Assembly: GCA_950097015.1 (NCBI GenBank)
Contig: CATNEN010000002.1
Location: forward strand, 4,030,001 to 4,094,000
DNA: 64,000 bases
From: Macrostomum hystrix
Taxonomy: Eukaryota > Animalia > Platyhelminthes
Reading direction: 5' to 3'
Shown: positions 1 to 64,000 of the stretch, in pieces
How positions within the stretch are numbered: the stretch's first letter is position 1
How the letters are laid out: each line of letters starts with the position of its first letter
Position numbers and translations under genes: made by a program
The notes under the pieces: model-generated
What the model saw: the letters and a program-made list of their open reading frames with translations, nothing else
What the model was told of the DNA's origin: nothing
Database searches by the model: none

Positions 1-175
1 ATTAGTCATTTTTACTGGCTTTGTTAGCCCGAGCTTTGGGAAGCATAAATTATTATTTTACTCTGTTGATTGTAACGTTTCTTAAATTTTACGAATGTCA
101 ATTAATAACTTCACTCATACAGGACGAATAATAATAAAAAATTATCCCTTAACAAATTATTTTCTTCCTAACTGG

Positions 176-625
176 AAAATTATCCCCTACTGAATGATAT
201 TTTCCCAAGCAGGCAATTATTATCCCCTACTGAATATTCTCCTATTCAGGCAAATTATCCCCTACTGAATATTCTCCCAAGCAGGCAAATTATCCCCTAC
301 TGAATATTCTCCCATTCAGGCAAATTATCCCCTACTGAATATTCTCCCATTCAGGTAAATTATCCCCTACTGAATATTCTCCCATTCAGGTAAATAATCC
401 TCTACTGAATATTCTCCCATTCAGATATATTTATCCCCAACTGAATATTCTCCCATTCAGGCAAATTATCCCCTACTGAAAGATATTTTCCCAAGCAGGC
501 AAATTATCTCCTACTGAATATAATTTTCCCAAACTGGCATGCTATCCCCTAATAAATATTGTTCTCCTATACAGTTTTATTATCCCCAACAGAATAATAT
601 TCTCCCAAACAGGAAAATTATCCCA
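176..625. repeat. About 35-bp minisatellite AAATTATCCCCTACTGAATATTCTCCCATTCAGGC
   Basis: About 12 degenerate copies. Confidence 0.85.
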
Positions 626-1674
626 TCAAATTTCATATTATTTACCTAAAAAAGTAAAATCATGCCACCTAGTTAAACTTTTACGCTAAGCTGTCTAATT
701 ATCTTCTAAAATTGTTATCACCTCCTGCTGGCACACTCCCCACTGCTGCAAAATTATCCCACTAGCAGAAAAAAATCCCGTTTTTAAATCAGGTTGTTGC
801 ACAGACTCAAAGACTTCAGTCGCCGTCTAAGTTTATAGTGATTCTTGCTGCTGAATTTCATATAAAAATAGGCAAGGCTAGACGGAAAATCCCTTGGGAT
901 TACTAAGCTTATCAATTAATTGGGAAGGTTGACTTTCACTCGGAGAGGAAGAAGGAGCGAGAGGCTGGGTGGAAGTCACGTGACTCATCGGGGATAACTG
1001 CCCGCCAGACTTCGCCATGTTCTCTCCAGCGTGCACACTCACATGCGCGCTGCCTGGCTAGGGATTTAGGCGACTGGGATTTGGCCATTGCGGGGAGGAG
1101 GGGAAGGGACGGTTCTGTCCTCCGCCAGAAAATCCCGTTTGACCGAGGCTGTTCAGCTGGTTGGGACAAATGGGGAGGTTTGGGCAGTGTGAAGGGTAGT
1201 GGAGAACACACCCGCCCCCTCCGTCGCCTCTGCCGGCCTCAGAAAAAAATATTGGACAGACGAACGGCCCACCCACCCCACAGACACCCCGCCCCAATGG
1301 GCGGAGAGGCACAGCGAAAACTGCTTCTCTCCTATAAAAGAAGTAGACAAGTATGAGCTGAGAAGCAGCAGCAGCAGCTGAGTAGGTTGGTTAAGGCTAC
1401 GCTTGAGTATGTGACAGTTGTAACTGGCGTAAGAAGCTGAGGACACAGCCTAATTGAGAAGAGGAAAGCAAAAGATTTTTCGGCTTGCTGCCAGACCCAA
1501 TTGAACTTCAAGTCGTCAATTTGGGATAAGCGCAAATTTATTTTCATTATTTTAACATATTTTGTGATGCAGCCTAGACTCGTGAGCAGTCTCAGCAGCA
1601 GCAGCAGCAGCTGTGGCAGGCCCACAAACCAGGCCAAGATGGGGGGAGGGGATTAGTTATTCTATTTTATTATA

Positions 1675-1692
1675 ATGCGACGTAGTTGGGAT

Positions 1693-1725
<33 letters not shown>

Positions 1726-1758
1726 GCTACTTGCAAGCGTAGAAGAATCGTGTGTCAG
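1675..1758 (+). CDS. Candidate first coding exon of the nesprin (MRRSWDQ11ATCKRRRIVCQ)
   Basis: ATG at 1675 with A at -3; in-frame TAG at 1654; donor CAG|GTAAAA at 1759; phase 0 matches the acceptor at 3080. Confidence 0.45.
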
Positions 1759-1928
1759 GTAAAACCTTGCCTTTTAAATGTTTCAAATAGAGAAATGTGA
1801 AATAGCCTTGGCTACAATTCATGAAAAGCTTAACGAAAATAGCGGTCTAATTATTTACCTAGACCTCGAGCCAGTCCGATACATGTGTCCATCCGGTTAT
1901 AACTTTGCTACCTAATTAACCGCATGCC

Positions 1929-1942
1929 GTTGCTATGGCAAC
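1929..1942. promoter_or_regulatory. RFX X-box
   Basis: GTTGCTATGGCAAC fits the RFX/DAF-19 consensus RTHNYY-WT-RRNRAC. Confidence 0.5.
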
Positions 1943-2330
1943 CCACATGCAACTCACTGTCCTCAAAGAGTGAGGTCAGTCGGCTCCATTCCGATCCAAG
2001 TGTTTTTTTTTCAATTAGAAAACCGATCTGTCTTTATGTCGCATTTTTGTGTCCATCTGGGGGGCGCACGTGCTCAGCATTTTAGGGGAGGTCTGTTTTT
2101 TTGGCTGAACAGTTATATTAATTACATTTATTGTGTGCTCAATGCTTCTCCGTTTTAGAAAAAATTATTAATCATATAAAAGTAGAATAGCTCGTTTTAA
2201 TGATAAGGAGACAGGCCTGATTCAACTTTAGAGAATGAAATCTAAAAAATGCTTATTTAACTTTTTTATTTCATTTCTTGCGATCTTTCTGCGAGTTTGA
2301 TTTAAAAGCAGTTTTTCCTTATTAAATGTC

Positions 2331-3060
2331 AATCTGATCTGGTGGGATTTTAATCTGATCTGATGGGATTTTAATCTGATCTGATGGGATTCAATCTGAT
2401 CGGATGGGATTTCAGTCTGATCGGATGGGATTTCAATCTGATCTGATGGGATTTCAATCTGATCTGATGGGATTTCAATCTGATCTGATGGGAATTCAAT
2501 CTGATCGGATGGGGTTCAATCTGATCTGATGGGATTTCAATCTGATCTGATGGGATTTCAATCTGATCTGATGGGATTTCAATCTGATCTGATGGGGTTC
2601 AATCTGATCTGATGGGATTTCAATCTGATCTGATGGGATTTCAATCTGATCTGATGGGATTTCAATCTGATCTGATGGGATTTGAATCTGATCTGATGGG
2701 ATTTCAATCTGATCTGATGGGATTTCAATCTGATCGGATGGGATTTCAATCTGATCTGATGGGATTTGAATCTGATCTGATGGGATTTCAATCTGATCTG
2801 ATGGGATTTCAATCTGATCTGATGGGATTTCTGTCTGATCTGATGGGATTTCAATCTGATCTGATGGGATTTCAGTCTGATCTGATGGGATTTGAGTCTG
2901 ATCTGATGGGATTTAATATGATCTGATGGGATTTAAATCTGATCTGAGGGATTCAATCTGATCTGATGGGATTTCAGTCTGATCTGATGGGATTTCAATC
3001 TGATCTGATGGGATTTCAATCTGATCTGATGGGATTTAAATCTGATCTGATGGGATTTCA
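2331..3060. repeat. 21-bp minisatellite ATCTGATCTGATGGGATTTCA
   Basis: About 35 copies, ending 19 nt before the acceptor at 3079. Confidence 0.95.
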
Positions 3061-3079
3061 ATGGGTTCTTTGTCTTCAG

Positions 3080-3577
3080 ATTGATTACAAATCACTGCTA
3101 TCGATTCTCCCAAAATCACCGCAGCGGGTGGTTCGCAGCGTCACAGAGACCCTCGAGGTCACGGAGCGCAGATGGCGCGACTCGGCCTCCGCGTCCGCCT
3201 CTGTGTCCGCTTCGCACGACGACTCGGTCGAGTCCCTGCTTAGAGAGGCCGAATCTCTCAAGACCAGCCTGGACAATCTTCGAGCTGCCGGAGATTCGCT
3301 TCAACGACGCTGCAATCAGTCGAGTCGTCGGCGACTCTCTGAGCAGGCCGACGAACTGTTGACTAGATTCGCCGATCTGCAGTCGGCGATGGGTCGCCGG
3401 CGAGCCCAGCTGTATCGCGAGGCTGGCGGCCTCGGTGATCTGCGGGAGAGACGACGCTCGCTGGATGAAGCTCTGCGCGGAGCCGCGGCGGCAACTGGAG
3501 TTGAAGCGCAGATTGACTCGTCGGAGTTCAGACGATTCACTAGCCGGGAGTTGGCTGATCGAGCTCGCCAACTGCAG
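3080..3577 (+). CDS. SYNE1: nesprin exon (IDYKSLL...ARQLQ)
   Basis: ttgtcttcag acceptor, CAG|gtaggt donor, helical coiled-coil translation. Confidence 0.85.
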
Positions 3578-6500
3578 GTAGGTTTCTAACTTTTTTCGCT
3601 AGAAAAAAAGATTTGTTAAAGTGAAATTATTATTTTTAATTGCAGTTGAAGTACTTTAAGTTCGCGTGTACTTTAAGAGTGCGCACGTACTCGAGAACAC
3701 TCAAGAAAGTTCGCGTGTACCCTAGCAGTGCGCCTGTACTCCAGAAAAGTTTCAAAGCTCGCGTGTACCTTAGGAGCGCGCGTGTACTTTTTAACCGCTT
3801 AGAATGAATCATGTATTTGATTTTTTAGCTTAATATGCGTATATATTTTTTCAATTTCATTCTATAGTCTAGCAATCCTGCCATATCGCAAGATTTGGCC
3901 AACGAAACTGAGGTAAGCAGATAAACTTCTTGGTAATATTACCTTCTATGTATTCACTATACTTTCTAAGGCAAACTGGTTATGTTTTGTTTTGCACACT
4001 AATTAGTAAGCACTATTGATTTGCTTTTCTGTTGTAATGCATGCCCATTTTTTTACCTGTCTCTTTTGTTCAAAGCAAGAAACTTAGGGCCTTTTTACGT
4101 TACATATTTTGTCTGGCTGTTTGAATAAATTTGCATGCATTATATTTGAGTTTTAGGTACTAATATACTACTGTTAACTATAGTCTGACAATAGCACAAA
4201 TAAGGCCAGTAAAGACTAGTTGATAGGTCGATGATTAATAATAATAATAATTGCAGGAGGGCTGCGGGCAGTGGCACATCATTTGGTGACACTAGACCCG
4301 CAGCTAGCGAGTAGGCAATTCTGCCCATTTCGCTGACTCCTGAGCACACACGCACATAGATACTGTACGCAGGCATACGCTCACACAGGTGTGTACATCT
4401 GCCCTGACTTTCTCATCGTCAGGCAGTGTACACCCTCACTGTGCCTTGGAGGTTGGCCCTGAAGGGCGTAAATTGCACGACAAGCCCCCAAGCCTTCTCT
4501 CCGCGGCTGCGCCCCAAATGAATGTGGCCTCGCCGTGGAATCGAACTTAGGGACCGTGGTGCGAGAGGCAAACGCGTTAGACCGCTCTGCCACCGACCCC
4601 CGTGGTCGATGGTTAGATTAAGAAGTAAGAAAATTACTTACAGAAACATATCAGGTTTTATATAGACCCCGTCAAATCTCATTGGTGAGATCTGTGACCC
4701 GTCGAATCTCAATTGTAAGGTTGAAAGCAATGGATGATTGTCTAGCTTACTTTCAGTTGCATTTTATCCACGACACCACCCATGAGAAAACGTATAGCAA
4801 TGTCTCCTCGCCGACATCGATCATTTTACACCTGCCAACGGGAAGCATTTTTTTAGTCGCCATGGCAACGTGCTATGCAAATTTATTGTTGCAAATTATT
4901 TTTAGAAGCTCCGCTGCATGCCTAGTGTCGGGTTGGCCGGCAGAACATACTCGCCTTTTCAATATATTTATAATATGGTCAATATCTGCACTGTTAGTTC
5001 AATAAAAGTACATGTTGCTACACGCGCAGTTTGCATTAGATTTTCGTTGTGCATGTGCATTGATAAACTATTAGATTGACAATTTACAAGCGTACTTCCT
5101 GCCACCTAGCGGTTGGCCATTCTGCTCACCTTGGCCCTACCTCTGTCAATTTTCTTAGAATTCTAAACAGCAGCTTCAATCAGCCGAGCTGAAACTGGCT
5201 GAGTACCGCGAGCAGGCTCAGCTGTTCCTTCGCACTAGCACCGACGCTGCGGCCATGTCCGAGGTTGAGCTCAGCGCTGCTCAGGTTGAGAAGCAGTTTG
5301 TTGAGTAAGTTTCAGATTGATTTGGCCGGAAAGTGTACTCATTCAGTAACTGACACACAATGCCTAAATTCTGACTCGTGAGAAAGTAACCCTAGTGCCA
5401 TTTGTTTGTGAATATCGAACTCCCAACCCAGAACATAGGCTCATTTTTCTATTATATTTTTTAAGCTCTCCGTTTGATTACTTACCTACCGCTCCTACTA
5501 CCAGCTGGCTGTCGGTTTGTTGGTTCCCACAATGGGTAAACACAGAAAGTTTTTGCTCATAGTTTTGTTCTAACTGTCGTTTTCTTTTGAAAAAAGCGAC
5601 GAAAAGAGCTTATCATACTACTGCAGATAGATATTTAGCAATTACACATAACCCTGTTGGGCCAGACATAATAAAGCTGTGTACAACCGTTCAGTCCATG
5701 GACTGGAGAGGGAATCAGCTACATTCTAGTTTCTACACCAGCTAATGCTCGTACCCATATTACAGCCAGGTTAACCCAAATCCAGAGAACTCAAACTTCT
5801 CAATTAGGTGTCTTAGGCACGAATTCTGAAGCTCGGATTCTAAATTTAAGCTTTCGCAACCCCTTTTAATTAACCAGCACGCGGCACAGCCTAGACCAGT
5901 CACAGGCGTCCCTTGACTCCGAGCTGGAGTACCGTCAGGATCTGACTGCTCGCCTGGACAGCCTCAGCGCCGGCCTGCGGGACGAGCGCTTCGGTTTGGG
6001 CCAAGCTCGAGCTGCGGTGGCCGCTGCCGGCCTCGATGACAAGCCAGCAGAGGCGCTGGCCGCTCGTTGCGCCCTGGCCCGCCAGGAGGTTCTAGTTCAA
6101 CGACGCAGAATAACGGAGATCTTCGAGGAGGTCAGTGTGCGCTATCCGGGCCGGCGAGAAGAAGCGACGCCGCCTGAGCTGCGCGATCGGCTTGGCCGAC
6201 TGACATCGCAGCTTTTCGATCTGGAGGCTGAGGTGGACGCAGCCACCTCAGATGCGGAAGGCGCTCAGCAGGCGCCCCTGGTGCTAGACGAAGTCGCCGC
6301 TTTCAAACGGAAGCCCCAACTCACAATACAGACTCAGCAGCGAGACTCAACTGATGAGGGCGACGGCGAGTTGGACGAACCACCGAACATTGAGGTGACG
6401 CTAACTCTTGAACGGCGTCGCGAGAGTCCGAAGAGTCCGCGAAAAATGCCTCGACAATTCTCACCATCAACACCGTCCGGTACGCTGAGGACTCCGCCAC

Positions 6501-9500
6501 CGGCGTCGTCGCGATTCGACGCGGTTGATTTGCGGCCTCTACCGTCGTCCGGTTCCCCCACACGATCCGGAAAACCGACAATTCTGGTCGAGGAATCTCA
6601 GTCGAAACTTTATGAAATTACTGACGATGATTCGACGCCACACAAGCGCTCTGTAAATAGCACCGCCACCCAAGACAGCAGCGGCTCGGTTCCGACACAG
6701 AAGCGTCTGCCCAGTCTTGAAGAGCTGCCCTTTGAGCAGATAGAAGATGCGGCTGCTGCTACTACCAAGAAGAGTGTTGTGAGAAGTGAACCATCTCCAG
6801 ACAGATCAGTGCTGAGCGATGACGCGTCACTAGCAAAGTCGATTCCGAGCGCTGAAGCATCTCCAGCAAGATCAGTGCCAAGCGCTGAAGCATCTCCAGC
6901 AAGATCAGTGCCAAGCGCTGAAGCATCTCCAGCCAAGTCTATTGCAAGCGCTGAAGCATCTCCAGCCAAGTCTATTGCAAGCGCTGACGCGTCTCCAGCC
7001 AAGTCTATTGCAAGCGCTGATGCGTCTCCAGCCAAGTCGATTGCAAGCGCTGATGCGTCTCCAGCCAAGTCTATTGCAAGCGCTGATGCGTCTCCAGCCA
7101 AGTCTATTGCAAGCGCTGAAGCATCTCCAGCCAAGTCGATTGCAAGCGCTGAAGCATCTCCAGCCAAGTCTATTGCAAGCGCTGATGCGTCTCCAGCCAA
7201 GTCTATTGCAAGCGCTGAAGCATCTCCAGCCAAGTCGATTGCAAGCGCTGAAGCATCTCCAGCCAAGTCGATTGCAAGCGCTGAAGCATCTCCAGCCAAG
7301 TCGATTGCAAGCGCTGATGCGTCTCCAGCCAAGTCTATTGCAAGCGCTGATGCGTCTCCAGCCAAGTCGATTGCAAGCGCTGATGCGTCTCCAGCCAAGT
7401 CTATTGCAAGCGCTGAAGCATCTCCAGCCAAGTCGATTGCAAGCGCTGAAGCATCTCCAGCCAAGTCTATTGCAAGCGCTGATGCATCTCCAGCCAAGTC
7501 GATTGCAAGCGCTGAAGCATCTCCAGCCAAGTCGATTGCAAGCGCTGAAGCATCTCCAGCCAAGTCTATTGCAAGCGCTGAAGCATCTCCAGCCAAGTCT
7601 ATTGCAAGCGCTGATGCGTCTCCAGCCAAGTCAATTGCAAGCGCTGATGCGTCTCCAGCCAAGTCTATTGCAAGCGCTGAAGCATCTCCAGCCAAGTCGA
7701 TTGCAAGCGCTGAAGCATCTCCAGCCAAGTCTATTGCAAGCGCTGATGCATCTCCAGCCAAGTCGATTGCAAGCGCTGAAGCATCTCCAGCCAAGTCGAT
7801 TGCAAGCGCTGAAGCATCTCCAGCCAAGTCTATTGCAAGCGCTGAAGCATCTCCAGCCAAGTCTATTGCAAGCGCTGATGCGTCTCCAGCCAAGTCAATT
7901 GCAAGCGCTGATGCGTCTCCAGCCAAGTCTATTGCAAGCGCTGATGCGTCTCCAGCCAAGTCTATTGCAAGCGCTGATGCGTCTCCAGCCAAGTCAATTG
8001 CAAGCGCTGAAGCATCTCCAGCCAAGTCTATTGCAAGCGCTGAAGCATCTCCAGCCAAGTCTATTGCAAGCGCTGAAGCATCTCCAGCCAAGTCTATTGC
8101 AAGCGCTGAAGCATCTCCAGCCAAGTCGATTGCAAGCGCTGAAGCATCTCCAGCCAAGTCGATTGCAAGCGCTGAAGCATCTCCAGCCAAGTCGATTGCA
8201 AGCGCTGAAGCATTGGCTAGAATCGCACCAGATGATGACTCTGCCATCGCTCTGGGTTCAGAGCGACCGTCAGAGAAAAAAAGCGTGGAGTTTCCTGATT
8301 TCGATGAGTTCATCAGGAGAAGAAATGCTGCTAAGTTGCATAGCTCAGCAGTTTCGTTCACAGAAAGCGGCGAAACCTCACCAGCTAATGTGGTTGAAAC
8401 CTCATCATTAGAAGATGAGATTGCAAACAGACAACCAGATGCTTTTCCAGCAAAGCCTGTCAAATCCTACTCATCAGAGAGTTTTGAAGCTTCTTCAGTG
8501 CTGAGCACTCAAACTTCTCCAGCAAAGAGCGCTGAGTCTTCTCCAGCAAAGAGCGCTGAGTCTTCTCCAGCAAAGAGCGCTGAGTCTTCTCCAGCAAAGA
8601 GTGCTGAGGCTTCTCCAGCAAAGAGCGCTGAGTCTTCTCCAGCAAAGAGTGCTGAGGCTTCTCCAGCAAAGAGCGCTGAGTCTTCTCCAGCAAAGAGTGC
8701 TGAGTCTTCTCCAGCAAAGAGCGCTGAGTCTTCTCCAGCAAAGAGCGCAGAGTCTTCTCCAGCAAAGAGTGCTGAGGCTTCTCCAGCAAAGAGTGCTGAG
8801 TCTTCTCCAGCAAAGAGTGCTGAGGCTTCTCCAGCAAAGAGTGCAGAGGCTTCTCCAGCAAAGAGTGCAGAGTCTTCTCCAGCAAAGAGCGCTGAGTCTT
8901 CTCCAGCAAAGAGCGCTGAGGCTTCTCCAGCAAAGAGCGCTGAGTCTTCTCCAGCAAAGAGCGCTGAGTCTTCTCCAGCAAAGAGTGCAGAGTCTTCTCC
9001 AGCAAAGAGTGCTGAGGCTTCTCCAGCAAAGAGTGCTGAGGCTTCTCCAGCAAAGAGCGCTGAGTCTTCTCCAGCAAAGAGTAATGAGGCTTCTCCAGCA
9101 AAGAGCGCTGAGTCTTCTCCAGCAAAGAGTAATGAGGCTTCTCCAGCAAAGAGTAATGAGGCTTCTCCAGCAAATAGTGCTGAGGCTTCTCTAGCAAAGA
9201 GTAATGAGTCTTCTCCAGCAAAGAGTGCAGTGGCTTCTCCAGCAAAGAGCGCAGAGGCTTCTCCAGCAAAGAGCGCAGAGGCTTCTCCAGCAAAGAGCGC
9301 TGAGGCTTCTCCAGCAAAGAGTGCTGAGGCTTCTCCAGCAAAGAGTGCTGAGGCTTCTCCAGCAAAGAGTGCTGAGTCTTCTCCAGCAAAGAGCGCTGAG
9401 TCTTCTCCAGCAAAGAGCGTTGAGTCTTCTCCAGCAAAGAGCGTTGAAACGTTGCCATCCACTACTGAAAAATTGTCAACCATGGAGGACACCAACGGTC

Positions 9501-12500
9501 ATCTGGACGCAGATGCATTAAAAAATCGAGCATTGACGCTTCCGGACGTCGATGAACTGTTGGCACGAAGAGCTGCTGCACAGATTTCGTTTTCAAGCGC
9601 GCGAACGCTTAGTTCAGATGATGATAATGCTAATGATGCTACGCCCAAGAGTGGTGCTAAAGATGTTGCTCAATCGACGCAAGACGCCACACCATCGCTA
9701 TTCGAGAGTACCAGCGTCTCTCCAGCTAAACAAGCAGAAGAAGCGGAAGCAACAGATAAAACTATTGATGATAATGCTTTTAGTACAGATTTATCACCAA
9801 CCAAATCTTTTTCGAGCATAGAAGCCGCACCAGCCGAAGGAGAAATACCGAATGATGAAGTGTCCTTGGCCGAACGAGCACCGGGTTTTGAAGCGTCTTC
9901 AGTCAGATCAGTGCCGAGCCCTGAGGCGTCTCCAGCTAAATCTTTTGCAAGCGCTGAAGCGTCTACAGCCAAGTCCATCCCGAGCATTGAGGCGTCGCCA
10001 ACCAAATCAGTCCCGAGCGCTGAAGCTTCTTCAGCAAAGTCGATTGCGAGCGCTGAAGCATCTCCAGCTAAATCGATCCCGAGCGCTGAAGCGTCTCCAG
10101 CAAAGTCGATTGCGAGCGCTGAAGCATCTCCAGCAAAATCGATCCCGAGCGCTGAAGCGTCTCCAGCAAAGTCGATTGCGAGCGCTGAAGCTTCTCCAGC
10201 TAAATCGATCCCGAGCGCTGAAGCGTCTCCAGCAAAGTCGATTGCGAGCGCTGAAGCATCTCCAGCTAAATCGATCCCGAGCGCTGAAGCGTCTCCAGCA
10301 AAGTCGATTGCGAGCGCTGAAGCTTCTCCAGCTAAATCGATCCCGAGCGCTGAAGCGTCTCCAGCAAAGTCGATTGCGAGCGCTGAAGCATCTCCAGCTA
10401 AATCGATCCCGAGCGCTGAAGCGTCTCCAGCAAAATCGATCCCGAGCGCTGAAGCGTCTCCAGCTAAATCGATCCCGAGCGCTGAAGCGTCTCCAGCAAA
10501 GTCGATTGCGAGCGCTGAAGCATCTCCAGCTAAATCGATCCCGAGCGCTGAAGCGTCTCCAGCAAAATCGATCCCGAGCGCTGAAGCATCTCCAGCTAAA
10601 TCGATCCCGAGCGCTGAAGCGTCTCCAGCAAAGTCGATTGCGAGCGCTGAAGCGGTTCCATCTAGAGAGGACGTCCAAATTGATGAATCATTTTCGACAC
10701 CACTGGTGCCCATCGACAAAGAGTCAGCATCTCTAGCCAAATCGATACCGAGTGCTGAAGCGGTTCTATCTAGAGAGGACATCCAAATTGATGAGTCATT
10801 TTCGGCACCACTGGTGCCCGTCGACAAAGAGTCTTCATTGAGATCAGTGTCCAGCGTTGCAGCTTCACCGGCAAAAGAAGGGGTCCTAATCAAAGAAGAG
10901 TTTTCATTGAAGAGTTTGCCGGCTGCCGAATCTTCACCTCCCAGTGATGTTACGACTGCTCCGAAAGCATTTGAAAGCGCAGATGCATCAGCAAACAGAG
11001 AGGGACTTACTTTTAATGAGTCGATTTTAACAAAACGTATTCCTAGTGCTGAAGCATCTCCAGCCAGCAGTACTCCAAGCATTAACTTGTCTCCAGCTAC
11101 ATCAGTTCCCAGCTTGGACCTTTCACCTACAAGAGTCATGCCAGCTGTGGAAGCATCTCCAACCAGAGAGATTTCGAGCTTCGAAGCATCGCCAGTCAGA
11201 GATGTCCTGAGTATAGAAATCTCACCAACTAAAGAAGCGCTCAGTACTGAACTTTCTCCGACAGAATCTGTGCCGAGTTTTGAAGCCTCACCTGCAACAG
11301 ATATGCCGAGCGTTGAAGCTTCACCAACCAGAAACGTACCGAGTGCTGAAGCCTCACCAACCAGGAATGTATCGAGTGCTGAAGCCTCACCAACCAGGAA
11401 TGTATCGAGTGCTGAAGCCTCACCAACCAGGAATGTATCGAGTGCTGAACCCTCACCAACCAGGAACGTACCGAGTGCTGAAGCCTCACCAACCAGGAAC
11501 GTACCGAGTGCTGAAGCCTCACCAACCAGGAACGTACCGAGTGCTGAAGCCTCACCAACCAGGAACGTACCGAGTGCTGAAGCCTCACCAACCAGAAACG
11601 TACCGAGTGCTGAAGCCTCACCAACCAGGAACGTACCGAGTGCTGAAGCTTCACCAACAGATGTTCTACCTACTGATCCGTCCCAAGCGACCACTTTCCC
11701 CAGTGTGGAAGCATTTTCAGCCAAATCAGTTCCAAGCGCTGAAGCTTCTCCAGCTAGAAGTTTTATGAGTGCTGAAGCTTCACTAGCCAGAGAGGCTGCC
11801 AGTGCTGAAGCCTCTCCGGTAAGAAGCGTTGAAGGATCGCCCGGCAGAGAAACGCCTCAATCCGAATCTGTGCCGGCCAGTTGGGCAAGCGAGTCACCAA
11901 GCAAGAAGCTGCCCTACGCGACAGACATAGACGACTTAGCAGCCCTGAAGGGAGGTCGCGGTCGCGGCAGCGGCGCCTCAAGCCGCGCTGGAGTCGCCAC
12001 TAGCGGATCCGCCACCGAAGGTCGCGAGTTGACGGAGGCCGACCTGCTTCAGAAAGCCGAACTGGCGCACAATGTTAAAACTCTGCGTAGCGAACTAGAA
12101 GCGTTGCGCTCAGCTGGCACCATCGCCGAGTCGGATCCGGAGTATCGCCGACTGTCCAGCGAATTGGCTCAGCTCGAGTCTAGTAGTCAGGCTCAGGTAC
12201 GTGTTTCGTCTCACACTGCTTATGTTTTTGTATTAGTTAGCATCAAAGATATTTGCACTGGTGCCAGTTTAGCATATTTATTTCTGCTTTGGTAATTTTT
12301 ATTGAAGAAAAAATTGACAGCGAGCATAAAAAACTCAGCCGGCGTCCAACCACGTGTGTTTTTAGTAATATGATGAATGGAATAAACAAGTCCTTTCCCT
12401 GTTCATATCCCAACGTTACATTTTACTTTTTTTAATAAGATCTATCTTGGCGACAGTAGGGCAGTGATTCAGTGATATTGTTTGCCTGTACTCCGTCTAC

Positions 12501-15500
12501 GCAATGCCTTAACTTCCAACGCAATTAGCCGGCCGAGGGTTTTGTGTGAGGTTGTGGTCTCTGTGACTCTGCTTCTACTGGGCATCTCGTCTCTATTTTA
12601 ATGACCCACTGAGAATGCAGCGTGAATGCAGGCTTGACTCGATCTCTGTCTTCTGTGGCCGAATCAAAAGCTTCAAAGGCATATAGCAAATAATAATAAT
12701 AAAGCGAGCTGAAAGAGCATAACAGTAGAATGAAAAGAAGAGTCCTATCTAGCCTTGTAGAGAAGCCATGAATTCGAAATTGAATGAGAGATACCAGCTG
12801 CATTATATTTAGCTGCGGAGTAAACTAAAAGCTTGAAGTTCATTACACCTTGAAAAACGACTAAAAACTGTGCGTGAGTTATTTTTTTACGCCGAATCAC
12901 TTCACTCACTCTAGATAAATCAGGCGCCCGTGACCGAGGACCTTGTCAGGCCACGTCTCGTAGCGTCTAGTCGAAGCGCAAGCGAGTTAGAGGCAGCTCT
13001 AGGTCGTCTTGGCGCAATGGCCCCTCCACCAGTTCCTGCACCGACATCGGGCGCTGCTGATCCACCGACAACGTCAGCTTCTCGACCGCAATGCCTTCCA
13101 GATGAAGCGCTAAGTATCAGTAGCGAAGTAGTCTCCACTCTGACTGCCAATCCAGATCGTACGGCTATATTGATTAATGGGCGTCAATTGTCAGCTTCGG
13201 ACCTGGCAACGGCCTCCTTATTGATGCTTCGTCCGAGCGACACTGTCACGCTAGATAGTGCACAGCAGCCAGCGGCTCGGTCGAATGAGATTCGTTTCCT
13301 GCGCAGCGACCCCAACGTCGACAGCGACGGTGACTGGAGTCGGCTTCGTCGAGTTTGGTGTCGCGTTGAGGCCGACACTCCGATCGTGCGCGACGGAGAG
13401 GCAACTCTAGCGACGGCCAACGAGCTGCACGTGATCGGACCGCAGCAGGAGGCCAAGGTGGGCGCCTCGCAGTGCTACAGCCCGGCTGATCAAGTTGTCT
13501 GCGTGTTTTCCCAACCTAATCAGCAGCAGCAACAAGTCGTTTGGGTCGATCCCTACGAGACTGTGCTTATAAATGACGCGCCACAGACTGTACAGCCTTG
13601 TCAACCAATGAGACTGGAGCCAGGCGACCGAGTTCGCTTTGTGAATAGCGCCGACCAATCAGTGAGGCCGACAGGGGGGACACAACCCAGACTGTTGGTT
13701 CCATTGGACTATCGCCGATGCCGTCGGGCCACTGTGGTGCCGCTAGATCGGGAAACTGTCGTCACTGTTAACTTCCGGTCTAAACTGTTGCGTCCAGGCG
13801 ATGCTCTTTACCTAGGCGACGGTGAGACCTACAGTCTTCAGGGTGCTACGCAGTCGCTGGCCAATGGGGACGCTGTGGTGTTCTGGAACACCCAAGAACA
13901 GTCTGAACGAACGCCTGAACGACCAAGTTTAGGCAGTACCACAATTGACGCTGTCCCAGCGGACGAGGCGAGAGCCATGACTGAGGAACAGATCAAGGAG
14001 CGCGTGAGCAGCATGCATGGAAAGGTAATTGTTGTTTCTCATAGCCCTTCATAGTCATCATTTTGCTTGCGTTCCCGCCTCGAATTCGCTGCAACCGTTG
14101 GGTATAAAATTTAGCTGGAAAAATGTTCGCAGTTAAATCTGACTATAGTTACAGGATTTACGCAGCTGCTAAACTTTCATGAGTTGGCCCACTTCCTGTT
14201 CTGGTTTGTATATTCATAAGCAGAGGAAGCAGGGCGTTCTTAATTCATACCCCATGCAGTAAAGTCATGTGATAATAAACATTCATCAGCACAGCCAATG
14301 CCAAGTAACTCTTAGTTCAGTTGGCAAGCAAATGTGTACAGCACAGACAGGCTAGTACACATGTAAATGTTCGCCAATAAATGGGGTAGATATGAAACTA
14401 AAGCAAAACACACTCCTTTAGTTCTGTGCGCTACAAACTTTAAAACTATTTCAAGCCTCACTTCAGTCTGATACCAGTTGTGCCTGTGCAGACACATCAG
14501 CCGCTTTACGCTCGTATATATACTTCATTAGAAGGAGGCCTGTTTCTTTAATCCAAAACGCAGCGCGGATCATAAGCCAATAGACTCCATGTTTCTCGAT
14601 CGCAGCTTTTCAACAGCCTCTGTTATTTTTTTATTTTCTTATATAAGGACATCTTAAACGAACTACGAGTTCTATTAGTGCCTGTTAAGTCTTCTATCCG
14701 ATTTTAGGTATGTTACTGTGTTTTGAATTTAGTAAATATATCCCAATTATAAATGCAAATTAGGTCTCCCAGCCGCCGCGATGAGTAATGTACAATGTAC
14801 ATTAATTTTCTAACCCCCTGCCTCAGTGTACATATACATCCACCCCACTCTGGCTGTACTCTATTTATTTAAGCCCTTGTCGGCCCGCTAATCTGTGATT
14901 GGTCAGTATTGTACTCGTGACTTCCTAGAAACGAAAACCCATTCCAAATCCGCAGATGCGCGCCAAAGAGGATGAGCTGAAGCGGACACTGACACGCCAG
15001 GAGGAGTTCAACGAACGCTTGCGCACTGTGGCTATGAGAATGGACTCAACCAAGCAGAGCTTAGACGGTCTGGATCCGCGCAGCGCCGTCTCGTTGGATG
15101 AGTGCACCACCGATCACGAGAATCTAATGATTGAAGTCGAAGTCATCAGCCAGGAAATTGACTCCCTAGTGCGTCTGGGCCTGGAACTCTGCGAATCGGC
15201 CAGTCGGGACGATGAAGAGGCCATGCAAAAGAGTCTAGCCGCCCTGCAGAAGAAAGAGAAATCATTGAAAGATCTGGCTGAGCAGAAAAAGAAAAAGATT
15301 TTACAGACTGGACGAGATCGCGAGCGACATCAGAATGCTCGCACTCGCCTGCTGGATGACACAGCCCGGCTAGAAGCATGGACTAGACAAGCTGATTCGC
15401 GCCTACTCCAGTCTGTTAACAGTGCGTCATCTTCCAGCGAGGCAATGGAAGCTTGCCGATTAATCAACGCTGAGTTAAACAGCCGTCTGCAAGAGCTTAG

Positions 15501-18500
15501 CGACGCGCAGGTGCATTATAACCAATTATGCGAGTTTGAATCCCCAGATGAACGAGAGCCATTAGAGCGCAGATTGCACGCGCTTCAAGGAGCCATGGAG
15601 GCGTTGAAGAGTGACTGTATTGAGCGTCAGGTAGCGCTACGAGAGGCATCTAAGGCCTCTGAGCGGGTGCCTTTGTCATCCGCGGTCACTTCCGGGGAAG
15701 ACGCGAGTAGCGACGCCGCTACGGTGGACAGACGGGTGCAGCAACACGCCGAGGCTGCTGAAATTGGCCGACAGAGGCGAGCAGCTGAAGAGGGCCTGGC
15801 CAGCGTAAGTGTTTTATTGAGCGGCTTGAGCCTAATTTAAGCCATTGTGGGCCAGTTACAATACAAGCCTTATCTTATTAATTATATTAATATTATTCGC
15901 CTATTTCTAATACATGTTAGCCTGCGAAGTGAGCCGGTGGAGTGAGAGGTGTGAAGAAAGCGAGATCAGTTTTTATTGCGTCCCTATCCGGAATGTACAC
16001 TAAGTGACCCCCACCCCAGCCTTATTGCCTATTGGTCAGCCCAAGCCAGACAGGGGGGTAGGGCTAGGGTGGTAGAGAATGTTCACTGCCCCTCGGCCTA
16101 TCTGGACCACTAAAAAACCCTTCAGGGTGTCAAGATAAATATAACGCCTCGTCAGGCGACCTTCCGAAAGCGAGCCTTAGGCTGGCAAGCCTATAACTAG
16201 ATAGATCCAGGGTAGTTTTTTATTTCCTTCAAGAGGAGCCTGAGGAAGGCGCGTGTCGTTTATTGCTAATTTAAACATGGACGACGCAGACACAAATAAT
16301 AACAAAAGCAAGCAACTTCTAGCAGATTCCAGTGCCAAAGAACAGTTACTAATCAACATTACCGACTTCGATTTAAATTTGCAGCGTCTGCAAAGCGGAA
16401 TTCAGGATCATCAGAATCTGATCCAGAGTCTTGGAAACGATGTTGAACGTCTGGAACTCACGGACGAGCCAGTCTATGACGATAGCGACGAATTGCAGGC
16501 CCAATTGGACGACCAGCTTAGCTCGATTTCGCGCCATATTCGAAGACGTCGCGACGAAACAGTTCAGGCTGTGGACTCTGGGGTAAGTTTTAGAGGCCTT
16601 TATATTAACTTAAAGTGTATTTCGTAAAGTTTGATAACAAAAATTTTTCATTTTTTCGCATCGTCTAAAATTCTAAATCGAACAGGGCGATAGCGACCAG
16701 ATTAGTCGCAATAGCAGTAACAGATCTGTTCTTAGAACAATGGCAGGTCTTTTGATTCTCGTAAGTCGCACGAGTTTTTAGCATGCAAAAATAGCGTCTG
16801 CGTTGGTAACATTGGTAATATTAAAGTTCAGAAATTATTTTTCTTTTCTATTAGGGTCAATTTTTTAATAATAATTTCAGCTTCTGCTGCTTCTGGTCAT
16901 CCTACCATTTATTCTGCTCACCTGTATGTTCTTGTCAGCCGACTGTCTGCTGACTGTCTATCAGCTATTGCCGCCGCGATCAGTCTACTGAGTTTTAGGT
17001 TCCTAAAATATTGGTTGAAATATGAATATTGAAGAGATTTAGTTAGAGAAAAATGCGTTGTCCCGCATGTGTATAAGATTGAAACTTGCCTTGGACTAAA
17101 TTATTGTGAAGCTTTGCTTGTCAGAAGATGGAACGGCGGAATCAGAATCTGAATGTACATTATTATTGTACTTATACATTTTCGACATCTTGCTCTGCTG
17201 TGACAGCCCCCCTGCTGTGACAACCCCCCTGCTGTGTACACCAAGTTGGGGGTGGCGGTCGGGGTTAGAACTTAGAGGTGTGAGGTGGCGCTGCCAATAT
17301 ATGTACATGGATTGTACAGTCCTGAACTCCTAAATATAGCCTTCCGTAAATTGAAATTATTATGCAACGCATGTACATTGTTCAGATTGTTCCATTTGGA
17401 ATTGTGTACACATTTACAGTTTGTTTGCTGTAAACAAAGCATAGTACAAAAATAGTTTTTTTTTCTTGCAAGATTTGATCCATTTGAGTGGTTTTGTACT
17501 TTTACGCAGAATATTGCTAACCCTGTACTGAGCTTTGCTGAGCAGCATGCGTGCATCATTAATCGATATTAACAACACTGATTGTTTCAGACTCGCCCAG
17601 CTTCCCTGCAGTCCGTGGATCCGTCTGACTCGCCAACCAGAGCAAGCCTAGAGCTAAACAATGCCTTATCCCAGCTGTCCGCAGCAATGGCCAGGCTTAG
17701 TCGCCAGCCGGCAGTGGACACTCAGCAACAGGCAGCTAGATCGCCGGGTCTACAAGAGCAGCAGAGGAGATTTCAATCGGCTTTGCTGGCTGTTTCAGCT
17801 GCACTGGATGGCACTGAAGGGCGCCTGTTCAGATCGCAGGTTGACTCAGCTGCTACATTAGACGTAAGTTCATGCGGCTTACGCATATGAGGGCCAACCC
17901 CAGAGGCAATCATGTACACGTCTGTGTGTGTGTGTGCTCAAGGTTCAGTGTAGGAACGTACGGAATCGCCATTCTGTCCGTGAGTCGTTATTCGGGTCGG
18001 TTTTTTCAAACAAGAAATCTGAATATATTTATTTCATTGCAGTCAATGTCGTTTCAATTCCTACACAGATTTCAGGTGAGGGAATTGATTCACCGTAATA
18101 ACAATCTGGGATTCACGCCTTCATATTAAAGAAAATTGTTCTAGTTTAAACCCCTGTTGCAAGTTTAAAACACCTAATTCAGAATATTTAAGAAGTATCA
18201 CTGCTCGTTTTTAAGCATGTGCACACGTGTTTTACGCAATTCAAAAAGGCTAAAGCTAACAATTTACTTCAACGTTTTGAACTCATTCACGTAATGTCCC
18301 TATTCCATTGACTATAGATTATGCCCGATCGCCCTACACAATGCCCTTCACAAACCCGAGCCCTAGACCCACCTCACAGCTCATACCTGTGCTTGGTTAA
18401 CCCTAGAACCTAAAATCAGCCACCTCAAACACTTGGTGTTTGGTTAACTTGGTTGACCAACAAACGCTTGGTTAACTCCAGCCCTAGAATCAGCCACCTC

Positions 18501-21500
18501 ACACACCTGTGCTTGGTTAACTCCAGCCCTAGAATCAGCCACCTCACACACCTGTGCTTGGTTAACCCCAGCACTAGAATCAGCCTCCTCACACACCTGT
18601 GTTGGGTTAACCCCAGCACTAGAATCAGCCTCCTCACACACCTGTGTTGGGTTAACTCCAGCCCTAGAATCAGCCACCTCACACACCTGTGTTGGGTTAA
18701 CTCCAAAACAAGCATTAATAAATCGCGCAGATTATACTCGAGGAGCTGTCGCGAATACGCGAACAATCCCAGCGACTGTCGGACGCCACGCCAGCCGTTG
18801 TCGGCGCCCTGGCCGGCGGGGAGATCGCCGCCGACGCCGCAATGGAAGCCGTCGCCGACCTCGACGGTCGTCTGAGCCTTCTCGAGCAGTGTGCCAGACA
18901 GAGGCAAGCCAGGCTTAGCGAGACTCAGCGAGAGTGGCGCAACTACAAAGATGAGATGGGCCAGGTCAGGGCACAGCTCGAGGCCAGCCGAAGGCAGTAC
19001 GAGGCGTCCAGGGACTCGGCTGCGCCCGTGGAGCAGCAGATGAGGGACAGTCAGGTAAGATGACGATTGGAGGACCTTGCGTACAAATAACAAAGGGGGG
19101 TTGTAGCCTAGTTATTAGAACGTCGGACTCATGACTTAATGGTCGGGGGTTCGATTCCCGACTCCACTAGTACAACTTGTGGATCTGGAGCCGAAATCGG
19201 AACAAAATCTTTGGCAAGACACTTAGCTACGCACTGCTTCAGTTCAGTTCAGAATATTAATTATTAGTAATCTTCTTTTAGAAATGAACTCTTTAGGAAC
19301 AATTTACGAACCCTTCAAAAACCCTTCAAGAACCCTCAGGAACCCTTTTGGAGCCTTTTAAGAACCCTTCAGCCTCACTTCACAAACCCTTCAAAAACTC
19401 TATTACGATTCTTGCACCGCACAAAAATTCTCCCCAGCTGCTGGAAGCCACTATTCGTCAATACGAAGCCAAACTAGCCGAACTCACCAGAAAGGGCGCC
19501 CGCATTCTGGAGCGAGCGCCGCAATTCCAGGAGGTCGAGCGCTCCGGCGAGTCGCAGAGCCTCCGCGTCGACTGGGAGGAGCTGCGGGTTCGGGTCACTG
19601 AACGGCGACAGGAGCTGCACAGAATCCAGACTAGCCAAGCCCAGTATGAGCAGATGCTGCACAGTTGGGCTGAGTACCTTGAGACTGCCGAGTCCAAGCT
19701 AGCTGAAGCTGCTCTGACAGCGGCTGATCCAACCGACGTTCGGCGTCAGCTGCAACAGCACCGGACCTTCTTCGAGGGATTGGAGACGCACGAGGCGATG
19801 CTGGAGCAGGTGGGTTGGCATTTTTGAGCCCAGATTTTTTTCGAACGCCTGTTTTGGTTGATAATTTGGTTTAAAAAAGTCGGGTCTAAAATAGTGTCCC
19901 ACTGGTGAGGGCGGTGGTGACTCTCGTGCCAAGGTCCCTAAGTTCGATTCCGCGGCGAGGCCACATTTATTTGGGGCGCAGCCGTGGAGAGAAGGCTTGG
20001 GGGCTTGTCGTGCAATTTAATCCCTTGCACAGTGTCAATCTCCAATGCACAGTGAGAGTGTACACTGCCTGACGATGAGAAAGTCAGATGTACACACCTG
20101 TGTGAGCGTGTGCCTGCGTACAGTATGCGCGTGTGCTCAGGCATATGGGCAGAACTGCCTTCTCGCTGGCTGCGGGTCTAGTGTCACCAAATGATGTGCC
20201 ATTGCCCGCAGCCCTCCTACAATTATTATTATTATTATTATATTATTATTATTACTTTCAGGCTCGACGCCGCCTGGACTCGCGCGACGCCAGCAGGCAC
20301 TCCGCGCAGCACGCCAGGCTGGGCCAGTTGGCCAGGGCTGTACATCAGGCTGCGGCCATGCGGGCCAATCAGCTGGGCAGTCTGGCGCAGGACTGGACTG
20401 ATTTAGAGGACCGGCTGGCCCAGCTTAAAGCCTGGGTGGCCGGCACTGAGGAGAAACTGGTTGAGATTCGGGTGAGCTGAGCGGCTTGTTGGGCAGGCTT
20501 TTTTATTGAATGTGGGCTTGATGCGTATCCGTGTAGCCATATCGGTTCATCCTCCGCCACCGCCGCAGTCGCAGCCATCAGCCTCTGATGACGCCGCCGA
20601 GGAGCGCCGTCTAGCATCGCTGAGCAGCCTGGCCGCCTCCCTGCGCGATCGGCGCTCCGCTGTCTTCCAACTCGTTGATCGCGGCCGTCGACTACTTCGC
20701 CAACTGGCCTGTCCGCGCCTGGAGACCGACCTATCAGACCTGGCCGAGCACTGGGTCCGGCTGTCCGACTCGGTCGAGGAGCAGCTCTCCACAGCCGAGG
20801 ATCGCCGTCTTGCTGGAGAACAGTTCAACGACAATCTGAATGTCATTGGCGACTGTCTTCGACAGGCGGAGCTTGAACTGGAATCCGCTGCGTCCAATGG
20901 CGTCAGCGGAGCCGCTGTTGACGAAGCCTCGCTGCCAGAGGTCCGCTCCAATCTGGACCGACTGTGCGGCGTCGCCCAACTGCTGGAGTCTCGCCAGCGA
21001 CAGCGTCGCCTTGTCCAGGATTTATCTGCGTCGCCTTCATCAACTTCGCCGTCGCGCCGAAGACGCGCCGAGGAAGCCGAAGCCGCCTGGACTGACTTGG
21101 AACGCCGGGCGCGCGCTCTTGAATCTCAGCTGAGGAGGCGAGAGCGCGACCTGACGCCGAGCCACGAGGCCCTGATGGGATTGCGCGACTGGCTGGCTGG
21201 CTTCGAGACACGTCTGGGCGACGCCAGGAGGCGAACCCTCCACAGCAGGGCCGAGGCAGAAGCCCTGGCTGCCGAGTTTCAAGTGAGTGGTGACTGCCGG
21301 GAGTGACAGACTGGTTTCTGGGGTGTCTTGATGGAGTGACAGACTGGTTGCTGGGGTGTCTTGATGGAGTGACAGAGACTTGTTGCTGGGTTGTCTTGAT
21401 GGAGTGACAGACTGGTTGCTGGGGTGTCTTGGTGGAGTGACAGACTGGTTGCTGGGGTGTCTTGATGGAGTGACAGACTGGTTGCTGGGGTGTCTTGATG

Positions 21501-24500
21501 GAGTGACAGACTGGTTGCTGGGGTGTCTCATTGTAATGATGTTTTCAATGCCTTCGTGAAGTGACTTAAAGAGTGGAGTTCAGGTTGTCTCCGTAAATAG
21601 TGAAAGGCGTGTTGAGCTGTGCTCACAATGCATCTAACCACCAGCCTTCAATCTTGTCACCTCAGTCACTTCGCGTGGAGCTGTCCACCCGGTCGCCCAC
21701 CCTGGCCTTCGTACGGGAATCCTTCGCCGAACTTCGCCTAGCCCAGTCGGACAGTCGCGAGTTCGAGACCCTGGCGAGAGTTGGCGCCAGTTTTAATCAA
21801 GCCGCAGATTCAACAGCCAGCATTGCCACCAGCCTGGAGGCATTCGTCCGGCAGTGGTCGGCTCTGGACAATCGCGGCTCCGCTCTGGCGGCAAGGCTCA
21901 GGGAGCTGGCGGCTCGGATTAGCGGGTTGGCCGAGATCGGGCACGAGGACAGCGCCAGGTTCGCTGCTAGAGAGGCTGAGGCTACTGGCTCGGATCTGGC
22001 TGGCCTGGAGCCTCAGCTGACTGCGCTGGAGGCCGAGGCCAGGCGGCTACTGACTGAGGAGGCCTCGTCCGGCTGCCTGGGCTGCGAAACTCTTGCGGTT
22101 AATCCGCAGGCTATGCGAGAGCTGCTGCAGAGCCTGGCTCAGGAGATGGCACTGCTTAGCAATAGGCTGACTCAGGTGAGTCGATTTTACCATACTTGGA
22201 TCAACTGACCCCCCTGGGGTCGTTTGACCCCTCCCTGGGTCGTTTGACCGATTTCTAGGGTCATTTGACCCTCCCTGGGGTCGTTTGACCCCTCCATGGG
22301 ATCGTTTGACCCCTCCCTGGGGTCGTTTGACCGATTTCTAAGGTCTTTTGACCTCGAATCTTTCGATTATTTTACCTTTACTCCAAATCTTGCACCGCAT
22401 CGCAGGTGAAATCTCGCCTAGCCAACGCCCTAGCCCAGTGGGAGACGCACAGCCGTGCCCAGCTGATGGCAACCCAGCTGCTAGCCGAGGTTGACTATCT
22501 CCTGGATCGTCACCGTCTTGCTAGCGGCGAACTTGCTTCCTTCGTAGCGTCCGTCGACCGACTGGCGGAATTATCCCGACGACTTCGCGCCGGCGAGGAG
22601 CTGGCCGAGCTGGGCCGATCAGCCGACATCCTGACGCGCCTGTGCGACCCGGCTGTGGGCCGCAGTCTGGAAGCCTCCCTGGCCGACCTGACGGCGCGTT
22701 GGCGAGCAGCCGCCGAAGCAGCCAACGAGCAGTCGGCTCAGTTAGCCAGAACTGCCAGCCAATGGAAGGCCTACATCGACGCAATGGACGAATGCGAGCG
22801 CTGGCTGGCAGAGCAGGAGCGACTGGCCGACCGGTTGATGCGCGGCGATGGAGGCTTCGCCACGCAGCCCTTGGATCCGGCCGCACTGATCAGCCGCTGT
22901 CGGACCCTTGACTCCGAGCTGGACGCTCCGCTGACAGCCCGGCTCAGACGTCTGGCTGAACTGCGCGGTGTCGGCGGCAGCGGCGGCCTGTCAGGCCGAA
23001 TGGAGCCGGCTGCGTTGGCGGCGATGGCGGCCGCCGAGATCGGCGTGGATCATCGAAGGTCGGCGCTGCGGTCTGTGCTGAGAAAGTTCCAGATGGAGGT
23101 GAGGATTTTTAGAAGTACTTATCCTGCGTGGATTCTGATTGATTTAACTTTTGTTTAGAGATTCAGAATACTTAGGATTCTAAATCCAGAAGTCCCAAAC
23201 ACTAGGATTCTAAATCCAGAAGTCCCAAACATTAGGATTCTAAATCCAGAAGTCCCAAACACTAGGATTCTAAATCCAGAAGTCCCAAACACTAGGATTC
23301 TAAATCCAGAAGTCCCAAACACTAGGATTCTAAATCCAGAAGTCCCAAACACTAGGATTCTAAATCCAGAAGTCCCAAACACTAGGATTCTAAATCCAGA
23401 AGTCCCAAACACTAGGATTCTAAATCCAGAAGTCCCAAACACTAGGATTCTAAATCCAGAAGTCCCAAACACTAGGATTCTAAATCCAGAAGTCCCAAAC
23501 ACTAGGATTCTAAATCCAGAAGTCCCAAACACTAGGATTCTAAATCCAGAAGTCCCAAACACTAGGATTCTAAATCCAGAAGTCCCAAACATTAGGATTC
23601 TAAATCCAGAAGTCCCAAACACTAGGATTCTAAATCCAGAAGTCCCAAACACTAGGATTCTAAATCCAGAAGTCCCAAACACTAGGATTCTAAATCCAGA
23701 AGTCCCAAACACTAGGATTCTAAATCCAGAAGTCCCAAACATTAGGATTCTAAATCCAGAAGTCCCAAACACTAGGATTCTAAATCCAGAAGTCCCAAAC
23801 ACTAGGATTCTAAATCCAGAAGTCCCAAACACAAGGATTCTAAATCCAGAAGTCCCAAACACTAGGATTCTAAATCCAGAAGTCCCAAACACTAGGATTC
23901 TAAATCCAGAAGTCCCAAACACTAGGATTCTAAATCCAGAAGTCCCAAACACTAGGATTCTAAATCCAGAAGTCCCAAACACTAGGATTCTAAATCCAGA
24001 AGTCCCAAACACTAGGATTCTAAATCCAGAAGTCCCAAACACTAGGATTCTAAATCCAGAAGTCCCAAACATTAGGATTCTAAATCCAGAAGTCCCAAAC
24101 ACTAGGATTCTAAATCCAGAAGTCCCAAACACTAGGATTCTAAATCCAGAAGTCCCAAACACTAGGATTCTAAATCCAGAAGTCCCAAACACTAGGATTC
24201 TAAATCCAGAAGTCCCAAACACTAGGATTCTAAATCCAGAAGTCCCAAACACTAGGATTCTAAATCCAGAAGTCCCAAACATTAGGATTCTAAATCCAGA
24301 AGTCCCAAACACTAGGATTCTAAATCCAGAAGTCCCAAACACTAGGATTCTAAATCCAGAAGTCCCAAACACTAGGATTCTAAATCCAGAAGTCCCAAAC
24401 ACTAGGATTCTAAATCCAGAAGTCCCAAACACTAGGATTCTAAATCCAGAAGTCCCAAACACTAGGATTCTAAATCCAGAAGTCCCAAACACTAGGATTC

Positions 24501-27500
24501 TAAATCCAGAAGTCCCAAACACAAGGATTCTAAATCCAGAAGTCCCAAACACTAGGATTCTAAATCCAGAAGTCCCAAACACTAGGATTCTAAATCCAGA
24601 AGTCCCAAACACTAGGATTCTAAATCCAGAAGTCCCAAACACTAGGATTCTAAATCCAGAAGTCCCAAACACTAGGATTCTAAATCCAGAAGTCCCAAAC
24701 ACTAGGATTCTAAATCCAGAAGTCCCAAACACTAGGATTCTAAATCCAGAAGTCCCAAACATTAGGATTCTAAATCCAGAAGTCCCAAACACTAGGATTC
24801 TAAATCCAGAAGTCCCAAACACTAGGATTCTAAATCCAGAAGTCCCAAACACTAGGATTCTAAATCCAGAAGTCCCAAACACTAGGATTCTAAATCCAGA
24901 AGTCCCAAACACTAGGATTCTAAATCCAGAAGTCCCAAACACTAGGATTCTAAATCCAGAAGTCCCAAACATTAGGATTCTAAATCCAGAAGTCCCAAAC
25001 ACTAGGATTCTAAATCCAGAAGTCCCAAACATTAGGATTCTAAATCCAGAAGTCCCAAACACTAGGATTCTAAATCCAGAAGTCCCAAACACTAGGATTC
25101 TAAATCCAGAAGTCCCAAACACTAGGATTCTAAATCCAGAAGTCCCAAACACAAGGATTCTAAATCCAGAAGTCCCAAACACTAGGATTCTAAATCCAGA
25201 AGTCCCAAACACTAGGATTCTAAATCCAGAAGTCCCAAACACTAGGATTCTAAATCCAGAAGTCCCAAACACTAGGATTCTAAATCCAGAAGTCCCAAAC
25301 ACTAGGATTCTAAATCCAGAAGTCCCAAACACTAGGATTCTAAATCCAGAAGTCCCAAACACTAGGATTCTAAATCCAGAAGTCCCAAACACTAGGATTC
25401 TAAATCCAGAAGTCCCAAACACTAGGATTCTAAATCCAGAAGTCCCAAACACTAGGATTCTAAATCCAGAAGTCCCAAACACTAGGATTCTAAATCCAGA
25501 AGTCCCAAACACTAGGATTCTAAATCCAGAAGTCCCAAACACTAGGATTCTAAATCCAGAAGTCCCAAACACTAGGATTCTAAATCCAGAAGTCCCAAAC
25601 ACTAGGATTCTAAATCCAGAAGTCCCAAACACTAGGATTCTAAATCCAGAAGTCCCAAACACTAGGATTCTAAATCCAGAAGTCCCAAACACTAAGGATT
25701 CTAAATCCAGAAGTCCCAAACACTAGGATTCTAAATCCAGAAGTCCCAAACACTAGGATTCTAAATCCAGAAGTCCCAAACACTAGGATTCTAAATCCAG
25801 AAGTCCCAAACACTAGGATTCTAAATCCAGAAGTCCCAAACACTAGGATTCTAAATCCAGAAGTCCCAAACACTAGGATTCTAAATCCAGAAGTCCCAAA
25901 CACTAGGATTCTAAATCCAGAAGTCCCAAACACTTAGGATTCTAAATCCAGAAGTCCCAAACACTAGGATTCTAAATCCAGAAGTCCCAAACACTAGGAT
26001 TCTAAATCCAGAAGTCCCAAACACTAGGATTCTAAATCCAGAAGTCCCAAACACTAGGATTCTAAATCCAGAAGTCCCAAACACTAGGATTCTAAATCCA
26101 GAAGTCCCAAACACTAGGATTCTAAATCCAGAAGTCCCAAACATTAGGATTCTAAATCCAGAAGTCCCAAACACTAGGATTCTAAATCCAGAAGTCCCAA
26201 ACATTAGGATTCTAAATCCAGAAGTCCCAAACACTAGGATTCTAAATCCAGAAGTCCCAAACACTAGGATTCTAAATCCAGAAGTCCCAAACACTAGGAT
26301 TCTAAATCCAGAAGTCCCAAACACTAGGATTCTAAATCCAGAAGTCCCAAACACTAGGATTCTAAATCCAGAAGTCCCAAACACTAGGATTCTAAATCCA
26401 GAAGTCCCAAACACTAGGATTCTAAATCCAGAAGTCCCAAACACTAGGATTCTAAATCCAGAAGTCCCAAACACTAGGATTCTAAATCCAGAAGTCCCAA
26501 ACACTAGGATTCTAAATCCAGAAGTCCCAAACATTAGGATTCTAAATCCAGAAGTCCCAAACACTAGGATTCTAAATCCAGAAGTCCCAAACACTAGGAT
26601 TCTAAATCCAGAAGTCCCAAACACTAGGATTCTAAATCCAGAAGTCCCAAACACTAGGATTCTAAATCCAGAAGTCCCAAACACTAGGATTCTAAATCCA
26701 GAAGTCCCAAACACTAGGATTCTAAATCCAGAAGTCCCAAACACTAGGATTCTAAATCCAGAAGTCCCAAACACTAGGATTCTAAATCCAGAAGTCCCAA
26801 ACATTAGGATTCTAAATCCAGGAGTCCCAAACACTAGGATTCTAAATCCAGAAGTCCCAAACACTAGGATTCTAAATCCAGAAGTCCCAAACACTAGGAT
26901 TCTAAATCCAGAAGTCCCAAACACTAGGATTCTAAATCCAGAAGTCCCAAACACTAGGATTCTAAATCCAGAAGTCCCAAACACTAGGATTCTAAATCCA
27001 GAAGTCCCAAACATTAGGATTCTAAATCCAGAAGTCCCAAACACTAGGATTCTAAATCCAGAAGTCCCAAACATTAGGATTCTAAATCCAGAAGTCCCAA
27101 ACACTAGGATTCTAAATCCAGAAGTCCCAAACACTAGGATTCTAAATCCAGAAGTCCCAAACACTAGGATTCTAAATCCAGAAGTCCCAAACACTAGGAT
27201 TCTAAATCCAGAAGTCCCAAACACTAGGATTCTAAATCCAGAAGTCCCAAACACTAGGATTCTAAATCCAGAAGTCCCAAACACTAGGATTCTAAATCCA
27301 GAAGTCCCAAACACTAGGATTCTAAATCCAGAAGTCCCAAACACTAGGATTCTAAATCCAGAAGTCCCAAACACTAGGATTCTAAATCCAGAAGTCCCAA
27401 ACATTAGGATTCTAAATCCAGAAGTCCCAAACACTAGGATTCTAAATCCAGAAGTCCCAAACACTAGGATTCTAAATCCAGAAGTCCCAAACACTAGGAT

Positions 27501-30500
27501 TCTAAATCCAGAAGTCCCAAACACTAGGATTCTAAATCCAGAAGTCCCAAACACTAGGATTCTAAATCCAGAAGTCCCAAACACTAGGATTCTAAATCCA
27601 GAAGTCCCAAACACTAGGATTCTAAATCCAGAAGTCCCAAACACAAGGATTCTAAATCCAGAAGTCCCAAACACTAGGATTCTAAATCCAGAAGTCCCAA
27701 ACACTAGGATTCTAAATCCAGAAGTCCCAAACACTAGGATTCTAAATCCAGAAGTCCCAAACACTAGGATTCTAAATCCAGAAGTCCCAAACACTAGGAT
27801 TCTAAATCCAGAAGTCCCAAACACTAGGATTCTAAATCCAGAAGTCCCAAACACTAGGATTCTAAATCCAGAAGTCCCAAACATTAGGATTCTAAATCCA
27901 GAAGTCCCAAACACTAGGATTCTAAATCCAGAAGTCCCAAACACTAGGATTCTAAATCCAGAAGTCCCAAACACTAGGATTCTAAATCCAGAAGTCCCAA
28001 ACACTAGGATTCTAAATCCAGAAGTCCCAAACACTAGGATTCTAAATCCAGAAGTCCCAAACACTAGGATTCTAAATCCAGAAGTCCCAAACATTAGGAT
28101 TCTAAATCCAGAAGTCCCAAACACTAGGATTCTAAATCCAGAAGTCCCAAACATTAGGATTCTAAATCCAGAAGTCCCAAACACTAGGATTCTAAATCCA
28201 GAAGTCCCAAACACTAGGATTCTAAATCCAGAAGTCCCAAACACTAGGATTCTAAATCCAGAAGTCCCAAACACTAGGATTCTAAATCCAGAAGTCCCAA
28301 ACACTAGGATTCTAAATCCAGAAGTCCCAAACACTAGGATTCTAAATCCAGAAGTCCCAAACACTGGGATTCTAAATCCAGAAGTCCCAAACACTAGGAT
28401 TCTAAATCCAGAAGTCCCAAACACTAGGATTCTAAATCCAGAAGTCCCAAACACTGGGATTCTAAATCCAGAAGTCCCAAACACTAGGATTCTAAATCTA
28501 GAAGTCCCAAACACTAGGATTCTAAATTCATAAGTCCCAAACATTAGGATTCTAAATCCAGAAGTCCCAAACACTGGGATTCTAAATCCAGAAGTCCCAA
28601 ACACTAGGATTCTAAATCCAGAAGTCCCAAACACTAGGATTCTAAATCCAGAAGTCCCAAACACTAGGATTCTAAATCCAGAAGTCCCAAACACTAGGAT
28701 TCTAAATCCAGAAGTCCCAAACACTAGGATTCTAAATTCATAAGTCCCAAACATTAGGATTCTAAATCCAGAAGTCCCAAACACTGGGATTCTAAATCCA
28801 GAAGTCCCAAACACTAGGATTCTAAATCCAGAAGTCCCAAACACTAGGATTCTAAATCCAGAAGTCCCAAACACTAGGATTCTAAATCCAGAAGTCCCAA
28901 ACACTAGGATTCTAAATCCAGAAGTCCCAAACACTAGGATTCTAAATCCAGAAGTCCCAAACACTAGGATTCTAAATCCAGAAGTCCCAAACACTAGGAT
29001 TCTAAATCCAGAAGTCCCAAACACTAGGATTCTAAATCCATAAGTCCCAAACGCCGTCAATCATTCTCCAGATGGACCGCAGCAGCGCCCAGCGAAAGCG
29101 CTTCTTCGACATGTTTAACTCGGCTCAGGCTTTCCTAGAAAGCGCCGAGTCGAGCCTCTCCATGCCCGATCCCGAGCCAGGCTCCGGAGATTCCATCGAG
29201 GACACCAGGGAGCGGCTCTGCGAACTGCTGGCCCTGACTGACCTGTTCGCCCAGCGCCAGTTCCAGCTGGATCGGCTCAGCGAGCTGGGGCAGGCCAGCT
29301 GGCTTGGAGAGGCCGATGTGGCCAGTGTTCGGCAGCTCAGTCAGCACTGGCAGAGTTTGCTAGCTCAGTGCCTGGACAGGAGCAAAGCGCTGCAGGCATC
29401 CGTGCTTGTGCAGGTCGGCGCTTCTTGTGTCTGCTAATGTCTATCCGCCCTCTACCATTCAACATCCGCCCTCTACCATTCAACACCCGCTCTCACAATT
29501 CAATATCCACCCTCTACCATTCAACATCCGCCCTCTACCATTCAACACCCGCTCTCACAATTCAATATCCACCCTCTACCATTTAACACCCGCTCTCTAC
29601 GAATTTGTATCCGCTCTCTAACATTCAACATCCGCCCTCTACGAATTTGAATCCGCCATCTACCATTTAACATCTGCGCTCTACAATTTAATTTCCTACC
29701 TCTACCATTCAACATCCACCCTGGACAAATTAACGTCCGCTATCTACCTTTTAACTTCCGCCCTCTTTGAATTTGTATCCGCCCTCTACCATTCAACATC
29801 CGCCCTCTACCATTTAACATCCGCCCTCTACCATTTAACATCCGCCCTCTACCATTCAACACCCGCTCTCTACAATTCAACATCCGCCCTCTATCATTCA
29901 ACATCCGCCCTCTACAATTCAACATCCGCCCTCTACAATTTAACATCCGCCCTCTATCATTCTGCATCCGCCCTCTACCCAGCAGCCAATTAAAATTCAG
30001 CTACCAAACCCCCAACCTGTCCGCTGCTGCAGGAGACCTTCTTAGACAAGCTGACTGAATGGCGCCGATTCCTGGACGCCGCCGAGCGAGACCTGTCGCC
30101 CTCCGGCGCCGCTGGCTCCACGCCTGCTGGTGGCGAGCCGGCCCTGCAGCGCCAGCAGGCCGCCCTTGACAGCTTCCTGCGCCGACTGCTCAGCCGCCAG
30201 CAGGTTCTGCAGGCCCTCCTAGCCGACGGTCGAGCCTACCTGCGTCGCTGCGCCGATCCAGAGATTCGAGCCAGCCTAGTTGAGAAGCTGGACTCGCTTG
30301 AGCGACAGTGGGACGCAGTGTGCGCCCAGGCCAGGCAGCGGAAGGCCTCCACTGACGCCTGGCTGGCCCAATGGCAGAGCTACGAGGCCCTGCTTGAAGG
30401 CATGCAGTCCTGGCTGGCTGACACGGAAGATCGGCTTGATCTGTGCCGGTTTAGTGTGGCTAGCGTGCAAAAGGTTTGTCAAGTCCGATATGTATCGAAA

Positions 30501-33500
30501 AAAGTTTTTGTATGTTTATGTATCGAAAAATATCCACCCGATATATATATAAAATCTGAAAGTCCACCCGATATGGTTTGACATTTTTAGATGTCAAAAA
30601 AATGAATTTTGACTTGAATTTCTCACTCCTGAGATGTATCGACAAACTTACCAACCGGCATTCTTCTAACCCTCCTAATTTAGGTTCGCATTCTAGCCGA
30701 GCAGCTCCGCCTGTGTCAGGCAACGGCCAAAGAGCGCTCAGAGTCTCACGCCCGCTGCCGCGACATGGCTCGCCAGCTAGCCGAGATGTCCGGCCAACCG
30801 GCTGTCCGAGCCGGCCTGGAGGCTCGCACGGCCGAGTTAGACGCCCGCTGGCAGGCAGTTAATCGCGGCTTAACCGAGCAACTCAGCCGACTGGAGAGCG
30901 TCTGCCAGCTTTGGACCGAGGCAGACGAAGGCGTGCGCGACTGTCTGGCTTGGCTGCGCGAGGTTCGCCTGTTTGCCGAGCGAGAGGCGCCAACAGCGTT
31001 TGACGCTCTGCAGGCTGAGGCGCAGCAGTGCAGGGTGAGTCAGCTCAGTGAAGTTAAAAGTACATTGCTATATGCTTTGGTAGGTCGTGGGTTCGAGTCT
31101 TTTTCATGATCGTTGCACTAATTTCTCACAAATCCATTTAAGATTTACAATCTGCGATATTCATTAATTCACATACATTAGGTCATAAGTTAAAATTCAA
31201 TTACAGACGAAAAACTGTAGACGATATGTATCGAAAAAAATATGTGTTTGCACTTAATTTACAATTAGCCTTTAGCATTAGCATTAGCTATTGCTAATCA
31301 TTCGACGATTGTGCTACATTTAAATGTATCAGTATAATTCACAGCTGTTTACAGTTGCTTTTTACTAACCATTTCCCTTCTCAGAAGGAATTTCTCGACC
31401 AGCTATACGTGAGTTTCTCAGCGCAGAACTGCTATGCTTCTATTAGCTTAGATTGTTGTTTTTTAGTTCCCTTTCTGTTTTTCTCATACTTTAATAAACG
31501 TACGTCAGATTTTCATAATTTTTTCTCTTTTTTAGCTACCTTTATATTATACATTTCTTAATAGACTTTCCTTTGCTGCATTCCACACGTTTTGCCACTT
31601 TCACCTACGCTCGTATGCATAGATTGATTATTACCATTTCCCGTACTTATCAATTTGATTATTTAGACAATGATTGGTGTTTTGCTATAAAAATTCCTTC
31701 TAGTTAATGATTTTACTTCCTTCTTTGAAAATCACTGCTGATAAAAAGTCCAACTTTTTTACCGAAAAAGTATTTCCTGTTTTTGTCTTTTCCTAAAATA
31801 AGTGCGCATCTACCTACTTACAGAGCATGCTTAAGTAGAAGCATAAACATTTTATCTTTAAAACTTTACAGGACTATTTAAAAACATTCGAATCAACTAG
31901 CGGCGTGCGAGATCGTCTGCGGGAGAAGGAGCGGAAGCTGAGAGAGCAAGTCAGCGCCGAGGACATCCAGCTGCTGCATCAGCGCACCCTCGTGCTAGAG
32001 AAGCTTTGGGACGAGTTGCATCACCGTCTGCTACTAAAAGAAGATCGATTGCGTCACGCCGTCAACGAGTGGCGTGAATTTAACGATAGGTTCGCTTTCG
32101 CCTACTATTAGTAGTGTTACGTTTTCTTAAAGAGATTTTACAATAATCTTAGTTACTTTTGTGTCGCAGATACGACCGACTTATGGAGTGGCTGGCTGGC
32201 ATGGAAGGCAAGATTAGCATCAGCGAGGACTACCAGGTCGAGGATCTGATGGACAGAATTGCTAGCGTGAGTTTTCAATATCTATTTTTACATTTTACCA
32301 TATTTTAACAAAAAAATTATGCACTTTAAGAATCCGTGACTAGCCCGATATGTATAGAAAAACCTAAGAATAAGCGATTGTTTAAGGCTTTTTTAATCAA
32401 ACCCAACGAAAAGGGCCACGGCTATGGGTTTAGAAAGCCCTAGATAGTTTGGTTATAATAAAAATAATAATTGTAGGAGAGCTGTGGGTAATAACACACA
32501 ATTTAGTGACACTAGACCCGCAGCCAGCGTGTCTGCGACCCCACCATGGGCCAGCCTCCAAATGAATGCGGCCTCGCCGCGGAATCGAGCTCAGGGACCT
32601 TGGTGCGAGAGGCAAACGCGTTAGACCGCTCTGCCACTCACCCCCAATAGAACAGTTGGTAAAAGTTTGCTGAACCCCAAACCAATTTCGCTGCCCTCAC
32701 CTATTGACTTTTCAAGGCATTAATTCTCGTCAGAATATTCAATTAAGGCAAGCTGGTCGGGCGTACAGGTAGGCTCAGGCCGCCTATTTAAAAATTCCAT
32801 CAACCGCTAGTTAAGCAAACTCACCCTGCTAGAAGCCATAAAAAAGTCTTGCAAGCGTTTTCCGCTAACCCACCCACCTTGAACTCACCACAGGAGTACA
32901 AGGCCGAGATGTCCGCCATGCAGTCGGCCTACAATGAGACTGTTGAGTCTGGCCGCTCCCTGCTGGCTGGCAGCTCGGAGGTTCGAGCCCGCGACATCCA
33001 GTTCAAGCTGCACCGATTGGCCGACCGCTGGCAGTCTGTCCACCTGGCTGCTACTGACCGACTCGAACAACTGCGGGACACCCTGGACTCTGTGCGTCAG
33101 CTGGAGCTGAGCATGCAGAAGCTGCGTGGCTGGCTGCTCACCACCGAGCGAGAGCTGCTCACTGGCCTGGTGTTTGAGGCCTGCGACTTCGCCGAGATTC
33201 AACGGAAAACTATGGCTCACCAGGTCTGGAGCCTTGCAGTGTGCTCAAAGTCAAGATAGTTTGAGCAGTTAGGATTGCAGTGTGCTCAACTTCAAGATAG
33301 TTTGAGCAGTTAGGACTGCAGTGTGCTCAAAGTCCGGATAGTTTGAGCAGTTAGGATTGCTGTGTGCTCAAATTCAAGATAGTTTAAATAGTTAGAATTG
33401 CAGTGTGCTCAAAGTCAAGTTAGTTTGAGCAGTTAGGATTGCAGTGTGCTCAACTTCAAGATAGTTTGAGCAGTTAGGACTGCAGTGTGCTCAAAGTCCG

Positions 33501-36500
33501 GATAGTTTGAGCAGTTAGGATTGCAGTGTGCTCAAATTCAAGGTTCATCGCCTTTGACTCCGCAGAAACTGCAATCGGAGATCGAGTCCCGAAGCGCCGG
33601 CATTCAGGCTGTCATCAACCTGTGCGAGCTGCTGATGTACGAGCGCGACGCCTGTCCCACAGAGCAGGAGCGGCTGGCCATTCAGCGGGCGATGCGCAGT
33701 CTGGAGCAACGCTGGCGCAGGATCTGTCAGCGTGCGGTCGAACGCCGCCTAGAGATTGAGGACACCTGGCGCTGCTGGCAGCAGATGCGGGACACGCTGC
33801 GTCAGCTGGAGGCCGCCGTATCCGAGCTCGAGACCGACCTGCTAGCGCTGCACCAGCGGGGCAACGACCATCTTGCTGACAGCGGCGAAGATCGCGATAA
33901 TGATGAGTTGGTCGAATTGCGCAAACGACTCGACGCGCTGATTGGCGAAGCTTCGGCGCTGTCGACCGAGCATCGAAAGCTGGCCAGTCTGGGCCGGACG
34001 GACACCCGTGGCGAGTCGCGAGCGCAGCTGGATCGACTGGACAGGCGGCTGGATTCGCTAGCCGGCCGCCTAGACGGACGGCAGCGTCGGCAACGCGGCG
34101 CCGGCGATATTCGACGCGGAATCGAAAGGCTGCGCGGCGAGCTGCGGCGAGCTCTGGACGACGCTGCGTCGGTTGGCGGCACCGGAAGTCAGACTCGCGA
34201 GATTCGAGCTCGTCTGGAGACCCAGCTTCACAAGCTCGACTATGTTGACAAGGTAGTTCAGCGTAATTTTTCTCTATTAAGTTTGTTTGTACTTTTTAAG
34301 TTCATGTGTACTTTAAAAGTGCTTGCGTACTTCAAAAGTACATGTGCACTAAAAAGTGCTTGTGTAATTTTAAAATACAGGTAAACTTTTAAAGTACGTT
34401 TCTTTTTCGGCTATCCAAGAGGAGAATTTTTTACAGGATCTTTTGTTTTATCCATAATTTTTAACTGCGGGTCCATTGTTCTGCAGGCGAACCGGTTCCT
34501 ACTGTCCGGCACGGAGTCCGGCGACCCGGCAGCCCTGGGCCAGGAGTTGGATCGACTCAACCGAGAGACTGCCGAACTGATGGCCCGACTGCGTGGTCGA
34601 CGAAGCAGCGGCGACGGAGAAGCACCTATGCAATCGCGAACTTCAGCAACAGCAGCTGCTGCTGCTGTCTCTGTGGCCGCAGTCGACACGGTCAGCGTCT
34701 ACAGCGACAGAACCGACGATCTGTTGATGGCTGCGGCCACTGGCACTAGCGCAAGTCGTCGCATCATCAGCTCGAGCTCCGATGCCAAACTTGATCGAGT
34801 CGAACGGATAGTCAACGATTTGGAGCGACTGCTAGACGAAGTTGACAATGATTTGGAGTTTGGCGAGGCCAGACTCAGAGCGACGCCAACTGCAGCAGAG
34901 GAGGCGGAACTCGTGGGCCCGGACACTTATGTGAGCCCTACTATTATTTTAGTATTTTTTACACATTTTTACAAAAAAAATTTATTAAGTTTTGCCTTCG
35001 TAGAATACTTATTGTACTATTAATGTACTTTGTGTCCTTTTAAAGTACTTTTGTACTTATAAAGTACTTTTGTACTCTTAAAGTACTTTGAATACCATTA
35101 AAGTACTTTTGTACTGTTTGTATCCTTAAAAAGCTATCCTTAGAACTATTTTAAAGAACTATTATTACTAATTTCTCTTAAGCTTACTATCACCGTTTTC
35201 GATTCCTTTTTCACTTTGAAAACTTCAAGAAGCGTCTTGGCTACAATCTACTAAGCAGTCATCAGCGTCATCATCAGCGTCGCAGTGCCAGCAGGTCGCC
35301 AGTTCGCTCGCACTTCACTGTGCAGGTCTGACTGGCTTCAACCCAGAAAATTTTCTCAGCTTATCCTTCTATTATACAAGCTATTTGTTACCTTACAGCG
35401 CCCCTGCTCTGACCAAGCAACGCTTGACACTTTCCTGATCTATTTATGTGAAGCTATCAACTCACGCTCTTTATGTACTGATTTCACATCGACAAAAATG
35501 CACTTTTCGTGGAAGCGCACAGCTGTCACATTATTCTGGTGTTAGCCGTGCATGCGCTGCTTACAAAAGCGGTAAAACTTTTCATTAGATGTTTTTTTAT
35601 TTGGCGTCCACTTAGTTTGGTAAAAAATGAATTAGTTCTAAAAGGCGGGTATAGATGGGGAACTTATTGCGTAGTTTATTATCGAAAGTAATAATTAGAA
35701 TAGTATTTTTACTGCGCCCTACTAAAAGTAGAGCAATGCGCAAATATTGCTACTATTTTGTCTGAAAAAATCCAGGCTCGCCTATTCACCGCCTGCCGGG
35801 CAAAAATCGACCGCGTTCGCGAACTGGAGCGCCGACTGCGCGAGATCGCCGGCGCCACTATTGACAACTCGGCCTCCGGAGAGGAGGAATCGCGTGCCTC
35901 GCGCGTCGTTGCCCGCTGGCGCCGTCTACTTGCCGAAGCCACTCAGCGCGACGCTCAACTTGCCGCTCGCACCGGCTCCGCTGCCACTCTGGAAAGAGAG
36001 GCTGAGCGAATGTCGGAGTGGCTGGCCTCCACCCTGCAGGAGCTTCAACGCACCACTACTGCGACCTCTTCGCCGACATCCGCAGCCGCCGCTGCTGCCG
36101 ACGAAACTGCCATCCAACTGGCCGGCTTTGAGACCTCCGCTAGACGCTTGAAAGAGCTGGTGGACCGGCTGGAGCGACACAAGTCCGCCGCAATGTCCCT
36201 GCAGCTTTGTCTTCGTCGGCCAGATCTCACGGAGCGTCAGCGCGGTCAGATCGCCGACTGCCTGTCCCTGTGGCGCCAGGCCTACGCCGAGGCGCGCCGC
36301 CGACATCGCCGACTGCAGGCCTCATTCGCCGGCTGCGACCAGCTGACCGATCGCCTGGCCGAGATCTCGCGTGGCATCGTCGAAGCTCGCCAGCTGGCCC
36401 TGGACAGCCGGCCGCGTCTGTCAGACTCGCCCAGTCAGCTGGCTGCCAAGGCGGCTGGCACGGCAGCCGCGGAGACCCGAGTGGCCAAGGCCACCGAGTT

Positions 36501-38160
36501 GGTGCGCAAATGGGCCGCCTACACCGCAGTTGTTCTAGCCGCCAACACCAGCGACTCAGCCGGCGGCATGGGTGTTGAAGTTGGCCAGCAGTCCGGCAGT
36601 CCCGAGATGGCTCGGGTGGCCAGTCAGCTGACCAGGCTGGAGGCCGAGCTGGCCGACGTCCTGCGCAGGTTAAGGGCGGTGAGACGCGAGCTGGCGCTGC
36701 GTGAAGCGTCCTACGAGGTAAGAAATTTTTCAGAATCCAAAAACTTGTCCATAATTTTTTTATTTAAATTCACTAGTTGCCTACTAGCGAGTAGTAAGAT
36801 AAAGATATTGCTCAATTTCGTGCAGCAATTCATGAACCTCTTGTACCGCAGCACTCATTGTTGAGTATTTTCACCTTTCTTTCGATTACGTGGAATTAGT
36901 AAAACCTATAAGCCATCCTATTTTACTCTCGCTTTTCGTCTATTTTGTGTTGGCCTATCTACCCGCACATTGAATTGCACCGAGCCTTTCTGTGTGTGTG
37001 TGACTTTGTCTAGCCTATTAACTTACCTTTTCTACCTATTCCTACTTATTTCGTTTCAATCTTAATTTCTTTTTGTAGCCACTTGATTCTGTTGACGCTG
37101 ACCCAGTGCCTGTAGAAGCTGATCATGATGCAGATTATTTTACCGATCAAGAGCCGCTTGGAGCACGATCCGCCGCTGTTGCCGCCGCCGCCGCTGCCGC
37201 TAAGTATGATAAAAATTCTGCATTGGCTGTCAATTTTTGCGTCTATAAATCAATCAAAGTCTATTTTGCCGTCAATGTTGTTGATTAGCACACTGTAATT
37301 GTTACTCAAAGCTTGCCGCGCATGAATAAAGCCAAACTGAGCCATCGCCTCTAAAAACCCACCACCGAAAACTCTTCACACTTCTAGGATTGTCCTTAAA
37401 ATTTCGTCAGACTAAGCCTGCACCCCTAAAATCCACCACCCCAAACTCTTCACACCTCTATACTGTCCTTAAAATTTAGTCAGACTAAGCCAGCACTCTA
37501 AAACCCACCACCCCAAACTCTTCACACCTCTATACTGTCCTTAAAATTTAGTCAGACAAGCCTGCACCCTGAAAAACCCACTACCCCAAACTCTTCACAC
37601 CTCTAGGACCGTCCTTAAAATTTAGCCAGACTAAGCCTGCACTCTAAAAGCCCACCACCCCAAACTCTTCACACCTCTAGGACCGTCCTTAAAATTTAGC
37701 CAGACTAAGCCAGCACTCTAAAAGCCCACCACCCCAAACTCTTCACACCTCTAGGACCGTCCTTAAAATTTAGCCAGACTAAGCCAGCACTCTAAAAGCC
37801 CACCACCCCAAACTCTTCACACCTCTAGGACCGTCCTTAAAATTTAGCCAGACTAAGCCTGCACCCCTAAAAACCCACCACCCCAAACTCTTCACACCTC
37901 TAGGACCGTCCTTAAAATCGTTGTTTTACTCTTTCAGATCGCGGGTCGCGTTGTCTAGCCTCGGCGCCCACCAGGCCACGCCTCGTCGTCGTGGCAGCCT
38001 GTTGAACACCCTGTACCGCGGCATGCTGCTCAGCCTACCAATTGAAGCATTCTTCCTACTTCTATGCGGTATCGGCTACCTGTTAAAGCCTGGCTGCGAG
38101 AGTGACTGTTCAGAGTGGCCCAGCCTATTCAGTGTAAAATCGCAGGGTCTGCCCTATTAA
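3080..38160 (+). CDS. SYNE1: Giant nesprin (SYNE1/Msp300/ANC-1 family) spectrin-repeat KASH protein; 26-exon spliced model, about 5,490 aa in window, 5' end uncertain
   Basis: All 25 introns are GT-AG and keep the frame (22 phase 0, 3 phase 2). Many spectrin-repeat Trp motifs (LRDWLAGFETRL, MQSWLADTEDRL, LMEWLAGMEGKI). Segment AGIQAVINLCELL...CPTEQER...LEQRWRRICQRAVERRLEIEDTWRCW closely matches the recalled C-terminal repeats of vertebrate nesprin-1. Ends in a TM helix plus a short Cys/Pro luminal tail. Confidence 0.9.
3868..3912 (+). CDS. SYNE1: nesprin 45-nt exon (SSNPAISQDLANETE)
   Basis: ttcattctatag acceptor, GAG|gtaagc donor, phase 0-0. Confidence 0.7.
4237..4601 (-). mobile_element. 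tRNA-derived SINE, family A, near full length
   Basis: Minus strand: head GGGGTCGGTGGCAGAGCGG..AAGTTCGATTCC (A and B boxes), about 280-nt body, (ATT)n tail; three more copies in the window. Confidence 0.75.
4856..4869. promoter_or_regulatory. RFX X-box
   Basis: GTCGCCATGGCAAC fits GTNRCC-N2-RGYAAC. Confidence 0.5.
5171..5304 (+). CDS. SYNE1: nesprin exon (QLQSAELKL...KQFV)
   Basis: ttctaaacag acceptor (NAGNAG), GA|gtaagt donor, phase 2 matches the next exon. Confidence 0.8.
5878..12196 (+). CDS. SYNE1: nesprin giant exon (6,319 nt), mostly S/A/P/E/K low-complexity repeats
   Basis: taattaaccag acceptor, open frame through ORF 5996..12295, CAG|gtacgt donor at 12197. Confidence 0.85.
12915..14024 (+). 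CDS. SYNE1: nesprin exon encoding a non-spectrin, beta-rich FHA/cupin-like insert
   Basis: ctcactctag acceptor, AAG|gtaatt donor, 370 codons, phase 0-0. Confidence 0.8.
14956..15804 (+). CDS. SYNE1: nesprin exon (spectrin repeats)
   Basis: atccgcag acceptor, AGC|gtaagt donor. Confidence 0.85.
16385..16582 (+). CDS. SYNE1: nesprin exon
   Basis: aatttgcag acceptor, GGG|gtaagt donor. Confidence 0.8.
17591..17863 (+). CDS. SYNE1: nesprin exon
   Basis: ttgtttcag acceptor, GAC|gtaagt donor. Confidence 0.8.
18371..18704. repeat. 45-bp minisatellite TTGGTTAACTCCAGCCCTAGAATCAGCCACCTCACACACCTGTGC
   Basis: About 7 copies. Confidence 0.9.
18731..19054 (+). CDS. SYNE1: nesprin exon
   Basis: atcgcgcag acceptor, CAG|gtaaga donor; translation IILEELSRIREQ...QMRDSQ. 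Confidence 0.85.
19097..19245 (+). mobile_element. Second tRNA-derived SINE fragment (degenerate tRNA-CAT-like head plus GGCAAGACACTTA motif)
   Basis: GGGGTTGTAGCCTAG...CTCATGA...GGGGGTTCGATTCCCGACTCCA with broken anticodon and T stems, followed by a motif typical of CORE/V/Meta-type SINE bodies. Confidence 0.55.
19438..19809 (+). CDS. SYNE1: nesprin exon (spectrin repeat)
   Basis: ttctccccag acceptor, CAG|gtgggt donor. Confidence 0.85.
19909..20254 (+). mobile_element. tRNA-derived SINE, family A (head partly deleted)
   Basis: Homologous to 4237-4601 in the opposite orientation; B box AAGTTCGATTCC; long (ATT)n tail. Confidence 0.75.
20262..20471 (+). CDS. SYNE1: nesprin exon
   Basis: ttactttcag acceptor, CGG|gtgagc donor. 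Confidence 0.85.
20569..21282 (+). CDS. SYNE1: nesprin exon
   Basis: ccgccgcag acceptor (alternative in-frame AG 6 nt downstream), CAA|gtgagt donor. Confidence 0.8.
21301..21528. repeat. 33-bp minisatellite GAGTGACAGACTGGTTGCTGGGGTGTCTTGATG
   Basis: About 7 copies. Confidence 0.9.
21666..22175 (+). CDS. SYNE1: nesprin exon
   Basis: tcacctcag acceptor, CAG|gtgagt donor. Confidence 0.85.
22207..22350. repeat. About 21-bp degenerate repeat GACCCCTCCCTGGGGTCGTTT
   Basis: About 7 copies. Confidence 0.8.
22406..23098 (+). CDS. SYNE1: nesprin exon
   Basis: catcgcag acceptor, GAG|gtgagg donor. Confidence 0.85.
23173..29052. repeat. 30-bp satellite TAGGATTCTAAATCCAGAAGTCCCAAACAC
   Basis: About 196 nearly identical copies filling a 5.97-kb intron. 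Confidence 0.98.
29072..29413 (+). CDS. SYNE1: nesprin exon
   Basis: cattctccag acceptor, CAG|gtcggc donor (weak). Confidence 0.8.
29444..29980. repeat. 21-bp minisatellite TTCAACATCCGCCCTCTACCA
   Basis: About 25 degenerate copies. Confidence 0.9.
30033..30473 (+). CDS. SYNE1: nesprin exon (ETFLDKLTEW...VASVQK)
   Basis: ctgctgcag acceptor, AAG|gtttgt donor. Confidence 0.8.
30684..31034 (+). CDS. SYNE1: nesprin exon
   Basis: ctaatttag acceptor, AGG|gtgagt donor. Confidence 0.8.
31385..31408 (+). CDS. SYNE1: nesprin 24-nt microexon (KEFLDQLY)
   Basis: tttcccttctcag acceptor, TAC|gtgagt donor, phase 0-0. Confidence 0.7.
31872..32089 (+). CDS. SYNE1: nesprin exon
   Basis: ctttacag acceptor, AG|gttcgc phase-2 donor. 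Confidence 0.8.
32170..32266 (+). CDS. SYNE1: nesprin exon (YDRLMEWLAGMEGKI...)
   Basis: gtgtcgcag acceptor completes the Arg codon; AGC|gtgagt donor. Confidence 0.85.
32457..32645 (-). mobile_element. SINE family A, internally deleted copy
   Basis: Head and tail match 4237-4601; centre missing. Confidence 0.7.
32894..33223 (+). CDS. SYNE1: nesprin exon
   Basis: caccacag acceptor, CAG|gtctgg donor; strong recalled similarity to nesprin-1. Confidence 0.85.
33235..33540. repeat. 41-bp minisatellite GCAGTGTGCTCAAAGTCAAGATAGTTTGAGCAGTTAGGATT
   Basis: About 7.5 copies; each has an 8-bp inverted repeat TGCTCAAA/TTTGAGCA. Confidence 0.92.
33566..34252 (+). CDS. SYNE1: nesprin exon (most conserved spectrin repeat)
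   Basis: actccgcag acceptor, AAG|gtagtt donor. Confidence 0.9.
34487..34930 (+). CDS. SYNE1: nesprin exon (region equivalent to the adaptive domain)
   Basis: ttctgcag acceptor, TAT|gtgagc donor. Confidence 0.85.
35776..36717 (+). CDS. SYNE1: nesprin exon (last spectrin repeats)
   Basis: atccag acceptor, GAG|gtaaga donor; spliced DTY-ARLFTAC..IDRVRELERRL matches recalled nesprin-1 Y-MKLLGEC..IDSVKRLEHKL. Confidence 0.85.
37079..37203 (+). CDS. SYNE1: nesprin penultimate exon
   Basis: ttctttttgtag acceptor, AA|gtatga phase-2 donor. Confidence 0.8.
37345..37918. repeat. 74-bp minisatellite in the last nesprin intron
   Basis: GACCGTCCTT recurs at 37681 and 37755; about 8 copies. Confidence 0.92.
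37938..38160 (+). CDS. SYNE1: nesprin terminal exon: transmembrane helix plus divergent KASH peptide
   Basis: tactctttcag acceptor; RRRGS...LYRGMLLSLPIEAFFLLLCGIGYLLKPGCESDCSEWPSLFSVKSQGLPY*. Confidence 0.85.
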
Positions 38161-38929
38161 ACTGTTTGTTATTCTGGCTAGCTTAGTTCACAATTTAGTG
38201 CGTCGAAAATTGAATTTGAATTGAATCTATTGAATATTCCGCTAATTCGTTTAAAAAAACGATTTTTGAAGCTCTGAATCGTTAATTTTAACAAAGCTAG
38301 CTAGACATCAAACAAAATTATTTCACTTAATCATTTGTTCCTCATTTTCAAATGACCATTGTGACATTTGCGGCCAAATTGCGTTAAAAACTTTTGTTTA
38401 AATCCGCTAATCTCCATGCAGCATTGTGTTTTTTTGTAATATTTTTGTTCGAGATAGAATCAATTCCATTCTCAGAGAATCCGGCGCAGGGGTGACTAAC
38501 TGCTCAAAACTAACCCCAACCCGTGTTCTCAACTAACACCTGCATTAATTATAAATATTGTGCTTTAGAAATTAATCAACTTTTATCTTATTAGGTCGTA
38601 TTTTTCCTATTCATTGGCACCTAAAATTGTAGCGTTTGTCCACCTGTTGCTGTTGTATTTCATGTACAGGCTGAGCCTGTTGTTACGCTCTGCTCCTGTT
38701 TTGACTTTGTTTTTAAACTCATAGAAAGGGGAAACTGTTTTCACTTTTTGTACTGAAAGTTTCTTCTAAATTATTTCTAGAAATTTCTCCGCTCATGCTC
38801 GCTATTGCCTACTTGTAAGTAGCTCTAACTGAATGAAGTGAAGGCCCGGCTAACCTCTGTCGCCTTGTTCAGTTCTGAATTCTCTTCCATCCATTTTCCA
38901 GCCATTTCTTTGAATGTAGCAAATTTTAA

Positions 38930-38935
38930 AATAAA
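38930..38935 (+). terminator. Candidate polyadenylation signal of the nesprin
   Basis: AATAAA about 770 nt after the stop, in AT-rich sequence. Confidence 0.35.
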
Positions 38936-39139
38936 TCAACGCAAGAATATAATCAGAGGACAATTTATCATTTAACTTGCTGCTACAAAACATTATCAAT
39001 ACTGCACTTTAGGGCTGCATTTCTTTATTTGTTTTTACATTTTATTGAAATGAGTATGACACTGGAGGATTAGTGAGTCGGAGACTAAAGGATTGGGGAT
39101 CAGGAGACTGAAGGATTGGGGATCAGGAGACTGATGGAT

Positions 39140-39828
39140 TGGAGTTTCTCTGGGTTTGAGCAGTTTTGCTGGGTTTGAGCAGTTTCGCTGGGTTTGACCA
39201 GTTTCTCTGGGTTTGGAGCAGTTTCTCTGGGCTTGAGCAGTTCTTTGGGTTGAGCAGTTTCGCTGGGTTTGAGCAGTTTCTTTGGGTTTGAGCAGTTCTC
39301 TGGGTTTGGAGCAGTTTCTCTGGGTTTGGAGCAGTTTCTCTGGGTTTGAGCAGTTCTTTGGGTTGAGCAGTTTCGCTGGGTTTGAGCAGTTTCTTTGGGT
39401 TTGAGCAGTTCTCTGGGTTTGGAGCAGTTTCTCTGGGTTTGAGCAGTTTCTCTGGGTTTGAGCAGTTTCTCTGAGTTTGAGCAGTTTCTTTGGGTTTGAG
39501 CAGTTTCGCTGGGTTTGAGCAGTTTCTCTGAGTTTGAGCAGTTTCTCTGAGTTTGAGCAGTTTCTCTGGGTTTGAGCAGTTTCTCTGGGTTTGAGCAGTT
39601 TCTCTGGGTTTGAGCAGTTTCTCTGGGTTAGAGCAGTTTCTCTGAGTTTGAGCAGTTTCTCTGAGTTTGAGCAGTTTCTCTGGGTTAGAGCAGTTTCTCT
39701 GAGTTTGAGCAGTTTCTCTGAGTTTGAGCAGTTTCTCTGAGTTTGAGCAGTTTCGCTGGGTTTGAGCAGTTTTTCTGGGTTTGAGCAGTTTCTCTGGGTT
39801 TGAGCAGTTTCTCTGGGTTTGAGCAGTT
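39140..39828. repeat. 19-bp intergenic minisatellite GAGCAGTTTCTCTGGGTTT
   Basis: About 36 copies. Confidence 0.93.
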
Positions 39829-40513
39829 GGCTTCGGTTTGAGTAGTTTGCCTATTTTTGCCACATGTGAGCAGTTAGGTGCTATGGTTCACTTATTTTTG
39901 TGAAGCATATGCTGGATTCCACGTTGAATAGTTTTCACTAACCGTGACTTCTCACTGCTGCCAGCCGTTGGTCACATTGCTTTGCTCTGAAATTGCCTAC
40001 GTTGATATATCGATTTTCACCTTTTACAGTACGGCCCTACTCTACCTCCTCCTGGTTACTCCTTTGTACACCTCATTGCCTGCAAGCATTGTAATCCCCA
40101 TTCTCTCTCCTTCCTAACCCAGGAGTCTCCCTGAGCAGGACTACTCAACGCTGAAAATAACTAATCTGTTGGCTGCCAGTGAAAATGGACAGTACGCTCG
40201 TCGTATCTATGCGCATAGTAACCCTAACTCAATTATCTTATTGGCTTTGATAACTCTATAACTAACTTAATCAATTCCCGGCAACCCGAATCCCATGCAC
40301 TGTCTTTCCCGTTTTGAATTTGGGAACAAAATAAAACAAAAAAGCATGTCAGCGTAGAGTTACTGACACCGGCCTTCCCCGAGCTTCTGCTCAGGGAAGG
40401 CTTGAATTTGTATGCCACGCATTCAGCTGGGACTAAATCAGGACTAAATCAGGGTTGGGAGAACTCTTCTAGAGGGGATCAACTGGGATTCACGGTGCCT
40501 CATTTTTCCGAAG

Positions 40514-40620
40514 CCAATCGTTTCGCCAGCCAATGGCCGCGCTCCCAACGGACCTGCCAGCCACCCCACTCCACGAGAGCAAAGTTCCTGTTGACTTAAC
40601 TGTCAGTGTGGCCCTATTAA
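40514..40620 (+). promoter_or_regulatory. Candidate core promoter of the calbindin-like gene
   Basis: CCAAT at 40514 and 40530, TATTAA at 40615, ATG at 40705. Confidence 0.4.
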
Positions 40621-40704
40621 TCCCATACTGAAATTCAAGAGGCCTGACTCCGCGAGCTTTCATCCAGACCCTTCAAGACTAACAGGAATCTCCCGCCAGC
40701 AACA

Positions 40705-40822
40705 ATGAGCAGCTGCAAGAAGTCTAACTTTCTCAGTCAGTTCCGCGACCACAGCACCAAGAAGCTCAAGAACTTCACCGCCACCCAGTTCGCCGAGGTG
40801 TGGAGCCACTATGACCAGGACG
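40705..40822 (+). CDS. Cbp53E: calbindin-like exon 1
   Basis: acaATG start, G|gtgagc phase-1 donor. Confidence 0.9.
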
Positions 40823-43800
40823 GTGAGCTCTGCTAGATATCTCCCTCACACCGTCTGTCTACCTCACACCGCCTGTCTACCTCACACTGCCTGTCTACCT
40901 CACACCGTCTGTCTACCTCACACCGTCTGTCTACCTCACACCGTCTGTCTACCTTTCACCGTCTGTCTACCTTTCACCGTCTCTCTGCCTCTCACCGTCT
41001 GTCTACCTCTCACCGTCTGTCTACCTCACACCGTCTGTCTACCTCACACCGACTGTCTACCTCACACCGTCTGTCTAACTCACACCGTCTGTCTAACTCA
41101 CACCATCTGTCTACCTCACACCGTCTGTCTACCTCACACCGTCTGTCTACCTCACACTGCCTGTCTACCTCACACCGTCTGTCTACCTCACACCGTCTGT
41201 CTACCTTTCACTGTCTCTCTGCCTCTCACCGTCTGTCTACCTCACACCGTCTGTCTACCTCACACCGTCTGTCTAACTCACACCGTCTGTCTAACTCACA
41301 CCATCTGTCTACCTCTCAGCGTCTGTCTGTCTACCTCTCACCGTCTGTCTACCTCTCAGTGTCTGTCTGTCTACCTCACACCGTCGGTCTACCTCACAAT
41401 CTGTCTACCTCACACCGTCTGTCTACCTCACACCGTCTGTCTGTCTACCTCACACCGTCTGTCTACCTCACACTGCCTGTCTACCTCACACCGTCTGTCT
41501 ACCTTTCACCGTCTCTCTGCCTCTCACCGTCTGTCTACCTCACACCGTCTGTCTACCCCACACCGCCTGTCTACCTCTCAGCGTCTGTCTGTCTACCTCT
41601 CACTACCAATTTATTTGCCTGAAGAAGTATCCATCAATCCTTTTTAATTATTTCACTTTTTCCTTGCCTCTTCCTTCTCTGTCGAAGGCTCTTATAAAAA
41701 GGCAGCTTTAAAGTTTCACGGACAGGCTTCTGAACTGTTATTTTTCAAGAACTTCGTTATTGAAGCATGGCTTAACAGACAGGACAGGGCAGGTGCAATT
41801 CTAAAAAGTTTCCTATGCACAGATCTGCTTTCAGATCGACAAATTTTCAGCGCAGAATCAGCAATAATTCTCTTCGTTGTCACGCGATGGCTGACATTTG
41901 CGATCGGGAACCTCATCTTCGCTCGGGTCAGCAGCTGCCGTAATGTCACGGTTGTCATGGAGACGGCATAGCCTGGTGTGGCAGGATGGAGGGCTGTAGG
42001 AGGGCATTCAAAAGTGGTTTTTCAAAGCCGCAGCTACCTGTGGTATCTGGCTATATTTTCACACGGATGCCTGCTGAGCAACTGCTGCAATCTGCAAACA
42101 TGGGATCGGGTGGATGGCCGACCCCACCGCCACCGCCTCTTGCTTGATAGCCGAGCTGCGTAATTGAATTTATTTCCGTTGCCAGCTGAAAATGTCTGCG
42201 CAGGGGGGGTGCGACGAGATTTCAGAACTCGTAGGTTTTTTTAAAGTTGCCAAGGCTCGCCAGCTTTAGCAGCGGCTGATAGTCTTTGCGAGGGGAGAGA
42301 AGGGAGACAGATGGGAGAGAAGGGAGACAGATGGGAGAGAAGGGAGACAGATGGGAGAGAAGGGAGACAGATGGGAGAGAAGGGAGACAGATGGGAGAGA
42401 AGGGAGACAGATGGGAGAGAAGGGAGACAGATGGGAGAGAAGGGAGACAGATGGGAGAGAAGGGAGACAGATGGGAGAGAAGGGAGACAGATGGGAGAGA
42501 AGGGAGACAGATGGGAGAGAAGGGAGACAGATGGGAGAGAAGGGAGACAGATGGGAGAGAAGGGAGACAGATGGGAGAGAAGGGAGACAGATGGGAGAGA
42601 AGGGAGACAGATGGGAGAGAAGGGAGACAGATGGGAGAGAAGGGAGACAGATGGGAGAGAAGGGAGACAGATGGGAGAGAAGGGAGACAGATGGGAGAGA
42701 AGGGAGACAGATGGGAGAGAAGGGAGACAGATGGGAGAGAAGGGAGACAGATGGGAGAGAAGGGAGACAGATGGGAGAGAAGGGAGACAGATGGGAGAGA
42801 AGGGAGACAGATGGGAGAGAAGGGAGACAGATGGGAGAGAAGGGAGACAGATGGGAGAGAAGGGAGACAGATGGGAGAGAAGGGAGACAGATGGGAGAGA
42901 AGGGAGACAGAGAAGGGGAGAGAAGGGAGACAGATGGGAGAGAAGGGAGACAGAGAAGGGGAGAGAAGGGAGACAGATGGGAGAGAAGGGAGACAGATGG
43001 GAGAGAAGGGAGACAGATGGGAGAGAAGGGAGACAGATGGGAGAGAAGGGAGACAGATGGGAGAGAAGGGAGACAGATGGGAGAGAAGGGAGACAGATGG
43101 GAGAGAAGGGAGACAGATGGGAGAGAAGGGAGACAGATGGGAGAGAAGGGAGACAGATGGGAGAGAAGGGAGACAGATGGGAGAGAAGGGAGACAGATGG
43201 GAGAGAAGGGAGACAGAGAAGGGGAGAGAAGGGAGACAGATGGGAGAGAAGGGAGACAGAGAAGGGGAGAGAAGGGAGACAGATGGGAGAGAAGGGAGAC
43301 AGATGGGAGAGAAGGGAGACAGATGGGAGAGAAGGGAGACAGATGGGAGAGAAGGGAGACAGATGGGAGAGAAGGGAGACAGATGGGAGAGAAGGGAGAC
43401 AGATGGGAGAGAAGGGAGACAGATGGGAGAGAAGGGAGACAGATGGGAGAGAAGGGAGACAGAGAAGGGGAGAGAAGGGAGACAGATGGGAGAGAAGGGA
43501 GACAGAGAAGGGGAGAGAAGGGAGACAGATGGGAGAGAAGGGAGACAGAGAAGGGGAGAGAAGGGAGACAGATGGGAGAGAAGGGAGACAGAGAAGGGGA
43601 GAGAAGGGAGACAGATGGGAGAGAAGGAGACAGATGGGAGAGAAGGAGACAGATGGGAGAGAAGGGAGAAAAAGAAGGGGAGAGAAGGGAGAAAAAGAAG
43701 GGGAGAGAAGGAAGACAAATGGGAGAGAAGGGAGAAAAATAAGGGGAGAGAAGGGAGACAAAGAAGGGGAGAGAAGGGAGAAAAAGAAGGGGAGAGAAGG

Positions 43801-46800
43801 GAGACAAAGAAGGGGAGAGAAGGGAGACAAAGAAGGGGAGAGAAGGGAGACAGATGGGAGAGAAGGGAGACAGAGAAGGGGAGAGCTAGGGAGACAAAGA
43901 AGGGGAGAGAAGGAGACAGATGGGAGAGAAGGGAGACAGAGAAGGGGAGAGAAGGGAGACAGATGGGAGAGAAGGGAGACAAAGAAGGGGAGAGAAGGGA
44001 GACAAAGAAGGGGAGAGAAGGGAGACAGATGGGAGAGAAGGGAGACAGAGAAGGAGAGAGCTAGGGAGACAAAGAAGGGGAGAGAAGGGAGACAGATGGG
44101 GAGAGAAGGGAGACAGAGAAGGGGAGAGAAGGGAGACAGATGGGAGAGAAGGGAGACAGATGGGAGAGAAGGGAGACAGATGGGAGAGAAGGGAGACAGA
44201 TGGGAGAGAAGGGAGACAGATGGGAGAGAAGGGAGACAGATGGGAGAGAAGGGAGACAGATGGGAGAGAAGGGAGACAGATGGGAGAGAAGGGAGACAGA
44301 TGGGAGAGAAGGGAGACAGATGGGAGAGAAGGGAGACAGATGGGAGAGAAGGGAGACAGATGGGAGAGAAGGGAGACAGAGAAGGGGAGAGAAGGGAGAC
44401 AGATGGGAGAGAAGGGAGACAGAGAAGGGGAGAGAAGGGAGACAGATGGGAGAGAAGGGAGACAGATGGGAGAGAAGGGAGACAGATGGGAGAGAAGGGA
44501 GACAGATGGGAGAGAAGGGAGACAGAGAAGGGGAGAGAAGGGAGACAGATGGGAGAGAAGGGAGACAGAGAAGGGGAGAGAAGGGAGACAGATGGGAGAG
44601 AAGGGAGACAGATGGGAGAGAAGGGAGACAGATGGGAGAGAAGGGAGACAGATGGGAGAGAAGGGAGACAGATGGGAGAGAAGGGAGACAGATGGGAGAG
44701 AAGGGAGACAGATGGGAGAGAAGGGAGACAGATGGGAGAGAAGGGAGACAGATGGGAGAGAAGGGAGACAGATGGGAGAGAAGGGAGACAGATGGGAGAG
44801 AAGGGAGACAGATGGGAGAGAAGGGAGACAGAGAAGGGGAGAGAAGGGAGACAGATGGGAGAGAAGGGAGACAGAGAAGGGGAGAGAAGGGAGACAGATG
44901 GGAGAGAAGGGAGACAGATGGGAGAGAAGGGAGACAGATGGGAGAGAAGGGAGACAGATGGGAGAGAAGGGAGACAGATGGGAGAGAAGGGAGACAGATG
45001 GGAGAGAAGGGAGACAGATGGGAGAGAAGGGAGACAGATGGGAGAGAAGGGAGACAGATGGGAGAGAAGGGAGACAGAGAAGGGGAGAGAAGGGAGACAG
45101 ATGGGAGAGAAGGGAGACAGAGAAGGGGAGAGAAGGGAGACAGATGGGAGAGAAGGGAGACAGAGAAGGGGAGAGAAGGGAGACAGATGGGAGAGAAGGG
45201 AGACAGAGAAGGGGAGAGAAGGGAGACAGATGGGAGAGAAGGAGACAGATGGGAGAGAAGGAGACAGATGGGAGAGAAGGGAGAAAAAGAAGGGGAGAGA
45301 AGGGAGAAAAAGAAGGGGAGAGAAGGAAGACAAATGGGAGAGAAGGGAGAAAAATAAGGGGAGAGAAGGGAGACAAAGAAGGGGAGAGAAGGGAGAAAAA
45401 GAAGGGGAGAGAAGGGAGACAAAGAAGGGGAGAGAAGGGAGACAAAGAAGGGGAGAGAAGGGAGACAGATGGGAGAGAAGGGAGACAGAGAAGGGGAGAG
45501 CTAGGGAGACAAAGAAGGGGAGAGAAGGAGACAGATGGGAGAGAAGGGAGACAGAGAAGGGGAGAGAAGGGAGACAGATGGGAGAGAAGGGAGACAAAGA
45601 AGGGGAGAGAAGGGAGACAAAGAAGGGGAGAGAAGGGAGACAGATGGGAGAGAAGGGAGACAGAGAAGGAGAGAGCTAGGGAGACAAAGAAGGGGAGAGA
45701 AGGGAGACAGATGGGGAGAGAAGGGAGACAGAGAAGGGGAGAGAAGGGAGACAGATGGGAGAGAAGGGAGACAGAGAAGGGGAGAGCTAGGGAGACAGAG
45801 AAGGGGAGAGCTAGGGAGTCAGAGAAGGGGAGAGAAGGGAGACAGAGAAGGGGAGAGCTAGGGAGATAGAGAAGGGGAGAGCTAGGGAGTCAGAGAAGGG
45901 GAGAGCTAGGGAGTCAGAGAAGGGGAGAGAACGGAGACAGAGAAGGGGAGAGCTAGGGAGTCAGGAAGGGGAGAGCTAGGGAGTCAGGAAGGGGAGAGCT
46001 AGGGAGTCAGGAAGGGGAGAGCTAGGGAGTCAGGAAGGGGAGAGCTAGGGAGTCAGGAAGGGGAGAGCTAGGGAGACAAAGAAGGGGAGAGAAGGGAGAC
46101 AGAGAAGGGGAGAGAAGGGAGACAGATGGGAGAGAAGGGAGACAGATGGGAGAGAAGGGAGAAAAAGAAGGGGAGAGAAGGGAGAAAAAGAAGGGGAGAG
46201 AAGGAAGACAGATGGGAGAGAAGGGAGAAAAATAAGGGGAGAGAAGGGAGACAAAGAAGGGGAGAGAAGGGAGAAAAAGAAGGGGAGAGAAGGGAGACAA
46301 AGAAGGGGAGAGAAGGGAGACAAAGAAGGGGAGAGAAGGGAGACAGATGTGAGAGAAGGGAGACAGAGAAGGGGAGAGCTAGGGAGACAGAGAAGGGGAG
46401 AGAAGGAGACAGATGGGAGAGAAGGGAGACAGAGAAGGGGAGAGAAGGGAGACAGATGGGAGAGAAGGGAGACAAAGAAGGGGAGAGAAGGGAGACAAAG
46501 AAGGGGAGAGAAGGGAGACAGATGGGAGAGAAGGGAGACAGAGAAGGGGAGAGCTAGGGAGACAAAGAAGGGGAGAGAAGGGAGACAGATGGGGAGAGAA
46601 GGGAGACAGAGAAGGGGAGAGAAGGGAGACAGATGTGAGAGAAGGGAGACAGAGAAGGGGAGAGCTAGGGAGACAGAGAAGGGGAGAGCTAGGGAGTCAG
46701 AGAAGGGGAGAGAAGGGAGACAGAGAAGGGGAGAGCTAGGGAGATAGAGAAGGGGAGAGCTAGGGAGTCAGAGAAGGGGAGAGCTAGGGAGTCAGAGAAG

Positions 46801-49800
46801 GGGAGAGAACGGAGACAGAGAAGGGGAGAGCTAGGGAGTCAGGAAGGGGAGAGCTAGGGAGTCAGGAAGGGGAGAGCTAGGGAGTTAGGAAGGGGAGAGC
46901 TAGGGAGTCAGGAAGGGGAGAGCTAGGGAGTCAGGAAGGGGAGAGCTAGGGAGACAAAGAAGGGGAGAGAAGGGAGACAGAGAAGGGGAGAGCTAGGGAG
47001 ATAGAGAAGGGGAGAGCTAGGGAGTCAGAGAAGGGGAGAGAACGGAGACAGAGAAGGGGAGAGCTAGGGAGTCAGGAAGGGGAGAGCTAGGGAGTCAGGA
47101 AGGGGAGAGCTAGGGAGTCAGGAAGGGGAGAGCTAGGGAGACAGAGAAGGGGAGAGCTAGGGAGTCAGGAAGGGGTGAGCTAGGGAGACAGAGAAGGGGA
47201 GAGCTAGGGAGTCAGAGAAGGGGAGAGAAGGGAGACAGATGGGAGAGAAGGGAGACAGAGAAGGGGAGAGAAGGGAGACAGAGAAGGGGTGAGCTAGGGA
47301 GACAGAGAAGGGGAGAGCTAGGGAGACAGAGAAGGGGAGAGCTAGGGAGACAGAGAAGGGGAGAGCTAGGGAGTCAGGAAGGGGAGAGCTAGGGAGACAG
47401 AGAAGGGGAGAGCTAGGGAGTCAGAGAAGGGGAGAGAAGGGAGACAGATGGGAGAGAAGGGAGACAGAGAAGGGGAGAGAAGGGAGACAGAGAAGGGGTG
47501 AGCTAGGGAGACAGAGAAGGGGAGAGCTAGGGAGTCAGGAAGGGGAGAGCTAGGGAGACAGAGAAGGGGAGAGCTAGGGAGACAGAGAAGGGGAGAGCTA
47601 GGGAGACAGAGAAGGGGAGAGCTAGGGAGACAGAGAAGGGGAGAGCTAGGGAGTCAGGAAGGGGAGAGCTAGGGAGACAGAGAAGGGGAGAGCTAGGGAG
47701 ACAGAGAAGGGGAGAGCTAGGGAGTCAGGAAGGGGAGAGCTAGGGAGACAGAGAAGGGGAGAGCTAGGGAGTCAGGAAGGGGAGAGCTAGGGAGACAGAG
47801 AAGGGGAGAGCTAGGGAGTCAGAGAAGGGGAGAGCTAGGGAGTCAGGAAGGGGAGAGAAGGGAGACAGAGAAGGGGAGAGAAGGGAGACAAAAGGATGAA
47901 GAGAGAATGGTTAAAGAAAATGGATAAGAAAGGATGCGAGTTAGCGAAAGAGAAGGATGGTGAGCTAAACGAAGATTCAGAGGCCAGGAGACGCAAAGTT
48001 GCAGAGCCTGGAGAATATTAGCGCAGCGGGAGCGGTCTGAGCAGTGAGCTGGTGAGTTCCCACGCTGTCGTAGAGTTGTCCCTCGAATTTTCTGGCAGCA
48101 ATTAGCTGGCCAATCAATTCCAAATCAGTTTATATTCTTCAAGGCATCTCAGCGCACTTCAAAGTTTCTTTTGCTTAAAATCCGAACAAAAATCGAACGC
48201 CAGCGGAGCCAAGCCGCACAGGTCAACCGCCACTTCTGATCAGCGGATCCTGCTAGATTCCAAGGGTCTGCAGAAACCACTTGTTGGCTAGCATGAATTT
48301 TTTAGCATCCTCGACAGTTCGCAATCGATCGGTGCTGCTGCGGAAGTCTGTCCACCAGCGGCTCTTAAAACTGAATAATCTTGGCATCGATTTTTGATCG
48401 CCTGCTCAGGCCCTCTGATTACGGTCCAGGGATCGATTTTGGGCCGCCCACAACGCTGCCTTCAGAAGCGCAGCGTTGCATTGCACTTTGGAGAGAAGCT
48501 GTGACTGTTCGCTTGGTCCAGTGGCTGGGAGTCCACTGAGATGCCCGGTAACCTCTGGCTCCTTCGCAGCACGGGGACCTTCGGCAATGACCCTTGTGTC
48601 ATATGGCCCTCACGGCCATAAGGGAGGGCCATGGCCTTTGTTACTCCCCCGGCAGGCCTGTCACGATCGCCACAGTCAGGCTCAGCGAAGTCACGGCCCT
48701 GAATGCCGGCCCGCTCGACCACTCCGGCTTCACCGCTTGCAACTGCTGGGACCTACTTATCGACCTCCAAGCCTCTGCCAAAGTCAAGGCCGCCATCCGC
48801 CGCTGCCGTCGCACCCTGGCGCGCTCAGCCGACCACTGTATGGTCACGGGCGTCCGCGCAGCGACCTACACGAGGCAGCGACAAATGCCAGCACAGCTCG
48901 GCGAGCGGCCGTGGACTCCCCCGGCCGTGCTCATCGTCTTTTGCGCAGCGCCGGGCGTCTCTAGCCCCCGACCTTATCGGCATCGCCGGATCGCAGCAAC
49001 ATCAGCAGCAACAGTAGCAGCAGCAATAGTAGCAGCAACATCAGCAGCAACATCAGCAGCAACATCATCAGCAACAGCAGCAAAATCATCAGCAACATCA
49101 GCAACATCATCAGCATCAGCAGCAACATCAGCAGCAACATCAGCAGCAACAGCAGCAACATCAGCAGCAACATCATCAGCAACAGCAGCAACATCATCAG
49201 CATCAGCAGCAACATCAGCAGCAACATCAGCAGCATCAGCATCACAATAGCAGCAGTTAAATTACAACGTCCGAAATCTTGTTCAAATAAAATCTGCTGA
49301 AATTGGGCGATCCAAAGCGAACGCCACAGCAAAAACCAGAAGAAAATCTAGATTTTGCGCTCGATCATAAAGCCATTCGCTGGCCTGACACCAGACAAGA
49401 CGAAATTTTTATTGAGGGCAACGACAATAAAAATTCATCGTTTTTGGGAGGCGCTGTGCAGGTAGGGCAGAAGAAAGGGTGAAAGAAAAGCAGAAGACAG
49501 AGACAGAGAGAGAGTGCAAGCTGGTTGTCCAAAGTCCATCCCAGCATTCTTGAAGCACTGCATGTCAAGCCATGCGAATGTCATCAGTAAGCCATGAGCC
49601 ACTTTCTGTTACAGCCCGTCCCTCGCAGCGAGAAACCGCTGATTTTGGCATTTAGCTGCTGGTATATTACGGCCTTTAAGGCCTTGCACAATACGGACAG
49701 ATGAAACTCTTTAACATGACCGACCCGAGACTTCAGCTTTAAGATAGTGTTTTAAGCGAGCGAACCTGGCGCAGGCAGGTATTCAGGTGAATGATGACGG

Positions 49801-52800
49801 AGTCAGCGAGTCGGCATTGAAGTCTGGCGCAGCAGCTGCTGCTTGTCCTGCACTTCTGCTGTGTTGCAACAGCAGACCTACCCAGGTTGCCGGGGGGGAA
49901 ATGCACGATGGGAATTTTTTTATTTTCAAATGTCCCCACTATTGATGCGCGTATATTTTTGTAGTTTCAAGCATTCGCGGTGTGCTAGGGGGTGCATTTC
50001 GGATGCCAGAGTCTGGAATTGCGGATAAAATGCGTGACAAACCTGGCACAATGAACTTTACAGCTTCGGAAATGTCGAATAGCAATGATAAAGATTTTCC
50101 TGACAGCAGGTAAAATTTGTTAGACTAGTGTCAGCTGTCCTGTTTGACAGCGGGAACTGCTTGGTACTTTGCTGCCGAAAGCCATTGCTGACACATTGCG
50201 AATTAAGGACATTGCAACATATCACATTGCATCTCACACGAGTTTTTACTGCTCTGATTTGATTCTTGAGGCTTTTGTGCTTCTCCAACTCACCTGTCTG
50301 CTTCTCCAACTCACCTGTTTGCTTCTCCAACTCACCTGTCTGCTTCTCCAACTCACCTGTCTGCTTCTTCAATTCACCTGTCTGCTTCTCCAACTCACCT
50401 GTCTGCTTCTCCAACTCACCTGTCTGCTTCTCCAACTCACCTGTTTGCTTCTTCAATTCACCTGTCTGCTTCTCCAACTCACCTGTTTGCTTCTCCAACT
50501 CACCTGTTTGCTTCTCCAACTCACCTGTCTGCTTCTTCAATTCACCTGTCTGCTTCTCCAACTCACCTGTCTGCTTCTCCAACTCACCTGTCTGCTTCTC
50601 CAACTCACCTGTTTGCTTCTTCAATTCACCTGTCTGCTTCTCCAACTCACCTGTCTGCTTCTCCAACTCACCTGTCTGCTTCTTCAACTCACCTGTCTGC
50701 TTCTCCAACTCACCTGTCTGCTTCTCCAACTCACCTGTCTGCTTCTCCAACTCACCTGTCTGCTTCTTCAACTCACCTGTCTGCTTCTCCAACTCACCTG
50801 TCTGCTTCTCCAACTCACCTGTCTGCTTCTCCAACTCACCTGTCTGCTTCTTCAATTCACCTGTCTGCTTCTCCAACTCACCTGTCTGCTTCTCCAACTC
50901 ACCTGTCAACTCACCTTCAAACTTTTCAACTTTTCGATCTAATCTAGTCAAATTTAGGACTGTCTACCTTATTGCTAATAATTCTCATGGTTATGATTCT
51001 AAATATGCGCTCAACTGTGCCTGGCCAGACAGTATTGTGAAAGAGAGGCTCCGGGAAAGAGTCGGATGAGGTCACACACTGTCTTCCGAGAGATGATAAT
51101 GGAGAAACGCAGTCAGTACCCACCTGAACTTTTCGCTTTATCTTCCTTCTCTCTCGCTCTTCCTGGCTCTAATTAAAATCCACCAAATGGTCACCCGGGC
51201 ACAGGCCGGCAACGGGACTGCCTTATTCCTCACTTCCTCACTTCTGCTAGCCCGTAGTCACAATGACCCAGCAGCTTTTCTGTGCTCAAAGCATTGTGCC
51301 CAGCCCACCAGGACCAGAACAATTCAAGCGCAGAATTTTCATCGGCTTGAAACGATACCCAAAAAACTTAATGCTACAATTTAGCTTCATGCTGCTCAGA
51401 ATTTCTATTCAGTCCTCTTTCTCTGAGTCATTCACCCAACCTGTCTGTCTTCTATTTTGAATCAATTAAATTTTCCATAGATGTCCAGTTATCGTGACAG
51501 ACACGATAATTCCATTACTGCAGTCAACAATGCGCTTTTTAAACAATTTCTGCAACTTTTTTTATTTGAAAATTGCTTTAATCCTCGCCTGTTTTGCATA
51601 GGCAACGGCTTCATTGAGGGCACAGAGCTGGATGAATTCCTGAACGAGTTCATCTCCTCTGTTGTGGCCGAAGATGTCGGCTCAGAGGTGAGTAACGCCT
51701 TTTTTAATCGAGAAACATCGCCAATGTACTTTTGTGTTTGTCTGGGGTTTACCTAGATGTCACCTGTTTCACTTGGATGTCACCTGTTTCACTTGGATGT
51801 CACCTGTTTCACTTGGATGTCACCTGTTTCACTTGGATGTCACCTGTTTCACTTGGATGTCACCTGTTTCACTTGGATGTCACCTGTTTCACTTGGATGT
51901 CACCTGTTTCACTTGGATGTCACCTGTTTCACTTGGATGTCATCTGTTTCACTTGGATGTCACCTGTTTCACTTGGATGTCACCTGTTTCACTTGGATGT
52001 CACCTGTTTCACTTGGATGTCACCTGTTTCACTTGGATGTCACCTGTTTCACTTGGATGTCACCTGTTTCACTTGGATGTCACCTGTTTCACTTGGATGT
52101 CACCTGTTTCACTTGGATGTCACCTGTCTCACTTGGATGTCACCTGTTTCACTTGGATGTCACCTGTTTCACTTGGATGTCATCTGTATTACCTGGATGT
52201 CACCTGTTTCATCAGTATGTCACCTATTTCACTTGGATGTCATCTGTATTACCTGGATGTCACCTGTTTCATCAGTATGTCACCTGTTTCACCTGGATGT
52301 CATCTGTATTACCTGGATGTCACCTGTTTCATCAGTATGTCACCTATTTCACTTGGATGTCATCTGTATTACCTGGATGTCACCTGTTTCATCTGAATGC
52401 CATCCGTTTCACCTGAATGTCATCCGTTTCACCTGAATGTCACCTGTTTCACCTGAATGTCACCTGTTTCACCTGGATGTCATCCGTTTCACCTGAATGT
52501 CACCTGTTTCACCTGAATGTCATCCATTTCACCTGAATGTCATCCGTTTCACCTGAATGTCACCTGTTTCACCTGAATGTCACCTGTTTCACCTGAATGT
52601 CATCCGTTTCACCTGAATGTCACCTGTTTCACCTGAATGTCACCTGTTTCACCTGAATGTCATCCGTTTCACCTGAATGTCATCCATTTCACCTGAATGT
52701 CATCCATTTCACCTGAATGTCACCTGTTTCACCTGAATGTCATCCGTTTCACCTGAATGTCATCCGTTTCACCTGAATGTCATCCATTTCACCTGAATGT

Positions 52801-55800
52801 CATCCATTTCACCTGAATGTCACCTGTTTCACCTGAATGTCATCCGTTTCACCAGGACGTCACTTTTCTCGCGACAAAGTAACTCGCAGCTAAAAGTGGT
52901 CAGATTGTCACCTGAATCATTACCAAAAAAATTGCAGATAATTTCTGAAACTGCCATGGTGCAGATGAAGAAGGATTTTATGGAGGCTTTCGACGAAAAT
53001 CTGGATGGCAAAATTGAGATCGGAGAGGTAATTAAAAATGAAATTTATATTTTAGAGTTCTGCTTTGATTGTTGAGTAAATATTAAATGAGGTTTTTATT
53101 GTTCAATTTTCAGCTGTCGCAAATTCTGCCCACCGAGGAAAACTTTCTGTTGCTGTTTCGCCGGAACAACCCGGTCGATTCTAGCGTTGAGTTCATGCGC
53201 GTGAGTGGGATTTTACCTGGCTTTTTACCTGGGTTCCCCAGCTATGGTAGATCTATCTCCTTCATGCTTTGGTGTTATAGAGAAGAAATCTTTAAAATCA
53301 GGTTTAAAACATTTTATTTTTAGTGTTAGCATTAGGTATGCTTGTAGACAAACCTAAGTTCATACAACACATTTGAGCTTTGAGCTCTCAAAGAACCAAA
53401 ATCTGCTCAACTCAGCTCCGGTATTTCAGCTGCTGGTGGTGGAAATTTCCGGTTATATTTTGGTTAACCTTCAGTCAGCCAACTGGGCAGCTAGTTTCTT
53501 CAGGCAGTGCTCAACAATGCTCACGCCTTTAACTCACTCCCTTGCATCTCTACCCCATCTTACTAGGCCTCTGCCACGCTGTTAGTCTACTCAGTTGAAG
53601 GTGGGAACCAGTAGAGTCGGTTCGGCGACCCCTTTGTTAGCAGTTCCCAGGGCACATCCTTTTGCTGCTGCTGCATAGCGCTGAGGGTGACACATTTTGT
53701 AATTTCCTACTTTGTGTACTTAACTATTCTTGGTGGTCAGGGAAAGAGCTGTGAACACGGCCCCACTCACACTACTCAACTTAGAGAAATCTCACTTGAA
53801 TTCATAAATTGTTTTGATACAGTACATAAGTTTTGTTGAAGCTTAATGAAACATTGCACCTGACAGCCTCATGACAGCCTGTGCTATTTAAACCCGGTTT
53901 TGTAATTTCGCTCCATACCTGACTGGGCTAAATTGACCTAATTATTATAAATACGTAATAAATCACCTCGCCTTGACAAGTCCGGCTTGAAAGTGTCGCC
54001 GAGACCGGTAAACCACCTCCCCACTCCACCTGTCACCTCTAATTAGTCATCTATTAGACTGAAAACACCATAAACTGACGATTTACAGCAGGTCAGCCTC
54101 AGCTGGTACGGTTAAGTGAGTGTCCTAGACTGTATTGTATTATAGCCATTAATTACCTGGGTTTTAATTAGCATTAACTAACCTGGAACCTGCCCAGATA
54201 AATAAGGAACTCTTTATCATAAAATATGTGCACTTTTACTGAAGCTATGTCGTGTGCCCTCTAGCACTAAACTCTGTGACCCATCCAGCACCCTCCAACC
54301 TCACCTCTGTGACCCATCCAGCACCCTCCAACCTCACCTCTGTGACCCTTCCAGCACCCTCCAACCTCACCTCTGTGACCCTTCCAGCAACTTCCAACCT
54401 CACCTCTGTGACCCTTCCAGCACCCTCCAACCTCAGCTCTGTGACCCTTCCAGCATCCTCCAACTTCACCTCTGTGAACCTTCCAGCACCCTCCAACCTC
54501 AGCTCTGTGACCCTTCCAGCACCCTCCAACCTCACCTCTGTGACCCTTCCAGCAACTTCCAACCTCACCTCTGTGAACCTTCCAGCACCCTCCAACCTCA
54601 CCTCTGTGACCCTACTGGCACCCTCGTATTAAATCGTGAATCTTATTCACAATTAGAATATCAATTCCACTGGTTTTTACACCATTTTACACCACACGTC
54701 AGTCGCAGAGCTGTTTCTCAGACCAGACAGTGCGAATATTTGAGCAGTTATGTCAATTCTCGAAGCTGTCAGTGTTCTCCGCTCCACTTGAGCCTCTTAA
54801 ACAATCTCTAAGTATGACAGACAGAAAGCCGGAGATAATTAAAACATACGTAGGGATGGACCTGTCTGAAGCAGATATTTAATTTTATCCTGCAAGTATT
54901 TTAATCCGAATTAAATTAATCCCCAATTTTCCCTCAGATCTGGAAGCAGTTCGACAAAGATCACTCAGGCTACATCGAGGCGGACGAGCTCAAGGTAAGA
55001 GCTTTTTTAGCTTGATAGAGAATGCGAGCTCGAGAACATGTTTTTGGGATTTCACCCATCTTAAAGCACCTTTGAATTCGTCTGCAGGACTTTCTGAAGA
55101 GCGTTCTGGACTCTGCGGAGAAGCCAGTCTCTGAGGATAAACTGATTGAGTACACCACCACTATGGTGAGTTGGGATTTCTGAGCTAGGGAGATGGAAGA
55201 TTTCAAGATGGGATATTTTGAAGATGGGATATTTTGAAGACGGGATACTTTTGTGATGGGATATTTTGAAGATGGATGTTTTAAAGATAAAATTTTTTGA
55301 AGATGGGATAGTTTGAAGACGGGATACTTTGAGATGGGATATTTGGAAGATGGGATATTTTGAAGACGGGATACTTTTGAGATGGGATATTTTGAGGATG
55401 GGATATTTTGAAGATGGGATGTTTTGAAGATGGGATATTTTGAAGATAAAATATTTTGAAGATGGGATAGTTTGAAGACGGGATACTTTGAGATGGGATA
55501 TATGGAAGATGGGATATTTTGAAGACGGGATACTTTTGAGATGGGATATTTTGAAGATGGGATATTTTGAAGATGGGATATTTTGAAGATGGGATATTTT
55601 GGAGATGGGATAGTTTGAAGACGGGATACTTTTGAGATGGGATATTTTGAAGATGGGATATTTTGAAGATAGGATATTTGAAGATGAGCTAGTTGAGTAT
55701 GGGGTTCTCTCCCGCACTTTATGCATCCAATGTTTACCTCAGTTTCGCAAAATGGCATCTATATCATATTTTTCTTAGCTTCGCATTGTTGCTAGCTGCC

Positions 55801-58800
55801 TGTACTGGCCAAATAGTTTCTCTGCGTCTCTTTTACCTTTAGCCGAAGCTTCAGATCTTCTGCCTGCCTCCCCCGGCTCACATCAGTGCTCCTCAGAACT
55901 CAGTAATTTTCCATTGTACTCTCTCTGATCCTTTGTTAATCTCGTGTTAGCTCACATTTTTCTTCTGACGAAAATGTCTTTGTACTCACTGGCACGTGTT
56001 TTCATGATTCTGTCTGTTACAATCTTAATCCCAATCAGTCCCCACGTTTACTTTATGACACGCAATCTACAAACTGGATAAGGGAATTAAAGCGAATCGG
56101 TCAGTTTTCAAAGCCATGAATTCAAATCGGTGCCGATTCCAGCTGCAACTGTTCGATCAGAACAAGGACGGGAAGCTGCAGCTGAGCGAGATGGCTCGGT
56201 AAGTCTGTTTTGAGTTGATGAGATGATTTCAGGCTAGCTCACAATGTCACAAACTCAATAAAACACAATTGCAGCCTCCTGCCTGTGAAGGAGAACTACC
56301 TGTGCCGGCCCATATTCAAGGTGAGGTAGAGAGGATGGTGAAGAGGATGGGAGAGAATGTGTGAGAGGAAGATGGAGGAATAATGGCAACAATAACAGTT
56401 GAAGGAGGGCTGCGGGAAATGGCACATCATTTGGTGGCACTAGACCCACAGCCAGCGAGGAGGCAATTCTGCCCATTCCGCTGACTCCTGAGCACACACG
56501 CACACAGGTGTGTACGAAGTACATCTGCCCTGACTTTCTCCTCGTCACGGCAGTGCACACTTCACTGTTGCCTTGGAAGTTGGTCCTCAAGGGTGTAAAT
56601 TGCACGACAAGCCCCTGAACATTCTCTCCGCGGCGGAATCGAGCCCAGGGACCTTGGTGCGAGAGGCAAACGCGTTAGACTGCTTTACCACTCGCCCCCC
56701 GCGAAATAGGAAATGAGAGAGGTCGCGAGAGGCTTGCAGAGAGGTTAGCAGTTCAGGAGAGATTTAGATATTTGCAATTAGAACGATAGGTTATAAGAAG
56801 GGAGATAGATAGAGGGACCATTTTAGGGATAAAAACAGCATTTGATATTACATTTCAATGCAAAATATCCCTGAGCATTGGTGTGACAGAGATTCAGCAG
56901 TACTTTGATTGAATTACAGGGTTGAAAAGTCAAACTGATAGGCCCGTTGGCTGCAGGTGTGTTCAGGTGCGTTGGGCAAGTCAAGAGCCGAGAGGGGAAC
57001 TAATTATCCCACAGCTGAGGGAGATAAAAGAACTCGGCTCGCCAATCAAATAAGTTCTTTCTACCCATCTGCAGTACAAGCGGTGTACCTTGATGGTACC
57101 TCGACTATAGAATCTAGCTAATTAAGAAAATGTAAAACTTTTTTAGAAATCTAAATGATTCCTACTGAATTTGAGATTCCACATTCCAAATTTAATAACT
57201 CTAGAAAGAAAAACCAGAAAAAAAATTCTGGAATCTTCCCAAATCCTGATCAGTAAATCCAAATAAATCCTAGTTAGGGAAAGTTTTCCCAAATCCTAAT
57301 TGAGGAGAATCTTCCCAAATCCTAATTGAGGAGAATCTTCCCGAATCCTAATTGATCAGAATCTTCCCGAATCCTAGTTGAGGAGAATCTTCCCGAATCC
57401 TAATTGAGGAGAATCTTCCCGAATCCTAGTTGAGGAGAATCTTCCCGAATCCTAGTTGAGGAGAATCTCCCAAATCCTAATTGAGGAGAATCTTCCCGAA
57501 TCCTAATTAAGAGGATAATCTTCCCGAATCCTAGTTGAGGAGAATCTTCCCGAATCCTAATTAAGAGGATAATCTTCCCGAATCCTAATTAAGAGGAGAA
57601 TCTTCCCGAATCCTAATTAAGAGGATAATCTTCCCGAATCCTAATTGAGGAGAATCTTCCCAAATCCTAATTGAGGAGAATCTTCCCGAATCCTAATTAA
57701 GAGGATAATCTTCCCGAATCCTAGTTGAGGAGAATCTTCCCGAATCCTAATTAAGAGGATAATCTTCCCGAATCCTAATTAAGAGGAGAATCTTCCCGAA
57801 TCCTAATTAAGAGGATAATCTTCCCGAATCCTAGTTGAGGAGAATCTCCCAAATCCTAATTGAGGAGAATCTTCCCGAGTCCTAATTAAGAGGATAATCT
57901 TCCCGAATCCTGATTCAGGAAATAATTTCCGAATCCCAGATAAGGAAAATCTTCCCAAATCCTCCTAAACATGCAAATCCCAATTGAGGAAATTTTCCCG
58001 AATCCCAATCAAGGTAAATCTCAAAAATCAAATAAAATTTAAATCCTCTCTAAATCTGAAAGCTCTACATGAGTCACATCCCAAAAATTGCGCATCCCAA
58101 ATTTCAGAACGCCAGCAAGATCAGCAGCGCTGATATCGATCGCGTTTTCAGCCTGTACGACCGGGTGAGCACATGAGTCCCCTTCTGAGTTTCATTTTTT
58201 CCGCCAATTTCGTCGTATCCCGATTGCTGATCAAGTTTGACGGGGGAAGTCAGCGTTCCCGATGAGGACTTCACTTTATTGCTCGCAACTTGGCAAGGGA
58301 GCGATTGAGGCGAATTGTGATCTCAGATCAACTCAAAATCATTCCAAATCTGAACTAGAGCATAGCAAATCCAACTTTGCATCGTTAAATCAGATCATTG
58401 GATTGGTATCATTTTTTTTCAAGTTTATTTCCTTTTAAACTATTGAATAGCCAGTTGTTTGATGAATTATCCAGCTGTTCTCGTGTCTAACATGTTTATG
58501 AAGTGGCTAACACGTTGATGAAGTGTCTAACAGGTTTATGAAGTGTCTAACAGGATAAATTGCTCAGCTTTCGAGTTCTCTTGAATAATTTCCCCGCAGG
58601 ACCAGAACGGCACAATTGAGGACGAAGAGCTCCAGGGCTTCCTGAAGGACCTGCTGGAGCTCGCTCAAGAGGTAAATTGTACTTTTAATTGCTCAGAAAA
58701 TGTTTTTGCTAGATGCCAGGCATTATCTTGTTTGAGGGTTTGCCGTCTCCTTTGGAAGGGGCTGCTGTTGACAGCTAAGCAGTTTCATTGCACCAAATTC

Positions 58801-61549
58801 AGGCCAACATCAGACCACACAGCTCACCAATAACCAACCACCTATACCACACTCTATAATCACCTTTACTCATCTCCCTTCCTCCCTTCCTCCCTTCCTC
58901 CCTTCCTCCCTTTCTCCATTCTTCACTTCCTCCCTTTCTCCTTTCCTCCCTTTCTCCTTTCCTCCCTTTCTCCCTTCCTCCCTTCCTCCCTTCCTCCCTT
59001 CCTCCCTTCCTCCCTTTCTCCATTCTTCACTTCCTCCCTTTCTCCTTTCCTCCCTTTCTCCTTTCCTCCCTTTCTCCCTTCCTCCCTTCCTCCCTTCCTC
59101 CCTTCCTCCCTTCCTCCCTTTCTCCATTCTTCACTTCCTCCCTTTCTCCTTTCCTCCCTTTCTCCTTTCCTCCCTTCCTCCCTTCCTCCCTTTCTCCATT
59201 TTTCACTTCCTCCCTTTCTCCCTTCCTCCCTTCCTCCCTTCCTCTCTTCCTCCCTTCCTCCCTTCCTCCCTTTCTCCTTTGCTCCATTCTTCACTTCCTC
59301 CCTTCCTCCCTTCCTCCCTTCCTCCCTTTCTCCTTTGCTCCATTCCTCCCTTCCTCCCTTCCTCCCTTTCTCCTTTCCTCCCTTCCTCCCTTTCTCCTTT
59401 CCTCCCTTCCTCCCTTCCTCCCTTCCTCCCTTTCTCCTTTCCTCCCTTCCTCCCTTTCTCCTTTCCTCCCTTCCTCCCTTTCTCCTTTCCTCCCTTCCTC
59501 CCTTCCTCCCTTCCTCCCTTTCTCCATTCTTCACTTCCTCCCTTTCTCCTTTCCTCCCTTCCTCCCTTTCTCCTTTCCTCCCTTCCTCCCTTCCTCCCTT
59601 CCTCCCTTTCTCCTTTCCTCCCTTCCTCCCTTTCTCCTTTCCTCCCTTCCTCCCTTTCTCCTTTCCTCCCTTCCTCCCTTCCTCCCTTCCTCCCTTTCTC
59701 CATTCTTCACTTCCTCCCTTTCTCCTTTCCTCCCTTTCTCCTTTCCTCCCTTTCTCCCTTCCTCCCTTCCTCCCTTCCTCCCTTCCTCCCTTTCTCCTTT
59801 CCTCCCTTCCTGCCTTTATAAATTCTTTAATTTTCTTTTTCTGGAATTAGCTGCAAAAGTAGGGCCAGCTTTCTTAGCCGGAGTCCAGAGTAAACTTTGA
59901 GCACTGTGAGAATACTAACTTGGATAAAGTACTCAATTAGCCTTTTCGATTGGTCTTAGCTATGCCCGCGAACCCGAAGTCGTGTTGCGAATTCTAATTC
60001 AATATTTTAAATTAATTATTCAACTCTATGCCAACTATTTTGTTATTTAATCTCTAATTCTAGCAAGGAATAATGCAAAAGAAGGTGAGTTTATCACTTA
60101 AAAGCGCAGCTATTTGGTTATTTTACCATACGAGCATAAATGACTTTTTTAAGGAGGCCTAAAATCACAATCGAATTAACAACCAGCTTGCGCTTTTTAG
60201 TGCGATTTTTGTTTTAGTTTTTCAAATAATGCATAACAATGATTTGCTTTTAGCATGAGGCCGCAATGCTCGCAGAGAATATCATTCGATATACTAATTA
60301 AGTGCATCCGAAGTTTTATCGTTTTGTAATCAGAATTCGCTAGTACCACGTGATTAGAATCGATTTTCATTGGACGCTGAAAATCTTAGGATTCAGAACA
60401 CGTGACTAATTAAAATGGTCGCTATTGAATAAAGAAATTCTTTAGTAGGTCACGTGACTAATCCAAATATTTTCATTGGACCACGTCGATATGATAAAGT
60501 ATGTCACGTGACTTCGAGAAAGAGCTTTAATTTCGCTACTGATCAAATAGCATGTGTTGTGGGACGAAAAGTGAAGATGAAGTCACCTGACAGGAAAACG
60601 TAATTCGTTATCAGTTTCTTGGGATACAATAACAAACTAGATTCAGAATAAAAATACTGTACCTCAGCTTTGGCATGCGAATTGAGCTGTTTTTACAATT
60701 TTGTTTGCCACCGCTGCCTTAATTCGATTAACTTGTTAAATCTGGACGGGATTATATGGTTGGTTCTTAGCGGGATCCTTGGTGGGATCCTTGGTGGGAT
60801 CCTTGGTGGGATCCTGGGTGGTATCAAGGGTGAGATCCTGGGTGGGATCAGAGTGGGATCAGGGTGGGATCAGAGTGGGATCAGGGTGGGATCAGAGTGG
60901 GATCCTTGGTGGGAGCCTGAGCAGTTTCCTGGGTGGGATCCTGGGCGGGATCCTTGGTGGGATCCTGGGTGGGATCCTGGGTGGGATCCTTGGTGGGATC
61001 CTGGGTGGGATCCTGGGTGGGATCCTGGGTGGTATCCTGGGTGGGATCCTGGGTGGGATCCTGGGTGGGATCAGAGTGGGATCAGGGTGGGATCAGAGTG
61101 GGATCAGGGTGGGATCAGAGTGGGATCAGGGTGGGATCAGAGTGGGATCAGGGTGGGATCAGAGTGGGATCAGGGTGGGATCAGAGTGGGATCTTGGTGG
61201 GAGCCTGAGCAGTTTCCTGGGCGGGATCCTGGGTGGGATCCTGGGCGGGATCCTGGGTGGGATCCTGCGTGGAATCCTGGGCGGGATCCTTGGCGAGATC
61301 GTGGCGGGATCCTGGGTGTGATGCTTGGAGTGAGTTTTGTTGCACCCTATTGAGACTGCACTCAATTCATATGAGATTGGATATTATTCGCATTACTACC
61401 CCAAGCAGGACTATGACGAGCAGGACATGCTGTTCTTTAAGAGGGTCATCCTGGACCAGTGGGATGTCAACCACGATGGCAAGATAAGCAAGGACGAGCT
61501 GAAGATGATCTTGCTGCAGCAGAGCCGCATCGCCTCCCAGATGGTCTGA
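40705..61549 (+). CDS. Cbp53E: Calbindin-32 / calretinin-family hexa-EF-hand calcium-binding protein, 11 exons, 295 aa
   Basis: Spliced translation [15 protein letters not shown]...[25 protein letters not shown]...[64 protein letters not shown]...; six EF loops; near-colinear with recalled Drosophila Cbp53E; all introns GT-AG and frame-consistent. Confidence 0.93.
40845..41602. repeat. 18-bp minisatellite CTCACACCGTCTGTCTAC
   Basis: About 40 copies starting 22 nt after the exon-1 donor. Confidence 0.93.
41951..41964. promoter_or_regulatory. X-box-like motif in calbindin intron 1
   Basis: GTTGTCATGGAGAC. Confidence 0.3.
42291..47890. repeat. 5.6-kb purine-rich satellite, core 20-mer GGGAGAGAAGGGAGACAGAT drifting to GGGGAGAGCTAGGGAGTCAGGAA
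   Basis: Seen directly; includes kb-scale internal duplications. Confidence 0.97.
48997..49254. repeat. (CAG/CAA/CAT)n trinucleotide tract
   Basis: About 85 mixed triplets. Confidence 0.9.
50278..50918. repeat. 21-bp repeat CTGCTTCTCCAACTCACCTGT
   Basis: About 30 copies; minus strand reads (ELEKQTG)n. Confidence 0.93.
51602..51687 (+). CDS. Cbp53E: calbindin-like exon 2
   Basis: ttttgcatag acceptor completes GGC; GAG|gtgagt donor. Confidence 0.9.
51757..52853. repeat. 20-bp minisatellite GTCACCTGTTTCACTTGGAT changing to GTCATCCGTTTCACCTGAAT
   Basis: About 55 copies. Confidence 0.95.
52938..53027 (+). CDS. Cbp53E: calbindin-like exon 3 (EF2)
   Basis: attgcag acceptor, GAG|gtaatt donor. 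Confidence 0.9.
53114..53200 (+). CDS. Cbp53E: calbindin-like exon 4
   Basis: attttcag acceptor, CGC|gtgagt donor. Confidence 0.9.
54268..54612. repeat. 33-bp minisatellite CCTCACCTCTGTGACCCTTCCAGCACCCTCCAA
   Basis: About 10 copies. Confidence 0.92.
54938..54994 (+). CDS. Cbp53E: calbindin-like exon 5 (EF3)
   Basis: ttccctcag acceptor, AAG|gtaaga donor. Confidence 0.9.
55088..55165 (+). CDS. Cbp53E: calbindin-like exon 6
   Basis: tctgcag acceptor, ATG|gtgagt donor. Confidence 0.9.
55193..55686. repeat. 16-bp minisatellite GATGGGATATTTTGAA
   Basis: About 30 copies. Confidence 0.9.
56143..56198 (+). CDS. Cbp53E: calbindin-like exon 7 (EF4)
   Basis: gattccag acceptor, CG|gtaagt donor. Confidence 0.9.
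56275..56320 (+). CDS. Cbp53E: calbindin-like exon 8 ([15 protein letters not shown])
   Basis: aattgcag acceptor, AAG|gtgagg donor. Confidence 0.9.
56391..56700 (-). mobile_element. SINE family A copy in a calbindin intron
   Basis: Colinear similarity to 4237-4601. Confidence 0.72.
57285..57915. repeat. 26-29-bp minisatellite GAGGAGAATCTTCCCGAATCCTAATT
   Basis: About 23 copies. Confidence 0.92.
58108..58164 (+). CDS. Cbp53E: calbindin-like exon 9
   Basis: atttcag acceptor, CGG|gtgagc donor. Confidence 0.9.
58600..58671 (+). CDS. Cbp53E: calbindin-like exon 10 (EF5)
   Basis: tccccgcag acceptor, GAG|gtaaat donor. Confidence 0.9.
58872..59810. repeat. Polypyrimidine simple repeat (CCTCCCTTC/CCTTTCTCC)n
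   Basis: About 940 nt of nearly pure C/T. Confidence 0.95.
60772..61315. repeat. 11-12-bp repeat GGGATCCTGGGT / GGGATCAGAGT
   Basis: About 45 copies in two interleaved variants. Confidence 0.92.
61409..61549 (+). CDS. Cbp53E: calbindin-like exon 11 (EF6, stop)
   Basis: ccaagcag acceptor, TGA stop at 61547-61549. Confidence 0.88.
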   Translation, partial: DYDEQDMLFFKRVILDQWDVNHDGKISKDELKMILLQQSRIASQMV

Positions 61550-62299
61550 GCGATTTCCTTTTAGAAAAAAACTTGACTTTGTAGTTTCCATCGCTTATAA
61601 AGAGAAATAACTCCAACCAAACTACTCACTGTCGACAAGTAGTGAGGAAACGCATTATTTGACAGAAAAGTGAAAATTTTGTTGAGATTTAATTTCATTT
61701 TCTTAACACATTGAATTTTTAGTCTAACTAGAAAGTTTAAAAAAATAGTGAATATGCGTTTTACACTACTTAAAACGTTGAGCAGGATCGCGGTGTTGTG
61801 CACAATATTAGGACTGACATTCAAGCATTATTAAATCTTATCTAAATTGATGTTATGTGAATTATAAATTAAGACTAGATTATAATCCCTAGGTATATTT
61901 ATTACGACCTGAAATTAAGATCCAACGTCATATACAGACTTTCAACAGTATTTTCTGCTATCCTTTATTCATATTTTATCTTTTTCTTTTACAGTTTGTT
62001 AATCTGCGATAAGCTTTGCGGAAACTGAACACCTTTTTGAATCCCGCTTATCGACCACCACCTTAAAATCCCGTTTTTTTATTTACTTTCCTTTAGGTAG
62101 ATCCCAGAAAATGCTATAATTGGCAAAAACTTTTGCCACTTCGCTTCTTTTTTTCGATATTCGCCTGTCACACTCTACGCATACTACTATAATTTGTCCT
62201 CATAACCTTATAGCATATATATATCGAATAGATTTTATTATTGTTGTTGTAACCCGCGTCCTAAAAACTTTTCCGTGATAAAATTTTGAATGGCAATCG

Positions 62300-62316
62300 A
62301 ATAAACAAATAATAAA
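62300..62316 (+). terminator. Tandem AATAAA polyadenylation signals of the calbindin-like gene
   Basis: AATAAA at 62300 and 62311, about 750 nt after the stop. Confidence 0.45.
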
Positions 62317-62368
62317 GGTTTATTAAAACTTTCATATCCGGATTTCATACAAAAAGTGAGTGAAAAAG

Positions 62369-62976
62369 TGACTGCTGACTGACTGTTGACTGACTGTTGA
62401 CTGGCTGTTGACTGACTGTTGACTGACTGTTGACTGACTGTTGACTGACTGTTGACTGACTGTTGACTGGCTGTTGACTGACTGTTGACTGACTGTTGAC
62501 TGACTGTTGACTGACTGTTGACTGACTGTTGACTGACTGCTGACTGACTGTTGACTGACTGTTGACTGGCTGTTGACTGACTGTTGACTGACTGTTGACT
62601 GACTGTTGACTGACTGTTGACTGACTGTTGACTGACTGTTGACTGACTGTTGACTGACTGCTGACTGACTGTTGACTGACTGTTGACTGACTGTTGACTG
62701 ACTGTTGACTGACTGTTGACTGACTGTTGACTGACTGTTGACTGACTGTTGACTGACTGCTGACTGACTGTTGACTGACTGTTGACTGGCTGTTGACTGA
62801 CTGTTGACTGACTGTTGACTGACTGTTGACTGACTGTTGACTGACTGTTGACTGACTGTTGACTGACTGTTGACTGACTGTTGACTGACTGTTGACTGAC
62901 TGTTGACTGACTGTTGACTGACTGTTGACTGACTGTTGACTGGCTGTTGACTGGCTGTTGACTGACTGTTGACTGA
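62369..62976. repeat. 11-bp repeat GACTGACTGTT
   Basis: About 55 copies. Confidence 0.95.
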
Positions 62977-63237
62977 ATGTCTATCGTTTTGAGTTAATTT
63001 TATTAACCTGTTAAGTTGAGATTGACTTAGAAGTTAAAACGGTTCTAAAACTGCTGTTACTTATCTGTTTATCTAGAGTAGTTCTGGCCATAGAAATTTG
63101 CAAATGTCTTCAAGATCTATCTTTTTTAGCCATACTCAAACGACAGTTTTGTGTAGGAGAAAAAGAGACTCAAAGTGCAAAAACCAGTTGCTTGACTGAG
63201 TGGCTAGTCTGCAATTTGCAACTCTTTCAAGCGAAGC

Positions 63238-64000
63238 ATGAACGACGAAACACGTGAGCGAAACACAAACGACGAAACACGTGAGCGAAGCATGAACGAC
63301 GAAACACGTGAGCGAAACACAAACGACGAAACACGTGAGCGAAACACAAACGACGAAACACTTAAGCGAAACACAAACGACGAAACACGTGAGCGAAGCA
63401 TGAACGACGAAACACGTGAGCGAAACAAAAACGACGAAACACGTGAGCGAAGCATGAACGACGAAACACTTAAGCGAAACAAAAACGACGAAACACTTAA
63501 GCGAAACACAAACGACGAAACACTTGAGCGAAGCATGAACGACGAAACACGTGAGCGAAACAAAAACGACGAAACACTTAAGCGAAACACAAACGACGAA
63601 ACACTTGAGCGAAGCATGAACGACGAAACACTTAAGCGAAACAAAAACGACGAAACACTTAAGCGAAACACAAACGACGAAACACGTGAGCGAAGCATGA
63701 ACGACGAAACACGTGAGCGAAACAAAAACGACGAAACACGTGAGCGAAGCATGAACGACGAAACACTTAAGCGAAACACAAACGACGAAACACGTGAGCG
63801 AAACACAAACGACGAAACACGTGAGCGAAGCATGAACGACGAAAGACGTGAGCGAAACAAAAACGACGAAACACTTAAGCGAAACACAAACGACGAAACA
63901 CTTGAGCGAAGCATGAACGACGAAACACTTAAGCGAAACAAAAACGACGAAACACTTAAGCGAAACACAAACGACGAAACACGTGAGCGAAGCATGAACG
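63238..64000. repeat. 27-bp minisatellite AACGACGAAACACGTGAGCGAAGCATG (runs off the window)
   Basis: About 28 copies with alternating variants. Confidence 0.95.

What the first reader, a model, noticed from the sequence alone, without database searches (positions are those of the whole stretch)
5878..12196. 6.3-kb exon inserting about 110 S-P-x-K/R repeats into a nesprin: a candidate phospho-tunable spring
Seen: four in-frame arrays, SIASAEASPAK x~41 (6838-8210), SAESSPAK x~38 (8512-9440), SIPSAEASPAK x~22 (9907-10650) and NVPSAEASPTR x~10 (11300-11655). All share the core SAEASP; the 8-mer is the 11-mer minus 9 nt. Unit lengths are multiples of 3, much of the variation is synonymous and there are no stops. 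Known: S/T-P-x-K/R is the CDK/Cdk5 consensus, and neurofilament-H KSP tails and titin PEVK are disordered, phospho-regulated spacers. Inference: an elastic segment of about 2,000 aa in the LINC tether whose stiffness could be switched in mitosis or in neurons. I do not recall this motif in other nesprins.
Basis: partly seen in the sequence, partly recalled or inferred. Interest (0 to 1): 0.78.

Follow-up and report, generated by a model that had tools for sequence, protein, structure and literature searches.

The report
Ser-Pro repeat exon in flatworm nesprin
A 6.3-kb exon of a giant nesprin-like gene in the flatworm Macrostomum hystrix really does encode about 120 copies of a short Ser-Pro-x-Lys peptide, kept at the protein level and shared with a sister species; it is probably a lineage-specific flexible linker, and its regulation by phosphorylation remains an untested idea.

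Summary
Window 5878-12196 (+) is one stop-free exon of 6,319 nt (2,106 codons). It has four in-frame arrays (33 nt x41.9, 24 nt x38.9, 33/66 nt x23, 33 nt x10.7) and 122 S-P-x-K/R sites.

It is coding:
- The splice sites are canonical.
- About 960 non-repeat codons are open in the same frame.
- Skipping the exon gives an immediate stop.
- Macrostomum lignano gene models cover both exon ends and the neighbouring exons in the same order.
- Synonymous change exceeds non-synonymous change in every comparison of unit types.

The genome is the M. hystrix assembly. The gene is nesprin-1/2-like: two CH domains and Nesprin-1-type spectrin repeats lie 66-78 kb upstream on the same strand, followed by a spectrin rod and a C-terminal membrane tail. 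That tail does not match the KASH model.

About a third of this genome is minisatellite, so the arrays most likely arose as in-frame minisatellite growth of an older S[IV]PSAEASPA[KR] unit. Selection keeps S-x-E-x-S-P-x-K/R-S.

The "phospho-tunable spring" reading is neither tested nor excluded. AlphaFold calls the 8-mer array and the fourth array coil, and calls the first array a low-confidence helix.

Lineage-specific repeat blocks in giant KASH proteins are already known (fly Msp300-PE, worm ANC-1). This is a new variant of a known kind. The scan had not met this motif on other DNA.

The parts
5159..5304 (+). Upstream exon (spectrin-rod segment). Its donor is GA|gtaagt and it ends with 2 nt of a codon.
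   Evidence: tblastn of M. lignano P0001 residues 869-917. Sequence. The join to 5878 reads VEKQFVD-TRHSLDQ, which aligns without gaps to M. lignano VEQRFSE-AQDRLNQ.
5878..12196 (+). The focal exon: 6,319 nt = 1 nt + 2,106 codons, with no stop.
   Evidence: Both ends are covered by M. lignano proteins. Skipping it gives VE*.
5878..6831 (+). Unique N-terminal part. It holds the end of a helical (spectrin-like) segment and then a low-complexity stretch with conserved islands: PPNIEVTLTLERRRESPKSPRKMPRQFSPS at 6380-6469 and KRLPSLEELPFE at 6701-6736.
   Evidence: 61% identity to M. lignano P0001 over 341 columns. Coordinates.
6832..8213 (+). Array 1: 33 nt x41.9. The first three units are S[IV]PSAEASPA[RK]; the rest are SIASAE/DASPAK. 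The E/D pattern shows that multi-unit blocks were duplicated.
8291..8335 (+). Spacer motif copy 1, FPDFDEFIRRRNAAK, inside spacer 8214-8513.
   Evidence: AlphaFold predicts a helix with block pLDDT up to 79.
8514..9447 (+). Array 2: 24 nt x38.9, SAE[SA]SPAK. This is the 11-mer without S-I-A.
   Evidence: AlphaFold gives coil with pLDDT 32-39.
9539..9583 (+). Spacer motif copy 2, LPDVDELLARRAAAQ, inside spacer 9448-9888.
9889..10654 (+). Array 3: 33 nt x23, with a 66-nt higher-order unit that alternates SIPSAEASPAK and SIASAEASPAK.
10655..11305 (+). Decayed units and a 108-nt x2 duplication. About a dozen old ..E-x-S-P-x-x.. units still carry S-P.
11306..11658 (+). Array 4: 33 nt x10.7, NV[PS]SAEASPTR.
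   Evidence: AlphaFold gives coil with pLDDT about 40.
11659..12196 (+). C-terminal part. It holds decayed units, spacer motif copy 3 with an RG-rich stretch (ATDIDDLAALKGGRGRGSGASSRAG, 11918-11992), and a confident helical hairpin (12071-12196).
   Evidence: 56% identity to M. lignano P0003 residues 2-180. The hairpin has pLDDT 87-96. Coordinates.
12915..14027 (+). Next exon (acceptor ..tctAG| at 12913/4, or ..tcAG| at 12922/3, both phase 0). It encodes a beta-rich domain that UniProt names FHA in M. lignano.
   Evidence: Relatives were found only in Macrostomum.
37921..38160 (+). Presumed last exon: a hydrophobic span (LLSLPIEAFFLLLCGIGYLL) followed by a 24-residue tail ending GLPY.
   Evidence: No Pfam KASH match and no PDB match.

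Best explanation
The stretch is one large, obligatory coding exon of a giant nesprin-1/2-like gene of Macrostomum hystrix. The gene runs: CH pair, spectrin-repeat rod, this exon, a beta-rich domain, more spectrin repeats, and a membrane tail.

About 1,150 of the exon's 2,106 residues are four arrays. They grew by in-frame minisatellite amplification, a process rampant in this genome. The starting unit was an 11-residue S[IV]PSAEASPA[KR] that already existed before the split from M. lignano.

Selection acts on the peptide. It keeps S-x-E-x-S-P-x-K/R-S, one acidic and one basic residue per unit, the reading frame, and three short helical spacer motifs of the form [FLT]-[PD]-x-D-[ED]-[FL]-x.

The product is a long, Ser/Ala/Pro-rich, charge-neutral, mostly unfolded linker set into the rod. 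I think it works as a flexible extension or spacer of the tether, about 0.7 um in contour length if fully unfolded.

Each unit carries an optimal proline-directed (CDK-type) kinase consensus. Full phosphorylation would move each unit from net 0 to about -2 and would expand or stiffen the chain.

Shown here: coding status, gene context, conservation, motif and charge balance. Inferred: flexibility, phosphorylation and any mechanical role.
For: Coding:
- 2,141 open codons, including about 960 non-repeat codons; the other + frames are open only inside the arrays.
- Canonical acceptor and donor.
- Exon length is 3n+1. Joining 5304 to 12915 gives VE*, while inclusion gives a junction that aligns gap-free with M. 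lignano.
- M. lignano models P0001/P0002 end in the start of the array, and P0003/P0004 begin in its decayed end. Both then continue into the neighbouring exons in the same order.
- P0002's wrong-frame PEVFRVLKRLQ repeat back-reads to S[VL]PSAEASPAR in 33-nt units (my own decoding).

Constraint on the peptide:
- 24 of 52 variant types are synonymous, against 26% expected.
- pS exceeds pN in all 15 comparisons of unit types. Array 1 and array 3 SIASAEASPAK units differ by 3 synonymous and 0 non-synonymous changes.
- Across 47 distinct S-P contexts, S-4, E-2, K/R+3 and S+4 are kept.
- All four periods are multiples of 3, against 20 of 62 in background arrays.

Origin: minisatellites cover 34% of a 200-kb sample of this genome.

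Gene context:
- CH domains at C2:3952036 and C2:3956132.
- Spectrin_SYNE1 above cut-off at C2:3963120, 3963852 and 4005848.
- Spectrin hits on the + strand from 3964104 to 4007066 and inside the window.

Physical character:
- Each array has a net charge of 0 or -1 and is 55-73% S+A+P.
- AlphaFold gives coil with pLDDT 32-45 for arrays 2 and 4.
Against: - No transcript or proteome data could be consulted.
- The M. lignano models are predictions; they miss or mis-frame the middle of the array.
- The arrays are 93-95% uniform, so they are young. Young arrays can look constrained simply because little time has passed.
- AlphaFold (single sequence) draws array 1 as one long helix with pLDDT 63-70. 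The 11-mers also fall on the 'folded' side of a charge-hydropathy plot.
- Nothing here bears on phosphorylation.
- The KASH model is not matched, so attachment to SUN proteins is unproven.
Confidence: 0.55

Rival explanations
1. Tolerated passenger. The arrays are ordinary minisatellite growth that landed in a permissive linker of the protein. Selection only forbids stops and frameshifts. The motif itself, including S-P-x-K, has no specific role, and copy number drifts.
For: - A third of the genome is minisatellite: 62 arrays in 200 kb, and 22 arrays in this window alone.
- A 5.9-kb 30-nt array in a neighbouring intron is also open in several frames.
- The arrays are 93-95% uniform, and block duplications are visible in the E/D pattern.
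Against: - The same core peptide survives in M. lignano, although the unique flanks are only 56-61% identical.
- Array types differ mostly at synonymous sites.
- Old, decayed units still keep S-P and mostly K/R at +3.
- All four arrays keep exact charge balance.
Confidence: 0.25
2. Multivalent docking or condensate scaffold. The roughly 120 identical S-P-x-K units and three helical spacer motifs recruit many copies of a partner, such as a phospho-Ser-Pro reader, a kinase or phosphatase, or a cytoskeletal adaptor. The segment concentrates material at the nuclear surface rather than acting mechanically.
For: - High valency of one short motif.
- Three recurring helical motifs between arrays, the third conserved in M. 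lignano next to an RG-rich stretch.
- Fly Msp300-PE uses its own repeat-rich isoform to organise a perinuclear microtubule centre (PMC11230431).
Against: No partner or domain match was found for any part of the exon. This is an analogy only.
Confidence: 0.08
3. Proline-punctuated 11-residue helices. The 33-nt units encode hendecad repeats that form weakly amphipathic 3-11 helices, in the manner of apolipoproteins, perilipins, alpha-synuclein or LEA proteins. They would lie on the outer nuclear or ER membrane, or on a partner.
For: - AlphaFold draws array 1 as a helix with pLDDT 63-70.
- The hydrophobic moment of the 11-mers on a 3-11 helix is 0.24-0.29.
Against: - There is a proline in every unit.
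- The only bulky hydrophobic residue (Ile/Val) is lost in the 38-copy 8-mer array. That array has no 11-residue periodicity (moment 0.02) yet keeps SAExSPAK.
- Arrays 2 and 4 are predicted as coil.
- Single-sequence AlphaFold tends to over-call helices in Ala-rich repeats (own knowledge).
Confidence: 0.07
4. Not part of the mature protein. The open frame is a by-product of 3n-period repeats, and the arrays are spliced out or lie in an intron.
For: Frame illusions do occur in this genome: the 30-nt array at 23173-29052 is open on both strands (note s1-270683).
Against: - About 960 unique codons are open in one frame only.
- The spacers keep all four arrays in the same register.
- Both exon ends are conserved and are joined to the neighbouring exons in M. 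lignano models.
- Skipping the exon truncates the protein.
Confidence: 0.05

Closest known systems
Drosophila Msp300-PE tandem repeats (PMC11230431)
   Same: A lineage-restricted block of tandem repeats makes up much of a nesprin-family isoform. That isoform also has a membrane tail without a canonical KASH. The repeats have homologues only within the genus.
   Different: The fly units are 101-108 residues, about 20 copies each, negatively charged and predicted to be beta-rich. Here the units are 8-11 residues, about 115 copies, charge-neutral and built around S-P-x-K. There is no sequence similarity.
C. elegans ANC-1 six 903-residue repeats (PMC8139857)
   Same: Near-identical tandem repeats at the DNA level inside the rod of a giant KASH protein. 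They are required for function in the worm.
   Different: The ANC-1 repeats are long, helical and spectrin-like. They are not short low-complexity peptides.
Neurofilament-H/M K-S-P tails and titin PEVK (PPAK) segment (own knowledge)
   Same: Long arrays of short Pro-containing units in a cytoskeletal protein. Phosphorylation changes their charge and extension (neurofilament side-arms) or stiffness (PEVK).
   Different: These are unrelated proteins. Neurofilament units are K-S-P with Lys before the Ser, and are basic/acidic blocks. PEVK units are 26-28 residues. No phosphorylation data exist for the flatworm exon.
Xenopus tropicalis Ki-67 array RSPAKGASPAK (P0005)
   Same: This was the only non-Macrostomum hit of the word search. 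It is an 11-residue unit with two S/T-P-A-K sites, about 30 units, in a known heavily CDK-phosphorylated disordered protein (PMC8354752 listed, not read).
   Different: It is strongly basic (K/R-rich, no acidic residue), nuclear or chromosomal, and not homologous. The similarity is compositional.
PAS (Pro/Ala/Ser) random-coil polypeptides (own knowledge)
   Same: 55-73% Ser+Ala+Pro composition in the arrays. Such sequences behave as expanded random coils.
   Different: Those are engineered sequences without charges. Here each unit also carries one E/D, one K/R and usually one Ile/Val.

Membership tests
Nesprin-1/2 (giant KASH protein; ANC-1/Msp300/SYNE) | N-terminal pair of calponin-homology domains | tested here: met
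   PF00307 hits at C2:3952036-3952266 (E 2.8e-10) and C2:3956132-3956374 (E 4.2e-14), + strand, 74-78 kb upstream of the window. That they belong to the same transcript is inferred from the chain of + strand spectrin exons in between.
Nesprin-1/2 (giant KASH protein; ANC-1/Msp300/SYNE) | Nesprin-type spectrin repeats after the CH pair, and a long spectrin-repeat rod | tested here: met
   PF25034 (Spectrin_SYNE1) is above cut-off at C2:3963120 (E 2.5e-19), C2:3963852 (E 9.6e-19) and C2:4005848. PF00435 hits run along C2 from 3964104 to 4007066 and occur in window exons 14956-15840 and 19348-19827. There is a sub-threshold SYNE1 hit in 22406-23158.
Nesprin-1/2 (giant KASH protein; ANC-1/Msp300/SYNE) | C-terminal KASH domain: a membrane span plus a luminal peptide of about 30 residues ending PPPX | tested here: not met
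   The tail at 37921-38160 has a hydrophobic span and 24 further residues ending GLPY. It gives no PF10541 hit at E<=10. It is not among the 8 weak KASH hits in the genome. It has no match among PDB chains. The tail is KASH-like in layout only, and its splicing to this gene was not shown.
Proline-directed (CDK-type) kinase substrate arrays | [ST]-P-x-[KR] consensus present and conserved | tested here: met
   123 sites. K/R at +3 in 36 of 47 distinct S-P contexts. The M. lignano orthologue has SPAR, SPIR, SPPR, SPTK, SPVR and SPAK.
Proline-directed (CDK-type) kinase substrate arrays | The sites are actually phosphorylated, and in a regulated way | not testable with these tools
   No phosphoproteome or kinase assay is available.
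Entropic-spring segments (titin PEVK, neurofilament side-arms) | Intrinsic disorder of the repeat region | tested here: inconclusive
   Single-sequence AlphaFold gives coil with pLDDT 32-45 for arrays 2 and 4, and a helix with pLDDT 63-70 for array 1. On the charge-hydropathy plot, the main 8-mer unit (SAESSPAK) and array 4 fall on the disordered side; the 11-mers of arrays 1 and 3 and the SAEASPAK variant of the 8-mer fall on the folded side.
Coding minisatellite (in-frame tandem-repeat expansion in an exon) | Period a multiple of 3, no indels, uniform units, and the same process active around it | tested here: met
   Periods 33, 24, 33 and 33 with 0% indels. Minisatellites cover 34% of a 200-kb background sample, of which only 20 of 62 have 3n periods.

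The most novel reading that the evidence does not exclude
The exon is a kinase-switchable polyelectrolyte built into the nucleus-cytoskeleton tether. About 120 charge-neutral units each gain roughly two negative charges when CDK or another proline-directed kinase is active. A segment of about 1,150 residues would then go from a compact neutral coil (or weak helix) to an expanded, stiff, strongly acidic chain. This would change tether length, stiffness or partner binding at mitosis or in particular cell types. No such design is known in any nesprin.
Probability: 0.15. Interest if true: 0.75.

Novelty: new variant of a known kind. Interest (0 to 1): 0.42.

Why it matters
Giant KASH/nesprin proteins are thought of as spectrin-repeat rods. 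Fly and worm orthologues, however, each carry their own lineage-specific repeat block, and those blocks turned out to matter for function. A third, very different solution in a flatworm is a long array of a short, charge-balanced Ser-Pro-x-Lys peptide. It suggests that the middle of these tethers is a place where new low-complexity material is repeatedly recruited.

It is also a clean example of a minisatellite-ridden genome feeding in-frame repeats into a protein, with selection then holding the peptide.

M. lignano has transgenesis and RNAi (PMC5730564). The idea that repeat number or phosphorylation tunes nuclear anchoring is therefore testable, but nothing here shows it yet.

Tried and rejected
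- Pfam on the whole exon and its unique parts gave no family.
- KASH was tested in three ways (Pfam on the tail, Pfam across the genome, PDB sequences). None matched.
- Word searches with the exon start, the exon end and array 3 plus the decayed region found only M. lignano fragments. The other hits were compositional look-alikes: Xenopus Ki-67, a Streptomyces protein and an unnamed one.
- I used the neighbouring beta-rich exon as an anchor in the all-against-all protein search, to find orthologous positions in other flatworms. It returned only M. lignano and one 187-residue protein, so no wider comparison was possible.
- I searched the same genome with the array peptide. The 140 matches outside this locus are unrelated minisatellites picked up for their 11-residue periodicity (for example CVISHRSNPTK and VESVEESATEM). 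None is SAEASPAK.
- From those hits I suspected that 33 nt is a favoured period in this genome. I rejected this: only 1 of 62 background arrays has period 33.
- The exon start has a single copy in the genome, and the second nesprin-like gene on C35 shows no such exon.
- I considered whether the 30-nt x196 array (23173-29052) is a second giant repeat exon. It is open on the + strand, but the frame changes and there are stops at 25723-25915. It is also open on the - strand and is 98% uniform, so it is probably intronic.
- The scan's earlier notes were searched by sequence and gave nothing.
The only joins were two short exon-end junctions translated in a local script to check the phase.

Full report
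**What is there**

Window 5870-12292 (+) is a single open frame of 2,141 codons. An acceptor (..aaccAG|C, 5877/5878) and a strong donor (CAG|gtacgt, 12196/12197) delimit an exon of 6,319 nt, that is 1 nt plus 2,106 codons.

Tandem Repeats Finder reports four arrays with no indels:
- 6832-8213: 33 nt x41.9, 95% matches
- 8514-9447: 24 nt x38.9, 93%
- 9889-10654: 33 nt x23.2, with a 66-nt higher-order unit
- 11306-11658: 33 nt x10.7, 95%

They encode SIASA[ED]ASPAK, SAE[SA]SPAK, SI[PA]SAEASPAK and NV[PS]SAEASPTR. The exon holds 122 SPx[KR], 142 [ST]P and 102 SA[ED][AS]SP.

**Whose genome**

The assembly behind the window has 220,453,370 bases in 42 contigs, one contig of 13,505,968 and one of 35,345,953. 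These are exactly the total length, contig number, N50 and longest contig given for Macrostomum hystrix in Table 1 of PMC10468722. The nearest database proteins are from M. lignano, a free-living flatworm.

**Is it coding?**

A caution applies. In a sample of 20 x 10 kb from this genome, minisatellites (period of at least 10, at least 5 copies) cover 34% of the DNA. The window itself has 22 such arrays. A 30-nt x196 array in a nearby intron (23173-29052) is open for hundreds of codons on both strands.

The case for coding rests on other evidence:
1. About 960 non-repeat codons (N-terminal part, three spacers, C-terminal part) are open in this frame only. The spacers (300, 441 and 651 nt) keep all four arrays in the same SAEASP register.
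2. M. lignano gene models cover both ends.
   - P0001/P0002 carry about 900-1,330 residues of upstream spectrin rod. They run 61% identical through the first 330 residues of the exon and stop in ..SASPARSV.
   - P0003/P0004 start in the decayed units (EVPSAEASPIRD..) and run 56% identical to the exon end. They continue across the donor into the next nine mapped exon segments of the window, in order.
3. The upstream exon ends GA|gtaagt at 5304. Joined to 5878 it reads VEKQFVD-TRHSLDQSQASLDSELEY, which lines up gap-free with M. lignano VEQRFSE-AQDRLNQSEAAVDSELEY. Joined to the next exon instead, it reads VE-stop. The exon cannot be a simple cassette.
4. P0002 runs into the M. lignano array in the wrong frame (PEVFRVLKRLQ repeated about 20 times). 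Shifted by two bases, this can only read as E-A-S-P-A-R-S-[VL]-P-S-A, and the model ends in frame with ARSVPSAEA (my decoding). The sister species therefore has the same 33-nt unit.

**Constraint on the peptide**

- Within arrays, 24 of 52 variant types are synonymous where 26% is expected. The non-synonymous ones are conservative: E/D, A/S, A/P, I/V and K/R.
- Between consensus unit types, pS exceeds pN in all 15 comparisons. The SIASAEASPAK units of arrays 1 and 3 differ by three synonymous changes and no non-synonymous change.
- Across 47 distinct 13-residue contexts of S-P, the best-kept positions are S at -4, E at -2, K/R at +3 (36 of 47) and S at +4.
- Each array has one acidic and one basic residue per unit, giving net charge 0, 0, -1 and -1.
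- All four periods are 3n, against 20 of 62 in the background.
- These comparisons are not independent, and the arrays are young (93-95% uniform). Block duplications are visible in the E/D pattern of array 1. I read this as good but not conclusive evidence of purifying selection.

**What gene**

On the same strand of contig C2 lie, in order:
- two CH domains at 3,952,036 and 3,956,132;
- Nesprin-1-type spectrin repeats above Pfam's cut-off at 3,963,120, 3,963,852 and 4,005,848;
- spectrin repeats from 3,964,104 to 4,007,066;
- the window's own spectrin exons;
- a last open frame (37921-38160) with a hydrophobic span and a 24-residue tail ending GLPY.

That is the nesprin-1/2 layout. The tail, however, gives no Pfam KASH hit even at E<=10, is not among the genome's weak KASH hits, and matches no PDB chain. 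I call the gene nesprin-like by architecture. KASH membership was tested and not met.

A second nesprin-like gene sits on C35. It shows no such exon.

**How wide is it?**

Word searches with three parts of the exon found only M. lignano plus compositional look-alikes. The neighbouring beta-rich exon, used as an anchor in the exhaustive protein search, found only M. lignano and one short protein. Within what these libraries hold, the exon and its neighbour are Macrostomum-specific.

The only notable outside hit is Xenopus tropicalis Ki-67. It carries about 30 units of RSPAKGASPAK. This is a convergent, basic array in a known CDK substrate.

**Physical character**

The arrays are 55-73% Ser+Ala+Pro. 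Single-sequence AlphaFold gives:
- coil with pLDDT 32-45 for the 8-mer array and array 4;
- one long helix with pLDDT 63-70 for array 1;
- a short helix (block pLDDT up to 79) at the spacer motif FPDFDEFIRRRNAAK;
- a confident helical hairpin (pLDDT 87-96) at the exon's C-terminal end.

That spacer motif recurs after array 2 (LPDVDELLARRAAAQ). It recurs again near the exon end (ATDIDDLAALKGGRGRGSG..), where it is conserved in M. lignano. The exon thus looks like a threefold module of array plus helix.

The 11-mers have a modest hydrophobic moment on a 3-11 helix (0.24-0.29), whereas the 8-mer has none (0.02). The 8-mer lost S-I-A, and with it the only bulky residue and the 11-residue periodicity, yet it kept SAExSPAK and grew to 38 copies. 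The conserved property is therefore the S-x-E-x-S-P-x-K core rather than a helical repeat.

**How it most likely works**

I commit to this reading: a lineage-specific, mostly unfolded, charge-neutral linker that lengthens and loosens the rod. It was born from minisatellite growth and is held by selection on the peptide (confidence 0.55).

S-P-x-K/R is the optimal CDK consensus (own knowledge). Full phosphorylation would take each unit from 0 to about -2, which is -0.18 to -0.25 per residue. That would expand or stiffen the chain, as in neurofilament side-arms.

This step is inference only. I give the full "phospho-switchable tether" reading about 0.15.

The rivals are:
- a neutral passenger (0.25);
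- a multivalent docking scaffold (0.08);
- proline-punctuated amphipathic helices (0.07);
- not in the mature protein (0.05).

**Compared with what is known**

Lineage-specific tandem repeats inside nesprin orthologues are already described:
- Drosophila Msp300-PE has two kinds of repeats of about 100 residues, found only in Drosophila, together with a non-KASH membrane tail (PMC11230431).
- C. elegans ANC-1 has six repeats of 903 residues (PMC8139857).

The flatworm exon is the same kind of event, with a quite different, short, kinase-consensus unit. I rate it a new variant of a known kind, of moderate interest.

**Limits**

- There are no transcript, population or phosphorylation data.
- The M. 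lignano models are predictions.
- The AlphaFold runs had no alignment.
Only two short exon-end joins were translated locally, to check the phase.
- The contig is not human.

Noticed in passing
window 23173-29052: A 30-nt unit repeated 196 times (98% matches, 5.9 kb) lies between two spectrin exons. It is open as RILNPEVPNT on the + strand in two frames, with a break at 25723-25915, and as VFGTSGFRIL on the - strand (854 and 1,049 codons). It is probably intronic, but it is the largest array in the window.
   Followed up: partly
window 42293-47890: A purine-rich array of about 5.5 kb (20-nt unit GGGAGAGAAGGGAGACAGAT, about 240 copies; GC skew and AT skew both +0.7 to +0.8). It lies downstream of the presumed gene end and is open in all frames on both strands.
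   Followed up: no
20 loci L024-L043 (10 kb each, 7 contigs of G000): Minisatellites (period of at least 10, at least 5 copies, at least 150 bp) cover 34% of a 200-kb sample, with periods spread over 12-65 nt. This is more than the 22.9% RepeatMasker figure published for the assembly.
   Followed up: yes
window 8291-8335, 9539-9583, 11918-11992: A short acidic-then-basic helical motif recurs after arrays 1 and 2 and near the exon end: FPDFDEFIRRRNAAK, LPDVDELLARRAAAQ and ATDIDDLAALKGGRGRG. The third copy, with its RG-rich tail, is nearly identical in M. lignano. It may be a binding site.
   Followed up: partly
window 6380-6469 and 6701-6736: Conserved islands in the otherwise variable N-terminal low-complexity part: PPNIEV.LTLERRRESPKSPRK.PRQFSPS and KRLPSLEELP[FY]E. 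Both are kept in M. lignano and are candidate short linear motifs, including an SPKSPRK stretch.
   Followed up: no
window 12915-14051: The beta-rich exon next to the repeat exon (named FHA-domain in M. lignano UniProt entries) has no Pfam hit. In the exhaustive protein search it finds only M. lignano (68% identity) and one 187-residue protein (38%). It appears to be a genus-restricted domain inside a spectrin rod.
   Followed up: partly
window 37921-38160: The C-terminal tail has KASH-like layout (..SLPIEAFFLLLCGIGYLL, then 24 residues with two Cys, ending GLPY) but gets no Pfam KASH or PDB match. The genome's best KASH hits lie elsewhere (C11:5818829 and C39:7674306) and only just pass the cut-off.
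   Followed up: partly
G000 C35:282699-318918 (+): A second nesprin-like gene: a CH pair at 282699 and 284845, and Spectrin_SYNE1 at 287438 with E 6e-47, a much stronger match than for the gene in this window. No SAEASP-type exon was detected there.
   Followed up: partly
protein P0005 (Xenopus tropicalis Ki-67), residues ~444-790: About 30 tandem units of RSPAKGASPAK / RSPAKAATPAK, giving 83 [ST]Px[KR] sites in the whole protein. This is a striking CDK-consensus array in frog Ki-67 that the word search pulled out by composition.
   Followed up: no
protein P0002 (M. lignano A0A1I8I875), residues ~1335-1565: This UniProt model reads the orthologous array in the wrong frame (PEVFRVLKRLQ repeated). 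It is a gene-model or assembly artefact that hides the real S[VL]PSAEASPAR repeat.
   Followed up: yes
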